Source: Hydractinia symbiolongicarpus
Lineage: Eukaryota
NCBI RefSeq assembly: GCF_029227915.1
Contig: NC_079879.1
Location: 27,507,095 to 27,571,094 of the forward strand
Direction: 5' to 3'
Length of the DNA stretch: 64,000 nt
This document shows positions 1 to 64,000 of the stretch, in pieces (positions within the stretch are counted from its first letter, which is position 1; every line of letters starts with the position of its first letter). Under the pieces are notes generated by a model. That model worked only from the letters and a program-made list of their open reading frames with translations. It did no database searches and was not told where the DNA came from. Position numbers and translations under genes: made by a program.

Positions 1-3000
1 CCAAATTTTCTTAGAATCAACTTGCACGCCATCATATACATAACTGTAATAAAAGACAATTTCCAAATAACATCTTAAACATGTTGTGATCAATTGCATG
101 CTCTTACTATGGAATTTTCAATTTAAATATGTCACCTAAATCTAGCAATTAAAAGATTCATCAACAAAACAGCTGCTAGTAAAGTGTATCCAGCCATCAG
201 AATTTTAGCTACTGGTGCAACCACAGTTGAATAACTTGTGTTAAATACGGTTAAATTGGCTGGCGCTGAAGCAAAAAACAAACATTTTATAGTACTTTTG
301 CTGACACTGTTGCAAGCTAAAAACCTTTGGGTTAATTGAATCGTTTCATTATAATGAGAACGCAAAGAGAAAAGGTGATATTTACTGCGTCCTATTCTTA
401 CCATTAAGCCCTACTTCGTCCATAGCATCTGCATACATTTGTTTATATGGTACTGAGAAAATAGCTGTCGCAGCAGTAAAAGTTGAGTCGTTCATTGGAG
501 ATAAAATAGCAAATCGTGCAATGCCATATGCTAATAAAAATACCGCTAACACGAACACGAAATACAGCAAATCCGTGACCTATAAAACAGAGTATCATGA
601 GCAGCCTAAGGAAATGAAGCTTTGTAGTGTATAACGAAACAAGAACGTGGCTATCTACGGTGGCCACATTTTTTAAAGCGCATGTGCAGATCAAGTTAAA
701 CCCCCAAAACAAAGTTGTGGTTCTCCCTGCAACGCGAAAAGAAAAAATTCTTTGTCAATTTCACATTTTTGTTTCTCCTTTTTCAATTAGCCATATTTGT
801 TTTTGTTACGCCTCGTGTTGGTGGGAGAAATTCTGAAAAATAATTTGGCAGAAAGGATGACAAAAAGCAAACTAGAAAATAGCTTTTATTAAGAACAAAG
901 CAGATCTATAAACAACGAAAAAACCAACTAACCATTCTTCTGATCATTTCCACATACGGTCCTAATTCAGGACTAATTGCGAATACACTCAATAGCCTTA
1001 TAATCCAGAAAAAAATATCAACAGCGTACAACACGTGTGCTTCAATCAATTTGTCGGTGTACATTCGTAGAGCAAATGCGCCGATGAAAAGTGCTAAGGC
1101 AAAAACATCCAACATGTTCTCGAATGATGAAAAGTAATTTTTAAACTTTTGGTAGTATGTTCTTCCAACGGGAGCTTGGACAATCTAAGCAAAAAGAATT
1201 TCATAGCTAGGGTATTTATCATCACAAGCCAAAAAAAGTACTCAGGAATTTATACATTTGGTATGATTGAAAACAAGAAAGTTTTCAAAACATCCGATCC
1301 ATGACAGAAATGAGTTTTTCAGTATAGATGGTTTTTATATTTAGTACATATCGCTGTACAAATGATAATTTTTCGCTAATCGAGTCTCCCAAAAACAATT
1401 CTCAGGAATCTATTTTTGCGAACAAGTGCCCTGAACCTTAAATTTCACAAAATAGGCGAAATAAAAAAAAAATAAAAAAATTAAATTAAATAAAATTAAA
1501 ATAAAACAAAAATTGTGAAAATATCTTTCTGAACGCTCACCTGTCGAAATTCTTCAATGATGAAGGCTAGAATGTAGAAAGCAACAATCCATTCCGGAAC
1601 TGCAACTTTATCTTTCAACTGATGTGTCACGACAAAGGCGAAGAATCCCACAAACAAGAAGTAGGAAAGCTAAAAAATATTGAAAACACATAATCGTGTT
1701 TAAACAATTTTAAAGGAGGTTCCAAAATCCCTCTCTCCTTTCCGACCTCGGCTTAAAAACGGAGATTTATTGATATTGAAAAATACTCTATAGCTGCATA
1801 TAAGGAAAGAACCAACTCCTCGACCTGTTTTAACATTGGCAAACTAACTACCGGCAAGCTAACTACTGGCCACCTACCACGTTAGAGGCGCATTTTGTTA
1901 TCGGAGCATCATAAAAATATTTTCCCTTGTAATAGATCTCTTTGACTGTTTCTTTTATGCTCTCGGATCGTGTTTTTTCTTCTTTCACGGAACTATAACA
2001 AAAACTATTTGTAGTCTCTGCAAAAAAGGAAATAATTTTCGCGAATTTCACGTTTTGTCAATATCGCAAAAATTATTAGAAAACTTGCTATTCGAGAAAG
2101 TCGGGTAAGTTGATTGATTTACACGATTTACCACAGAAAACGAGAATCAGACAGTTTGGTGCTTTGCAGAGATGGTAGTTTCCTATGTAAAGGAAGAAAT
2201 TCATAGTTACCCCTTGAGATGAGAATGAAGTTGATTGGATTCGTATTCTAACGTGGTTTTTCCTTCTACTTTCTCCATTTCTCGAGTTTTGTATTGTAGA
2301 AAGAGAAAGCAGGGTGGTAGGAGGCATAAAAAGACCTAAAAAGTTATTATGTGTAATTAATAATTTAAAATAGTGTGCTCTAAAACAATTCTATACAGGA
2401 CAGTGAACAAACGAGACCTTGAGTCCATGAATAAACCAGGAATCTCCTTTGGTTACAATTCTCCCGCACCACCAGTGTTCGGTCAACATTAATTGACACG
2501 TGTCATGTGATACAAAATCAATATGGCGGGTCGATGCAGCTAATGCAAGACATGACTTAAATCCAAAGTGTTCTGGCTCTTGACATAACAATCTTCTAGT
2601 AAAAAACTGTTGTTGTTTCGTACACTCATCCAACATGTCCAATGCAAGGTTTCCAAAATATCTGCAAACATTAAACATAGAAATACATGATTTATAACAA
2701 AATAGCTGTTTGCAATGTAATACAACTCTTCCAAATTCAATATTTTTAACACACACATATATATGATTTGGACTAGTTGATCTTGTGCTTTTTTAATTGC
2801 CTATAAATCGACCCAAAAAAATGAAAAGAAAAGACGGAGAAAATATACATTGACCGAACGTTGCAACAGTAACTGCTATGGTTACTACTTTGTTATTACG
2901 ATAAACTATTTGTGGTATAATAGCAAGATATTAAAATGTAAGTCAATGAAAATGAAACACAAGGTTCTAAACATCGACAATTAGCTATGTTGTAAAAAAT

Positions 3001-6000
3001 GCCAATCGTAAACATTCGGGCTTTTCTTGTTATAAAAACAAGTAAAATAAAGCCGATCAATAGCTTGTCAATTTTAGTCATGTATTAAAGATTAAATCTA
3101 ATTTAGAAAGTAGAATAATGCAAAAAAAGTTAGAGAAAAAAAAACTTCGGCGAAAAGTATTTTTATTATTTCAATCACCCTTGTCAGTTTATTTTATTAA
3201 TTTTCTTTTAGTAAAATATTTAAATGTCGCAGCGGATTGAAAAATAGTAGTAGTAGGGATTCAGTCGAAGTGGAGAAGTTACAGCAAACGACAGTCAAAT
3301 CCCCACTTTACACACACTCCTCAACTACCCCTGAAAGACCTGTGATGTCAGTAACATTAATTTTCATAAATTATCAAAACTGCTGACATTAGCAAAAGCG
3401 TCACGTGACCCATACCGCGTATGTATAAATGTTTCATTAGAGAAGGGGATACCTGACGATCAAATCCATCAGCATATGCATGAGTACCTGAAAGCAACAG
3501 GGCGAAACCGAATTTCCGGCAGACGTTCTACAGTAAGATGATCAAGGATGTCCCAAGGTATGCGACACAACCTTTAGTAGAGATCAAAAAAGTTTGATCA
3601 AGCAATGCGACCTCCGTACCTTGCCTAGACGATCTCGCCAAATCGGCAATTCGCCAATTTGTATATGTTGAAATTCTACTCAAAGGTTTGAGATGTCGTA
3701 CACTGTGAACGTCTTGAGGAGTACGAAAAGACGAGACAAAATGGCTGTGACTGATGAGTACTTGTACAGGTCTGTTTAAACTATAATTCATAGGCTGACT
3801 GCAAAGTACTATTTTGTAGAAGGTAAAGATGGCACCAAGTCCTCCTTCTAAAGAATGTCTGAGAAACAGAAAACTATGAGTTACTGGTGGTATATGAAAC
3901 CTGTGAAAGGGAGAACGCAGGCTTAAGTGTACACGAACAAGGGATGGTAACTTACAAGCAAAGCAAACTACGTCCATCGGCGTTCCACGACAAAAGCCGC
4001 ATTTTACATGATGGTATACACAAAGCACCATTGAGTTGTAACGTGTCCAACGGAATTTTTGTATGCCTTAGAGGCATACAAAACACATGGAATCGAAACA
4101 ATGCATGCTGTGTATATGTTGTGTTACTTGCGGAATACCCATCATTAAATGGCATGGGTACTTTCATTTTTCCAAGTTTTTGTCACATATGGTAGTGGAA
4201 ATGGAATTAAAGAATACTGTTGTTGAGTGGAAGGGATTTTGTCATATGCTTGACAAAGAAACCTACCTAATGCTGTAGTAGAAAAATTTTCTGTAAGGTT
4301 GACCTGAGTTTGCTAAAATTCTAGTGTCTTCCCAGCTTACCATACATCTCGTACAGGATCATTTAGTAGTTGTGCATGTCATAAGTTCTTATACACAACC
4401 TCCTCGCAAATTCCTTGGTCTACGAACGAGGGTCCCTTCTCAACAACCTTTTGCACTCCTTCTTTCAGTAATCATCGGTATCCAGATTCTGCAATACAGT
4501 CATTGCTTTTGGTGGAAACTTTCCCCTTCTCTACTCAAACATATTTGCGCATACGCGGTATGAATCACGCGACGTTTTTGCCGATGTCAGCAATTTTGAT
4601 AATTACGATAATTTATGTTGATGACGTTACAGGTTTTTGTGGGGTAGCGTCGCGGGGTGGTTGTACTGGGGATTTGACCGGCGTGTAGTGTAACTCCACT
4701 TTGACTGACACCCTACTACTACTAAAATTCGAAGCAAGAAAGTAAATAAACAAAAAACAAGAATTTCTTTTATTGGAAAATTTACAAATCATCCAATTTT
4801 AGGTATTATTATTATCTGATGACAACAACAACAAAAACCTACTCTTCATTTGACGTGAGGCGATTGATCAGCCATTTTTCTTCTGTATTTTTGTTATTCA
4901 GATAGTAATCTTTCATGCTACCATACAACTTATATGCCAGCAAAATCTTTGGTAATGCATGACCTCCATAAAATAAGAACAACACAATAACCCACTGCAT
5001 GTTGGAGAGTATGGCGTAGAAGAAAAGCTGCATGAAAACGTCATCTTCGAAATCCTACAAAATTATTACAATGTGTGGTCAGCAAATATTGTTTCTTCGG
5101 GACTGTTTACAGAGAGAAGGGACGGGACATTTGCCTAGATCCTGCTCCATTTAATAATTATACTAAAAATCAATTTGTTCGTCCAAACGTGATCCACTTT
5201 CAGGCGGGACGGATTTTTCATAGAAACACACCGTCCTGAGAGAAACGAGATAATTTATGCACATTTTAATTCACAGAAAAAATATTGCAACAAAACGTTT
5301 TTCTATATAAAGGCAAGACGAAATCATCCTGTCTAATGCCCTGTCCAGGTAATCGTGCACTCCCGCCTCTGATGTAAACACACCCTTAATATGTTACAAG
5401 TTAGAAAATTTTCCTAAATTTAAATATACCTCATTATTTATATCTCCAAAATCTTTTAACATATCTAAAAAGTCCTTTCGCATGTCTTCCAGTGTCAGCT
5501 AAGAAAATGAAAGTTGTTTACAATTTAAACAGTGCTTTACCAGTAGAGATCTATTAAAGTGTTAAAATAATTTCTTCACCTCATTTTTATCAGTCAACAA
5601 ATGAAGAATGTTGATCTTTTTTTTCTTTAATTTCTAAAAAAAAAACCTATTAAAACATTGAGAACAAAATTCGGAAAAAAATGGGTAAAAATACTTGTCA
5701 AATGAAAATATACAAAGCAAAATTGGCTTAATGAAAGAGAACTACTTTGTTCATCACTAACATACTGCCTGGCAGTGAGCGGGATACGATCCGCGGTCCC
5801 CATAACTGGGAGCCACAGACGAACCCACTACACTACGTGCGGCAATATGTTAGTGATGAACTCAGATAGTTTATCCGGATGGTGTGTATACATAGGTGAA
5901 TATTTATCATAGCACATCCGTATTTCATTCTCAACAGAGAATGCTATCTAACTATCTGATCTGATCGGGGTGAAGCATTCTCTGTTGAGAATGAAATACG

Positions 6001-9000
6001 GATGTGCTATGATAAATATTCACCTATACAAAATTGGCTTGTATTGAAAAATTTAGAGCATTGCAAATGTTTTACTTTCCTGAATAAAATTTTTCATCAT
6101 AATTTTATAGTTTTTATCTGAAATTAAAACTCATGCCACGGGGACAACTTTTTTAGTGGTTGCAAATGTAGCCTTTTAACAAATAAAAGAAAAAGAAAAA
6201 CCAGTAACAAAGAATATGTTACTGGTAAGAAAACAACTTATGTTTTCGTACCACCACTTTCAGCAACAATTCTGGGTCAACATATTTGTATACAGCCAAT
6301 AGGAATGTATAAATTATACCTAATGCTTTCCTTGTTGTGATGTCATGCAAGCTGTTGCATAGATGTGTCGTGGACACGATAAATATTTTGAACAATTTAA
6401 TTTTGCTACTATCGCCCGAAAATATTGTTTGGTGCTCTGTAGCTACATACTCAGGATGAGGAGAATGTTTACCAAGAAAAATTGAGGTATATAAAAATGC
6501 AATTAGTTTGTGTAGCTTCAGTAAAGACACTGCACTTTAACTTCGAGTTGGTTAGACTGATGAAGAAGCAATGTGTGTCATTGTTTAATGGTCCTCAAGT
6601 CTGTGTTTTGTTGTCAAATTATCTTAAAACACACATTTTTCATTTTCATGGTTGCTTATATATAGCAATATTCAAGGACTCATATATACCATATGATAAC
6701 ATTATGTGTGAATGATATATATGATGTGTGAAAGATATATAGTATATATGATATATAGTATATATGATATATAGTATATATGATATATAGTATATATGTC
6801 GGCTTAGCTCAATTATCAACAGTTCATTATGATATTTATCCACACGGTGATTGTTTTCAAAATACGCTCAACGAAATAATGGTATGTGGTCAACGAAATT
6901 TTTAACCCATCAAAGCGAATCTGGTCTGTGTTTTACAGGCATTACCTGCAAGTTAGTTGCTTGGAACACACAGGAATCCCGACGCTTAATCTTTTTGAAT
7001 TCGATATCTGAGAAGTAAATGGTAAGATAACTAAAAATATCCCTCTGTTAACGTTGATTGGAAAATGTCAGAATGAAATTGCGAGTCTATAGAAAAAGAG
7101 TTTTGCCGCCAGAAACACACACACTATGCTTGTATTTTTAAGACTCAATTTTTCTACCGTATCCTTTTTGTAAATAAATTTGGAGTAAAAAGTGTATAGT
7201 TTTACAGGATAACTGTATTTTCAATTTTCTGGTTGATAACGCCTTTTTTACGAAATATATTATCTCGAACACTAAACTTAATAAAGGGATAAAAAAAGAC
7301 AGACACATCCAATCAGTTAAACCGTAGTCATGATTAACCGTCCCTCTGGGTCTATTCCGTGAAAACAAAAAATGCAATTAAGACCACAGAAAATATTTTT
7401 GATTTGAACGGGGTGGTTTTAAACTAATGTAATGGAATTGGTATAAAAGTTTGCTTTGTATTAGCCATAATTTCTGAGTTCCTGAATTTAAGAATTTAAG
7501 GGAGGTTGATTTAAGGTTTTGAAAAAAATAAATTTTGACCAATTAAAAGGCTGTGCACATCTTAAAAAAATTCAAGAGAAATTAAAAATGTTGGTTAAGC
7601 TCTACCAAACACATTTTGATCGCACACCCGATTTAAATACTCGGCATCATATGCCGCTGTGACGCAATTAATTTATGCTCCGTATTCACTACAGGACACT
7701 GCAATTTTTTTCCTACTATGATTGGAATAAAAATACAGGCTGCTTCCTTGTTTTGAATTTCTATTCCAAGTTAACAAGACATTCAAAAGTCTCGCTACCT
7801 GTTCTCAGAATAAAAGGCATTGGAATCACAAAAACATCCAAGAATTGCGTGGCTTGCTGGCTAGCTAGTTACTTTCACTTTTAACCTACTAGCTAGCTAG
7901 CCAGGTTAATATGAAAACAAATCTCCTGGTTTATCCTAGGTAAAACTCAAAATGCATATATTAAAGCTTTGTAGAGGTGATAAGTATTCCACTTAAATTA
8001 AAAAAAAAATGTGTATGCAAAAACAAAACACAATCCTTAAATAATGTTGTATTCCGCGATGTGATAACAGGAGATTGGAAAAAGCCGAGTAAACGAAATT
8101 TTGATTATAGCGCATAACATAGCTCCGATCTTAGATCTCGGACTATTATATTGTCAACGAGATCTTACCATATACCGTAAACATTCAGTTACATCATGTA
8201 TATATGGTTAGTTACATCATGTATATATGGTCAGTTACATCACTGATCATATATATGATAAGTTACATGTCATATATATGGTGTTATATTATATATATCG
8301 ACATAAATAGTGCATATAAGAGTAATTGAATATTTTTAAATATGAGATATGAGCAACCATAGAAATACTTGTGTGTAGTTCTACGAAATGTTTTATGCAA
8401 ATTTTAAATTCGCAACAACAAAATCTTATCTTTAAAAAATTAATTTAATGCACCGTTAAACATTATTTGTTTCAACATCTGATAGTGTGACTCTGGCTGT
8501 TTTTTTATCTGGCTGTACAAACCAATGCGACTTACACTTTGATACAACCATAACAATGTTTCCTTAGTAATGACACCATTTAAATTTCCATCGTAAAAAT
8601 CCATTGTGTACTCCATCAATACACGAGCTTCTTCATGACGAGAGATCGAGATAGCATGAACCATGTTTTGGATAATTATGTCTATCTGTAATCCAAAAAA
8701 AAGGCTTATAAATGCTTTTAAGAAAAAGGAAATATAAAAAACTATATATAGAATAACCATACATTCTTTTCGTCCGATTTCTTCTTCTTTAAGTTCTCAT
8801 CAAATTTCTTCAGCAGAAATTCCACATTGTCGTAGCAACCCCAGTGAATGGCCAACTTCAACTGATTTGAAATACTATTTAACTTTTCTTCCTCTGTTTT
8901 TAGCACTGTCTCAGCTTTGTATACTAAGATGAACAACAAAAAAAACCAAAGAATTAGCAACGTTAGACTATAAAAACAAATCTATATACAGTTTTAATAT

Positions 9001-11262
9001 TTTCAGCCTAAATAATCTCTTTACTGAATTGCTGAATGCTTGCACCCAGCAGAGCTCTCACTAATAGAAGTGGTTCAAGAACTAAGACTTTCTTATTATT
9101 CAATCTAAATAATTTGTGACAATAAGATACGGTTATAAAGAACCATCGCACATACGTACATAACTACAGCAAAATATTTAAAAGAACTTTAAATATTGGA
9201 AACTCTCCGAACAGAATTCTATTTATATTTATAAATAGAATTTATAATGATACCTTGGAGAAAAGCATTCAATATCATTTCATCTAAATGATCTTCTTCA
9301 CCTAGAATGCTCAAAGTGATCTAAAAAAACAGGTTATTGAAGAAATGAAAGCCCAGAGATAAGAAGTGTATGTCCAAAAAAGTAGCCAGCCACTGAAGAG
9401 ACATTGTTGAACATACCACATAAAATAATTCCCACTTACATAAGTTTTGTATCGCATGCATTCCATGATAGTGTCATAACAAGTGATTGTTTTTGCCATT
9501 GACAAATCGGGAAATGTTTTTCCAATTAATTCAATTAATTTTTGGTGCTGTTGTAAATCTCTTAAATTGCAATTTTCTAACGGTTTCAAATCATAAGCAA
9601 AAATTAGCAATTCAGCAGCAAAACCAGTTCTCTTGAAGATTATCAATGACATTTTATTTTCAACTGTTTCTTTCACTTGGTTTATAATTTCTAGACCACC
9701 ACCTATAACTAATGCCACTCCGACATGCTTTCTCATGTTGCCTGAAAAAAAGAAATCCATTTTACTTTGAGGTTAATGAATTAATTTCTGTAAATTGCTA
9801 ATAATATATGCAGGTACATAGTACATATGCTAATGTGGGTTTATAGGTTTAATTTCTATAAAAAATTGTGGGAACTAGCTTATGTTTGCATTGTTAGAAG
9901 AAGGACACTTAAACTACAAATGTGCTCATACTTACAACCCAGGAAAAATATACCTAGACTTTCATTGTGAGATCTTCCTTCCTCGTTAAGGGAAATTGGG
10001 AAGATGCATAGTTGATGCTAACAAAATTACTTCAGGTATCTTAGAAGTATGGAATATTTACCTGCTTAGCGGAGGAGAGGAACCGTGAAAAGAGATTTCA
10101 AGATCACGAAAAGGCTAACTTAACACATTTTCCCAAATATATTATTCAGGGTTGTAATGGTAACAAGCAATCAATTTCGCACCTTTTCTTCCTGGTACTC
10201 CATATTCTAGAATATACTTTTCCAAGGATGTTTTAAACTTGATCTCGGTATGAAATTGATCTTTAGAACCGTCGTCTATGAGTAGAAAGTAGCTGTGATT
10301 TTGATCCAGGAATTTCTGTTTAGGAAGTTTCACATTCAGCTTTACATGGTTAATTCCATTAGGTTTGACAAGATCCGATGATTTAGGTAAGATTCCCCAC
10401 GGTAAAATTCCAATACAGCGCACACTTCTTTCCCTGTCGTAAACTGGCGTGGTGCTATCCATTTGAGTTTTGTTTCTTAACGCCAGGCCAACAATTTTGG
10501 TAATTCCAGCATTTTTTCCGTCGGTTAACACCAACGCACTAGTCATTCTTGCCACCTAATGAATAGAAAAGAGGACAGTTCGAAAACCTTTGTATACTTG
10601 GTAAAAGTGATGATCCAATAGCAATATAGTCATTATAAGGAACAAGTATACAAACGAGATTCGACAAAACGTTTTGTATATAAATACTAAATATATACGA
10701 AAATCTTTACCTTTATTAATCCCTTTTTAAATTGTTTTTCAAATTCCTTATCTTTAGTATATTCTGTTGGTGAACCAAGGACTGATATCAGAAGTTGTGA
10801 CTTGTCTCCAAATTGCCAATGAGTTTGCATATATTTAGTGACATCAGCTGGATCTGTGCGATCTGACAATCTGACATACTGCATGTAAGGATATTATTAT
10901 TTCTTCACGACAATTAAAAATGCAATAGGACAGGGGATGGATAAAATGTCAGCATTGTGCTAACTTCCTAACGATAAAACATTCGCTGCAAAAATGAAAT
11001 CTGTCATTGTTATAGTGTATTATTTACAGCATCAACTTACATTAGCTCGAGTATTTTTTTTGAATCCAACAAACGTGATGTCTCCATATGCGTCCGTGTC
11101 TTGTTCGATGTTTTCAGGGCTGCAACATTCTTTCCCATCTGTTTTTTCAGCTAGATGGTCTGGATGGCATGTGCAACTAAATAATGGAGAACAGGACTTT
11201 AAAATGGGGTATATAGAGGTGAGTTGCATCGTTTTCCGACTTTTGTTGGAATTGAAAAGCAC
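1..11262 (-). CDS. TRPM-family (melastatin-type TRP) cation channel gene, multi-exon and partial. The N-terminal MHR/SLOG region is at the high-coordinate end and TM S1-S6 at the low end; the C-terminus lies beyond position 1.
   Basis: Minus-strand exon translations match TRPM hallmarks in order: 'TDAYGDITFVGF' (N-terminal motif), 'YVRLSDRTDPADV..LLISVLG', SLOG segment 'VALVIGGGLEIINQ', MHR4 'LFFYAILSNMQWVIVLFLFYGG..ILLAYKLY', pre-S1 'YFGNLALDMLDE..CLALAASTRHIDFVSHDTCQLMLTEHWW', S1-S2 'LSYFLFVGFFAFVV..PEWIVAFYILAFIIEEFRQ', S3-S4 'MLDVFALALFIGAFALR..DIFFWIIRLLSVFAI..LGPYVEMIRRM', S5/pore 'DLLYFVFVLAVFLLAYGIARFAIL..SVPYKQMYADAMDEV', S6 'VAKILMAGYTLLAAVLLMNLLIA'. Exons are separated by GT..AG introns. 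Confidence 0.85.
136..265 (-). CDS. TRPM exon encoding the S6 helix (..APANLTVFNTSYSTVVAPVAKILMAGYTLLAAVLLMNLLIARF)
   Basis: Acceptor ttttttgcttcag lies upstream on the minus strand and donor gtgaca follows. The exon enters in phase 1, matching the upstream exon, and carries the conserved NLLIA S6 motif. Confidence 0.7.
402..579 (-). CDS. TRPM exon encoding S5 and the pore loop (VTDLLYFVFVLAVFLLAYGIARFAILSP..FSVPYKQMYADAMDEVGLN)
   Basis: Acceptor ttttatag and donor gtaaga, 178 nt, leaving phase 1. 'LYFVxxxL' and the pore-loop acidic cluster resemble TRPM S5-pore. Confidence 0.75.
933..1184 (-). CDS. TRPM exon encoding S2-S3 linker, S3 and S4 (IVQAPVGRTYYQKFKNYFSSFENMLDVFALALFIGAFALR..VDIFFWIIRLLSVFAISPELGPYVEMIRRM)
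   Basis: Acceptor tttttgcttag and donor gttagt, 252 nt in phase 0. It matches the TRPM S3-S4 consensus 'LDFxAxLLFIxGFxLR..DIIFWYVRLLDIF..LGPYVMMIGKM'. Confidence 0.8.
1541..1669 (-). CDS. TRPM exon encoding S1-S2 (LSYFLFVGFFAFVVTHQLKDKVAVPEWIVAFYILAFIIEEFRQ)
   Basis: Acceptor ttttttag and donor gtgagc, 129 nt. It matches TRPM 'LSYLGFLMLYTFVVL..EWIVIAYIFT..IEKxRE'. Confidence 0.8.
2397..2661 (-). CDS. TRPM exon of the pre-S1 region ((R)YFGNLALDMLDECTKQQQFFTRRLLCQEPEHFGFKSCLALAASTRHIDFVSHDTCQLMLTEHWWCGRIVTKGDSWFIHGLKVSFVHCP)
   Basis: Acceptor tgtttgcag and donor gtatag. It aligns with TRPM '[44 protein letters not shown]..FFCPP'. Confidence 0.75.
4845..5030 (-). CDS. TRPM exon of the MHR4 region (..LFFYAILSNMQWVIVLFLFYGGHALPKILLAYKLYGSMKDY..). 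Boundaries are approximate and taken from the ORF limits.
   Basis: It resembles TRPM '[38 protein letters not shown]'. Splice sites were not traced. Confidence 0.5.
5761..5835 (-). ncRNA. tRNA-like sequence: a tRNA pseudogene or the tRNA-derived head of a SINE
   Basis: The reverse complement reads '..GTAGTGTAGTGGGTTCGTCTGTGGCTCCCAGTTATGGGGACCGCGGATCGTATCCCGCTCAC..', with an A-box-like TAGTGTAGTGG and a B-box-like GGATCGTATCC. The cloverleaf could not be folded cleanly by eye. Confidence 0.3.
5880..6032. repeat. Near-perfect inverted repeat with ~55-bp arms (hairpin or MITE-like), directly downstream of the tRNA-like segment
   Basis: 5882-5936 'ataggtgaatatttatcatagcacatccgtatttcattctcaacagagaatgc' is the reverse complement of 5974-6030 'gcattctctgttgagaatgaaatacggatgtgctatgataaatattcacctata'. 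Confidence 0.8.
6712..6800. repeat. Minisatellite (gatatatagtatatat)n, about 5 units
   Basis: Direct tandem repetition is visible in the sequence. Confidence 0.85.
8186..8292. repeat. Tandem repeat of a ~23-bp unit (gttacatcatgtatatatggtya)
   Basis: About 4 degenerate tandem copies are visible. Confidence 0.75.
8450..8700 (-). CDS. TRPM exon of the N-terminal MHR region (..DIIIQNMVHAISISRHEEARVLMEYTMDFYDGNLNGVITKETLLWLYQ..). Boundaries are approximate.
   Basis: ORF 8440..8760 (-). It resembles TRPM '[29 protein letters not shown]..LTxLF'. Confidence 0.45.
8745..8900 (-). CDS. TRPM exon of the N-terminal MHR region (..LNSISNQLKLAIHWGCYDNVEFLLKKFDE..). Boundaries are approximate.
   Basis: ORF 8742..8960 (-). 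It resembles TRPM '[21 protein letters not shown]'. Confidence 0.45.
9440..9741 (-). CDS. TRPM exon of the SLOG/MHR domain ((G)NMRKHVGVALVIGGGLEIINQVKETVENKMSLIIFKRTGFAAELLIFAYDLKPLENCNLRDLQQHQKLIELIGKTFPDLSMAKTITCYDTIMECMRYKTY)
   Basis: Acceptor tttttttcag in phase 1, which completes Gly with the upstream exon, and donor gtaagt. The 'GGG' glycine-rich SLOG signature is present. Confidence 0.75.
10183..10555 (-). CDS. TRPM N-terminal exon (VARMTSALVLTDGKNAGITKIVGLALRNKTQMDSTTPVYDRERSVRCIGILPWGILPKSSDLVKPNGINHVKLNVKLPKQKFLDQNHSYFLLIDDGSKDQFHTEIKFKTSLEKYILEYGVPGRK)
   Basis: Acceptor ttcattag and donor gtgcga, leaving phase 1. It aligns with TRPM 'IGIAxWGxVxNRDxL..NHSHFxLVDDG..LRxxLEKxIS'. Confidence 0.75.
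10711..10878 (-). CDS. TRPM N-terminal exon (YVRLSDRTDPADVTKYMQTHWQFGDKSQLLISVLGSPTEYTKDKEFEKQFKKGLIK)
   Basis: Acceptor ttacatgcag and donor gtaaag, 168 nt in phase 0. It matches TRPM 'KYxRLSxDTD..LxxxWxLxxPNLxISVxGG..KxxFxxGLIK'. Confidence 0.75.
11031..11215 (-). CDS. TRPM N-terminal exon (..SCTCHPDHLAEKTDGKECCSPENIEQDTDAYGDITFVGFKKNTRAN). The 5' boundary is approximate and the initiator-Met exon was not located.
   Basis: Donor gtaagt lies immediately after codon N at 11031. 'TDAYGxIxFxG' is the conserved TRPM N-terminal motif. Confidence 0.55.
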
Positions 11263-14200
11263 TTACATGCCTCTTTTGTAATACTGGCAAACTGAATGGA
11301 CATTTTTAACCCTTCATGTTCTACGAAAAAAGCTGTTTAATCCAATACCTGACTTAGAGTTGGTTGTTGGTTCATGATGTCATGCCTAAATAGTGGAACT
11401 TCTAATTCAATATCTTTAGGGTAGTTTCCACTGCTACAATATATTGTACAAAATTAATTGTACAAAATTGAATATTCTTTTAAAAGAGATTGTACAGATG
11501 TAACCGCGATGTACGTTTTGTTTTTGAAACAAATTAGTTTGATTTTAAGTAGCATGTTCTTATCGAATCAACTTCAAAAGAAATAAATATGTCTTATGTT
11601 TTCTGCGCATTTGAGCATATTCGAAACAAAAGTGTGAACTATTTATATCATTTTTGTACATAATTGTAAAGAATTTTACACTAGTTGCTACAATAAATTG
11701 CACAATATGAGATTGTACAATTTATGTTTCGAGAGTGTATAAGTACCTTCACCATTTCCTTTTTCCCTTTACAGCGAAGACTAATGTTGTGCACATTTAA
11801 CGGCTGTTAGCACTGTACATACGGAAAACATTAGTTACAAGAGTCGATTGGTAGGTTCAAAATTTTGATAAAAAGTAATAATTCAAGGTCAGCCAGTTAC
11901 TGCAAAGAGGTTATCCAAATCAGCCAAAAATACTCGAAAATACGTTTACACTTCATTTCCAGATCCTTTGCTTATTACGGCTCCCGCGCGTCATGGGACT
12001 TAGAAAAAAATCACAAATTAATTGATTGTGTTTATAGGATCATTTTTTTTCTAATGTAATACAAGAACAAGCAATTTTTTTACAGTTCTAAACTTTACCT
12101 AACGAGATTCGATTATGAATAACCTCTGCCATCTAGTAAAGAAAAACATTTCGTTCGTAAAAAACATTCAATCAGTGAAAATGGAAACCAGAATGAGTAC
12201 TAACGATAATAATGATAATAACAAAAACTGTATTTTCATTAAGTTTTATGAATTAGCCATATATCTTCTTCTTGTTGGTTTCAATATGTTTTCCTCCCCA
12301 CGCGAAAATGAAGGCGAACCGATCGCGAAACATTTTTAAGTGAAATGAAATATAATTAAAAAAAACGCAAGTTATCAATTTTATATAAATAGCAAATCTC
12401 ACACTTTTACGGTACAAACGGTACAAAAAGCACATGCGCAAAATTTTATGTTGATGTTTTGCTTTGTTCGGTATTTTTCCAGTTTATTTATGTTCGGCAT
12501 TTCTCCAAAGACCTACCAATCGACTCTAAGTAACTATTGTTTTCCTGTACATACACACTAGCTCGCCCGTTAGCCTAGCTTTCCATTTATCCAGTTTACC
12601 CCAAGGCGCGCGTGTTCCACGTCTCTAGCACTGCCCCTCTACCTTGTTGTATAATCGCTACTTACAAACCATGCAAAGTGGTGCTCTCAACTAATTAAAA
12701 TCTCACCATTACAGGTGCCATTCACCTACCAATTATATTTACCCATGAAATCACGTGACTCAGTCTTCTTTAGCAACGAGAAAGCACAATTTTTCCCTTA
12801 CCCTTTTCACCTCTTATCTATTACATACCAAATCTGTTAATCATGGCGGACAAACAAATCGAGAAAGAAATATATAGAGGTAACCCTTTCCTTATAAACA
12901 GACCCTTCATAATGACCAACTGCTTACGCCAGGTTGGGCGGTTTTGATTCTATCACGGATCAATTTCACTACCCGAGCAGAAAGCGGTATAAGAAACAAG
13001 GCCTGTGCGTCTGATGAAGTCCTTGTTTCTTAGGTCATCCCTTTACCCACACGACATCCTTTCTCTACATACGATACTTCGAATACTCCACTGGAGAGTA
13101 GGGACACGCAATCAAAAAACAAATAACAAGCTGTACAGCAATTTGAGATTCCTAACGATGTTCTTACAGCTGCAAAAATTGCTGCATATCAATTTAAGTT
13201 GCAACATCCATCAAAATGTACATGAACAATGTTTATATTTCTATACTTGGAAATAATATTTTATTATTTTATATATATGCGGTTTGATATTGAGTTTCCA
13301 GTTCAACATTTGTTTATTCTATCCCCTTAGCCAAGATTTTCTTACTATTTTATTATAACAAAAAAGAAAAATTGTATTAGGTCACCCTTCCGCACGCAAA
13401 AAAAGCTGGTACCTAAAAATTTGTGAGGGTGTGGTGAGTGTTTTTTCGTTCTCCACCCTCTTCCTGCACAGATTGTCAAACTGACTTCGCTTCCTCCGTA
13501 TTGACCTTGCATCGATAGATGGAAGACTTACCAAATTCACGAAAGTTGTGACAACAAGATTTTGAGAAATACGCCTGGCAAAGGTATTTTCCGCCAATCT
13601 AGAAGTCTCACATTCGTAATTTTTACCATGGTCGGGGGTTACGGAGCCTATATTTTAAAAATTACACATGCAAAGCATATCAGTAGGGTTGGTGTCTATG
13701 AATATTGCGCACAATATATTGTAGCAGTAGAAACTATCCTTTAGGAACCAATCAAGAAATTTTTAAAAAAGTATGCAAATTCCTAGTAACATTTCAAGCA
13801 TATAAAATTAACTTGTGTTTCTCAGAATTAAAGCTTAAAAGTTTTCTTATCTGGCAAATGTTTACAGGGACCCTTCTTTTGGCATCGTTAAAAACACATG
13901 ATGAATAACAACACAAATATCAAAGCAAGGTATCATAGTAGGGAAAGCCAGCAAAACTAGAATAACCAATTTGATTCTCAATTAAGAATAGTTATTTGTT
14001 ACATTTAAAAAAACTATTTTCTGAACACAATTACAATTAAATTAAAGCATAGTCATGTGACTTCCTTGATTGAATAGGATATTGAAGAAAAACAGAGTTG
14101 ATTATATAATTTGTTGTTTAGCTACTTACTCTTTGTTTTCTTTGCAACGACATACTTTTTCAATCTTCTTAAAAGTTATTGGATTTAGCTAAAAAATAAT

Positions 14201-14770
14201 AGTAGTAACATCTACTTCACTTTTAAAGGAATTAACAACAGTTGTTTGTCTATGGAATAATTCACTGGTATATTTTGTTCATCTTTAACAAGTGTTGATT
14301 TACACCGGCTGGGTGGTCCGAAAACGGCGCACAGCCATTTAGAGCAGAACAAGGCTAACGTAGCAGACGAGATTAGCTCTAAAGACAAGTTATTTTTTCT
14401 GAAATACTTTTATACAAAAGTATTTTTACTGAATTATAAACAGTAATTCAAAATATGTTAGGGGAATTTTATACACAATTTTATGTCAATGAAAAAATTT
14501 TTTTGTAAGGTAACCCTAAATTTGTTGAAAAATATTTATGTGTCAAATACAAGGGAAAGTTTGGATATTAGGATATTCAGTGAGAAACGGACAAGTCTAA
14601 ATTTAACTTACTAATCGCGGATTGTTTATAGCTCCGTATCCCTGAAAAAAAAACGGAAATAATTTTCTAAAAGCTGGTTTTTATGTAACAAAAAAATCCA
14701 TTTCCTTTTTTTCTCAAGTTTTGATTTATCAAAGCTTAGGGTTGGATATCGACAGTTTTCTGGTTTGAGG

Positions 14771-14932
14771 AACTAAAGGGAGATTTTCACAAAGCGAATT
14801 GAACGGCGAATTGTATCTGAGCATGCACATTTTTGTTTGTTTTGATTTTGCATAGAACTCCACATGCTCAGATACAATTCGCCGTCTAATTCGCCACTCA
14901 ATTCGCTTCGTGAAAACCCCCTTTTAAGGCTA
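14771..14932. repeat. Inverted repeat / MITE-like hairpin with ~45-bp arms
   Basis: 'cgaattgaacggcgaattgtatctgagcatg' at 14797-14827 pairs with 'catgctcagatacaattcgccgtctaattcg' at 14864-14894. The flanks 'tttcacaaagcg' and 'cgcttcgtgaaaa' are also complementary. Confidence 0.75.
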
Positions 14933-17900
14933 ATTCAAGTAAAAGACAAACTTCGTTCCTAGTATTCAAAAGAATGTTACATGTCAATCGCGCCCACACA
15001 CGCGTTTTTCTTAACCTTGTTCCCACGGCTTCTATTTGAAGTGGCTCTTTTGGTTTTCTATGCAGATAAAAACTGCGTTTGTTTTAAGATCAGGGTGTGG
15101 CATATTGGTTAACGTGGAATGCTTAATAACCATGGATGTTGTTTCGACGTCTGCAGAATCTTAATTAGCATTTTCCGCTTTTAAATATTTGAGGAGAACT
15201 GTGATTAAAGTTTTGATGACCTTGCAGAAAATATAAAAAACAACTGAGTGTTATAAGCCTATAACTATTAATAATAATGATATTCGTTTCGCCGAATCAT
15301 CATTTTTGTTGGGAAGTATGGGTACCAGTTTAAACTTAATATTATCGGCAAATAGCTAGATAAGGCCTGTGCGGTGTGTGCATTGTTAAGTACCTTCATT
15401 TCTCTCTAATGTTTTGTGTCTTTTTTCCGTTTTTGTAAAATTAAAATTCAGAATAAAAAATAATAATTTATGAAAGATTTTACTGCGCCATGAAAATATA
15501 AAAATTTGTGTGGTTATGTTTGTTGTTACTTGTAATAAATAAAAAAAAGTTTCTTGTATAAAACTGACCAACACTTATAATAAGCACTCACATTCCTAGT
15601 TGTAAAAAGTTTACCTCCTGCTCATACTTCTGTCTTAATATTAGGACATCAAAAGAAAAAAACTTTACCAAACAAGAGCAAAAATATTTCATACCTCGTT
15701 GTTGTTCTTTGAGATAAGTGCTGTTTTATCTTTGTTTGGGTCAACGCGTAGCTCAAAACCAACATCGCCTTCCATCTTCTAACAGAAAGAAAAATGTTTT
15801 AAGCTACCAGTCTTTAAAAGCTGTTAAGCTCAGTACCGTGCAATCTTAATTTAGCATATTCTTTTGTTATCTCTCGTACTTATATAAATTGTAATTAAAA
15901 TCTAATCCATTGGCTAAGAAGGTTTTAAATATGTAATTTGCAGAACAAATTAGGGCTTTTTTAATACATGTTAAAAAAATTGAATTGTGGTCGCAAGGGA
16001 ACCAAATCTTTAACTTTGCCTTTACTGTTTAATACCTAATTTGCTAGTATTGACTCTCTGCTCATCTTTCTTTTGCACGCACTGCCAATACTAATATGCT
16101 ATCGATGAAGAATATCGGAGCCTTTTGCTTAGACTTAAAAATGAAATGCTTTCGCTTTGTCGTCGTTTCGCTTAGCCGATTAAACCGTCTTCTTAGAGAC
16201 GACTTCTTTATTTTAGAACAACAAACATTAGGGAAAGCCTGCAGAGAATTCACTTACAGTGATTACGCCTTACACCATAACCTCCTATGCACATTCTTTT
16301 AAACCACAGACAAATATTGTTAATAATATGACAAGTCTTGACGGAGTCCGCTTTATAACAACTTTATAATCTTATAACGATGAAACACTATTGTGTGAGA
16401 AAATATGTATATTATTAACCTATGTAAACAAACTATAAAGCTAACTAGTGTTAAAGAAAATAATTCTTGACAAGCAGTTTTATTTTACCTCCGGCCTAGG
16501 AATTCTAACCTAATTATTTATTTAGTTATTTAGTGCGTTCCTATTGGTACTGTTCTTAATGAATGTTCTGCGAAGGGGGTTCTATTTCAGTTGTAGTTTT
16601 CTAAATAACCAGAACTGTGAGATCGCAACCGCTGGACTAAGGATCGATTTACACTTTCGTAGTCTCTGGTATGACTCGGTCAGACCCTCTACTTTCGGTA
16701 TTGGATACTTCGATCTGCAGGTAAATATAATATAATCAAATATAACCGGTTACAGCTGAAGTAATAAAGAATCCCGGCGACGTAATTATTTTTTCTCAAT
16801 TCGTAAAATTAAGAAGTTGGAGAAGTTATAAGAATGTTGAAAACTCAAGTAGTTGCAGTTAAATTAACGTTACTTTATTTATTTTGTGAACAACCACTCA
16901 TGAACTAGGGAGATACACACTCACAGAAACCTATTACTACCCTTCATATTCACGAAAAAGCAATAGAAATAAAGGCAACTAGTATTAACACCCCTCCCCC
17001 CCGGGTAACCAATAATATTAACCTTTCTCTCAGAAATATAACGAGGCTACCACAACGAAAAATGTGTAGATAATGATATGAAAACGAGATAAGAGCAGCT
17101 ATTTTAAACTTTATTAGGAAAGTTTCTTTATTTTATTGTTATAGTACACTAAGTTACAAAATTTATTACTAAGACATAACACAACTATAAGGGCTGGATT
17201 ACACTAGTTATATTTTTCTACTTAGTTTATGTAAAAGCTTAACTACAATGCAATATCTGCAAATAAAATATGCTGAACGAGCATAAACGATAAACAAAAA
17301 AGTGGAAAAGTGTTGCTTATGTAAATGTTTGGTTTTTTTTTTTGCTTTGTAAGCTAATTTTATGTTTTCCTGTTTTACAGACAAAACTGTTTTTAACGTC
17401 TCAGGCTTCTCACCTTGCCTCTCTGGGATGTGGTTTAAGCAGTAACAGCAACAAAACAAAAAGAATTATAGGGAGAAGACGTGCAGTATTTCCTTTAGTA
17501 GCTTCATGCTATCAACTGACTAAAACTTGCAAATAAAAATTCAAAAAGTGCGGTATTATCCCACCCAAATAATAACCTCTGAGATGGGGTTGCTGTATAG
17601 CAAGTTTTCACAGTCAAACCTTTAAAATTATCGACCTTCATTGTTAAGTGGCTTTGGTAGGTATTCGGATTTGATTGTTTCTTTCAAAAATGCTTAGTAG
17701 CTATAATATTCAGCCACGTTTTTAAATAAAAACTGATAACTTGATCCATTGTTATGATAAACCGATAAATGATTCACTCTTATAGGACGCCCCATTTTTC
17801 ACTCAACAATTAGCTTTCCAATATTTAAACCGCGATTAGTGGCTAAGAAATAAAGAGCTCGCCAGTTTATGTTTTGTATGGTTGTGTATTCCAGTTTATC

Positions 17901-20366
17901 TTCTTTCTAACGCTTTTTAAGACATCCCAGTCCTCAGAACTTTTGCAGCTGTTTTTTCCCCGGATATTTGCGGGACCAGTTCCTTAAAGATTAAATATCG
18001 TAATACCTTGGCTTCAGACTTTTCCGTCATAAAATCTCAAATCCAAAAAATCGCCATGTTATTAATGCTGTGTTATAAAGTTATTGTCTGTTAATCTCTT
18101 CCTTCCTTTTTTTCGTTTTATATTTACTGAATTTTTTTGTTTTTGCACTGTTATTAATCATTAATTAACTTTTTTTTATTCAATCAAACTTTTGATTAAC
18201 ACTTTTAAATGCACATGTTCGCCATTGTACAGTGAAACTTTCTTACAGCAGACACCCTTTATAGCGGACGCCTCTCTGCAGCGAATACTTTTTTTAGGGA
18301 CGCATATGGTTAATAACAAAACACCTAAGTAGGGGAATTTTATAGCATACACCTCTTGACGGACATTTCAAGGTGGAACGAATTTCGAAAACTCCGGGAA
18401 ACAATTAAAACAAAAACAAACAAATCAAAACAGTTTTTTAACTTTATCAAGATTAATTAAATAGCTTCAATTTTGGGCAGAAAAACAATAACGGTTTCGC
18501 CTTCTTTTCACCACACGCATTGGAAGATTACATCACTCACTCCCATTGTACACAATCTAAAAGAAAAAGAAAACATTTTCATATAGTGAAGCTTCCAGTA
18601 CCTTTAAGGGATGGCCAAGTCAATGGAATTGAAAGCACTGTTTTTCATCTCATAAATAATTAAGGCTAATTCGGAAAAGTAATAAATGAAAAAAACTAAA
18701 CAATTTGGCAACTTCACTAATTTTATATGCAAAGTTCCAACCAAACCAACAGTTTCCAAATCTGACAAAATCATTTTAGAAGTGTTTATTTTTTCAGAAT
18801 TTGATTGATGCAAGGCCAAGGGAAATTAAATTGTCCTAGACCCATTCAAAACCATATGCTTCTCGTCATTCAGGTTTTTTTCAACCAACATTAATGTAAT
18901 CACCCAGAGGAAATTATAATGTCTCTTGTGTGTGTTTTAGAAGCTGAGTACACAAATACACAAATATCACAAGTGCTGAACTTTGGCAATCATATTTTGC
19001 AATCAGACCCTTTGAAAAACTATGCTGAATCATGTCAATTATTAAATTCAGCACTAATAGAAAAGCACCTTGGATAGGATTCTTTGTTGGATGAATAAAA
19101 TGACTGACAAATGGTTTATCGTGAATGAAACAGTAATTTTTACACAAATAATTTAAAAAATAATAAACTTTTTTATGTGGGTTGTTCTCAAACACACGTG
19201 GGCGGTGAACAAGAAACTGTGATGTAATTTCTTTTGGTCTATTATTCCTGAGAATATTCTAAAATAAGAGGGTGTCAATAACCTGCAAACGGCGATAAGG
19301 GCGAGTTCGGGCAACTTTTCCAATTAAATTAGTGGTTGTCTTCCAAAACCACCCGCACTTTCCCGAACTTGCCTGGAGCACTTCCAAATTCAATTCCTTG
19401 TAACATACCTTGTGGAAGATAGTTGGAAAAAGATGCTTTAAGAGAAAGGAGTTAATAAAGTTTAAAAAGTATTTATCAAGTGAATTTTATCAAAAACCAT
19501 CAAAAACAGTTTTTTTAAGAACTTTGCTACCACATAGTTTATTTTATGGTCTATGCGGGTTTTTTCGGGTGAATACTTTAATTTTTTTCTAAACGCTAAC
19601 TTACCCAAAAACGCCTGCGTTATACGGCGTATGCAGCTTATTAGTACCCTTGTTTTAAAATTACAAGCAGTTTCGAAGATGCCCACGCCGTTTAGAGGAC
19701 GTGTGCGGCTTGGGCATCCTTGGAGTTCTGTTTAATGACAGTTTTAATGTTTTAATGTTGTTTTAAACCTTGTTCTCAGGGAGGGTGTACTAATTCCTAT
19801 TGACAATTACATTGCTGTTGGTTTGCTAGCAAAGGTGGGTATTTTTTTAATTACTGTAACAGGTTACTTATATAATAAATAAAAAACTGTGATAAAAAAC
19901 GGTTGGTCAGCTCACTCTAGCACCCAGAGCTATTTGTTTCGTCTGCGCCTTAGCTACAGGTTTTCCTATATCTGGCTATCAGTTAGGTAGTAATACAGCT
20001 TCTCCATATGTATTCTACATTTTATTTCTTTCCAATCCAACTCAAATCTCCAGAAAAAGCACAGCAACAAAAAGCTTAAAATACACAAGTAAAGTCGATT
20101 AGAAACAGGACTAGCAATAAAAGAAGAAAACCGTTTTAATACTATTATGTTTCATTAAATTACAACTATAATAGTATTAGAAGCAAAATTGCAAAATAAT
20201 TAATTAATTATTTATAAAATAATTAGCTATAATACAAAGAAATAAAGCATATTTTAGGTCTGTAAAATATACGTGTCTAAAATGCCGACTACCGTTTCTT
20301 GTTCACAGCATATTCCTCTTTGTGTGTTCAAGTTCGGCGGACGTATAATCCGGACCAAAAGACGGG

Positions 20367-20420
20367 GGTGGGGGTGGGGGGCAAAATCCGGTGGTGGGGG
20401 GGGGGGGAGGGGTACGAGCC
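20367..20420 (+). repeat. G-rich low-complexity tract (runs of G5-G13) with G-quadruplex potential
   Basis: 'gggggtgggggtggggggcaaaatccggtggtggggggggggggaggggtac'. Confidence 0.7.
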
Positions 20421-20691
20421 GTACTTATTGCATTTTTTACTAGACTTATACTTTAACCCCTCGGTCCAAACTTATTTGTTTTATTAGAAAAAAAAATACC
20501 CTAGCTTTATGTGCAAAAATATCAGTCCTATTTCTTTACGCTGATTTTATATGATTTTTTTTCTATCGAAATTTTGAGAATCTCAATAATTCTCTTGGTA
20601 TACCTCGCGTGTAGCAAACGTGCTCCATAATTTCGCTTCGCTCGCAAAGCTCAATTGCTTCGCAAAAATTAAATGTACAATTGTTAAAATT

Positions 20692-21872
20692 TCATCCGGA
20701 AAAAAGTAAAGAGAGGGTTGAAGACTGCGTGGAACTGGAAGTATTAAGAGCTGTGGATTGGTTATGTACGTCAAGTTGGTTATTACTTGAGCTCAACATG
20801 TTTGACATTTTGTAACGGTGAGTGGTACTAGCTGATTTGTAATTTTTTAACGAATCAATGTTCTTGTGACCACTGTGTTGCGCTACATAAACTTCGGGGA
20901 CATTTGCATCCAATAGCTTTCCAATCGATATTTTTTTTAACGAATGATTTGCCACTTTTCTGCCTGTAAGCCCGTGTTTTTTGGAACTTAAAAGTTCTCC
21001 AATTTTATTTTTCCCGAGGGGAGTTTTCAAATACCAACTGTCTTCTTTTGTGTAGTCAGTTTTTTGCCACAATGTAAGAAAAAAGGCGGGTTTTCCATCC
21101 GCACTTCCTCCACTTGATGTTTATAAAGGGAGACTGGGAATCTTTCCGTTACGGTGGCAGATGCAGTGGGATAGAAAAATCTTTTTTCTTCCCTTTCATT
21201 TCCTTTTCTGGTTTTCGTACCTTTTTCCTTTACCAAAATTGAACATTCCCCTTTTTCTGGATCGTTTTCCAACACAATGTCTCCCCAAAGCAACTCTCTG
21301 GCCTCATCTCTTGCACGAAAGCCAAAATGTAATGAGATAACCCGCCACATTGTTCTTTGCAGTGTGAGTGCATCCTGTTTTCCAAAAAAGCCAGTCTTGT
21401 ATAATTTTTCAATTTCATGTTTATCCAATTCCCTTGTAGCATTTGGTTTACTTCCGTACCCAAGTTTTGTTAACTGCTTTCGTTTTGTTGCTAACACCTT
21501 TCTGGACTTTTCAAAATCATCATTAACAAGGATGTTAAAAGGAACTTTTATACTGTCTAGATGTCTTTGTAAGCCACGGTGTAGTGATGTAAGGGTGTCA
21601 GGTTCATATTCTTTTCCGTTCTTTTGTTTGACATTAATAAATAGTTTGCACAGTGTGTTGTTCAGTTCTTCTGGTGGTATGAGATGAGGCGGTCTATATT
21701 CTTGAATGCTTCGACAATACCTGACAAAGGTGTTTGCTGCAAAAGAATTATAATACTTTGTAGCTTTTGTAGACTGTTGTCCTGCTTTGAATTCGTCTAT
21801 GTCATTTAAATCGTCAAATAAACTATCGTCTACCAGACAAAAACAAGGAGTAATTGACTTTTTTCTACCACT
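20692..21872 (-). pseudogene. Crypton-like tyrosine recombinase / DUF3504-type ORF (Crypton-derived), disrupted by one frameshift and lacking an in-frame ATG
   Basis: Hand translation from the upstream stop at 21873-75 gives an N-terminal SAM-like region '..KYYNSFAANTFVRYCRSIQEYRPPHLIPPEELNNTLCKLFINVKQKNGKEYEPDTLTSLHRGLQRHLDSIKVPFNILVNDDFEKSRKVLATKRKQL..'. After a -1/+1 frame switch near 21030-21070, the C-terminal recombinase core follows: 'PLGKNKIGELL..GRKVANHSLKKISIGKLLDANVPEVYVAQHSGHKNIDSLKNYKSAS', which is the HxLR..GH..Y tyrosine-recombinase motif with R replaced by K. Confidence 0.6.
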
Positions 21873-24800
21873 TTAAATTAACTTTCTTGTTTTGTTTTTG
21901 TTTAGATGTCGGTTAATACGGCGTGATATAGACTGATGAATAATTATTATTTTCTTCTTATTGTTGTTATTAATATAAATAATTCTGCTAGGGTCATACA
22001 TACAATCGAACATAGCTTAACCCTTTTATTCGGTTCGGGAACTTTTTAAAAGCTTGTCAAAATTGAAACAAACTCGGCACACTTATAGTACGTCATAAGA
22101 AGGATAAATTGGCAGCAACGAGTTTAAAGTCAACAGTTTTCCTGTGATGTTATTGAAAGCTTAAAATTCAGCTTGTCTGCTTAAAATTGAATTACTTTAG
22201 TTCTAGAGCGAATTTTCACATTCTGTAAACATTTTCCATTACTGAGTGTGTAAACGGTAGGAGATGTCGTACTTATTAAAGACGATGTACTCACACCTTG
22301 CAGTGGACGGAGAAAAAATGGTAATGTTAGCAAGTACGAGATGTTAAGCTGGATTTATTGCCAAAACAAAGAAATTTAGTGTCGTGTTTTCGTCCTGTGC
22401 GGATACAATTTGAAATAGTTCATTATAAACCATATGAGAAGAAATTGCACGAGGAAGCGCCAGTAAGTAGCGGAAAAATGACCAGAAGAGCTGCAACTGA
22501 AGGACAATGTTTAAGATAGTAAAGAGATGGTTTTATTTGTTCGCCTGAGTCAGGGGTGAAACAAGTCTCAGTTTCTTTATATTGATTTAATCACATTAGC
22601 ATTTTTACGTTGAAATATTCTACATGTACTTATATTAAGATGAGTTGTTTAATACAAATGCAAAAAAATATCTATTATCCGTTTTATAAATCTTTTCATG
22701 TAAAATATATGATTGCTAATTAAGTTAATTGAAATCACTCCATTATAATTAAGCTTTCTAATTAGGTGCAGCATTTATGCTGATGCTTACATTTCAATGA
22801 AGATTTAACGTAAACAAAACTTACAACTCATTTACTAAGCTCGCTTGTAAATGTAGTAGTTCTCAATATTAAATATTACAATATTACTTCTGTTATGGAT
22901 TAACTTGTTCGTCGTCAAACATTTATGATATTTCAAGATTGTTCAGGTAAGGTTAAACTTTAAACTTAAGTGTTATTATGTATATTATACTTGTAGTAAG
23001 CTCTTATAAGAAAAAGTGAATGGCAGTACCCGAGCCAAATGTCAAGAAAGCAGGCCTGTAGCAGGCAACAACTTTTTTTGGGAATACAATGTGATGTCTT
23101 TCCATAGGACTATTGAAACTGACTCTAAAAACCATCAGAATTAACAATTCATATCATTTTTAGAAAATTTCTAGTCGAAAATTTTCTTACAAAATCTCAT
23201 TATTGCCTGAAACAGTTAGTTTTGTTGTCTGTAATAAATACACATGCTGAAAAACAAAAAAGAATGAAATATTGTGGCAATCTTTAAGAATCTAACACCA
23301 TCTCCCGAGAACTATTTCAGCTGACCAGAATTTTTTTATAGATATAACGTTTTTGGTCGTATTGACATTTTAATTATCTTAGGTAAACGTATTTACAGTT
23401 TATCAAGAGTATTTAAAGGATGACAGTTAGCGCGCAACCTACATCTGCAGCAATAAGTTGTGTAGACATAATGATGCAACCAGCAGTAGAGGAAAAAGTA
23501 AATCCAATTGCACAATTAGTGCCATCTGTACCTTTAGTGGAAATCGCAGTTGTAAGTATTTTAGTCATTATATCAGCGTAACAGCTTGAATCTAAGCTAA
23601 ATTGTTTCTCCTTATCTTTTGATTGTTTTAATAATAATTGCTTAAAATACAACACGCACTTACTCTCATTGAAGAAGTGGAGTGGTAAAACTTGTCAATG
23701 ATATAGTTTGAGAAAAAATAATTAACATAGATATTTTTGTTAACGTCAGTATTTTTGCAATGACATCATTAAAACTTAATGAAATACATTATATACCTTT
23801 CACACGAAAACTATGGTTGACGTAATGCATGCTTGTGTACATGCCTTAAGTCAAAAATCCATGAAAAATTTAATTTAATTTAAACACTTTAACTAAGATT
23901 TTCACCCATAAAATCCGTGTTTTCCGATTTTCAGGATTTTAATGCGATTGATGAAACTTATCGTTTTTTTGGCATTTTCGGGATAGTTAGTTTATCACTT
24001 CTGTATCATAGTACAATTGTTTTATGTCGAGTTTTATGTCCTTAACGTTATTCTGGCAGAACTTATGGACAGCGGGCAGCAGGGATGCCTCCTCCATACC
24101 TACAAATATAGAGGGGTATACTTTTAGAACTCCGAAAAAAGCCCATAGCAAGGAATACCCTAGAAAAGTTGTGGTTGTTATGACAGACACCATTATTTTT
24201 TATAAGCAATAAAGAATGTGGGAAAGAATCTTGCAGAGATGGAAATGAAGAAAATATTTTATTTAATAGAAAGAAAACAAAATTTATGGTAATATAAAAG
24301 AAAGGAGAGGTAATATAGATGTAGAGACGACAAAAGGGCGAATAGACAGAATAGAAAAATACAAATACCTAAAAAATCGGCTTTAATTTTTTACACAAAT
24401 TACTAAAGTGGAAAAGCAAATTAAAGGGATAATAAAAAAGTATGTATAGGACAGAAAGAATTGGTTATGAAGATGGCAACAGATGTCAAAGCTGTAGGCT
24501 GTTGCACGCGCCCTAATATACAATTTAAAATATTAGAGAGAAATGGCAGGGGAAATTACTGAAAAGGCTACTGAAACTGCTAAAAACATTTGTGGCATTA
24601 ATAAAGAACTTGGGTTATGAAGAAAAGGAATATTTATCAAAGACAAATGCTTTATCAAAATATCAGTCTGATGATAAAAGGCTTGAGAAACAGATAATAC
24701 AGGATTGAAATGATAGTGCACAGAATAGATAATATATGAAAACAAAATTGCGAGAAATATTAGGATGGAACTTGACAATATGGTGATAATAACGAAAGTA

Positions 24801-25164
24801 GAATGGAGGAGGCAGCATAATTGTATCAATTTAACCTAAAATTCTGTAAACCTAGCATGTTAAAATCCTCTTACAATTATCATGGACTTCACAGTAAGTT
24901 AAGAACATTTCAAATCAATCATAATACGACTGATTTCTTTCCCAATTTTTTGTCATCTTTGTGAAAATTTGAGAGTAATTTATATTTGTAACTAGCCTCA
25001 CTAATTTCGAGGGTTATATCTCGTCCGTTGTTTCAAAGAAGAAACACTAAAGCGGTTTTTGGGTTGTTAAACCTGTAATTTTCACCCAACTACAAGATTA
25101 CCTAATGTGGATTTCGAACCGACAATCTATGAATCTGGACCCTGTTTACACGCATTTTTTTTTT

Positions 25165-25830
25165 ATTTCGGTGTATTCATCCCACCAAATGCGTTTATTA
25201 TCAAACATATGTTTGTTACTAAACTCATGAAAAGTTTATTATCATCTAACTAATTCTGCAGTAAGATTATGCGTTCACACTGAACTTAATTTTGGAACGA
25301 AAGTTAGGATTTGTGAGTATAGCTGCGGACAGCAGACAGCGAGGAAATTTAAACTTTTCACAAACTCATTTTTTTTAAAAAAAATAAACATCTCGTTCAA
25401 ACCCTAGTTTTAATTTCCCTCTCTTCAACCATTCTCTTGTCCGACTATTTCCTTATATCCATTGTTAGCTTTATCATAGCGACACCTCAGACAGTGCTTT
25501 CTCTGCTATTCCTATTTTAGGTTTCATCACGTATTATTATTTTTGACTATTGTCAACGTCGTTTTTTCTACACAATGCTCTCATGAAACCCACTCTCACT
25601 TTGAGCATGGTGGTCAAAACAAAACATTTCTTTGATGTTGAATAAACTCATGTTAAACGCAGGATTTAATGTCAAAACTTTTTGATACTAAACGCATGCA
25701 TAAACATGTTTATCGCATGTAAAATCGTCATGCGTTTATTTTTTAGCATTCCCACCTATAAGTTTAACTTTCAAACTTTTAAAATGAACGTATGTTTATC
25801 ATTAAAAGCATTGGTGGGAACCAGGCTTTA
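25165..25830. mobile_element. MITE-like non-autonomous element (~660 bp) bounded by ~25-bp terminal inverted repeats
   Basis: 25170 'tcccaccaaatgcgtttattatcaaac' is the reverse complement of 25797-25826 'gtttatcattaaaagcattggtggga'. The interior carries repeated 'aaacgcatg..ataaaca' motifs. Confidence 0.5.
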
Positions 25831-25834
25831 CTGT

Positions 25835-28350
25835 TCACACGTGAAAGCCGACATGAAATTTCATGCCACCATGATGAAATTTTATGTCGGGGCTTTTTGA
25901 TCATGATATTACCGTCTGAACGGAAAATGTGTCACATGCCGGTATGAAAACAGCTTATAATACAGAAGTACAGAAGTCATTGAGAAGAGAATTTAAATCA
26001 TACAAAACTTAAAATTATGTCTATGTGAAGAAAAATATGGCCAACGCAGCAGCAAAGTAACTTTTTTCTTTAGAAATAAAAACAACTTCAGTTTGTAGCG
26101 TTTTAATTGCTTCTAAATGAAAGAAATATAAAATAGAACTATCATAAAAGAAAAGATAGGGGGGCTGCCAGAAAGTGATGTTTTTTTATAAGATTATCGT
26201 GTGTTTTAATCAGACGAAAATGAATTTTTCGAGGACTCTGTTGACGACGATGATGATGCTGAAAACCAAAAAGAAACTGAAAATACTTTAGGTAGTAAGA
26301 AGTTGCCTGTCAATGCCACAGCTGATAATAATATGGCAAAAAAAATGGCAGCTAAATTCGTAGATAACAAATGTAAAATGATGGGAAAAATCTTTCTTCA
26401 AGCCAGCGTGATCAAATGTATTTAAACATGGTTAAAGATGAACTCCGTCTCAAGGAGAATATGGTGAACCAATTGACCCAAGCAACAAAAGACTCCAATA
26501 TAGCATATGTTCAAATATCCGAGTCAATAGCTAGTGTGGGTAAATCAATTGGTGATGGTTTGGCATTACTTGCTCAAGCCATCGGTGGAACTCAACAAAA
26601 CAGCTACCCTCAATACTTTACTTAACAACCAGTCCATCCAAGCACTCAATATGGTACATCCTATGAAACCCTATTGCGAAGTAATTTCCAGAACACCTTG
26701 CCTTCTCCTAGTTTTACACCTACTCAAGAAAGTTTTCCAAGATCGTATTCCTCATAAACCTTGAGTAGCAGTAGTGGAAGTTATACTGAAAGCTCAACTA
26801 AAGTTTACCAACAGTTATAATGTAATCTATCTATCTTGAAGAAAATAAAACTTTACAAAAACTTTTTGAAATAGTCTGTTAAAGGATCTCTGGTTCCTGA
26901 AGTTGTTGTGTAAGAGGTAAGTTTATCAACAGTGTCCACAAGGCTGCGTTCTTTCAATGCAAATTCCTCTACGACCTTCGGGTATACAAACGACTTTTCG
27001 ATTTCGCAAAAGTTGCGTAATGCAAAACAAGCTAGTATAGCATTTGGAACACGTTTCACTTGTAGATCCGAAGCGTGATTTAAAATCCTTCGCCTAGCTT
27101 TCAGCCTTCCAAATGCGTATTCTATTTGGTTACGGGCAGAGCGTAACATTTCATTATATATGACTTATTAATTTGATATGCAATGATTGAACTCTTTCAT
27201 CACACGTGGTAAAAAGGGTATGCAGGATCTCCCAAAAGCAACTGTGGCACGTATTCACAACCCTCTACGATTTCCGTGTAAAATAACTGAAACTCTCCAT
27301 TAAGGTACTTTTCCTGAATCGTGCAGTTGGCAAAAACTCAAGCATCGTGAACACTGCCTGGCCATTTAATTTCTACATTCGTGAATTGTCCATTAGCATG
27401 GGATATTACTTGACAATTAATTGATTAATACATCTTATAGGAAAAGTAATCATGATCATCGTTTCAGGAAGTTACAGGAAATCCTTTCCACATCAGCCTT
27501 TTCCACTAGAAATTTTATGAATAAAGGTGCGATATCTTTCGCTAATATGCCACATATTTCATGTACGACAACACTGGTCCTACTTTTGCAATGCCAAATG
27601 AATTTCCAATCATCAAAAGAGAACATTGGTCCTTGAATTAATATAGCGTAATATGGCTAGTCGTTTTTCTAGCATAATTATGTCTTTGCGAACTATGTCT
27701 TTGTGAAGCCCTTTCCTTTGCATAAAGTCCAATTAATTCGACAAGTTTCATAAATTGTTGTTTTGTCATTCTGAAGTTTTGTAACCAAATATCGTCACAC
27801 ATGTTACCAACAATGTACAAGTTATCCCACCATTTATCAGTTATTCCAGATTTAATCCAGCATTTTCTCTTGCTCCTAATATATCTAAAAATGAGTAGTT
27901 GTGCAGGTAACGAAAAAAAATAATGTAAATCAACAGCAAAACAATAAAAATTATTTACCTCAGTCTTACACCTCTGTACCTCGGCAATGCTATATTTCTC
28001 TTCATAACTGCTTCATATCTTAAATTGTTGAGCCTCTTCTGATCTTGTAAAAGTTTCATCATCAAAATACTGAGTAGCTGTAACAGCGTTGAAGAACTCA
28101 CCAGAACTGCATTCAAGGCTGAAAAAGCATAAGCTGTCTCTTGTTGGCAGCCATATTTAATATGAATTTGAGGGATGAAAGTTCATAATTCAGCATATAT
28201 TTGAGAATGGTTTGGATTTCATGCAGGCATGAAATAAAACTTATTTCATGCCTGCAGGAACGCTTTGTGTGCACCAAAAAAAATTTTATTGCCGGAATGG
28301 AATCTCACGCCGGTAAGAACTTCATGTCAGCTACGTGTAAACAGCCTCTT
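25835..28350 (-). mobile_element. Harbinger/PIF-superfamily DNA transposon (approximate ends) with hairpin-forming subterminal repeats
   Basis: The interior encodes a DDE_Tnp_4 transposase. The ends carry related motifs: 25841 'cacgtgaaagccgacatgaaatttcatgcc' resembles the reverse complement of 28310-28345 'tcacgccggtaagaacttcatgtcagctacgtg'. Both ends contain 'catgaaat..atttcatg' palindromes at 25849-25895 and 28222-28262. Confidence 0.5.
26853..28100 (-). CDS. Harbinger/PIF DDE transposase (HARBI1-like), interrupted, with the ORF split across frames
   Basis: N-terminal HTH region '..FRMTKQQFMKLVELIGLY' (ORF 27638-27820). A DDE motif 'LLLGDPAYPLLPRVM' was translated by hand around 27200-27245. 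C-terminal 'NQIEYAFGRLKARRRILNHASDLQVKRVPNAILACFALRNFCEI' matches the HARBI1 'VERxFGxLKxRFRxL..VxxIIxACCVLHN' block. Confidence 0.75.
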
Positions 28351-28608
28351 AGTTTTATGTTAAACTTTCTTAAACAGTGTGATGAATATATCTGGTGCTA
28401 TTAATTTTTCAATCTTATACATAAAAAACAGGAGTTGAAAAATGTTTAGCTAACATGCATTAAGAATACCCAGTTCTTTTGCTAGTGGTCTAGAATGGAA
28501 AAATTTGTTTTGTCATGGTATAATTCCACTGGCATGTTTTTGCTGAATGTGCAGGTTTTTTAATCTTACTATACTAGTGCTAATCCATGCAATGTTTGCA
28601 TAATTTAA

Positions 28609-29646
28609 TTAGCAGTGTATAAAGGGAAAATATTTGCTTCTCAAGCAGTTTTCATTCAAAGCAAAACTGGCTTTATAAAGATTCCTAAGCTTTTGGAAAC
28701 TCTCTCTCCAAGATAAATTTTTGTCCAGGAGAACTCCAAGAAATTTCATCGAATATTCTCTTCTTATGTTTACGCGATCAATAACTAATCCAGGTAACCT
28801 AAGAGGTATTTCATCTTTTTTACTAAGCTTGTGAAAAAAGGTATATCTAGTTTTTGAAGTGTTGAGGGATAATTTATTCGCTTTAAACCAATCAGCCAAT
28901 TTAGTCAATTCGGTGTTAGTAGTATCAAAAAGGACGTTTATATCTTTATGAGTAAAGAATAAATTTGTATTATCAGTAAATGAAATTGCATTCAAGACAC
29001 TAGATGCTCTAAATATATCATTGATATAGATAAGGAACAACAATAGTAATATAATTGTCCCTTGAGGTACTCCACATGCTATTAACCTGTAGTTAGTATT
29101 TCCTCCGTCATAAAAAATAAATTTTGTTCTTTCGAAGAGGTAGTTCTTAAACCATGCGAGGCATGTATTTCTTATGCCATAATATTTGAGTTTTTCTAAC
29201 AGAATCACATGGTCGACTGTATCTAATGCCTTGCTGATATTAATAAAGACCCCAATTGTAAATTTATTCTCATCAAAGGCTTAAAATATCTTTTGACTTA
29301 ACTGAATGATTGCGTGACCAGTTAAATGACATCCTTAAAAGCCAAATTGCTTATTATACAAAATATTTTTATTTTTTAGGAAGGAATAAATTCTGTTGTT
29401 CACGATTCTTTCCAAAATCTTCGAGAAACAGGGGAGTATTGAAATTGGTCTGTAGTTAGATACTCTATAAACATCTCCTGCTTTAAAGACTGGGACAACT
29501 CTAGCTATTTTTAACTTTTTAGGAACAATGCCTGTAATTAGAGATGAATTAAATATATGCAGTAGTGGAGATTTTAGTTCATTGAAACAGTTCTTTAAGA
29601 CATTGCTGCTGATTTGATCAAAACCAGGACTTTTGTTGATTTGCAA
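28609..29646 (-). CDS. LINE reverse transcriptase (two ORF pieces, frameshifted)
   Basis: RT motifs 'PGFDQI', 'FKAGD', 'RPISIL', 'GVPQGTIL..LFLIYINDI' and a degenerate YxDD box 'FTDNT'. Confidence 0.75.
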
Positions 29647-29898
29647 CGAATGAAATGCTGCCTCTAGTTCCTCCTCACTTAGCTCTTTTTCTCCATTTCA
29701 TTATCATGACATGACAAATACGATTTGAAGGATTTTGTACTGTGATCTATTTTTGGATGCCAAGATTGGTCCTATTTTAGTAAAAAAAATTTTTGAATTC
29801 CTCAGCTATCAAAGATGATTTCACAATTTGATTTTCGTTGTTTACAAGTTTTGAAGGAAAGAAATTACTTCTAATATTTAGTTTACCAATTACTCCAT

Positions 29899-29961
29899 TA
29901 ATTAGCTAATAAATGCGAGAAAAACATGGCATATGTTTTTCTCGCATTTATTAGCTAATTT
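29899..29961. repeat. Near-perfect 63-bp palindrome with 26-28-bp arms and a ~7-nt centre
   Basis: 'ttagctaataaatgcgagaaaaacat ggcatat gtttttctcgcatttattagctaa'. Confidence 0.9.
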
Positions 29962-30360
29962 GTTCATTAAAATTAAAATTCTTAGCACGCTTTTTTATTA
30001 ATTCAAAAAGGTTACAATAATCTTTACACAGTGTTTCATACCTGTAAGTTTTCTTTATATAATTTTTGTTTTCTTTGGGAAGATATTTGGAGGCCCTTAG
30101 TTATCCAGAGTTTTAAGAATGTTTTGGTCTTAATAAATTTGATTTCTTCTGGAAATGCTGCATCATAATTTTCCAAAAAAATTTGTTAGGGAAGCTATCA
30201 TATGCACCATTTTACCTTAGACAATAAATTCCTAAATAATGTTATTGCAGTTTAATTTTTTTTTGCTTTTTTATTTTACATGGTTTGACTGTTTCTCAAA
30301 GTTTGTACTGGACGTGATAAAGATTGGAAAATGATCAGAGATGTCTGCTTTAATAATACC

Positions 30361-30783
30361 CTAAAAGAGTTTTTTGTCGCAAAATGAATTTGTTATGATG
30401 TGATGAACTTTCGTAGCGTTTTGATTAGTTGTCCCGGTTGGTTTATTTATGAAAGGAATATACTGACTCCAAGATATGGAGTTAAAGAAATACTGGATGC
30501 TTTTGTTTATTTCATAATCAAGTGTGTTGAGGTTAAGATCCCCCACCAGGTATGTTGCTTTTCTAGTGTTTTTATTGTTCATTTTGATAAGCTCAAATAA
30601 CGTTTTAAAATTATCAATTATTCCTGCAGATGGCCTGTTTATTACGCTTACAATGATGTTTTTTGCTGTTTTGTTCAGTACTTCTATACTTAATGACTCA
30701 CAATCGTTATTACTCACATATAGCTCTGTTCTTTTTTTATACAATAGAGAGTTATGAATAAACAAACACACGCCACCACCCAC
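30361..30783 (-). CDS. LINE apurinic/apyrimidinic-like endonuclease domain (fragment)
   Basis: 'GGGVCLFIHNSLLY..LSIEVLNKTAKNIIVSVINRPSAG..YLVGDLNLN' has an exonuclease-endonuclease-phosphatase fold signature. Confidence 0.6.
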   Translation of the reverse strand: MGGGVCLFIHNSLLYKKRTELYVSNNDCESLSIEVLNKTAKNIIVSVINRPSAGIIDNFKTLFELIKMNNKNTRKATYLVGDLNLNTLDYEINKSIQYFFNSISWSQYIPFINKPTGTTNQNATKVHHIITNSFCDKKLF

Positions 30784-33700
30784 CTTGTTAGAGTTTCTAA
30801 TTTGGTGAATTACCGACTGAAAATTTGCATGTTTTTTATGTCTTCATCACGACACCAAGTTTCAATGAGACAAATTATTTTAAAGTGAAAACTTAGAGTG
30901 TGGAGAAACTGTTTAAAACTATCAAAATTCTTTTGCATGATTCTAATGTTGAGATGCAGTATAGAAAAGGAATTATTTTTGGCGTGTGAAAAATATTGTC
31001 TGGATTAAGAGAATGATATTTTGTATGAATGCTTTCTGACAATGTACAGTTATAAAGGTTTAAGTCCGGGTCATTTTAGTCGTTTAACAGTAATTTTTTG
31101 TTGGTTTGGAATGAATTGAATCCCAAATTTTTAAAATTTGTTTCCGTCATTGTTTGTTCTTTGTCTATCCTCAAAGTGTCGTAGTTTTTCCTCATAAACA
31201 CTGGATTGTTATTTACGAATCATTGTCTGTTCAATTGGGCCAGCTTCCATTTTTATTCATACTTTGTGTTACTGCTTCAAAAAAAATATTTTTTAATGTC
31301 CTATTTTCTTCTTGGATAGCTTCATATGATAACGCGATTTCTTTCATTTTTTTTGTCTAATTAAAAGACAATGTCCTTACTAAGTCTTCGGGAAATAATA
31401 AGTAAGGACATATATTGAACCTGGTGGCTAGCTAGCTAGTTAGTTAGCTAACTAGTTAGCTAGAAATTTTCTAGTCTCATTGATTGACATTAACAAATCA
31501 AACCATATTGTCTAGTTCGCATAACTAACCCACATTATCAACCTGTGTCTTCATTCCACGAGTACAGACTTGTAGAGATCACTAGTTGGTTCATTGTCTA
31601 ACACAGTAAATAAATATTAAATCAAAACTACTTTAAACACTTTTAATTTCTTGGTGATAATGGCTGAAATTTCTTTGCAAAATAATTCTTGTCAATTATA
31701 GATAAGGAGGATTCTAAACTATCACTATTAAAAAACCTTCATAGTAATAAGATATTTTTATTTAGATACAAATATGGTTTGGCCACCCCTTCAACCCTTG
31801 TTGTCCGGCGAGTTCTTGAAAAGACCCTTTCTTTGTCAATCAGCAAATAATCAATTTTCCGACAGTATTGGAGTCTTAAAAAAATCTAAACGGTTCAGGT
31901 TTGGTAGAGTTGGGTGGCTAAATTCATTCTCTTCCTAAAACACAAGGAGGTTTGATTATGACAACCTAGCCCTCAGGAGTTTGTGCGATCCAGCTTTGGG
32001 ACTGATATCGCCGATGATTTCCCAATTACCAGGACCCGCTCTTGAAAGGTTAAAATTACATTGCTCTGGCTAGAGCTCGCAATGAACGTTTAATTTATTT
32101 TCTTGCCACGATGATCCGAAGTAATGAATTGAAGATTTTTATGAGAAACGAGAGATATGAGTTTTTACAATTTGAGCGTCTAAAGTGTTGTTATACAATA
32201 AGTTTCATGAACCTCATCATTTACAGAGATTCTCCGTGTAAATAGCTGCGACTGCTTCTACAATGCGGACCAAGGCGTAAAATCCTAATTAATGCAGATT
32301 TCCAGAATTTCATTATAGTCCCTATTGTGTAAATTTGTTTTTACTGTAGTTTCTGATAGCCCTCATAATTTAATTAAGATTATTATAACTCGTGGCAGAT
32401 TCAAATCTAACTTAATTTGTTCAGAGAAAGTATAGCTTTTGTTATGTTCTTTTATCCTAGGCAGTACCAATAAAAAATGTTAAAGCAGTTGGAATGAAGA
32501 AAGAAAGAAAACTGAATTTCAACAAAATAATTATGATAGTCGCCAATGGATTGTTTATTGTGTTAGCCATAGCATTTATCGTATGGTACAACACTCCATA
32601 TTACAAGTATGTCATCAGCGGTTCATGAAGCATTTATCTAGCTAAAAACTGGCTACAACGTAAAGAGATTAGCCTAGATTCATAACAACTTTCACTGGAG
32701 TAAAAGAAGCTCTTAAAAACGACGTGGAGTCAAGAAACATTTACAATTGAAAGCTCATATTGATTGATTATTGTCATTGTATATTTTTTTAAAAAGGCTT
32801 GCTATTTGGAAGTGTACTATTTATTGCCATTTATAGTTGTGTTAAAACGTGTTACTTTTTTTATAGATCTGACCAGATTTTTCAGCTATTCTACTTTTGC
32901 TTTTCAGTCAACCATTCCTTCTTTGATTTGTATCGTGCATGTCTAGTTTTATAAAGTTAGTCAATACTCATGGACAAAATTTATTAAAACATGACAGTTA
33001 ATTTTGAAGCTATTATTATATCACATATTTTGAACTTGTCAGCGTCTTAGGTTATTTGTTTAAATTTAAACTCTTGAAATGTGCTAATTGTTGATGATAT
33101 CAGAACCACCATATTTTCATTTTTTTGTTGCACTGTGGGTCCGACTGCGATCAACCCAGTGCATGCGGGTAAGAGAATGTTACAAATTCTAAAAGCCGCT
33201 CAGCTGGCTGACGCGTACACAAAAATAGCCGTAGCGAATGGATCATTTGATGCTTTTGTCTATGTGTAAATAATTTTGCTAGAGATTATAATTATAATTA
33301 TTTGATATATATGTAGAACTCTTATTGTACATATCTTTGAATATACTGTAGACTACATACAATCAAACCTTACGATTTTAAATCATAAGAAAACTTTATC
33401 TAAATTTTAACCTTTATTGAAGAAGGGAAAGTGTTAATAACGTGTAAATAACGTTACGCTGTTTCACGAAACGCTCATTCAGGGAATCTTCAAATCAGTA
33501 AAATATGCTTATATTCAGCATAACCATACGTATGAACAGGTACACGATTTATTTACAAGAACGCCTCAATTTCACCAAGGATGAATGTTCTTATTTTTTC
33601 ACATTTTTGCGGCCTTGAATGTTCTTGTTTGTTCTCTTGCGAAAAACTTGAGAAACTGGTCCTCATTGTTTGTAATTTCATAACTACATTTCGAAACAGG

Positions 33701-34599
33701 CCTCATATTTAAATAAAATATGAACGTTGTTTTGAGAATTGTACGTTGTCTATTCGTAAAATAAATTAGAAAAAATACTTGTATTTAATAATTTTTTCTA
33801 ATTTGTTCTTAATTTATATGAAGGTTGGAATTCAGGCTGACAGTACGTGTAATTTCATAAGCTAACTTAAAATAAAGCTAAATATGCGTAATTCCATGAT
33901 ATTGACCAGTTATGAAGTTAACACGGCTTTTCAAAATTCGGGTTAATTTAGTGACCGTAGCCTTTCGAAACGATATTATAAACACAAACGCAAGTAAAAC
34001 GTTCCAAGCAAATTATTATATCATACTGTCCTTCTATATATATATATGGACATGTAAAAGTCGTGCTTTTTGGATGAAAACAAAACAACGTAAACTAAAT
34101 ATAATGCCAAACGACGCATAAATGCATCTGAGGTATTTGTACCAAGACCAGGAAATGCGAGGCAAAGAGTTTCTGTAAAGGTCCCTACAGTTTTCGAAGG
34201 CGTCGATATACTGGCATGCACGAGAAGAAACTGCGCAAAAGGTGAATACTCGTGGCCGCGTGAGGAGACCAGCAAAACTAATCGCACGTAAAAAGAGGTC
34301 AACTTTGCGTCAAATATCGATACTCCGTACAGACGTTGGGTCGTTTACGGTTACGTGAAGCCGCTGGCATGAAGAAAAAGATGTGCGACAAGACAGTACA
34401 AAAATTCCTTAACTTAGTGGCATACCGCTACTTCCATTCTCGTAAGAAGGATCTTTTGAAGGCAATTGACTAAACATGCCGAGGTTTGACGAAGTTTGTA
34501 TAAAGGGGATTTCGTTTTATTTGATGCCGCCAGCTTCCAACAAAAACACAACCCGAGTGACTCACTCAGCGAAAACTATGACATGACGAGAACGTTCTG

Positions 34600-34910
34600 A
34601 GGTTGCAACTACACAGCGCAGCCAAAGGCAGTCACGTTGGGTCAGGAGGAAACGTTTTGCACTTCATGGTTGGAATAACATATAGGAAAGGTGTCATCCT
34701 TTACGAGCGGTGCGAAGAAAGGATCGGCAGAGAAATGTTCTCCCACTTTGTGGGGAAACAAAACTTTTCCTCCAAGACGGTTACCCGAGCCAAAACAGCA
34801 AAAAGGCCTCTATTGCATTAGAGTAAATTGGCGCAACTATATTTGCTATACCGCAAGGAATCCCGCATATCAACTCTATCAAAACGTTTTTAACCACACG
34901 AAATAACCTT
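34600..34910 (+). pseudogene. Tc1/mariner transposase relic (fragment)
   Basis: 'GSGGNVLHFMVGITYRKGVILYE' resembles the Tc1 'HGGGSVMVWGCISYRGVGPL' block. Confidence 0.35.
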
Positions 34911-35236
34911 ACACGCACAGTCATTGGACCAGCAGATAATGTTCGAAAACTTGAAAGAATTCTCTGGTCATGTAAAGCAGACTCTGGAGAGCACTTCATC
35001 ACCATACATTGGCAAAGCGATGGAGTTAATGAGTGGCAGAACGTGCAAAATAATTAAAGCTGGTGGCAAAAGGATTAGGTATTGAAGATTGACCAATTTT
35101 TTTTTGTGATCACACGTTTAGTTTTTCGTGCATTTCCTAACTGCTGTGTTTAATTGTGATTTTATAAAGTCATGTAAAAAAGAACAAACAAACAAAAGGC
35201 CCTCAGAGAGCCAAAAAAGACTTTGTATATTCTTGC

Positions 35237-35410
35237 AAAGGAACTGGTAACACGTAACGCAACACACACGTAACATGAAGTTCGGAGCCAAAACAAGGGG
35301 TATACCGACATGTAACACACAAATACTAAAAAAAGTTACATATATATCTTTTATAAAAATGTAGCGTTACGTGTGTTGCGTGTGTTTCGTGTGTTATATG
35401 TGCTACGTGT
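35237..35410. repeat. Inverted repeat / hairpin with ~40-bp arms, placed between the two converging Tc1/mariner relics
   Basis: 35237 'ggtaacacgtaacgcaacacacacgtaacatg' is complementary to 35360-35410 'gtagcgttacgtgtgttgcgtgtgtttcgtgtgttatatgtgctacgtgttcac'. Confidence 0.7.
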
Positions 35411-35493
35411 TCACAAAACAGGCTGTCTGCCAAAAATTTTTATAATTTACACATCAGTGTTAGTTTAGTGAAGCACTTTGAGCAGGGAGACAG

Positions 35494-36147
35494 TTAGCGT
35501 TGCACTTCTTCCAGGATTTGCGAGAAAAAATCAAAAGCTTTCCAACGCATCATTTCAGCCTCAACTGGATCATCAGTGTTGTATCTGCTACTGTATCCTT
35601 GCAAAAATACTGCAGGGTATATGCGGTGGCTTGTTAGTATCCCTATGGTGCATTCTAAGCAAAGTCTGTTGCCTCGACGCACTTTCCACTTGAAGACTAC
35701 CGGACAGGCGAAGAGTACTTCAACGACAGAGCTTTGCAGAAGCTGTGTGCATTTTCCACGAAACAGAAGATAAATCTTACAGTGCCTTAACAAAATTATC
35801 ATTTTTTTTGTTGCAGCATTTTGTTTTCGGTGAACCAATGGCCAGGGTGATCTCACTGTGGAAAACTGCTTAGTCGCTTTTACAAACATATTTGCATGTT
35901 GCGATATCATTTTCCGCTGATTCTGAAAAATAAACGTTCACATTGTGTTTTTGTGGTAGCACCAAACGAACAGGGTACCAACACCTTGGCCCCAAAAGTT
36001 CACAGACACGTTATAGTATTGACCATTGTTATGTTCCTGTTGTTCTAAACAACAAGCCCAATAGTCAACAAGAACCTTACCACCTCCTGTATTGAAGGTG
36101 GCCTCTACAGCTTTTCCGAAACTTTCACGGCTAGGGAATCTGTTCAA
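35494..36147 (-). pseudogene. Tc1/mariner transposase relic (C-terminal DDE region, degraded)
   Basis: 'FNTGGGKVLVDYWACCL' corresponds to Tc1 'VKHGGGSVMVWGCFS'. The downstream ORF 35494-35910 loosely matches the 'QxDNxxxHTxxxTxxWL' region. Confidence 0.35.
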
Positions 36148-38729
36148 GTCAGCTCGACTATACGTGATCAGATAGGTTCTTTTGTTGTTGTTTTAAGAAG
36201 CAATTTTGCATTGTAATATATATAGTATTAATTTACTGCGAAAAAAAGACATTGTATATATTAGATTATGTAACAATAGTTTGATTTTTAATGTTTGGTG
36301 GTTTTTGCGTTTGTTATTACTGGTATGCTAGAGACCAGACATTTTACATTTAACTGTAACCATGCCTTTGCTGACAATCACCCTAGCTATATTTAGTTGG
36401 TTATGTCTTACATGAAACTTAAATTTCCCATTCAAACGAGTTTTCTATGCTAAAACACATCAGACACATCTGCAATATCACATACAAGCATTGACGCTTA
36501 TAAAGTGCCCTCTCTGTAGTTTGAATTTCCCTCCAAATATTTTTGTTTTGGAGTGGTGTTAAAGTCACACGATTTTAAATATACCTACACGAGTTTATAA
36601 ATATGGTAGCTGCAGCATATGTGTTTTTCATGGTGTGTCTGAACTGTCGTTTGATATTTTTTGAGTGGTATGTTATGGGAAAACCTCTTGCCAAAATCTT
36701 TCTCATTCTCAGACAAGCCTTCACAAAACTAGTGAAACAAACTCCCCTTCCCCTTTTTCAGTGTTGTTGTGACTTTTTTGGCTAGCTAGGACCCTTGTTC
36801 TACCCCACTCCAACTTCTCACCTGCTTACACATGGTTTTTTAACATTGAGTTGAGGGAGTGTTTTGATGTGATTTGCTGTTATCTCTTACCAAATATTGA
36901 GTTTTCTTACTTAATTTTGTGAACGGTTGTAGCTAGCAGACATATCACACTTGTGCAAAACTTAGCCACAGGAGTCACATATAAGATACCTAGAAAAATG
37001 TCACGTTTCGAAACAAAATTTGGGTCTGAAAACACTACAAAAAGGAATAACAGCTGAAATGAAATTATCCAGACATATAATATTCGTATATAAAATATAT
37101 GAAACAAAGAAAAAATTATTTAGCTACCTATGCAATTTATAACACATTTAAGTGGTCAGCTAGAAGATTAATCTCTAACCTCTCGTGTCAGGCCTTAGAT
37201 TGCTAAGGCCTTTCTTGATAGTAAGTTTCTCACGTGGTTCTTTTTAGCACTTATAATTATTTTGCCAACATACTTCGGGAAAAGTGAACCAGACTTTGAC
37301 TGTTCGGAGCATTTTCATCAGTAGTGAATTTGTCATGCTAAAGCACACTATATATTGTTGTTTAAACGCAGCATTTATTGCTTCTGGGAAATTTTTTGAC
37401 ATAGTTCAACTAGGAAAGTTGCTAGCTAAGGGAAGGAAAGGGATCGTAGCGTAGATATAAGAACGGAAGTTTATGTAGGAACTTTTGCCGATTTTCAAAA
37501 TTGAAGTATTTTTTCAAGGACAACCTGTCTAATTCACCTCGACACTTTGCAGTTGCCGGGGCAAATGCCGACGTGATAAAATTTTTGATTCATGTCGGCA
37601 AGTATTTGCCGACATGGTTTCTTCTAAGCAAAACTCGGTCCAAGTTACATCAACTTGGAATTACAAAAAGGTTTTGCTCTTTTCTCTCTTAGTTTACCTG
37701 TTTTTTGTGTACAGGGGTGTGTAAAACGTGAAAAAAATTAAATTGACCAGGCTGAATGGTGAAGACTTGCCAGTATCGCTCCATGTAAAAAGGCAAGGCC
37801 AATTTGCCTTCTTTAGACAACTTCCACACTTTCCTGAACTTACCAAAAGTATGTACTCTTGTGATGCAATACAGTATATACATTTAATTCTGCTCAATTG
37901 GCCACAAAAAAGACAACCCTTAACTAAACCGAGTGACATAATTATCAAGTAAATTGTATAAAAAGCAGAGTTGTGGGACTTCACATTTATCCAATCTCTT
38001 TGAGCAATTCAACAATTTTTGTTCGTGAAAACATTCTGCAGTATGCCTGCGTATGTTTTTTATCAAAGTCATAAATTTGTTTTCTGAATTACTTAGGGTT
38101 GCAAGATAGGTGCTTTGCAACCAAAAAAGTCGTGATTTCAAATTTCATAAAATGAATTTTCTGAAAAAATTTTTTTTTCAAAAGATCAAACTCACCCTTG
38201 TTGCTTCAGCGAGTCGACATTATTGTTTCGTGAATACTTCGGGTAAGTTTAAGAATTCCTCAGGAAACTTAACATAAAAAGGCGCTTTTAACTACAATCC
38301 AAGAGCTATTTCCAGTGGGTCAGCACCCAAAAAAGATCTTAAGCCTCTTTAATTAGTGAGTAGCTGTTCTGTGTGTAGCAAGCCGGCTAGTTAGCTAACT
38401 GGCCAAGCTACTTAGCTCCAAATAAACTAAGATAAGAAGGGGCAAATTATCACTAAAAGGTCAGCTAGCTTGCATACATTTTTTACTTTCATGCAGTTAA
38501 GTAGCTAATAAAAATTATATTGTTTCTGAACTGATATAATCCATAACATTAAAAAAGCATCAACTTTCCTGTACATGCTATAACCAGCCAGTAAGAGTGA
38601 AAAATATAAGAAGTTTTTGGTGGAGGTGTTGCCCCGAAACATTTCTGATCGCACGAAGAATACACTTATTTAAGATTGGCTAATGGATAGGTTGAGATTG
38701 AAAAGAGGACGGGTCAGTGGGTCATAGTT

Positions 38730-38910
38730 AGGATGGTGCGTCTATTGACGGGCTCATTCCAACCATAGACAAATGTATGAGATGGGTCTTAGGTTGATAC
38801 TGCCCCAACTATTGACAGAGGAATTGTGCGTTTGAGATGCGACAGTCCTTTAAAATTTAAAAAAAAGACAGGCCAGGCTCAACTGTGGACAAATGCAGTG
38901 TCTAAAGAAG
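38730..38910. repeat. Degenerate tandem repeat of a ~50-bp unit, about 3 copies
   Basis: Recurring 'ctcattccaaccatagacaaatgtatgag', 'ctgccccaactattgacagaggaattgtgcg' and 'ccaggctcaactgtggacaaatgcagtg'. Confidence 0.5.
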
Positions 38911-40244
38911 ACAATAAATTTCTGGAAGAGAATAAATCATGAAAATGATAAATGCAACAGTTGGCAAAATATGCTGTTTTCTCAAAATATAATTTATTAC
39001 AAATATAGCTAAACCAATCATCAATACAAATATTATCCATGTCAAATATTCTACTTTCTTGAAAATTAAAGATTACACAAAATAAATAAGGGTTAGTACC
39101 TAGTAGTCTGAGATAACACTATCAAACACTGCAGACGTTTTTTAAATCTTACAAAAACGTGCTTTTAAAACATTTTAATAGTTTAGAAGGTAGCTCTTAT
39201 ATTTTTGTGCTGACTCATTATCACCGTTCAATGAAGCCGACATGTAATTTTCTGTATGAACCTACGCACGAAGTTATTTGATGGATATCTGAATCATCAT
39301 CTGTCAGCGGATTGGTTTCCACACTTTCACAATCCGCAACATTTAAGATAGACAGACGCAGTGTGGAAACAAAAGTTGTCTTTCTGTACAAGTCTGTCTA
39401 TATAATTAACTTTCAAGGAACAAAAAAAATATGATAAACATGCAAAGTAGAGAGAATGGAAACGTCCAAATCTGTCGAATTTTTGTACAAATGAACAAAA
39501 AGTGTTACCAAGCTAATTAAGGAAAATGTGCTCACTTTTTTTTCAGAAAACTTCAATGTTTATATTCTTTATTACGATTTTCATATTTTTATAGCCAAAC
39601 AACTAGAGCAGGAAAATAATAGACGATAATAGATTTTAAAAACTTCTAATAGCCATACATAAAAAATAATAAAAATAATATAAAATAATTTTGTTAAGGG
39701 CGAAAACTTTGTTCTTCAAACAGTTCTTTCTGTAAAGATGACAAAACAGAGCCAGCGAGTTGCACAATAATTTCAATATATGAAAACCAGGCGTACAGGT
39801 ATAATTAAAAAGCATTAGCAAGCTAGGCTAAGACGCACGCTATCACAGGAATTTTCTATCCTTAATTTTAGTTTTCTTGTCACGTTTGTTATTTAGATTA
39901 ACTAATTGAATAGACACTTGATTAGGGAGGCAATCAGTTACAGAGATATTTCAATTTATTTCCAAGCCATGTGGTCTTAAACTTTATTAATTCTAATATC
40001 CACGTTGATCATTGCGATGTTTTAATAACTGCTTCGCAAATATGTACATCCCTTTTGAAACAGAGTAAACGTATTAATATAGCAGAAATAAAGAAGAACA
40101 TCTCAGTAAATTTAAAAAAATATGTGACTCATCTCTTTAATAATAGCCGTATTTTGTCCGACCCCCCGCTGAGTTAGAAAATCGTGCTACTGAAACACGA
40201 ATATCAAATGCGATATATTTTTATCCACTCTGTTGCCTCAGTTA

Positions 40245-40432
40245 AATTAAAAGGACCGGCGAACCCATGGATTTTTCCACGGGCTAACGACTAGTCTATA
40301 TTATGATACCCGTATGCGTCTGTCTGTCACGCAAAATGGTAGCCGCAGTAGCGAGACACAGGAAATGCGCTTAATAAAGAACGGGCGAAGCTGCGGATTT
40401 ATCCACGGGTTACCGACTAGTATACTATAATT
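40245..40432 (+). repeat. Two direct copies, ~140 bp apart, of the terminal 'ggatttttccacgggc..cgactagt' motif also found at the foldback element at 53.5-55 kb
   Basis: 40254 'ggcgaacccatggatttttccacgggctaacgactagtc' and 40393 'ggcgaagctgcggatttatccacgggttaccgactagta'. Confidence 0.6.
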
Positions 40433-41099
40433 AATAGTAGTTATTCTATTGCACAAAAATGTGCAGTAAGTCAAGTTTTAAGGTTGATATTGATTGATAA
40501 AGATATTAGTTGTTAAGATGGTCATTTCATATCATTTAAACGAGAAAGAACCAACATTGAAATTATCTTGCCTAGCAGGTAATTCTGGTGTTCAATTTTC
40601 TAACAGGGAAAGTATAAAAAAGTTACTATATATGCAGATTTGAAATACTTGTTGCTTTTTAATAGTGAAGAAAAATATATCAGTTCACATCAATAATATC
40701 ATTTCAGTTCATCGTAAAGTCGCTACCAAATTTGTCGTGGTTAAATAAATTATACAGTGGACCCTCTAACGCGAATAGCCACGGGGAATTAAAAACAGTT
40801 CGAATTAAGGAGAGTTCGAGTAATAGAGCGTTTGGCAGGAACTTCAGCAACAACTCTTTTAAAGCGTCGTGATTATAAAATTTAAAAAAGATAGGATGAT
40901 GTTTACGTTTTGTTAAAATGACATTTGAACACGCATTTGAATCACTTAAGGTCTCTTACACATGTAAGTATACGAATCGATTAAGATTCCATTTACGTCA
41001 AATAAAAGCAAGAAAGAAGCGCTAATGTCATTGAAATCATTTGAAGTCTGAAATGTCTATCGCGTGTTTCTAGTTATAAAGAGAAAATACGCAAAGGGA

Positions 41100-41270
41100 C
41101 AAAAAAAAAGAAATTGTTTGAGTTAAGGAGGTTTTCGAGTTATGGAGGTTCCAGTAATAGAGAGTTATTCAGGAAAGTTATTAGGAAATCTCCGCCGTGT
41201 CAGCAAAATTGTTCGAGTCATGGAGATATTCAAGTAATGAGGTTCGAGTTATAGAGAGTCCATTGTACCT
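41100..41270. repeat. Short degenerate tandem repeat (gttcgagtwatrgag-like units)
   Basis: 'gagttatggaggttccagtaatagagagtt..gttcgagtcatggagatattcaagtaatgaggttcgagttatagagag'. Confidence 0.5.
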
Positions 41271-42383
41271 ATTAAACAAACAAGATAGCGTAGTCGAGAT
41301 AAAATTTAAGAAAGGAAAACTTATCACCACAAAACTTTAAAGGGAACGATCATCTTTTTTGTAATTACTTCACATGTTACACTTCCTTGAATTCAAATCG
41401 CCACGATTTTTATCATCTTTCTGTATGTGAAGGGATTACAGAGGTGGCAAAACAGATAGATATGACAAAAAATTGCAAAGCAAAAGCACCTATATTATCC
41501 ACTTTTATTGACATTCAATAACATTCAAAAACAAGTTTAAGTAAAGTTTCACCACAACCTGCTTTTTATAAACATTCGATAGTTTGACTAAATAAAATAT
41601 ATTTCTCCAACTGACTTTTTGTCTATCACTAAAATAATACCTAACTACGTAGCGAGATATTGGTCAGCTCATGCTGTGGGCAAACACAAAATGCAGGTGT
41701 GATGTTTTGGGCAAATTGCGCAGCTTTTATCAATGGCATTTTAATTCATAATTTTATTAAATTTATTTGAAAGTACTTATTACTTAAAATTTGTGAATGA
41801 CTATTTGCTTAGATAAACATGTAAGCTTCTATGACAGTTAAACTTTCGAAAGAGTGTGAGACAGAACTGACAAGCGATACAAAGGTGAATTAAATTGTCT
41901 TATAATTTGTCGTATAATTTATAACGGAAGGCGCGGAGCACATGATTTGGTGAAGTAATTAAAACAATTTTACTTTTTATCATCAATTAAGGATACATTT
42001 AAGTAGGGGAAATGACACTGCAAAAATTTTTTGGTTTTGCCTACGTTGCTTTTATTAGTTCAATTTTAAAACAATTTGTGTAATTATTTGTCTTCCGAGA
42101 GATGCCTAAAGTTGATATAAATTAGAGCTTAATACCGTCATTTCACTTTTTAAGAGTATAAAAAGATAGAAGCTGCCAAATGTTAAAAGACTCTTCGCAA
42201 CTGTAAGTGGCGTCACTTAATTTTTCTTTCATTCAGTATATGTCTAACTAGACATCAATATCAAGAGCAGATATGAGCTGTAGAAAGTTTGTAACTATAA
42301 CACAGGATACGTTCATAATTGAACTTATTTCTATTTTGTAAATTCTCTATTCAACTTCAACCATTTTCTTTATAGATAAGAAA

Positions 42384-44146
42384 ATGGAAAAGAATCAACC
42401 CACTCCCGACTACAACAGAATGTACAACGATGACGAGTTTGGATATCCTGTGACAAATCAACCCTACATCTATCCTGGACGTTCTGTATGTTAATAAACT
42501 TAAAGGCGGGTTTCCACTGAAACGAATGTAGTCAAATCGATTGAATCGATCCATGGATTTTTAATTAAAATTGATTTTCACTTAAATTCCACCATATCTT
42601 AATCGATGACGATTCATTCAAATTTATTTTAAAACAAATAACACAAATTTGATATGAAATAATGATATTTAGCATGTACAAAATATTTTCGTGCTATTCT
42701 TTAAAAATTACTCATTCTTTTGCTTTGTGAGACTTTGAAACTTTTCTAAGAAGTGTCCGAAGACATTGAAATCCGCAATCTCATTCTACAAATAATATCT
42801 TAAATTCCTCAACACTCATCGACGAAAAATCACTCATCAGTGACGGTTGCTTTTGTCAAATAGTGTATTGATGTTGATGCATCAAATACACAATTACATT
42901 TTTGTTTAATATGTTTTAGCTGTCTTGCTTTTTCCCGCTTCTCAAAAAAGTTCATTTCTTCGTTGATTTGTTTAAACCACGTGGGTAAAAATCAATCAAG
43001 TAGAAAGCAATCCTACTTTTAAATTCTATTGAATTCGACCGCTGGGTCGACGTCGATCGACGAAGATGATGCAATGTTCTATTTTTAGTAGCCACCATTA
43101 TCAAACAAAAGCAACTTTTAGTTCGTCCATATTTTGTTTATTTGTGACGCCATGATGCGGTCGACGACAATCGATTTGACCATATTCGTTTAAGTGGAAA
43201 CCCTCCGTTACACTACTTTTTGTGTATTTTTTTTAAAGATTTGCTTTACGGACTTTACTAAAAAAATATTCTTTCCATTTTGCTAAATAGCATAGCTATG
43301 ATACTGACTAGCTTTGTACATCGAATCAATGAGCACCATCAAATGTAATACCTACCAGTATCAAAGATAAAAATCAAATATCGCGTACGCATTCAATAAA
43401 CAATGTTATTATTTGTTGCATCTCATTTTCTTAAGGTAAAAACTGTTACCATTTCTTTTTTCTCCTTATGCAAAACAAAAACTATTTTAAGTTTGATTCT
43501 ATGTGGGAAAATCTATTAGAATTTATGGAGATGACTGACTTAAACAGCACTCAGCCTCGTTTAAAAATCCCAAGACCAAATGTGTAACGAATTTTGATGT
43601 AATTGCTTCATCTGAATAAAATTTGCAAATCGGAACACTGCGCCACATCATTTAAAAAAGCAACTTAAGAAATCAAATGTAGCACGGAAAATTTCCTCTG
43701 CGATCCTTATTCAATGTATTTACATTTAGCAACCCATGTCTACAATGGTACCAGTTCAACAACCTTATGCAGAAACTGTGAATATACCAAACTATTTTGC
43801 TATATCTTTGCTATCTTGTATATTTTGTTGTTGGCCGGTTGGTATTGCTGCTATACTTAAATCCCAGGAGGTGAGTATCAAGGATTATTTTTTGTATAGG
43901 TTGTTGGAGCGGATGTTATTTCATTTATACAGCACATCTTCATTTTCTTTTAAAACATGTCGTAGTTGTTACTATCGTATGTTTTAGGTTAATAACGCAC
44001 TTGCTGTCAACGATATTCCACGTGCTCGAAAAGCATCAGACGCTGCTAAGAAATATGCCATCATTGCTTTTGTGCTTGGTTTGATTCTTATACCTGTCGT
44101 CGTTGTGACAAGAATAATGATAGCAAGCCAACAAGAACAACGATAG
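42384..44146 (+). CDS. CD225/dispanin-family (IFITM/PRRT-like) small membrane protein, paralog A. Three exons: 42384-42485, 43730-43870 and 43988-44146.
   Basis: Exon 1 'MEKNQPTPDYNRMYNDDEFGYPVTNQPYIYPGRS' ends at donor gtatgt. Exon 2 follows acceptor tttag: 'QPMSTMVPVQQPYAETVNIPNYFAISLLSCIFCCWPVGIAAILKSQE', then donor gtgagt. Exon 3 follows acceptor ttttag: 'VNNALAVNDIPRARKASDAAKKYAIIAFVLGLILIPVVVVTRIMIASQQEQR*'. 'CCWPxGxxAxxxSxxV..GD/ND..A..AS..AK' followed by a TM helix is the CD225 signature. Confidence 0.8.
42496..43210. mobile_element. TIR-bounded MITE (~715 bp) lying in intron 1 of CD225 paralog A
   Basis: 42496 'ggcgggtttccactgaaacgaatgtagtcaaatcgattg' is the reverse complement of 43163-43210 'caatcgatttgaccatattcgtttaagtggaaaccctccg', about 39 bp with ~4 mismatches. 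Confidence 0.7.
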
Positions 44147-46089
44147 AAGTGTCAACAACACAATACGACGACAAGTATCTTAACATACTAGCATATAGTT
44201 ACAAACTAATTGTCGCCCCATACTTGAACATTCGTTTATCTGTTTTTATTGATTATTATATTTATTTAATTGAGTATCTTGGGATTTGAAACAAATAATG
44301 AAAAATATGAAGTATGGTTGATTTTGGAGACTTTACATGAAATTCTTTCGCACATTCCAAATATTACCAAATAAGAAAGTGAGTTACACTGCCATGGCAC
44401 ACATTTTATTTAGACTTTATCTGACTAATTTCAATTAACGAAAATTGGCCTTAGTATTTTCTGTCCATGTATTTTTGTTAAAATTGATATGTAACCCAAA
44501 ACACGTCATGCCAAGTTTTAAGTCATTTTTTTAAGTTCTACTGAAGATATACGAATTGTATTTTATTCAAAACGTATGGTTTCAATCGAAATTTCTGTTT
44601 TAAACAGCTGACCTTTTCTTTTCTTTGTTTTAACATTGTACAAGATTTGCTTTGCTTAGGTCATGTGGGTTGCAAAATATTAAAAGCGGCTTGACATTCG
44701 TCCTGAATATAAAGCCTAAAACTTCCTGGCATGTACAAGGTTAAAAAACAATCCAAAGACTGTCGATACACTGGTATAGCTAAAACAGTCACAGAACAAG
44801 CTCCTACATTAATCTTGAATAAAAAACCGAAAACTGATTGCGGATATCACCTCACAGTCAAGCAATTTTGGGGCTGTAAAAAGTCCAGAATTTGTTTAAA
44901 CTACACCTTCTGCATACCCGGTCTATCATTACTTAGTCATAGTTGAAACAGTTGGGAATGCTCCAATACAGGTGTAAAAAACTAGCTACATTTAAATGTT
45001 TAAATTTAAAACAGAATAAAAACGTCTATGCTGTTGGTACTTTAACCTTAGGTAGGTAACAATAACATTATCTACCTATAACATTATCCGTAAGCAACAA
45101 TAACACAGAATAAAATATAAAGTTGTAGCTACCTAGCAGCAAGATTCTTGCATAAGTATGGTAGGTATGATAGGTTGCTATCTTAGCTAGTACATAACTT
45201 TAATAAACTTGTTCCGCATTTATGTGTAGCTTAAAGCAAATAAAAGTGCTTGAAAAGGTATAATTCTTACATGGCGCAATTTTTTCCGCTTACGAGATTT
45301 AGTTCTGGATACTTTAAATGCTGCATTTACCTTTTTTTGTCGATTTGCACTCCAACTTATATTTTCTTCGTATAGTTGATTTAAATTATTTCTTAACTAT
45401 TGAGAAAATTGACTGAATAATGACATACACATGCGTATACACAATTAAGTTAGCGCGGTCAGTAGTCAGCAATAAAAAAAGGTATGATGATATAAAACAT
45501 GACAAACAGGTACAACGTAATAGAATTCATCGCACCAATATAAAAAATAAAATGTAAGGAAGAACACATTTTTGATCTATTTTTCCGTATCGTTTATTTA
45601 AAAAAAACTCTTATCATTCCAACAGGGTCTTTTAATGGGGTTTGTAATTAATAATTATGGTGAAACTACCGTCTTTTTAACAGTGTCATACCTAGGGTAT
45701 GAATGACTCGAAGGCTGACCCATTAGCTCAAAAAATGGAAGTGAAATGCTTCTAGTTGCTCCTAGTTAGAAACTGTGCAAAAGAAATTGAAATCAACATC
45801 TAGTCAATTATCGTCTCATTAAACAGTTTATTACTGATTTTTCCTGAAGCTATGTTTGCTCAAGACTCCCATACATTAGACGAATAGGTCAACCGCAAAA
45901 GCAAGACCCCTCTCTTCTTAACAGAAAAATTTCGAATAGTGACGAATTGTCAGAAAATGAAGAAAATCGTTACCTTGGTGGGACTTTGTAGATATTAACA
46001 AAGCCTTTAATCTGTTAATCACCTTAACGGCTGTTTAAAACCGCCGATTCTATATATCGTTTTTATTCAGCTTTTCAAGCTCTACACAA

Positions 46090-46392
46090 TATTAGGAATA
46101 AATAACTTGCAAACAGATAAAAAATAACTGACGTCATCTCCCGCGTTGGTAAGTAGGGTCAAAGAGACTAGTTGATGACGTAGTATTTAAACTCCAGTAT
46201 CTCCTCAGCTGTTTGTCAAAAGTACCCGATTTTAGTACACATTTTCTTTATCAGCATTTTAAGTTTTATACAATAGACGCGTGACGGCTGAACAAATTAC
46301 ACTGATAATAATTTTGTGTATCGATGGGTCATTGCTGAGATCATCACAATTCTGCCTTAGTGGATTTTCCACTTATCGACTATCTTATATAA
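46090..46392. repeat. Partial copy of the CRE-palindrome foldback family (terminal module plus TGACGT-containing segment)
   Basis: 46321-46390 'gatgggtcattgctgagatcatcacaattctgccttagtggattttccacttatcgactatc' aligns to 54975-55042 'cctgacgtcatcaaaatttttatcctgccttagtggatttttccacgggccttatcgactagt'. 46128 'ctgacgtcatc' and 46173 'gatgacgtag' are also present. Confidence 0.5.
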
Positions 46393-47981
46393 ATTTTCCT
46401 GTCAGTAGCGTCAGCGAAGTGGATGTGTATGTCTTATGGGCTTGCCGATAAATTAGTTATTTGTTGCCGTTAATACATTGGTTTGACGTCAAGAACATAA
46501 TTCTGATTAGTGAAGCCATTGCATTTCACTTTTAAGTTTAAGACTACATAATTTGGAAGCGGTTGGAAATAGCTGTTTCCCATTGTCGCGTGTGTACCCA
46601 GGAGCAAGCTACCTGAGAGCAAAACTGATCAAATTCTCTGAAACTGAACCCTAAGACCGTTTTTGAGTTGATGGGTTGCTGTCGTCCTTAAAGAATATAT
46701 ACATTCTACTTAGCCCTTTTTAAGGGAGCAACTAGATAAAGTTTCGCTTTGTTCGAAGTAAAATGAAATTTCTAATTAAATTAAATTCCTCTATAAAAAG
46801 ACAACAAACGGGCAGCCTTAATTTACATCAATCATATAATAACTGCACATGTGCAGTTGCCAGTGAAGTTTCATTTTTGTCAAAAGAACACAAAGTGAAA
46901 TTTAGATCGAAGAAGTTTCACTTTGGGCTATAAAGTATATATCTTAAAGTTTATGAACGGTGACAAACGAGTTTTGACTTCACTTGGGACGAAAGGAAAC
47001 TCTTACGTAAACGCCGCCCAAGGTTTGTTGTTTGCTAAAAAAAAGTTTAACATGATTTGATATAATTTCTTTGAAGCAATCTTTTTACCTTTTCTCGTAT
47101 ACTATTCACAATTCGACGACCAAAACCAAACAGAAACGTCTGCATTATTATACTCGTTTGTAAAGCAACGAGTGTGATAACAGCGAACATGTGTGAAATA
47201 AACCACAAATTTTGACAATACTTATACCTTTAAAAGCCCTTCCTTTGTATCTACTATGCTTCCTTTTTTTGTCAGCGTTAAGTAATGCCGTACGTCCGTA
47301 CTTATTTATTTCATACTCATACTAATTTATGTTGTACTAATTTATTTCTATTAATTGTATTTTTTGAAAGGCAAAATAATGCTGTGACCTCATATGCAAA
47401 AAATCTAGCAAGACTCCATTCCAGATCGCATCTTTAGCAACTGTGTTTTTTAATTTTTAGAGAATGGAAGAAAAATCTGGATTTCTAACCGGTTACACCT
47501 TACGCTCGACATCAACAACAACCCATTAGAATAGAACAAGTATGAATGCAGGATAATCTAGATCTTTCTTAAAGAAAATAAAACAGAAAGTGAAAACCAA
47601 AAACAAAAATAGAACAATTCTTTGTTTCAAAATTACTGTTTTTGCCGGAATACAATAACAGAAATATAATTTATTAGCATATATTTACGAACATGTTTCG
47701 ATATTAAGAGTACATCACATATACACGTGGAAACTTAAAATGTTAATTGTACATCTAAGTACTTTTTAAAGACAAATATCTACCCTTTTCACACTTGCGA
47801 TGTCAATACCATTACATTTAAAAAAAATATGGGTAACAGCTTACATAAATGAATCGTCCATGATAAGGTGAACTAAGTAAATATATAAATTACTGAGCTT
47901 AAACTTCTACATTAGGACTGCTTATTCGCCCTATGTTTATGCCTTTCAGTGCACTTGTAGAAATAGCATTATGTTCATTAG

Positions 47982-48336
47982 GTGTCTGTACCAAACTACG
48001 CTGTCATGTCTTGGCTAGCTTGTTTGTTTTGTTGTTGGCCAATTGGTATTGCAGCTATAATTAAATCCAACGAGGTGAGCACCATGCCAATCCCATAATA
48101 ATATTACTCGAATCACTTTTTTAATGTGGTTGCATTTACTTTGTTATCTCAAATGTAATTCGTGCTTGTTTTAGGTGGATAATGCACTTGTTGTCAAGGA
48201 TATTCCACGCGCTCAACGAGCATCAAAAGCTGCTAAGAAATACGCCATTGTTGCCGTTATACTTAGCCTGATTTTCATACCTATTGCCATTGTACTAATT
48301 CGTCAAAGTGTGTTGAATGTGATGAATGCAAATTGA
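47982..48336 (+). CDS. CD225/dispanin-family paralog B. Exons 2 and 3 are at 47982-48074 and 48175-48336. Exon 1 is uncertain or possibly disrupted.
   Basis: Exon 2 follows acceptor cattag: 'VSVPNYAVMSWLACLFCCWPIGIAAIIKSNE', then donor gtgagc. Exon 3 follows acceptor ttttag: 'VDNALVVKDIPRAQRASKAAKKYAIVAVILSLIFIPIAIVLIRQSVLNVMNAN*'. Exon structure and phases match paralogs A and C. Confidence 0.7.
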
Positions 48337-51300
48337 ACTATATAGTTTGTTTTATGAACTAAAATAGTCTACTTTATGTTTACAAAGTTGTTAGTTTTAT
48401 GAACATTGTTAGCCATTGTATAACATGTACATATAAATACATTAGCGGCTAAGGCGTCTAAAACCAATATAATTGCACCGTTGATGAACAAATGACGTAA
48501 AACAATTTAATCTTCATGTAATCCTTAGTTGAAAATAAAACAGGAACTTTTTTTATTTTTCTTTCTCGGAAATTATTTCTTTGCTATATTTAAAAAAACA
48601 AAAAATGTCATGACCTTAAGGAATTTTGTCTTGAGTAATATTTATAAACAACCAAATGTTTGCAACAACCTGTAAGTTCATAAAAATTAGACCCAGATAA
48701 GTAAAAAATGAGAAAGGGTAATGTTGAACACAAGTTATGTTTGTAATTGTGTTATCTGTGCACAAAATATATTTCTGAAACCGCCGCAAACTCCGTTTTT
48801 TAACGAACTTTTTTCTGCTTCTTCACGTAGTACGTAGACCAATCACGTAGCCCGCATTTTGTGAATAACCAATTTAAGTTCTTTACGGCCTCGGTATGCA
48901 AAGAAATATGTAACAAGAGAAAAAAAACAACAGAATTACACACGAAACACTGCCACGCTGTGTACACTTTACTGGATTTGTGACATACAGTATAGCTTTA
49001 CTATAGCACTCCATCTGGAGATGCGGCACGGCTCACCTTCACTTTAGCGCTCAACATGGTGTTTACCGATTAATTGCGGGTGGCTTACCCCAGTCTTTCC
49101 CTCTAGTCTATTATACTTACTCCCCAGTTCCGTCTGCTTATCTGAATCTGTGTGACATTACTTGTGCATTAATTTTTTACTTTAACAAACCAATTACACT
49201 CCCTATGATTTCAAATCTGATCACAACAAATTTAAATTAGAATAAAATAGACAATTTTCTGACTGATAAAATTATTTAATTTTTTTCACATCTTTTGTTT
49301 CAGCCAGTTATAAATGTAAACAATTTTTTTTTATAAAATACAGACATTGTTTTAAAGATTGTAACTCATTTTGAAAGATTGTAAAAAATCTATTCAACTT
49401 TGCCTGTGACAGACACAGAGATAGACAGACCTGGAGTATTAATATAGTAAATTAAAACTGCGACAAGCCATACAATTTTTTTCAGTGAATATTCATATCA
49501 TTTGATTAAAAAAAAACAATTCCAATTAAACAACAAGTCTAAAAACTAAATTAAAAGTTGCACCAAGAAAATGACAACTAACAAATAGTCGTGTTTCGAA
49601 ATTGTTCGGGGGTAAGTGTGGCTTTACGTTTGCTGCAGCTTCGGCGTTAATGATGCGGTGGTAGATCATTCGTAATCAGAAGTCTAGCTTCAGCAGCGTG
49701 GTGCTTGACAATAGTGATTATCGAAAGTACTCCATGATAAACCAATATAAACATGATATCCTTAATAGCTTCGATTAACAGCTATCATACATTTGAACTT
49801 TACATTGCCCTGTCAAAGATTACTTAACTAAGAGCACATGAAGAAATTTTGGAACATTTTAGAATTAAATAAAAGGATCAGCTGATCATTACGCTGCGAT
49901 TAGATTGAGTTTTGTTTTCCATATGCTGTCTATGCTTTTACCCTTTGTAATATTAGTTTTCGGATCATGACAGAAGGTGGTAAAACCAACGCTGAGATTT
50001 CATCAGGACAACTCCTAAAATGAAACATCGAGTGTTTTTGAACAAAACGTTGTCAGATAGAAATCATTTAAAGTCACCAATTTGCCATATTGGAGGAACA
50101 TTTTAGGAGTTATCATAAAAACAGTAAATTGACGCTGGAATCCACCGCCTAGTATAGTATAGCATAGTTAAATTATTTATAAACAAGCTAATTTTTAAAG
50201 TTATCACTGAACAAAGTTGTTGTTTAAAACGTACGTTCTCTACAAATGTTTAAAAAGGTTGTTTTAAAGCACTTTATTTTTTTATAATATACCACTTTAT
50301 TAGTAAAAAGTTTGTTAGTGTATCAAACACAAACATACTCCTGCTGTAACACACGGTTCAGTGTAGTTCACCACAGTACCAAAAAATATTTTGTCGAATC
50401 AGGAGTAGAAATTGCGTATATGATGTTACAACAATTTGTAAAAGATAGTGCCCAAAACTTTTGCAAAAAACCATTTCTGAGAATCCACCATAGCATCATC
50501 TACTAGTCCAACCAGATCTATGTACCCTATTTTTAAAAAATGCTCACATAAATTTTTTATAGATTCACAGATGCAGAGACTGATTAAATAGGTGACATCA
50601 CATACGGAGCTTGTTGCGTGGATGATTTTTCTGCGCGTGCTTTAGATTGTGATTTCATGGTTCACTATGGACATATTTGTGTTGGTGAGAATTTTTTTTG
50701 CTAGATATAAAAAAGGGCTTACAAACAAAAAAGCCCTCTCTAATTATGACGTTATGCTTTAAAAATGAAAATTACTATCATCAATTTTCTTTTTCAAGTG
50801 TACCAAACGATGCGATATATGTCTGTAATGTAACAACCAAAACTAGGCATACTCACCGGAATGGGTGAAAAGCTATTAAAACAACCCATCAATGATGGTA
50901 TGGTTTGATAAATTCACATAGAATACAAAAACTGAGTTAGCTAATCATCCCAAATGAAAACATTATTTTTAAACAGATAGCTCTTTGAGATCAATCTCGT
51001 ACCCAGCACATTTTCAATCTTTTTTTGACACGACGGGACGCAGTACCGTTGCTTTTTGATGAATTATTGTAATCCAGAAATTATTGTAAAGTGAGTATCA
51101 AATCCGGTAACCACCAGTAATTAAATAAGCCGTCTCTATGTACCTATCACGCACTCAAAAGTTGTGAAAACCAATTTTCAAAACAGACTTGTGTTATTTG
51201 GTTAAATTTAAAAACTTACATCCTACATGCACCATACACTTTTGTAACTCAATTCCCTTTTTTCAGACATTCTAAGGTCGTGGGGAAAATATACCTTTCC

Positions 51301-51485
51301 CGAAACTTATTGCGCAATAATTTTTTTAAACATAAAAGCGAGGCGAGGCAATGTAGAAATGTAAACAAACGCGTAGCGGCATATCATTCTGCATGTCTGT
51401 TAAGAGGTGTTAAATTTTACAGATATGATTCATATAATACGCGTGAAGAACAAGTTTCCCAGCTGCTTGATATTTTTTATAAATT

Positions 51486-51926
51486 TTGAGGCAAGTGATG
51501 TTTTGTTTGCTTTTCAATGTTTCACGATGGAAGCACATTATGCTGGATCAAGCAAAACACGGCCAAAAAAACTTATCTGGAGGGTATGGTAGATACTGTT
51601 GCATAACGCAATGTACCAGTGCGTTTTATAATTCAGAAAGAAAACCAGCTGGCATATCTTTTTTGAAGATCCCTCAAAAAAATCCGGAAAGAAAAAGGTG
51701 GATTAACGGGATACGCAATTTTAAAAAACAGGGAGCAAGCGATGGATTTGATTTTGCTAAAAAAATATATGTTTGGGAATTTCATTTCCAGGCAGAGGAT
51801 ATTCGTGTTTCATTGGGTATTGGTAGAAAAACATTGAAGCCGAGAGAAATACCTTCAATTTTTGAGTTCAAAAAGAAGAAAGAAAAGCGTAAGGAAATGT
51901 CCAAAGAAGCGATCATGGATAATTAA
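51486..51926 (+). CDS. THAP-like zinc-finger domain ORF, with the third Cys apparently replaced
   Basis: 'YCCITQCTSAFYN..ISFLKIPQKNPERKRWINGI..IYVWEFHFQAEDI..REIPSIFEF' follows the THAP layout CxxC..W..P..(C)xxH..AVPTIF. 'WEFHF' sits where 'CxxHF' is expected. Confidence 0.5.
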   Translation: MRQVMFCLLFNVSRWKHIMLDQAKHGQKNLSGGYGRYCCITQCTSAFYNSERKPAGISFLKIPQKNPERKRWINGIRNFKKQGASDGFDFAKKIYVWEFHFQAEDIRVSLGIGRKTLKPREIPSIFEFKKKKEKRKEMSKEAIMDN

Positions 51927-52194
51927 TGACAAATGTCTTTTGAATATACACCTGACAGTGAGGGAGAAATCTCGGATGAGAGTGAAACCAGTTTAATAGA
52001 AAATTAATAACTAAGGGAAAAAATAAAGAAATTGGAAGAGGAAAAAAACTTTATTGCAAAGTGAACATACTTATTGCAATCTGCAAGTCTTTATAGGCAT
52101 GATAGTAAATCGAAAAATAAAAAACATTTCAAAAGCACAACTGGCTTAGATCCAGATATTTTTTGATCCTGGTGAAGACTGTAAAAGTTTCAAA

Positions 52195-52964
52195 ATGTAT
52201 GATACAAATAAAGATTTATCTGAGGAAGTTTTCACAACATCAGAAGACTCATATATGTTGAAGACAGGACCGAAACCAAAAGTTTCACTAATAGATCAAT
52301 TATTTCTTTACATAACTTGGCTACGAAATGGCTTTACATTACAACACACTGCGTGGCTTTTTGATGTTTCCATACCAATTTGACCCAAAAGAAGACAAGT
52401 TGACAAACATATGTCGAAAGTTTCAAAAGAACCTATCCTACCAGAAGGTGTATAATTGATTGCACTGAGCTGTTTTATCAAAGACTATCCTCACTTATAA
52501 CACAAAGTTCACTTTATTCACATTATAAGAATCATGTGAGATACAAAGGATTAGTTGGCATATCCCCTCCTGGATCCATAACATTTGTCGGTCAGTTGTA
52601 TGATGGCTCTATCCCAGACAAGGAAATTGTAGTTAAATCAAGATTATTAGAAAAACGACTGTGGCAGGAAAATGATAGTGTCATGGCTGACAGAGGCTTC
52701 ACAATTCAAAACGAATTAAATTCACTCAATGTCAAATTAAATGTTCCTTGTTTCCTAGCTGGTAGAGAACAACTAACAGTTGCAGAGGTGAAGGAAAGTC
52801 AAACGATTGCTTCAGTACGTATACATGTTGAAAGAGCAATACAAAGAATAAAAAAGTTTCGAGTATTGAGAAACGAAATACCGCTTACTTTACATAGTTC
52901 AGTGAACCAGATTTGGACTGTTTATTGCCTTCTATGTAATTTTGTGCCATTTTTAATACAGTAA
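52195..52964 (+). CDS. Harbinger/PIF-type DDE_Tnp_4 transposase, second and distinct copy from the 27-kb one; interrupted across frames
   Basis: N-terminal HTH-like 'LIDQLFLYITWLRNGFTLQHTAWLFDVS'. C-terminal 'ADRGFTIQNEL..LNVPCFLAGREQLTVAEVKESQTIASVRIHVERAIQRIKKFRVLRNEIPLTL..VNQIWTVYCLLCNF' is the characteristic Harbinger block. Confidence 0.7.
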
Positions 52965-53486
52965 GATATATCACAGATAGTATAAACGTATAAGGACATC
53001 TTCAAAAAATGAGTGGCATGAATTTGCCTAAAAATGCTATATTTTCTACAATTTCCAAAATGATTAAACAAAAATTGATAGGTTTATCACAACAAACAAA
53101 AAATGGGCATTTTTGTAATGTCCAATAGATTGCCACCCATTTTTGAACATGCTCATAGAGTACCTTATTTCAATTATACCAAAGTTGTATATTTTCAAGT
53201 TACATGTATATATACATATATATTATATAATATGTTTACGTCACTTTAGCATGCGAGGAATGATAGTTTTGGGTTACTCTTCACCAGCTTTAATAACAAA
53301 AATCGTTGGAAGCATAAAGTCCTTGTAAAACATATTCAGTATCTTCACTAATTCCAAAAAAAGTCACAAAATGTCGCCCCACATAATCCCATTGCCAATT
53401 TGAGTGAAGCACCCATCAGGATGATCTTTCCTCAGAAACAACTTTCAATTTCGTTGTTGGATGTAAAATGACTCATCTTTTATTAG

Positions 53487-55045
53487 ATCACTAGTCGATA
53501 AGGCCCGTGGAGAAATCCACTTAGTCAGAAGGACAATAAAGAATAGGTTGTTTTAGTTTTCGTGCTGACGTCAGCAGTGCAGATACAAAACAAGTTTAGC
53601 AAAGTTTAGTGTATTCGTAGCCTGTAATGTGTAGAGGTTAAAACGCTGATGAGAAAAATGTATAGGATTGTGGGTTTTCGACGAACGTATAAGGAAATAT
53701 AGGGGTTTAAAAATCTTGCTGACGTCAGCAAAGAGCCGCAAAAAAATTTCAAGAATTTTATATATCTAATGTCTTTATCGTATAGATCTTGAAACACTGA
53801 TCAAGAATATGTATAGGATCATGTACTTTTGACAAACGGTTGCAGAGATATTAGGGATTGAAGGTTTTTTGATGACGTCATTAACCCGTCTATTCCGAAA
53901 CGGATTTGAGGACCCAGGTTTGGGAAAATTACCCAAATTGATCCTAGGTGGTCCCTAGTTACCCACGCGGTGAATAATCATTGACGTCACCACCTCATTT
54001 CCAAGTTATTTGGTCTCAAAGTCTTAATTGCACTGTAATGGCTTCATTAATTTAATATTTGATTTTGACGGGTCATTGCTGACGTCAGCAAAATTTTTAA
54101 ACCCTTATATTTCATTAACAGCTCATCAAAACCACACGATCATATACATTTTCTTGATCAGCAGTGTAAGGTTTACACAATGGAGGAAACATGAAAACAA
54201 GTTTCTCAATTTATTTATTTATTTTGTATTTGCACTGCTGACGTCAGCAAAAAATGTAAAACAGCCTATTTGTCCATCTTTCTTTTGCCTGGGTGGATTT
54301 TTCCACGGGCCTTATCGACTAGTCTCTTATAATAATACGGAGTGTATGTGATGGTCATAGTGGATATCGGCTTTTTCCTTTAAAGTCGCTGAAATTTCCT
54401 TTGAAGTTGCCGAAAAAAGTATGTCTCAAATGTTAAATTTTATGACGTTACGGCGCGACGTCAATAACACTACTTTAACGTCAATATCCTATATTAAATT
54501 AATGAAGCCGTTACAGTGCACTTAAAACTTTGAGGCCAAATAACTTGGAAACGAGCTGGTGACGTCAATGATTCTTCACCGGGTGGGTAGCTAGGGACCA
54601 CCAGGACCAATTTGGATAACTTTTCCAAACCTTGGTTCCCAAATCCGTTTTGGAGTGGACGGGTTGATGACGTCATCAAAAAACCTTCAAACCCTAATAT
54701 CTCTGCAACCGTTTGTCACAAGTACTTGATCCTATACATTTTCTTGATCAGCGTTTCAAGATCTATACAATGAAGGCTGCAGGAATAAAATCTCTCAGAA
54801 AAATTGTTGTCTTCGCGGGTCATTCCTGACGTCAGCAAACTTTTTAAACCCTCCTATCTCAATAACCGTCATTAAAAGCACATGCTCATATACATTTTCC
54901 TGATCAGCGCTTTAAGCTCTCCACAATAGAGGCAATGTAAAAACAAAATTCTAAATTTTTCTGGGTGGATGAGTTCCTGACGTCATCAAAATTTTTATCC
55001 TGCCTTAGTGGATTTTTCCACGGGCCTTATCGACTAGTTTTAAAT
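53487..55045. mobile_element. Foldback-like palindromic element (~1.56 kb) built from ~120-170-bp subrepeats, each carrying a perfect TGACGTCA palindrome
   Basis: Terminal motif 53487 'cactagtcgataaggcccgtggagaaatccac' is the reverse complement of 55012-55045 'gtggatttttccacgggccttatcgactagt'. An internal copy of the right terminus sits at 54296-54331. 53750-54060 is the reverse complement of 54480-54790 and 53600-53760 is the reverse complement of ~54800-54960. There are about 11 TGACGTCA sites (for example 53563, 53723, 53873, 54075, 54240, 54668, 54825, 54980) plus tgacgtta/cgacgtca variants at 54440-54460. Confidence 0.75.
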
Positions 55046-55209
55046 ATTGTCTTTCCCTTAAAAGCTTATACAAAAATATGAAAAAGCCATATAGTTTCGA
55101 AAACATCAAATTTAAATCTAGAAAAAATCAGTCATTTCGGTTGGATACCGTCATCTCCATCAAAAATTTACACAAAATGCAAAAATCAACCAGTTAAGAA
55201 AACAAAAAT

Positions 55210-55510
55210 TTTCCTTTTCAGTTCCGTACTGCCCTTTTTTGGATTTTGCGTGGCAGGAAAAAAGATGCTATGATTTGGTGAATAAAGGTCTTTTGCTATG
55301 GATTTCTTCTAATGGGGACATCGTTTGGGTTATAAACTATTATCGAGTGTAGGTTGATGCCTTCTGATTTATTTGAATTCATAAAAAGTCATAAGAATGC
55401 CTTTGTTTGAAGAAATGAACTGATAATTACTTTGCTTCACCTAGCACCCCAATCTTTTTCCTGCCACGCAAATGCCAAAACCAAAAGGGCTTACCACTGA
55501 AAATGTAAAC
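55210..55510. repeat. Hairpin / MITE-like inverted repeat with ~55-bp arms
   Basis: 55215 'ttttcagttccgtactgcccttttttggattttgcgtggcaggaaaaaagatg' is complementary to 55452-55505 'atctttttcctgccacgcaaatgccaaaaccaaaagggcttaccactgaaaat'. Confidence 0.7.
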
Positions 55511-55586
55511 AACATAATTCATCTATACTCTATGGGCATAAAAATACATCCTACTATCCTGCAAAAGTTTAAGTCTTTGAAAGATT

Positions 55587-55631
55587 TTGTAGCTAGCTAG
55601 CTAGCTAGCTAGCTAGCTAGCTAGCTTGTAA
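55587..55631. repeat. (AGCT)n microsatellite, about 10 units
   Basis: 'tagctagctagctagctagctagctagctagctagctagcttg'. Shorter tagctagc-type palindromic clusters recur at 7861-7906, 31426-31461 and 38377-38424. Confidence 0.9.
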
Positions 55632-56199
55632 CATAATTCGTGCTCATAAAAGAAGAGAAATTTGAAAACTATAGTAGTTAGCTATGGATAATTAAAAAAG
55701 AGGAATAACAACAGAAGTCATAGGTTAGAGCTAGCCATAATGGGATGGGGGAGCTGGAGTTGGAGGCTAGCATTAGCTAGCTAACAGTATATAAGACTCC
55801 CAGTTAAATACACTTAAACTTGGAATACTTCGCTAAAACTAAAGCTAGCTATTTGTGCTTAGTCAAACACATATAAAGAGAGGCAATAGTGATGTAAAAT
55901 TAATAACATTACAGTTCAACAAACCAAAGTTTTGCTTTTTTTGTCAGCCAGCAGCTTTATGTAGCATTTTGAATTTTAGGACAATACATTAGTTACGCGC
56001 CAGCGCACATGAATTATGCAACAAAACGTAAACAAATATGGCTACATACACGGTAAAATAAAAAAACTGTGGCCTTTCCTGGGAAATGCGAGTCTGCTTG
56101 CTCCACTGACATAAAAACCAAACGTCTAAAAATATCAAAGTTCTTACTTTTTGTAATTTCAAATCCACTTTAAACTCTAGCCTTTGTTTTCTAATTCTA

Positions 56200-56470
56200 A
56201 CTTTACATTACATCTAGCTCCACTTCTCACTTCACTTTTCTACTTCTTCACTTGGTCTCTTTTCTTTTTAAACATATAGCTATGCTTTTTAAAACCACTT
56301 TTTCCCTTTTTTTCAAGGTAAATGGATCGTTCTTCTGTGCTTTCTTTGGTGACCTTTATTTTCTACGTCTTAATTTAATTTACTTCTAGCTCCACCTTCA
56401 CTTCCAACTTCACTTTTCTACTTCTTCACTTGGACTTTTTTTTTTTTAAATATGCTTTTTTGAACCACTT
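56200..56470. repeat. Tandem duplication, about 2 copies of a ~180-bp unit
   Basis: 'tctagctccacttctcacttcacttttctacttcttcacttgg..tttaaa..atgctttttaaaaccactt' at 56212-56300 is repeated at 56385-56470. Confidence 0.75.
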
Positions 56471-58490
56471 ATTAATTAATTATTAATAAGAATGTTCTTT
56501 TTTGATTTTGGACATTTTATTTCAACCAAACCAAAATGACTACCAGATTCTACAGATTTGTCACTGATAAAACTATCAGGGCTGGCAGCTAACCAAAAAA
56601 AAATTCGGTTGTAAAAGTATACCAGATTCACGTACCGATATATCTTGATTTAGAAGATACTTTGGCTCTTGAATTGAAGATGGTAGTTAGTTATTAGGTT
56701 TGGGTGAAAAGTGTCAACAATTGATTGAAAGTTTTTTCCTCTGTTGAAAATTTTATGAGCTGTGCTTGAAGTTATTTACACTTTCTAGAATAATGCCACA
56801 AATTACTATCCGCCTGCAAAGTTGTATCTTTTTCTAGTTCATGACAACTCTCTCTTGTTACTTGTATTTGGTTTGTATACCACAACCCTTCTCCTGAAAG
56901 ATCCCACTTTGGAATTATTGCATGTTTTTCGTTAATGAAATAGAATGAAAGTTTTTGGAACTGATTTTTGTGTAGTTAGGCATTTCTACTTTGGTTATGT
57001 TGGTTAAATTGTTAGTAGAAATTCCTACTGGGTTTAGATGAAAAGATAGTGGCGATCCCACTAAAAATGTCCATAGTGTGTGTTTGTTTCGTTCTCTGAT
57101 ACACTGTTCTGTACACTGCAAGGGAAGCCAATGTTTCCATTTTTACTAGCAAGGTCTGTTTTCAATTTTTTTATACTTTCAAAATCACAGGACTGTTGAT
57201 CACCTCTACGTGGGTCTTAAAGTGTTGAAGATACACCGTTTTGATGTTGACTTCTGTACAGTGGTGTCCATTACAGCAGCCTTAACACTTGCTTCACTAG
57301 GAAATCGCCATTGCCTCCCCCTGCTGGTACACGCTACTTCTTCTAGAACGGTTTTCAGTTGATTCGAAGAGTAATCCGCTAACTCTAATAACAATGCCAT
57401 TATGTGGTTACGTTTTTTCCTGCAGGACACGAGCAATTTTCTTTAACAACCTTTCCAGTTCTACGATGTAAATGCACTACGATATTTCTTTTCCCATTTT
57501 TCATACTCGCCTTGCATTGACCAGTTACAACAAAATTATCGACATCCAATTTTGTATAAATGCTTGTGGCAGTTATGTACCGTTCTTCTTTAAACTTTCA
57601 TCCCCTATCTAAAGCTTTAATTATTGCTGAACGTAGTGTTTTCCACTTTGCAAGCGATATGCCCTCAAAACGAGATTGCTTTTTCGTAGCCTTGTCAATT
57701 TTAAAATTTCTACATTGTTTTTATATAAACTGATAGAAGAACAACCTTGTTAATTTTTTTGGCTTTTGATTGGATAAGGTAGATATTGAAAACAATAACT
57801 ATGCAACCCCGTTCCCAAGACTTGTTCGTGTTCTCCTTGATATCACTTAATCTTTATCTTATCTGCATGCGACTATAATTCAAAACGTTATTTAGAGAAC
57901 TTCATCAATAACAAAATTAAAAAAAATATAAAAGTAAAAATATTACTTTTCTCGTTCAACTTCTCTTATCAAAACGTTAGTAGAAAACAGTAAAGCTTCT
58001 TAAGGGAAGACAGCTGCTGTATCTTTCAATACAAATTACCATTATCGCCAGCCTAAGGGCTGTCCATCATCAGTTGTTTAAAGCGCAATATTCTTTTCGA
58101 TATTATTATGTTTTTTTCGTATGCTGTTAAATTGTAATGCACAGCTTCGGTGTTTTATCTATTGTTTTCGGCTAAAACAACGGTACTCTTTGGATTAGGG
58201 AGATCATTGTCACTTACTCGAAAATGTATGTTTGAGATGACTATTAACGTAATGGTTAGATAACTGCTAATTGTAACTAGATGACAGATGTGTATTTAGT
58301 AGTGGATTCCTCCCCAGTGAAAAACAACTTTGTACAATCATGTTTGTTAATGTGGTTACTTTTGTTAAAACATTAGTGTATTTTGGAAAAAAGATTTATT
58401 TGACACTTGTTCAGTATTCTGGATATTAGATTGAAATAAATTTTAAATCCCTTTAAGTAGAAAGTGTTGTGGTCATATCATATATCTGTA

Positions 58491-58565
58491 TTTTCCTGTT
58501 AGCAATAAAATATTTTCCTGTTAGCAATAAAATATTTTCCTGTTAGCAACAAAATATTTTCCTGT
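58491..58565. repeat. Tandem repeat of 22-bp unit 'ttttcctgttagcaataaaata', about 3.5 copies
   Basis: Direct reading. Confidence 0.9.
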
Positions 58566-59810
58566 ATGCAATTCCTATAAGTAATTGGTCACGTAGAAAC
58601 ACAGCGTAACATTTTAAAGCAAAAGTTTTACGTATTAATTAAATCAAATCTTATATATCAGAAAACACATCTCAATTCATCCGTAATTACAGGGAATTTC
58701 TTGTCTACTGAAAAGAAATTGCACATAAAAAACACCAATTATAGCATTTTAACATTCACATGCACGCCATTAAAATGCTTGATCTAGTTGATTACTTCTT
58801 AAGCGTTAGTATAAAAGGATATTGATCACTGCTAGGAACCTTGAACAAGTTATTGAAGAAAAGAAATTGCAAAGTTAGGTATGTTAGCTTAATGCAATTT
58901 CAATTCTATTTCCTTTACAACTATATAAAAACATGCACATGCGCAGTAGCACAAGCTTCGTCTGAATTTCAATTATGCAAACAGTTCAAAGTTTTCTAAG
59001 AAAGAACAAAATGTCTTTTTTAGCTTTCTGTTGTTTGTTTTTTTCCCAGACAAATTTGATCTAAAAATAAGATTTTTTTGAAGCAGCATATTTATCTTAT
59101 ATCAAATAGTGGTATAACGCGAATTTGTCATAGTACTATTGTGTGTATCTATTCCTGCGTGTTAACATGAAGTTATGAGACAAATTTGCATCAGGGGTTT
59201 ACTATGTTAAAAGTTTCTATTATAATTAGCATTCACGATTACAAAACAGTCGGTTTTTATATTTAGACAACGGCTATCATTACAAAAACTAGTCGGTAGC
59301 ACGTGGACAAATATAATAGTTCGCCCGTCCTTCTGATATCACATTTCGAGTTTCCGTTATACGACAAATTTCTTGCGAGCAGACAAATAGAATACGGCTA
59401 TTAATAATTTTTAAATTTTCCTTTTCTTTCTACTTTGTTTCAGTACTGTGCGTTTATTTTTTTAGCGGCTTAATATTTTGTCATTTCTAATTGATGGATT
59501 GATTATATATCCCCGGTAATGTTAATACAGTTGACTTTAAATTCATTCGAAAATTGTATTTGACGTGACAACAACCAGCTTGTATTATTATTTCAAATGA
59601 TCTAAGGAATGGAGTCAGAAGTCACAATGAACAACATGCATACGATTGAAAACATCATCACTTACATGCATAACTTCTTATGATTGGGGTATGGTTTATA
59701 ATGAATGTTTTTTAAAAGCCAAAAAAAACGTACTTATGTCCGAATAATAACAACAAACAGAGTCTATCCGGTTATGCATTAACAAGTGATAAAACTCGAA
59801 TTTTCAGGAA

Positions 59811-62800
59811 ATGGAGGAAAAAGCTGAAAGTCAACCTAGTTACGCAGGCGCAACTTATTCTCAACAACATCAACAGGAACAACCATTGCTACCGGTGCAA
59901 ACACAGGTATGTGAACTAAATTTATTGTTATTACCAAAAACCTTCTCATGTCTTTTTCGTATGACTTTAGAATTTCATACGAGTGTGATCATTATTCCTT
60001 ACATTAACGCTTCTACGGAATTGAATGTTATCAAAATATAAGAGGAAAAGCAAACCAAAATGTAGAATAGAAAAATTCATTGTCTTAGGAAAACTAAGAT
60101 TAAAGATTAAGAATGCTTATGCGCTTAATTTTTATTTAGCAACCTTTCACCACAGTTGTAACAGTACAACAACCTTTTGTGCAACCGGTTCATGTACCAA
60201 ACTACGCTGTCTTATCTTGGCTCGCTTGTTTCTTTTGTTGTTGGCCAATTGGCATTGTAGCTGTGGTTAAATCCTTCCAGGTGAGCATTATGCCAATCCT
60301 ATAAATATTACTTACTTTATTGCATAAAAATTTCGCGCCATGAAAATTTCGCGGTCATTTTAATTTCGCGGTTTTTTTGCCCAAAGTTGCATTTCGCGGC
60401 ATTTTAATTTCGCGGTTAAAGCCAAAATACAAATTTCGTGTTATTTTAATTTCGCAGTCCAAGAGAAAAAGTGAATTTTGCGACATTTTAATTTCGCGGT
60501 TCGAGAAAAATTTTTTGAAAGAAAGAAGTTCGAGAAAAGTTTTTTTGAAAAAATGCCTATTTTTACCATCGCAGACATAAATAAGATATTGTTCAAAGGA
60601 AGATTTGCGATTATATTTTCTCAACAAATAATCATTCTTCCGTAAGATTGGCGAATACGCCTGGAAGTTTCGCTGCGACTCAGAAATCTCGTCATCTTCG
60701 TCATCACTTACCTTGTCTGATTCACAGGGGCCATAACCATGGAGCTGCTGATTTTTCTCTGACATTTATAGAAAGGGCGTAATGTTGTTTTTGCTTTCGG
60801 GTTGAGCCGTCGACATTAAAAGGTGGATATGTTGCAGGGGGTCCAATTCTGGTAAGGTTTCATAGCTTTTGTCGTTTGCCTCTCTTATCCCAGATGCTTT
60901 CCATCCATTAAAAATCACTTTCTTTCCCTTACTTGTGCTCATATGGTTGTAAAATTCCATCAGCCATTTAGCGTGCAGTGGTTTGAGTGTTGTCAGTTGG
61001 AGTTTGACATCAATTGCCTCTAGTTATTTGCTGTCGTCAAGCTGCTGGAATATTTGATCGGTATACCATTCATTGAACATTTTTTTACAATATTTTTTGG
61101 CGTATCCATTCACTGTAAGATCTAGGGACTGGAAAATCGATGTCATGTTCACTGGAACAAAGTCGAACAGGATATTGTTTTCTTTAAGTAGATCTAACAC
61201 CGGCTGAATGACTTGACCTTTGAAGACATCGAATATAGCCGGAGCTTCCTGGCTTGGGAAATCCAATCGTTCTCGTTCGCTCTCGATGTATGGGATCAAA
61301 ATCTCCTTAATAAATTTCATTGATTCCAGTTCGCTGCTGTAATGTTTTTGTTGACACTGAGCGAAGAATTTGGTGGAAATTGGAATCTTTGAGTGGTTTT
61401 CCATTTGTAGATAAATTGCATTCCAAAAAATTGACCATCCAGCGTGGTCGTTATAGCACGTTTATCATCACTTCCTTTGATGACAAACTGCCTGCTTTTC
61501 CGTTCAGCTAAAGTGGTGCTGGTAACTGGAACAAATTTGGAAGAGGTTTGGTCGAAATTTAGGATGAGCGTTTCCGGCATTGATTTATCGGTTACTTTCT
61601 TTACGATTGAATGGTTGAAAAGCACTTGCGTCTCTTTTTGCCACCAGAGGGAATGACAAGGTTTGCAGTGGTGGCCTTTCTTCGACTGAACTTCATTCTC
61701 ATAAATAAGCTTTGTGCCCAGGAGCGTTCATTGATCGAAATCGGCAATGCTAATCTAGGATATCGTTTCATGAATGCTTTTGCAGCAGAGACGGCTACTG
61801 ATCGTGTGATAACAGCCCCGTGATTCGACGCAGCCCTGATGTAGCTTTGGGCCATCTCATCTAATCTTCCAAGAAGAAGAGGGCATCCTTGTCTTTGTCT
61901 TCTAGAGTAAACATTTTGCCTTTAGACATTGAAAGCTCTTGCCCATACCTATTCTGAAATCCCCTGGCCGTGCTTTCGTTTATGTTTGGAAACTTTTGCT
62001 TGAACGCTCTCACGCATTCAGAGGAATCATTCTCACTCGCATATTTCCCAATGTTAAATCTATCCTGCGCTGTGTATGCGACGCACTTTCCTCGAGAAGA
62101 GCTCTCTTCAGACACCGATGTTTCAGCAGCAACAAAGTCAATGGTTCCCAAATCCGATTGGCTATCTTGGCTGCTCCCGCCTAAGATATAAAGGACAAAT
62201 TTGATAAATATTGCAGGAAAGAGAAAACATATTAAGTGCATACCGTGATAATATTTTATGAATTTGCATAAATAGGAAAACACTTGATGAGACCAAAATT
62301 TAATACTTTTGTTTATACACTTACTTTGAGATTGATCCATGTCTTACTTCTTTGAGTGCACGATAACAAAGAAAGACATAAAACAGTAATTCGAATGTTA
62401 TGAAACGTGACACTGTCGGCGCTTGCTTTGTGGCGGCGAGACAGTCTTTCACTTTGTAATTGACATGATTCGAAATTCGAATGTTTTGAAAAAAATAAGA
62501 ATGTGCACACATTTGAAAAAGAGCTTTATACAACACGCACACAGCTATGAGTCAGCTCCATAATATTCCTTGTCATCCGAGGTTTTCATTATTATCGTCA
62601 TTATTGGACACCTCATCTTGGGGAAGAATTGGTTTGTCAGTATGATGGCTTCAACCCATTTGATGTTTTCGCCACCAAAACGTGTTCCAAAGAAAATGGT
62701 CGAACTTACAGACATTTGTTCTCACGGGCAACAAAATATTTGATTGACAGGGGTGCTGAAGTTTTCGTAGAAGTATCATCAAACCATTATTGCCGTTCTC

Positions 62801-63644
62801 CACATGTTCAGGGTGGTCTTGAATTTCCTTGTAAATTATCGGTTAAATTGGCCGTCGCAAGAATTAAAAAAAAATGCTGATCGAGAGATGTAAACAAATA
62901 TTACAACAACTCTATGAAGAATCTGCAGAAGAAGTTATCATGGGTTTACTTTTTGTCGACGATTGTTTGGAACTCGATGATGTGGAAAATGAAACAAATA
63001 TTTGTGAAACGCGCCAAAACAGAAAAAGAAAACTTGATAAAGTGAACAAAAAAAAAACAACGTCAAAAAGTCAAATCAAGAATCTTATCAGCCCAGTTGT
63101 AGCAGAAGTAAAGATGTAAGAACATTTTTAAGCCTTGTCAAAGGAGAAGAATGTGTAGGAACAGAGTAAAAAATCTAATGTTATTGTGATTGACTAAAGA
63201 AGATTGTAATTTTCCTTCCATATTGTATTAAATACCGTACATGGTAGCTTATATGGTAAAAAAATAATAATACCGTTTCGATTCTTAGTCGTATTTTTTT
63301 GCAAAAAAGCCCGGATTCTCGGGCCTTTTAATTTCGCGGTTTCAAAAACTGGATTTTTTTGCGCATTTTAATTTCGCGTTTTTTTTGGTTCCTACCGCGA
63401 AACAGCGAAATTTTAATGCCGCGAAATTTTCATGCAATAAAGTAATTTATTTTTACTTAATTAATTTTTTAAAATCGTTTAATGCTTCCTTTAGGTGAAT
63501 AATGCTCTTGCAGTAAATGATATTCCACGTGCCCAGAGAGCATCCGAAGCAGCTAAGCAATATGCCATTTCTGCTGTGATATTTGGCATCGCTTGTATAG
63601 TTGGTAGCATTGTGCTACAGTTGTTCGTTTTGGGACCTAAATAG
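59811..63644 (+). CDS. CD225/dispanin-family paralog C. Exons are 59811-59906, 60140-60280 and 63495-63644. Intron 2 is expanded to ~3.2 kb by a transposon.
   Basis: Exon 1 'MEEKAESQPSYAGATYSQQHQQEQPLLPVQTQ' ends at donor gtatgt. Exon 2 follows acceptor tttatttag: 'QPFTTVVTVQQPFVQPVHVPNYAVLSWLACFFCCWPIGIVAVVKSFQ', then donor gtgagc. Exon 3 follows acceptor cctttag: 'VNNALAVNDIPRAQRASEAAKQYAISAVIFGIACIVGSIVLQLFVLGPK*'. Confidence 0.8.
60306..63452 (-). mobile_element. pogo/Tigger-like (Tc1/mariner superfamily) DNA transposon, ~3.1 kb, with TIRs and subterminal tandem repeats, inserted in intron 2 of CD225 paralog C
   Basis: TIR: 60312 'ttactttattgcat' is exactly the reverse complement of 63433-63446, with extended similarity to about 60360 and 63400. 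Subterminal 'attttaatttcgcgg' repeats lie at 60340-60500 (~5 copies) and 63310-63425 (~4 copies). Internal minus-strand ORFs carry a CENP-B/Tc5-type HTH and a DDE domain. Confidence 0.7.
60355..62340 (-). CDS. pogo-like transposase (HTH_psq/CENP-B N-terminus, HTH_Tc5, DDE_1), split over several frames by frameshifts or introns
   Basis: N-terminal 'KCVAYTAQDRFNIGKYASENDSSECVRAFKQKFPNINESTARGFQNRY' (61861-62340). HTH_Tc5-like 'GAVITRSVAVSAAKAFMKRYPRLALPISINERSWAQSLFMRMKF' (61601-61855). DDE start 'LILNFDQTSSKFVPV..RKSRQFVIKGSDDKRAITTTL' (61317-61625). DDE C-terminal 'DVFKGQ..LLKENNILFDFVPVNMTSIFQSLDLTVNGYAKKYCKKMF', matching pogo 'IxLLFLPPNTTSxLQPLDQGVIxxxKxxYR' (61024-61404). Acidic C-terminal tail (60355-60765). 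Confidence 0.65.
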
Positions 63645-64000
63645 TTTGTGCATAAACTATAATATGTTTACAAACTTGTTTTTGTCAAGATTTTCAGTTT
63701 CTTATAACATTGACATATAAATATATTAGTAGATAAAATATAACGAAATCCTTATTTCAAACTTTTCTTATACAGCAAAGTACAAAGAATAAAACAAATA
63801 TTGCGAACAAAAGTGAGAAATCAAACATCTAACTGCACTGTTTCAAAATAGCTTCGCCGCCACTACCATTAAGAAGTAGCTGCGAGACCGTTCCTTTTTG
63901 CAACAGCAACAACACCTGGGACACGGCTTCAAACCTGTTGATTGAATGAAATATATATCCGAGGCTTTCCCTTACATCTTAGAATATGAGAAAAGTGTTG

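Follow-up and report, generated by a model that had tools for sequence, protein, structure and literature searches.

A 1.5-kb palindrome in Hydractinia symbiolongicarpus, read as a probable cluster of three Helitron-type copies with repeated TGACGTCA sites

A palindromic region of about 1.5 kb, which contains a dense array of the 8-bp palindrome TGACGTCA, lies in the 64,000-nt stretch of DNA analysed here (the window). With its large inverted arms built of subrepeats, it looks like a foldback transposon. The locus raises the question of whether it is a single element with two equivalent ends or an assembly of separate copies, and of what the repeated motif might do.

The palindrome and its component copies

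The region 53491-55037 was an imperfect palindrome, with arms 84.4% identical in a global alignment. The inverted pairs included 53739-53945/54603-54809 (207 nt, 84%) and 53910-54070/54479-54639 (161 nt, 83%). Both the pairs and the arm alignment bore out the initial annotation, which had matched 53487-54060 with 54480-55045. The extra internal terminal motif that it had placed at 54296-54331 was present at 54282-54323 (pairs D4 and I9). The arms had also been described as mirroring each other. This was true of the palindrome overall, but the outermost repeat of the left arm (S1) paired with an internal copy (copy B) and not with the right arm.

We interpreted the block, with good confidence, as a cluster of three copies of a short non-coding, non-autonomous Helitron-type rolling-circle family, and not as a single foldback element. 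One copy (A) is inverted, and two (B and C) are in tandem (Table 1). In nhmmer searches, positions 136-715 of unit C matched 54085-53491 in copy A (E=1e-97), and positions 490-715 matched copy B (E=6e-30). The S1 variant of copy B matched that of copy A (pairs I3, I6 and I9; I6, 87%). The link from the 5' region to S4 in copy C was backed by an independent copy at 46 kb (D2). No coding capacity was found in the A-B-C composite.

Copies A and B met head-to-head at their 5' truncations, so that two Helitron-type 3' ends point outwards and resemble terminal inverted repeats (TIRs). The inverted 3' termini of A, B and C were 85-90% identical, A and C pairing over 53490-53537/54991-55038 (pair I8; 48 nt, 85%) and A and B over 42 nt (pair I9; 88%). 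The proposed foldback or TIR element, in which both ends would be equivalent, did not stand, the 'TIRs' being two Helitron-type 3' termini of separate, oppositely oriented copies.

Insertion of the B/C pair into copy A was also considered. This was ruled out because the sequence lacking from the 5' side of copy A was absent beyond both the left and the right flanks.

A second locus of the long family, at 46 kb, is an older, decayed B/C-like pair (D1 and D2), in direct orientation and with no palindrome. One TGACGTCA was intact in D1 (46129), and the others had decayed. Since this locus repeats the B/C arrangement without an inverted partner, the palindrome is probably local and not the architecture of the family.

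Table 1. Coordinates of the copies, junctions, 3' hairpins and TGACGTCA sites in the window
Feature	Position	Strand	Remarks
Copy A, 5'-truncated	53491-54075	minus	Order on minus strand S4-S3-S2-S1-3' terminus
Copy B, 5'-truncated	54068-54322	plus	Monomer S2, partial S1, 3' terminus
Copy C, full 715-bp unit	54323-55037	plus	5'-TCTCTTATAATAATACGG, 156-bp 5' region, S4, S3, S2, S1, hairpin, CTAG-3'
Head-to-head junction of A and B at their 5' truncations	54068-54075	.	About 4 nt shared, GACG; placed from homology limits and the sequence itself
Precise head-to-tail join CTAG/TC, B/C	54319-54324	plus	CTAG of B abuts TC of C
3' hairpin of A, GTGGAtttcTCCAC	53507-53520	minus	DNA fold -4.7 kcal/mol, z=-1.8
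3' hairpin of B	54287-54310	plus	DNA fold -5.7 kcal/mol, z=-2.8; ends 12 nt before the 3' end of B
3' hairpin of C, GCCttaGTGGAttttTCCACgGGC	55002-55025	plus	Ends 12 nt before CTAG-3'; DNA fold -5.7 kcal/mol, z=-2.8
D1, older decayed copy	45961-46382	plus	Monomers and 3' terminus CGACTA (G lost)
D2, older copy joined head-to-tail to D1	46383-46726	plus	5' end TCTTATATAAAT, 5' region, S4, S3, then truncated
Mini-element m1, 163 bp	40132-40294	plus	5' end TCTCTTTAATAATAGCCGT; 3' hairpin and CGACTAG; no TGACGTCA repeats
Mini-element m2, 126 bp	40295-40420	plus	Joined CTAG/TC to m1; T at 40421
Mini-element m3	59289-59416	minus	Adjoins another 5'-end-like sequence, TTTTTGTAATGATAGCCGT
TGCTGACGTCAGCA, perfect 14-bp palindrome (A-S1)	53563-53576	.	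Equals c-MARE
TGCTGACGTCAGCA (A-S2)	53717-53730	.	Palindrome reaches 16 bp
TGACGTCA (A-S3)	53873-53880	.	Inside ATGACGTCAT
TGACGTCA (A-S4)	53982-53989	.	
TGCTGACGTCAGCA (B-S2)	54077-54090	.	Palindrome reaches 16 bp; single-stranded fold -4.8 kcal/mol
TGCTGACGTCAGCA (B-S1)	54236-54249	.	
TGACGTCA (C-S4)	54560-54567	.	
TTGATGACGTCATCAA, 16-bp palindrome (C-S3)	54664-54679	.	Flanks differ symmetrically from GC-type sites
TCCTGACGTCAGCA (C-S2)	54824-54837	.	One mismatch to the 14-mer TGCTGACGTCAGCA
TGACGTCA (C-S1)	54978-54985	.	

Termini, junctions and the identity of the element

The 5' end of the family was TCTCTTATAATAATA, and the 3' end was GGATTTTTCCACGGG(N)CGACTAG. The 3'-end pattern had six exact matches in the window, compared with 0.01 expected. 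All seven 3' ends read (C)GACTAG, one of them in degenerate form, and T was the next nucleotide at each. CTAG was found at six of the seven; at 46382 it was CTA, with the G lost. In copy A, the CTAG terminus was at 53494-53491 and the flanking T was the complement of 53490. Beyond the flanking T, the sequence differed among the independent 3' flanks.

At the other end, 5'-TC started the units at 54323 (C), 40132 (m1), 40295 (m2) and 46383 (D2), and was degenerate at 59288 and 59416. Host A preceded the sole independent clean 5' junction (40131). A possible 5' stub was present at 53475.

The canonical Helitron definition places a hairpin 10-15 nt before the 3' end (PMC6591975), and the hairpin of Helraiser is 11 nt before it (PMC4778049). 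The hairpin of m1 likewise ended 11 nt before the 3' end. The hairpins were short, with a 5-bp core stem and four further pairs, and not G+C-rich. They were better than those of shuffled sequences in B, C and D1, but not in m2 and m3.

No target-site duplication (TSD) of 2-10 bp was present around the composite (53490/55038, end offsets 0-2). Within the unit, a search for TIRs, in which the first 40 nt of C, m1 and m2 were compared with their reverse-complemented last 80 nt, gave nothing better than shuffles. The CACTA and Transib readings of 'CACTAGT' were rejected, the C not being conserved at the other ends and a TSD being absent.

The same two ends were found on the mini-elements at 40.1 and 59.3 kb, the interiors of which were unrelated to the long family. 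Because the same ends bound unrelated interiors, in the long family and in mini-elements of 126-163 bp, they are the cis-acting ends. A complementary heptamer seen by eye in the mini-elements (TAGCCGT and ACGGGCTA) was not above chance.

Solo terminal modules had been listed at 40245-40432 (two) and 46321-46390. These were located at 40276-40295, 40402-40421 and about 46360-46383, and a fourth, at 59288-59307 on the minus strand, had been overlooked. The 40-kb copies had been taken for the same terminal module. Their ends are indeed alike, but they belong to a mini-family without TGACGTCA repeats, as does the 59-kb copy. Within the 64-kb window, the sequence supported the proposal of a mobile-element family in several copies.

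Joins of the same CTAG/TC type as that between B and C were present at 40294/40295 and 46382/46383. A degenerate fourth, in which TC reads TT, was at 59289/59288 (minus). Circle junctions of Helraiser equal CTAG/TC joins (PMC4778049).

We concluded that the family is probably of the canonical (Helitron1-type) non-autonomous kind, its mobility, copy number and A/T target being judged from few junctions in 64 kb. The initial annotation had matched the element to no textbook family; its ends fit the canonical Helitron definition (PMC6591975, PMC4778049).

No RepHel gene or Rep/Hel domain was found among the window ORFs of at least 110 aa. The Harbinger remnant at 51.5-53.0 kb was rejected as an autonomous partner, since its ends were not shared with the family and since TIRs and a TSD of 3 bp are features of the PIF/Harbinger group. 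The window, of about 34% G+C and with a CpG o/e of 0.84, also carries TRPM, LINE, Crypton-like, THAP and Harbinger sequences. A TRPM exon matched one protein at 59% identity, and exact look-ups of two ORFs of the window returned no record.

The 3'-terminus pattern GGATTTNTCCACGGGN{4,8}CGACTAGT had no match in metagenome contigs, prokaryotic genomes and viral contigs. An exact-pattern scan of metagenome and viral contigs with the monomer core CTGACGTCAGCAANNTTTTTAAACCC also gave no match. With Rfam, the region 53000-55500 gave just a sub-threshold miRNA-family match, outside the element.

In the mechanism we propose, a RepHel encoded elsewhere would nick at the 5'-TC end and peel off one strand. 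The 3' hairpin and CTAG would stop RepHel, and the strand would be inserted between host A and T without duplication of the target. The CTAG/TC joins may have formed by copying of the element as a rolling-circle multimer or circle junction. They may also have formed by entry of a new copy into the A/T made up of the host A and the first T of a resident copy. B and C are of different S1 subtypes, and therefore a single-circle multimer fails to explain the B/C pair. The head-to-head A/B junction would most simply represent a later deletion or strand switch between inverted copies, at the 4-nt GACG.

It is improbable that the block between inverted 3' ends (A and B, 53491-54322, or A to C) is a mobile palindrome that transposes itself. 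The 85-90% identity of the inverted 3' termini and the S1 subtype common to A and B (I6, 87%) would be expected of such an element, and there are precedents. The inverted repeats of maize Heltirs resemble Helitron 3' termini, and the ATons of Aedes aegypti have TIRs and insert between A and T, with a flanking A...T like that at the few junctions here (PMC3422177). Helraiser, on the other hand, requires its 5' end for transposition (PMC4778049), and the block encloses an entire asymmetric unit (C), which has a 5'-TC of its own. Elsewhere in the window the long family is present at one locus, and there it is purely direct. The inner arms were truncated at different points, and their microhomology junction is typical of rearrangement. 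Also unlike in Heltirs and ATons, the inverted ends here belong to separately recognisable, unequally truncated copies and a complete unit.

Less credible still is the reading first proposed, of a foldback or other DDE-transposase element with subrepeat TIRs and TGACGTCA as the transposase binding site: it would account for the large inverted arms built of subrepeats, but there was no TSD, the 'TIR' was also present in direct tandem copies and beside an unrelated 5' end, the cis-acting ends are common to mini-elements lacking TGACGTCA, so that the ends can do without the motif, and these ends fit the Helitron definition point by point. In foldback, CACTA, hAT and P-type elements, binding sites typically take the form of short motifs repeated near the ends. 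Foldback (FB) and Galileo elements have long inverted arms of subrepeats, as here, together with equivalent ends and TSDs. The block differs from them in the lack of a TSD and in arms that are whole asymmetric units.

Internal repeats and the TGACGTCA sites

In copy C, the internal array consisted of diverged monomers of about 155 bp, and one of about 108 bp, each with TGACGTCA. The monomers were mutually 59-82% identical, and their orientation relative to the ends was the same in A, B, C, D1 and D2 (5/5). The subrepeats of about 120-170 bp that had been described were recovered as five complete monomers, each about 155 bp long (E<=1e-40), and a further two at 46 kb. These were detected by nhmmer and missed by Tandem Repeats Finder (TRF), because they are too few and too diverged. 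The sole TRF find was a 21-bp duplication in the 5' region of copy C (54374-54415).

TGACGTCA was found 12 times in the window, compared with 0.46 expected, and no shuffle gave 12. Ten of the 12 were within 53566-54985. About 11 in 1.5 kb had been counted before; the array was as dense as described, but the count was 10. Neighbouring sites were 98-159 bp apart, except over the 5' region of copy C, where the distance was 321 bp.

All ten sites were perfect, compared with conservation of 19-22% of 8-nt windows between copies (P about 0.0026 for the four A-C pairs). The claim that TGACGTCA was kept across subrepeats above background conservation was therefore borne out, and its identification as the CRE core was correct.

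The longer sequence TGCTGACGTCAGCA is the 14-bp CRE-type Maf recognition element, c-MARE (PMC12162849). It was present four times in perfect form and once with one mismatch, compared with 0.02 expected. Five of the ten sites extended to perfect palindromes of 14-16 bp. The two flank types, TTGC...GCAA and TTGA...TCAA, were a symmetric pair of changes apart.

We prefer, tentatively, to read TGACGTCA as putative sites for a bZIP factor of the Maf or CREB/ATF class, which would help the element or its autonomous partner. The sites would have been kept by selection on the element lineage, and the scattering of ready-made bZIP sites would be a by-product. These putative sites may seed bZIP-bound regulatory modules.

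There is perhaps some chance that the palindromes act without a protein partner, as hairpins in a single-stranded intermediate; this concerns the role of the motif only. They would then be pause or recognition sites for RepHel or priming sites for the second strand. The palindromes would be just as suitable for this role as for binding a protein. Helitrons transpose by way of a single-stranded intermediate, with a hairpin as a signal (PMC4778049). The predicted single-strand hairpin of -4.8 kcal/mol was comparable to the 3' terminal hairpin (-5.7), and half of the sites were 14-16-bp palindromes, the flank types of which differ symmetrically. A symmetric dimeric bZIP factor, however, predicts equal symmetry. 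In three sites (both S4 and C-S1) the palindrome was limited to 8 bp, too short for more than a very weak hairpin, and the C-S3 hairpin was no better than shuffles. Moreover, the invariant part was exactly the bZIP core, not just any self-complementary sequence.

A neutral legacy is about equally unlikely. The motif would have come with the founding monomer (e.g. a captured host promoter fragment) and would be functionless, having stayed intact through youth or gene conversion. In the older 46-kb copy the sites had decayed, one of them by C>T/G>A transitions, and further monomer blocks (TATACAT and ATCAG) were invariant as well. Against this, 10/10 cores were perfect despite the 59-82% identity of the monomers, and the S2 and S3 types had indels on either side of the core and none inside.

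Somewhat less likely again, and drawn by analogy, is a Helitron family that built its repeats around CRE-type Maf/CREB sites (as many as four or more in a 715-bp unit) to recruit host bZIP, e.g. a gonad-expressed large Maf, the precedent being the Traffic jam motifs of Drosophila LTRs. If this were true, the recruited factor would provide open chromatin or expression in cells from which transposition can be inherited. Each insertion, especially in inverted or tandem clusters, would leave a multi-site bZIP enhancer beside host genes. The family would then be the bZIP counterpart of the Caenorhabditis Helitrons that carry heat-shock elements (HSEs). Our literature search found no report linking Helitrons with CRE or MARE sites.

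Relation to known elements and significance

The family resembled HelibatN and other canonical Helitrons mobilised by Helraiser in its 5'-TC, its CTAG-3' and a hairpin about 11-12 nt before the end. It also shared with them the T after the 3' end, the A before the sole clean 5' junction, the lack of TSD and TIR and the precise TC/CTAG junctions (PMC4778049, PMC6591975). The textbook hairpin is 16-20 nt and G+C-rich, whereas those observed here were shorter and less G+C-rich. The interior also differed, being a short array of repeats of about 155 bp.

Such an interior is like that of the Helentron-derived HINEs (DINE-1; Cg_HINE of pearl), in which a central satDNA-like array of about 150-170 bp is present in fixed orientation between end modules, with a 3' palindrome and no TSD (PMC7492417). 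HINEs are further marked by subterminal inverted repeats of 11-12 bp, by a microsatellite on the 5' side and by insertion at TT. For subterminal inverted repeats of this type, no complementarity above chance was found here. TRF detected no microsatellite in the left module of copy C. The 3' flank was T, and the 5' flank was A at 40131, the sole clean junction.

Dense clusters of one transcription-factor motif are spread by Helitrons in Caenorhabditis as well (PMC6927752). Those are HSF-1 sites with shown binding and regulatory effect, whereas the sites here are putative CRE/Maf-type bZIP sites. Transposon-borne TGCTGAC and pseudo-palindromic MARE-like sites are found in Drosophila gypsy-family LTRs with motifs for the large Maf Traffic jam (PMC7618790). 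LTR retrotransposons, however, need transcription, which a non-autonomous Helitron does not in any obvious way. Descriptions already exist of Helitrons that contain internal tandem repeats, of those that have inverted 3' ends (Heltirs) and of those in which transcription-factor sites are dense.

The main value of these results is correct annotation. In the reading we consider probable, what appeared to be a novel foldback transposon is made up of ordinary rolling-circle elements assembled locally. A palindrome that has Helitron 3' ends on both sides should not be classified as a TIR element. A secondary point concerns the motif: the internal repeats of this Helitron family retain arrays of an exact bZIP (CRE/Maf) site. 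Should these sites prove to be bound, this would be another case, like that of the nematode heat-shock elements, of Helitrons spreading clusters of a single transcription-factor site. The family would then also be a convenient system for the question of why non-coding rolling-circle elements retain internal repeats.

Anatomy of the palindrome

The initial annotation had reported a large palindrome, and this proved real. The repeat finder, run on 53000-55500, returned long inverted pairs (Table) and showed that the terminal motif occurs a third time, at 54282-54323. The two arms were 84.4% identical on global alignment. A search with a profile of five ~155-bp subrepeats regained all five at E<=1e-40 and detected two more, at 45977-46092 and 46171-46283. 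The dispersed terminal modules reported earlier were recovered at 40276-40295, 40402-40421 and ~46360-46383; one at 59288-59307 (-) had been overlooked.

Alignment A1, together with nhmmer searches with unit C, resolved the composite into three copies, A, B and C. The complete copy C consisted of a 5'-TC end, a 156-bp 5' region, the subrepeats S4 (~108 bp), S3 and S2 (~155 bp) and a partial S1, followed by the hairpin and CTAG. Because the older decayed copy D2 repeats it, the order 5' region-S4-S3 is the normal one for the family. The 5' region of C also contained a 21-bp tandem duplication at 54374-54415 (two copies of TTTCCTTTAAAGTCGCCGAAA) and three ACGTCA half-sites at 54443-54485.

Between B and C lay a precise CTAG|TC join. 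A and B abutted with their truncated 5' sides at 54068-54075, where about 4 nt (GACG) were common to both, and the missing 5' part of A was found on neither flank. One S1 subtype was common to A and B (87%, inverted pair I6), and the other to C and the decayed copy D1 at 46 kb (alignment A1). The copies thus came from at least two subfamilies. At the 46-kb locus the arrangement D1|D2 was again head-to-tail, without an inverted partner.

The composite contained no meaningful ORFs, and no Rep or helicase domain was found among the larger ORFs of the window. Metagenome, prokaryotic-genome and viral collections yielded no related sequences. Statements on copy number, target preference and activity are based wholly on one 64-kb window, in which the two families were represented by eight copies, complete or incomplete (A, B, C, D1, D2, m1, m2 and m3).

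The window was transposon-rich. The ORFs 0.5 kb left of the composite are a remnant of a Harbinger-like element, which had no ends in common with the Helitron family. The inverted-repeat unit just to the right looks like a MITE; its only Rfam match, to the miRNA precursor family MIR8007, was sub-threshold (24.5 bits vs a gathering score of 195). The other dispersed repeat family was unrelated to the Helitron family. From their domains, the ORFs at the left were assigned to a TRPM-channel gene; their best database relative was only 59% identical, and the species is therefore poorly represented in the protein collection.

Features of the composite, its relatives and the surrounding window
Feature	Position	Strand	Description
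Inverted pair	53739-53945/54603-54809		207 nt, 84%
Inverted pair	53910-54070/54479-54639		161 nt, 83%
Terminal inverted pair	53490-53537/54991-55038		48 nt, 85%
Copy A	53491-54075	-	S4-S3-S2-S1-3' end; no 5' region
Copy B	54068-54322	+	S2, S1 and 3' end only
Copy C	54323-55037	+	Complete unit
D2	46383-46726		Older decayed copy; same 5' region as C, joined to S4 and S3
Mini-element m1	40132-40294		No TGACGTCA repeats
Mini-element m2	40295-40420		No TGACGTCA repeats
Mini-element m3	59289-59416	-	No TGACGTCA repeats
TRPM ORFs	2391-10555	-	Exon-like; TRPM SLOG (LSDAT_euk) and TRPM2-like domains
Transposon ORFs	20692-21497 and 28609-30783	-	DUF3504 (Crypton-like) ORF pair and LINE reverse-transcriptase ORF
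Harbinger-like ORFs	51486-52964	+	THAP-domain ORF, then DDE_Tnp_4 (PIF/Harbinger-type) transposase ORF
MITE-like unit	55237-55262/55455-55480		26-nt inverted repeat, 92% complementary, around ~245 bp
CT-rich repeat	56190-56453		86-nt unit, two direct copies 178 bp apart, 77% identical
Other dispersed family	43703-44106, 47962-48293, 60113-60304, 63487-63613		127-176-nt matches, 69-81% identity

Ends of the unit

The seven terminal modules of the window were aligned with their flanks. All seven had the same layout: a short hairpin (GTGGAttttTCCAC, lengthened by GCC/GGC), 11-12 nt, CTAG, degenerate in one module, and then a T. Beyond this T, the independent flanks were AT-rich and bore no relation to one another. 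The hairpin of B and C, with a predicted single-stranded DNA fold of -5.7 kcal/mol (z about -2.8), ended exactly 12 nt before the CTAG-3' end, and that of m1 ended 11 nt before its 3' end. In four of the seven modules, the flanking T belonged to a second conserved sequence starting with TC (TCTCTTATAATAATA, TCTATATTATGATA, TCTTATATAAAT or the degenerate TTTTTGTAATGATA). It also occurred alone at 40132, where it followed a host A.

Canonical Helitrons have 5'-TC and CTRR-3' (mostly CTAG) ends and a hairpin at a distance of 10-15 nt from the 3' end, lack terminal inverted repeats and insert between A and T (PMC6591975). In Helraiser, a reconstructed bat element, 11 nt separate the palindrome from the end, A is joined to TC and CTAG to T at insertions, and the circles show precise TC/CTAG junctions (PMC4778049). 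In agreement with a Helitron, no target-site duplication of 2-10 bp flanked the composite, and the 5' 40 nt of the unit showed no complementarity to its 3' 80 nt. Judged from sequence, the terminal modules and TC ends carry the defining features of canonical Helitrons. The sequence features of a canonical non-autonomous Helitron that could be compared were all found; for the target site, the junctions allowed a partial comparison.

The foldback-like reading of the initial annotation was abandoned. From the copy anatomy, the 'terminal inverted repeats' of the palindrome are 3' ends that point outwards, that of A on one side and that of B or C on the other, and target-site duplication was absent.

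The 22 nt outside the 3' end of A (53469-53490, TGACTCA|TCTTTTATTAGATCA) resembled the host-A|5'-end junction of m1 (40125-40150, TGACTCA|TCTCTTTAATAATAG), with a local alignment score of 24 that was attained by 2 of 300 shuffles. Another Helitron may have left a 5' stub here, or the stretch may be a preferred target. TGACTCA is also the AP-1/TRE core.

The same 5' and 3' ends enclosed two kinds of interior, that of the 715-bp TGACGTCA-repeat unit and those of the 126-163-bp mini-elements m1 to m3, which were related to one another. Non-autonomous elements that depend on one enzyme typically have common ends around unrelated interiors. We interpreted the ends to be the cis-acting parts. Since the mini-elements have these ends without TGACGTCA repeats, TGACGTCA is not the end-recognition site, which argues against the earlier proposal that the family's own transposase binds it.

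Comparison with known elements and proposed origin

In HINEs (DINE-1, Cg_HINE/pearl; Helentron-derived), two end modules likewise enclose a short satellite-like array (PMC7492417). However, their defining subTIRs and 5' microsatellite were absent here. As to their TT target, one clean 5' junction could be compared, and its flank was A, not T. Maize Heltirs have inverted Helitron 3' ends, as does the composite, and the ATons of Aedes are TIR elements inserting at A|T (PMC3422177). Within the 64-kb window, there was no sign that the palindrome had moved as one unit. We interpreted the feature as a tandem-plus-inverted cluster of non-autonomous Helitrons of a known kind, from a family that has internal repeats. 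The initial annotation thus held as observation, and in part as interpretation.

The ends, hairpin position, T and A flanks, lack of target-site duplication and terminal inverted repeats, precise joins, common ends on differing interiors and copy anatomy were observed; the proposed mechanism follows established Helitron biology (PMC4778049). A RepHel encoded elsewhere would nick at the 5'-TC end, unwind 5' to 3', pause at the hairpin and cut after CTAG, and the single strand would be inserted between A and T (PMC4778049). The CTAG|TC joins could arise from rolling-circle multimers or circle junctions. Alternatively, a resident copy would contribute its first T, and the host an A, to a new A|T target, and a newcomer would land exactly upstream. 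Given the difference in subtype between B and C, the latter route would suit B|C better.

Long palindromes are unstable, and deletion or template-switch repair leaves a microhomology junction with unequal truncation. The head-to-head junction of A and B, having these properties, would be explained most simply if two inverted neighbours had undergone a deletion or a template switch.

The conserved CRE/Maf-type motif

The window contained 12 copies of TGACGTCA, vs 0.46 expected from shuffles, none of which attained 12. The clustering described earlier was borne out; the count of ~11 in the palindrome was corrected to 10, between 53566 and 54985. Conservation across copies, on which the claim of the initial annotation depended, was complete within the composite: all 10 cores were perfect, with only 19-22% of 8-nt windows fully conserved between copies and monomer identity of only 59-82%. 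Among the four A-C pairs, the probability of such retention was about 0.0026; in the A-B and the B-C pairs it was about 0.035 each. The comparisons were not mutually independent. In the S2 and S3 types, indels occurred on either side of the core and none inside.

The extended motif TGCTGACGTCAGCA had four perfect sites and a fifth with one mismatch, vs 0.02 expected; its sequence matches the CRE-type Maf recognition element exactly (PMC12162849). Another site was a 16-bp palindrome, TTGATGACGTCATCAA, with a symmetric pair of changes relative to the GC type. A second block, TATACATtTTcTtGATCAG, containing a TGATCA palindrome, was also well conserved among monomers. In the form TATACATTTTCTTGATCAGC, it occurred in each ~155-bp monomer (e.g. 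54143-54163, 54736-54756 and 54889-54909) and was nearly as invariant as TGACGTCA; TGATCA reads CTGATCAG in the S2 of C.

Most sites of the older 46-kb copy were decayed, in one case through C>T/G>A transitions. This suggested a constraint on the propagating lineage, not on every inserted copy. At the palindrome position, D1 (45977-46092) had TTGTAGATATTAACAA. Most of its differences from TTGCTGACGTCAGCAA were C>T and G>A, which suggests deamination-type decay of inserted copies. The CpG o/e of the window was 0.84.

The symmetry of the motif fits a predicted site for a dimeric bZIP factor. We tentatively and slightly favoured this reading, because what stays invariant is precisely the bZIP core and because the palindrome of three sites does not extend beyond 8 bp. 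Hairpins in a single-stranded intermediate would also fit the symmetry, and the motif hairpin was predicted at -4.8 kcal/mol, vs -5.7 for the terminal hairpin; we considered this reading somewhat less likely.

In Caenorhabditis, Helitrons spread a single type of transcription-factor site in dense clusters (HSEs; PMC6927752), and Drosophila LTRs bear Maf (Traffic jam) sites (PMC7618790). The literature searched yielded no Helitrons linked with CRE or MARE sites. Conserved CRE/Maf-type palindromes in a Helitron-type family are a modestly interesting, testable detail.

Follow-up and report, generated by a model that had tools for sequence, protein, structure and literature searches.

Why should intron 2 of one CD225 gene in Hydractinia symbiolongicarpus exceed 3 kb when the same intron of its paralogs measures about 0.1 kb? 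Within a 64-kb window, the whole stretch of DNA that was analysed, we placed three exons of CD225 paralog C (LOC130646309), a small membrane-protein gene of the CD225/dispanin family, on the plus strand: exon 1 at 59811..59906 (an ATG open reading frame followed by a GTATGT donor), exon 2 at 60140..60280 (47 codons ending in KSFQ, from tblastn and reading of the sequence) and exon 3 at 63495..63644 (49 codons plus the stop). Intron 2, at 60281..63494 on the same strand, is a phase-0 intron running from GTGAGC to TTTAG. Its length of 3214 bp, compared with 117 bp in paralog A (exon 2 ending at 43870, exon 3 starting at 43988) and 100 bp in paralog B (48074 and 48175), reproduces the measurements of the original prediction.

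The GT and AG sites of the long intron are intact, as had been predicted, and so is its polypyrimidine tract. Splicing these exons yields a product of 128 aa that matches LOC130646309 (P0279) with 100% identity along its entire length, so the annotated gene model consists of exactly these exons. The spliced product matched Pfam CD225 (E 5.6e-22, 78.1 bits against a cut-off of 27.1) at residues 52-115, a span that crosses the exon 2/3 junction. The host would tolerate the insertion because the element is removed together with the intron, leaving the annotated protein as the spliced product.

An insertion at a TA dinucleotide

A transposon of 3128 bp (60315..63442), delimited by terminal inverted repeats (TIRs) and TA flanks and oriented on the minus strand by its transposase gene, makes up 97% of intron 2. 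The earlier claim that a TIR-bounded element fills nearly the whole intron was thus upheld, with its extent corrected to 60315-63442. Comparison with paralog B and with the termini of the family placed the two copies of the target-site duplication at 60313..60314 and 63443..63444: paralog B reads ...ATATTACT-CG-AATCAC where paralog C reads ...ATATTACT-TA-[element]-TA-ATTTAT. When the element and one TA are subtracted, 84 bp of intron remain. This reconstructed empty site aligned to the 100-bp intron of paralog B with a score of 94.5, while 500 shuffles gave 42.8 +/- 6.1 and a maximum of 64.5. Aligning intron 2 against a paralog, the check suggested with the original prediction, was thus carried out with paralog B as a stand-in for the empty site, and it located the junction and the TA duplication. 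TA|CTTTAWTG is the sequence at all six termini compared, which come from four independent copies, with a variable base preceding the TA. The TA was duplicated by integration.

Judged by these sequence comparisons, it is right that a pogo-type DNA transposon entered paralog C's intron 2, once B and C had duplicated, and expanded it from about 0.1 kb to 3.2 kb. The integration site is a TA dinucleotide located 32 nt from the start of the phase-0 intron, which measured 84 bp at the time and lies within the CD225 domain of paralog C; the event postdates the split of paralog C from paralog B. A blastn self-comparison found no further copies of the element within the 64-kb window, and two related copies (L001 and L009) share 75-76% DNA identity with it over nearly its full length.

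The TIR at the transposase-side end (60315..60355, plus strand) starts with CTTTATTGCAT, contains two ..AAAATTTCGCG.. units and has homologous counterparts at the ends of L001, L003 and L004. Its inverted-repeat partner lies at the opposite end, beside a second gene described below (63402..63442, minus strand). A failure of the TIRs to align had been named in advance as a reason for doubt; they agree at 37 of 41 positions (90%), and the inverted repeat reaches 54 nt at 87% (blastn self-match, E 2.4e-12). The 14-nt sequence TTACTTTATTGCAT, originally proposed as an exact TIR, does have exactly two occurrences in the window (60312-60325 on the plus and 63432-63445 on the minus strand), but it takes in a chance base of the flank and the TA duplication; its other 11 nt belong to the true end, CTTTATTGCAT.

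The subterminal repeat arrays anticipated at the two ends were also recovered. Allowing at most one mismatch, TTTTAATTTCGCGG has six copies, every one within the element ends; with up to two mismatches there are seven matches, a number reached by 0 of 100 shuffles. Four CATTTTAATTTCGCGG units with a period of 42-44 bp occupy 60356..60502 (+), and two further units (63326 and 63366) lie in 63316..63382 (+), inverted relative to the adjacent TIR units. Since all six TTTTAATTTCGCGG copies are on the plus strand, the inner right-end copies are inverted relative to the TIR copies of that end. L003 and L005 show the same layout, with units in both orientations, at the corresponding end beside the second gene, and L004 shows it on the transposase side. 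By analogy with the pogo-like element Lemi1, we presume that these units are putative transposase binding sites.

Coding content and classification of the element

Using the intact transposase of L009, the nearest intact relative, as a tblastn query, we located a transposase pseudogene (DDE_1, DD35D) on the minus strand at 60632..62340. It comprises exon 1 (62325-62340), a 144-nt intron (62181-62324) and exon 2 (60632-62180, with the ancestral TGA stop at 60632-60634); exon 1 and its GTAAGT donor are conserved in L009, where, as here, splicing keeps the reading frame. The match fell into four segments in frames -2, -1, -3 and -2 with 70-86% identity. Two in-frame stops (61024-61026 and 60766-60768) and two in-frame deletions interrupt the remnant, as does another frameshift near the C-terminus, so the gene proposed on the opposite strand is there, but as a pseudogene. 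It retains the catalytic NFDQT, IFDVF and QSLD motifs, the last two spaced 35 residues apart. A lack of transposase homology would have spoken against the original prediction; instead there were 161 homologs, with a best E of 1.3e-180 for the repaired translation (565 aa) against P0001. Pfam returned no match for either the repaired transposase or the remnant of the second gene, and DDE_1 on one fragment of the broken-up transposase was sub-threshold (E 0.025, 14.6 bits). Because the window remnants lie below Pfam thresholds, family assignment depends on intact relatives, which are 66-86% identical.

Among 41 aligned relatives, all matched DDE_1 (PF03184) at E <= 0.01; the nearest intact one (P0121), 70-86% identical by segment to the window remnant, scored 24.1 bits against a cut-off of 22. 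Residues D201, D316 and D352 are invariant in the 41 sequences, a DD35D spacing inside the pogo range of DD29-59D. A Foldseek search with an AlphaFold model of the nearest intact relative placed the Mos1 transpososome on top (E 5e-9), followed by the catalytic domains of Metnase/SETMAR and Sleeping Beauty, all with probability 1.00. N-terminal to the catalytic core the model has two helical bundles. This DNA-binding region was weakly recognised, as HTH_Tnp_Tc5, in 5 of the 41 relatives (best E 3.4e-5); CENP-B_N, BrkDBD and HTH_psq were found in none of them at E <= 0.01, and CENP-B was absent from the top 50 fold matches. Of the earlier label "CENP-B/pogo-type", the pogo half is thus borne out by DDE_1, DD35D and the TA target, while the CENP-B half is not. 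Within the superfamily, nearly all Passer, Fot and Fot-like elements are DD35D, TA duplications are kept outside the Fot and Fot-like families, and TIRs do not exceed 40 bp in most families (PMC7386202). By sequence the element looks Passer-like, with a DD35D signature that is also common to Fot and Fot-like elements.

The second gene is a pseudogene for a HIRAN-domain protein, found with intact L009 ORF2 (225 aa) as the tblastn query at 62547..63197 on the plus strand, which is the host sense strand. Two stretches matched: 62575-62868 (frame +1, 78%) and 62874-63194 (frame +3, 50%). This remnant carries in-frame stops at 63117, 63129 and 63156, an additional N-terminal frameshift downstream of the ATG at 62547, and a GHLPKEIS motif that has lost three residues (GHLPKEISR to RHL---FSR). 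It had been missed in the original prediction, and its orientation means that the element is not simply antisense to its host. The divergent start codons, ATG 62340 leftward and ATG 62547 rightward, are separated by a spacer (62341..62546) that we presume, from this geometry, to be a putative bidirectional promoter.

Read from its sequence, this copy is coding-dead: frameshifts, stops and small deletions disrupt both genes, which would make self-mobility impossible. The insertion had been called relatively recent, a description not supported by two broken genes and TIRs that are 90% identical; as a rough estimate, decay since inactivation may be 3-9%. We put at about 90% the probability that the intron holds the fossil of a cut-and-paste transposon with two genes, a Passer-like member of the pogo superfamily (IS630-Tc1-mariner) that was inserted at an intronic TA and whose genes are both dead.

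Three other accounts of the element bear on this reading. That the 3.1 kb is ancestral intron sequence, deleted from paralogs A and B without any insertion into C, might be entertained in that the comparison is confined to paralogs of a single genome. However, the segment begins and ends exactly at a 41-nt TIR and identical TA dinucleotides, the intron without it is collinear with that of paralog B, and the same type of element with the same termini occurs at unrelated loci of other assemblies; we consider deletion extremely improbable. We give equally little credence to membership in another superfamily with subterminal arrays (hAT, P or PIF/Harbinger) and a spurious similarity to DDE_1. Long arrays of this kind are more familiar in hAT, CACTA, P and Harbinger elements, and the window remnant's own DDE_1 match is sub-threshold, but the flank is a 2-bp TA rather than a 3-bp or 8-bp duplication, DDE_1 and an invariant DD35D triad are found in all 41 relatives, the transposase fold resembles Mos1 and Sleeping Beauty, and subterminal repeats are also used by the pogo-like Lemi1 (PMC1636448). 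A copy that is still live, non-autonomous and moved in trans by intact family members is a stronger candidate than either, though we regard it as quite unlikely. Both termini, the TA flanks and most TTTCGCGG units are preserved, and H. symbiolongicarpus has an annotated, intact HIRAN homolog from a related subfamily (LOC130657458); against this, the TIRs disagree at 4 of 41 positions, and no close (>90%) relative was found in the sequence collections searched.

A divergent HIRAN gene in related elements

Comparison of the window with L001 or L009 shows the second gene to be conserved at both the DNA and the protein level. It is present in divergent orientation wherever a locus extends 1 kb or more upstream of its transposase gene (L001, L003, L004, L005, L006 and L009-L014), and in these relatives its product is a stand-alone HIRAN-domain protein of about 200 aa. 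Pfam HIRAN (PF08797) matched the gene of relatives at E 1.5e-9; ORF2 of L003 scored 38.0 bits against a cut-off of 24.7 and that of L005 fell slightly under it at 24.3, and many homologs carry a precomputed PF08797 match. A profile of the second gene matched solved HLTF HIRAN chains at E about 1e-6, pairing GfHyy with GLRYY, nnaFD with NNPYD and GhLPrE with GHLKKE (transposon HIRAN first), with agreement at the YY and (F/Y)D positions. The aligned HLTF stretches presumably include residues that contact the DNA 3' end.

In the structural model of the HIRAN protein, mean pLDDT is at least 90 in nearly all 10-residue blocks up to residue 130. Its best Foldseek matches were DNA-bound HLTF HIRAN structures (4s0n and 6kcs; E 1e-6, target-normalised TM-scores 0.71-0.74), and K. 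lactis Rad5 matched more weakly (E 1.5e-3). A PIP-like DIRxxF motif is present in 45 of 47 HIRAN proteins and takes the canonical form QKDIRNFF or QKDIRSFF in two, QKDIRNFF being present in a Hydractinia copy. A C-terminal hydrophobic-acidic, SIM-like motif is found in 34 of the 47. The transposon protein also has a basic linker, and neither an SNF2 nor a RING domain. We found no paper tying HIRAN to pogo elements, and the HIRAN gene of this family is apparently undescribed.

From its conserved linkage to the transposase gene, we infer that the HIRAN protein is an accessory transposition factor. It could instead be a host gene fragment captured passively (transduplication) or an unrelated neighbour with no function in the transposon, as might be suspected from the single ORF of published Passer descriptions (PMC9976928) and from one HIRAN homolog (L015) that adjoins an unrelated DUF8422 gene, on a locus whose upstream side stops at the contig end. 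Yet in five lineages, with transposases that share only about 50-55% identity, intact ORFs of about 200-225 aa are found at this same divergent place, and conservation extends past the HIRAN core to the DIRxxF and C-terminal hydrophobic-acidic motifs. In addition, the family has 221 cluster representatives at E <= 1e-30, the best 150 of which are all short stand-alone proteins, and a published Passer sequence from a sponge has a homologous HIRAN-like ORF at its 5' end (hhalign probability 99%, E 4.8e-18). Passive capture is thus unlikely in our assessment, although it deserves more weight than the other alternatives.

An active element would express a DDD transposase from its intron-containing gene. 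By analogy with known systems, this transposase would bind the TIRs (starting CTTTAWTG) and the repeated TTTCGCGG motifs of the TIRs and subterminal arrays, and would then cut the element out and insert it at a new TA. The divergently transcribed, stand-alone HIRAN protein of about 200 aa would be carried along as an accessory transposition factor. The two-gene lineage is seen in cnidarians, with the homologous ORF in at least one published sponge Passer. We propose tentatively, at somewhat less than even odds, that it represents a widespread and so far undescribed two-component pogo/Passer lineage. On this proposal the HIRAN protein, with a fold that binds 3'-OH DNA ends, a PIP-like box and a SIM-like motif at the very C-terminus, would act as a conserved accessory factor. 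It would assume the PCNA contact that in classical pogo and Tigger elements is made by the transposase, and would couple excision, integration or gap repair to 3' ends at replication forks.

Comparison with known systems and significance

HIRAN domains of HLTF and Rad5 are 3'-OH DNA-end binding modules of fork-remodelling SNF2 enzymes. The transposon protein is modelled with the same fold but, unlike them, is a stand-alone protein of about 200 aa, encoded in a transposon, with a basic linker and PIP-like and SIM-like motifs. The tandem of PIP-like and SIM motifs is reminiscent of the SUMO-PCNA receptors in Srs2 and PARI. As a two-gene element, the family resembles PIF/Harbinger, whose cut-and-paste transposition needs both a DDE_Tnp_4 transposase and a Myb/SANT DNA-binding accessory protein and leaves a 3-bp duplication; the transposases are unrelated, however, and the PIF/Harbinger accessory protein is Myb-like rather than HIRAN. 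Drosophila pogo and human Tigger share the superfamily, DDE_1, the DDD triad and the TA target with the present family. They differ in that here a PIP-like DIRxxF motif resides in the separate HIRAN protein and no CENP-B_N was detected; a canonical PIP box was found in 0 of 41 transposases of the present family.

Passer elements (Gao et al. 2020, PMC7386202; Wang et al. 2023, PMC9976928) are alike in their TA duplication, DD35D triad, DDE_1 domain, metazoan hosts including cnidarians, and short terminal repeats. As described, they have a single ORF (400-500 aa) and TIRs shorter than 30 bp that mostly start with CCGTA, with a CTTTA-type start in one oomycete Passer (Table S1 of PMC9976928). In contrast, the present family has two genes, a transposase of 512-550 aa, TIRs of about 41-44 nt starting CTTTAWTG, subterminal TTTCGCGG arrays and no BrkDBD match in any of the 41 relatives. 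Given the HIRAN-like ORF of the sponge Passer, the single-ORF description may be incomplete rather than defining. For the TTTCGCGG arrays the best precedent is Lemi1 with its MITE, Emigrant: Lemi1 proteins bind the TIRs and, cooperatively, subterminal repeated motifs (PMC1636448), and binding in the present family is putative. Those elements differ in coming from a plant, Arabidopsis, in their unrelated repeat sequence and in having no reported HIRAN gene.

The insertion itself is ordinary and of little weight, one more decayed intronic DNA transposon, although it documents a 37-fold intron expansion inside a CD225 domain that is compatible with the annotated gene model. The two-gene family is an interesting by-product and more useful than the insertion. 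Tc1/mariner/pogo elements seldom carry accessory genes and are usually regarded, and engineered, as minimal one-gene systems; Passer is under development as a gene-transfer vector. If the HIRAN partner is genuine, a cofactor that binds DNA ends would be required by some pogo/Passer lineages or would boost them. The connection of pogo transposases with PCNA, long known and unexplained, could then be tested in a new way, and the HIRAN domain would gain a new biological context beyond fork-remodelling enzymes.

The insertion in intron 2 of CD225 paralog C

Three CD225 paralogs, A, B and C, are arranged in tandem in the window. The exons of paralog C lie on the plus strand at 59811-59906, 60140-60280 and 63495-63644, and its intron 2, between exons 2 and 3, occupies 60281-63494 (3214 bp, GTGAGC...CCTTTAG, phase 0), compared to 117 bp for the equivalent intron of paralog A (43871-43987) and 100 bp for that of paralog B (48075-48174), the sizes given in the original prediction. 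The 128-aa spliced product of paralog C matches Pfam CD225 (E 5.6e-22), with the domain crossing the exon 2/3 junction, and shares 100% identity along its whole length with 'uncharacterized protein LOC130646309 [Hydractinia symbiolongicarpus]'. The public gene model therefore has exactly these splice sites. In the sequence the host splice signals are intact, as predicted, and so is the host open reading frame.

The element proper spans 60315-63442 (3128 bp) and is flanked by a TA duplication at 60313-60314 and 63443-63444. The 5' part of the paralog B intron is collinear with the left flank in paralog C; B reads gtgagcaccatgccaatcccataataatattact-CG-aatcac..., while the C site reads gtgagcattatgccaatcctataaatattact-TA-[CTTTATTGCAT...ATGCAATAAAG]-TA-atttat.... 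Removal of 60315-63442 and one TA reduced the C intron to 84 bp, and end-to-end alignment of this reconstructed intron to the B intron scored 94.5, compared to 42.8 +/- 6.1 (maximum 64.5) for 500 shuffles. Alignment to paralog B thus located the empty-site junction, with the TA duplicated. TA|CTTTAWTG termini were also found at unrelated loci carrying related copies in other assemblies (L001, both ends of L003, and L004), where the base preceding the TA is variable. A 3-bp TTA/TAA duplication, which would be Harbinger-like, was rejected because the left and right trinucleotides are mutually reverse-complementary and do not form a direct repeat, and TTAC and 8-bp duplications are missing from the right flank. 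These comparisons show a TA-targeted insertion later than the B/C duplication, in support of the core interpretation that a pogo-like element expanded the intron.

The sequence TTACTTTATTGCAT occurs exactly twice in the 64 kb, at 60312-60325 (+) and 63432-63445 (-). The exact 14-nt terminal inverted repeat (TIR) of the original prediction is therefore present in two copies, but the true terminus accounts for only 11 nt of it, the rest being the TA and one chance flanking base. The inverted repeat of the element ends extends to 54 nt at 87% (blastn self-match E 2.4e-12), and the two ends agree at 37/41 positions of the TIR proper. A metagenome scan with CTTTATTGCATRAAAATTTYGCG gave a single match, which we took as chance; it lies on an unrelated, seemingly bacterial contig, lacks a TA flank and is not an element end. 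With at most one mismatch, TTTTAATTTCGCGG is found in six copies, every one within the element ends, and with at most two mismatches in seven copies in the window versus 1.0 expected, a count reached in 0 of 100 shuffles; the subterminal repeat arrays reported earlier are thus real. Four units with a period of 42-44 bp make up the left end. All six units are on the plus strand, so the inner two at the right end are inverted relative to the two units of that TIR. This both-orientation layout was also seen at one end of L003, L004 and L005.

Over the first ~34 nt of intron 2, paralogs B and C are ~88% identical (60281-60314 versus 48075-48114), and the exons flanking this intron share only 72-81% nucleotide identity between B and C. 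Possible causes of the similarity at the intron start are local gene conversion and conservation of a splicing element. We did not adopt a reading of paralog B as a pseudogene: the apparent '*' in the tblastn alignment of its exon 2 precedes the conserved portion and might belong to the intron.

Elsewhere in the window, a THAP-domain ORF (51486-51926, E 6.6e-10) and a DDE_Tnp_4 ORF (52536-52964, E 2.2e-30), both on the plus strand, are the remnant of a PIF/Harbinger-type transposon between CD225 paralogs B and C. On the minus strand, a reverse-transcriptase ORF (28609-29208; RVT_1, E 1.2e-10) and an upstream ORF with no Pfam match (30361-30783) are probably a fragment of a LINE-type retrotransposon. 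A sub-threshold DUF3504 ORF (21027-21497, minus strand; E 3e-6, 27.8 bits, cut-off 29.7) is possibly a further mobile-element remnant; DUF3504 occurs in Crypton-derived and ZMYM-type proteins. Two ORF pieces on the minus strand, at 9311-9760 (E 6e-8) and 10142-10555 (E 1.3e-23), match the TRPM-channel SLOG domain (LSDAT_euk) and represent exons of a TRPM-like gene located upstream of the CD225 paralogs.

Two decayed genes within the element

The minus strand carries a broken transposase gene. When its nearest intact relative (512 aa, from L009) served as tblastn query, four collinear segments were recovered at 70-86% identity, in frames -2, -1, -3 and -2. Two stops interrupt the frame (61024-61026 and 60766-60768), two short stretches are deleted in frame, and an additional frameshift lies ahead of the ancestral TGA at 60632-60634; the statement that the element encodes a transposase is thus unsupported for this copy. 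A 16-nt exon 1 with its ATG at 62340 is followed by a 144-nt intron (62181-62324), both on the minus strand; the exon 1 donor, ATGGA(T/G)CAATC(T/A)CAAA|GTAAGT, is kept in L009, and splicing preserves the reading frame in the window copy as well as in L009.

A frame-repaired 565-aa translation of the transposase retrieved 161 homologs (best E 1.3e-180). Since Pfam returned sub-threshold matches or none for raw window ORFs and the frame-repaired transposase, we classified the element by way of its intact relatives. All 41 aligned intact relatives matched DDE_1 and 5/41 matched HTH_Tnp_Tc5; CENP-B_N was matched by 0/41, leaving the 'CENP-B-type' label of the original prediction unsupported. Three invariant aspartates, the last two separated by 35 residues (DD35D), are present in these relatives and in the window remnant. 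The nearest relative, modelled with AlphaFold (mean pLDDT 78), best matched the Mos1 mariner transpososome (E 5e-9), with Metnase and Sleeping Beauty among the further top fold matches; when PDB sequences were searched with the transposase profile, nothing was returned at E <= 1. DD35D occurs in nearly all Passer, Fot and Fot-like elements, TA duplications are retained outside Fot/Fot-like, and TIRs are at most 40 bp in most pogo families (PMC7386202; PMC9976928). Taken with this published classification, DDE_1, DD35D and the fold identify the element as a member of the pogo superfamily with Passer-like features.

Upstream of the transposase start and on the opposite strand, thus sense to the host gene, is the remnant of a second gene (ORF2; 62547-63197, +). 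It preserves what is left of a ~215-aa protein, MSQLHNI..IRGFHYYRHYWTPHLGEELVCQYDGFNPFDVF...GGLEFPCKL...NVIVID*, with at least two frameshifts, three in-frame stops (63117, 63129 and 63156) and a conserved GHLPKEIS motif short of three residues. DNA identity to the counterpart in L001 and L009 is 71-76%. Both element genes are dead.

Over 593 codons, the element differs from the intact L009 copy by 13.5%, 9.3% and 37.3% at codon positions 1, 2 and 3. This pattern indicates that most of the ~24% DNA divergence accumulated while coding constraint still acted, between active subfamilies whose hosts probably differ; contigs of the L009 type derive from Tara coral metagenomes. As a rough estimate, neutral decay since inactivation would be at most about 9%, bounded by the second-position value, and the lesion load, 5 stops and about 9 indels across 2.3 kb, suggests, again roughly, a decay of a few per cent. 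The description of the insertion as 'relatively recent' is unsupported.

The HIRAN-domain family of ORF2

Wherever a related locus extends 1 kb or more upstream of its transposase gene, an ORF of the ORF2 family stands head-to-head with that gene (L001, L003, L004, L005, L006 and L009-L014, plus the window). ORF2 is intact, at about 200-225 aa, in L003, L005/L006 and L009; L010-L014 are truncated by contig ends. The transposases of the intact-ORF2 lineages share only about 50-55% identity with the L009 transposase. At L015, which carries the HIRAN homolog P0273, the contig stops 141 bp upstream of the gene. In L004 (933-2909), the HIRAN and transposase genes are ~2 kb apart, compared to the usual ~0.5-0.7 kb, and a 46-nt inverted-repeat pair lies between them (1143-1673), so another small element has possibly inserted into the spacer. 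In L001 (5530-6260), the related copy is truncated at its transposase side, where it abuts Pao-type retrotransposon protein sequence (PF05380), suggesting a nested insertion or rearrangement.

The intact ORF2 of L003 matched Pfam HIRAN (E 1.5e-9, 38 bits, cut-off 24.7), and the family profile found HLTF HIRAN chains of solved structure (E about 1e-6), with aligned pairs GfHyy/GLRYY, nnaFD/NNPYD and GhLPrE/GHLKKE. In a structure model, mean pLDDT was >=90 for almost every 10-residue block through residue 130; its best fold matches were DNA-bound HLTF HIRAN (E 1e-6, target-normalised TM-scores 0.71-0.74), with Rad5 weaker. Outside the HIRAN domain, the family conserves a basic linker, a DIRxxF motif (45/47 members; in two it is a canonical PIP box, as with QKDIRNFF of Hydractinia LOC130657458) and a hydrophobic-acidic motif such as VIVID at the extreme C-terminus (34/47). 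A whole-library profile search recovered 221 cluster representatives at E <= 1e-30, and the best 150 of these are all 108-291 aa, indicating stand-alone proteins rather than fusions.

In open-access text, Repbase not included, we found no paper that seems to connect HIRAN with pogo, transposons or transposable elements, as judged largely by title and abstract, nor any in which the words 'HIRAN' and 'pogo' occur together; as far as checked, the word HIRAN was not found in two pogo classification papers and the Passer paper. Passer is described with one ORF (PMC9976928) and pogo with 'one or two ORFs encoding transposases'. We translated the 5' part of the sponge element Amphimedon 'PasserB', an entry in Table S1 of PMC9976928, and obtained MATREETFIFSSVIRGHHVYK...DNPHDRHAIA...GHMPRK, which matched the ORF2 family with an hhalign probability of 99% (E 4.8e-18) and Pfam HIRAN weakly (E 8e-4). 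Given this homology, the association of HIRAN with pogo elements seems old and widespread, and we found no description of it in open-access text.

Candidate roles of the element's parts

By analogy, the DDD transposase would bind the TIRs and the TTTCGCGG units; a precedent is pogo-like Lemi1, whose proteins attach to TIRs and also, in a cooperative manner, to subterminal repeats (PMC1636448). The 206-bp spacer at 62341-62546 may likewise act as a bidirectional promoter. Hypothetically, the HIRAN protein could bind 3'-OH ends from excision, integration or gap repair, and might contact PCNA or SUMO-PCNA via its PIP-like and C-terminal SIM-like tandem. SUMO-PCNA is read by Srs2 and PARI through a PIP-like plus SIM tandem, with the Srs2 C-terminal carboxylate participating in the SUMO contact (PMC3714560). 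A canonical PIP box was present in 0/41 transposases of the element family; the relaxed pattern xxx[ILM]xx[FYLM][FY] matched 34/41 and was set aside as too permissive.

Read outward, the TIR tips end in ...GCAATAAAG|TA in the window (60315-60325 and 63432-63442) and L001 (2111-2123), and in ...CCATTAAAG|TA in L003 (305-317 and 4083-4095) and L004 (about 5383-5395). Both extremities of the element therefore carry a poly(A)-signal hexamer, AATAAA or ATTAAA, that faces outward, which places one downstream of each divergent gene. The hexamer may be only part of the transposase recognition or cleavage site, or may serve as a terminator as well. The plus-strand hexamer at 63436 is within the host intron, 59 nt ahead of the 3' splice site.

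As an event the insertion is ordinary; the HIRAN accessory gene that its family conserves offers a lead of modest novelty.
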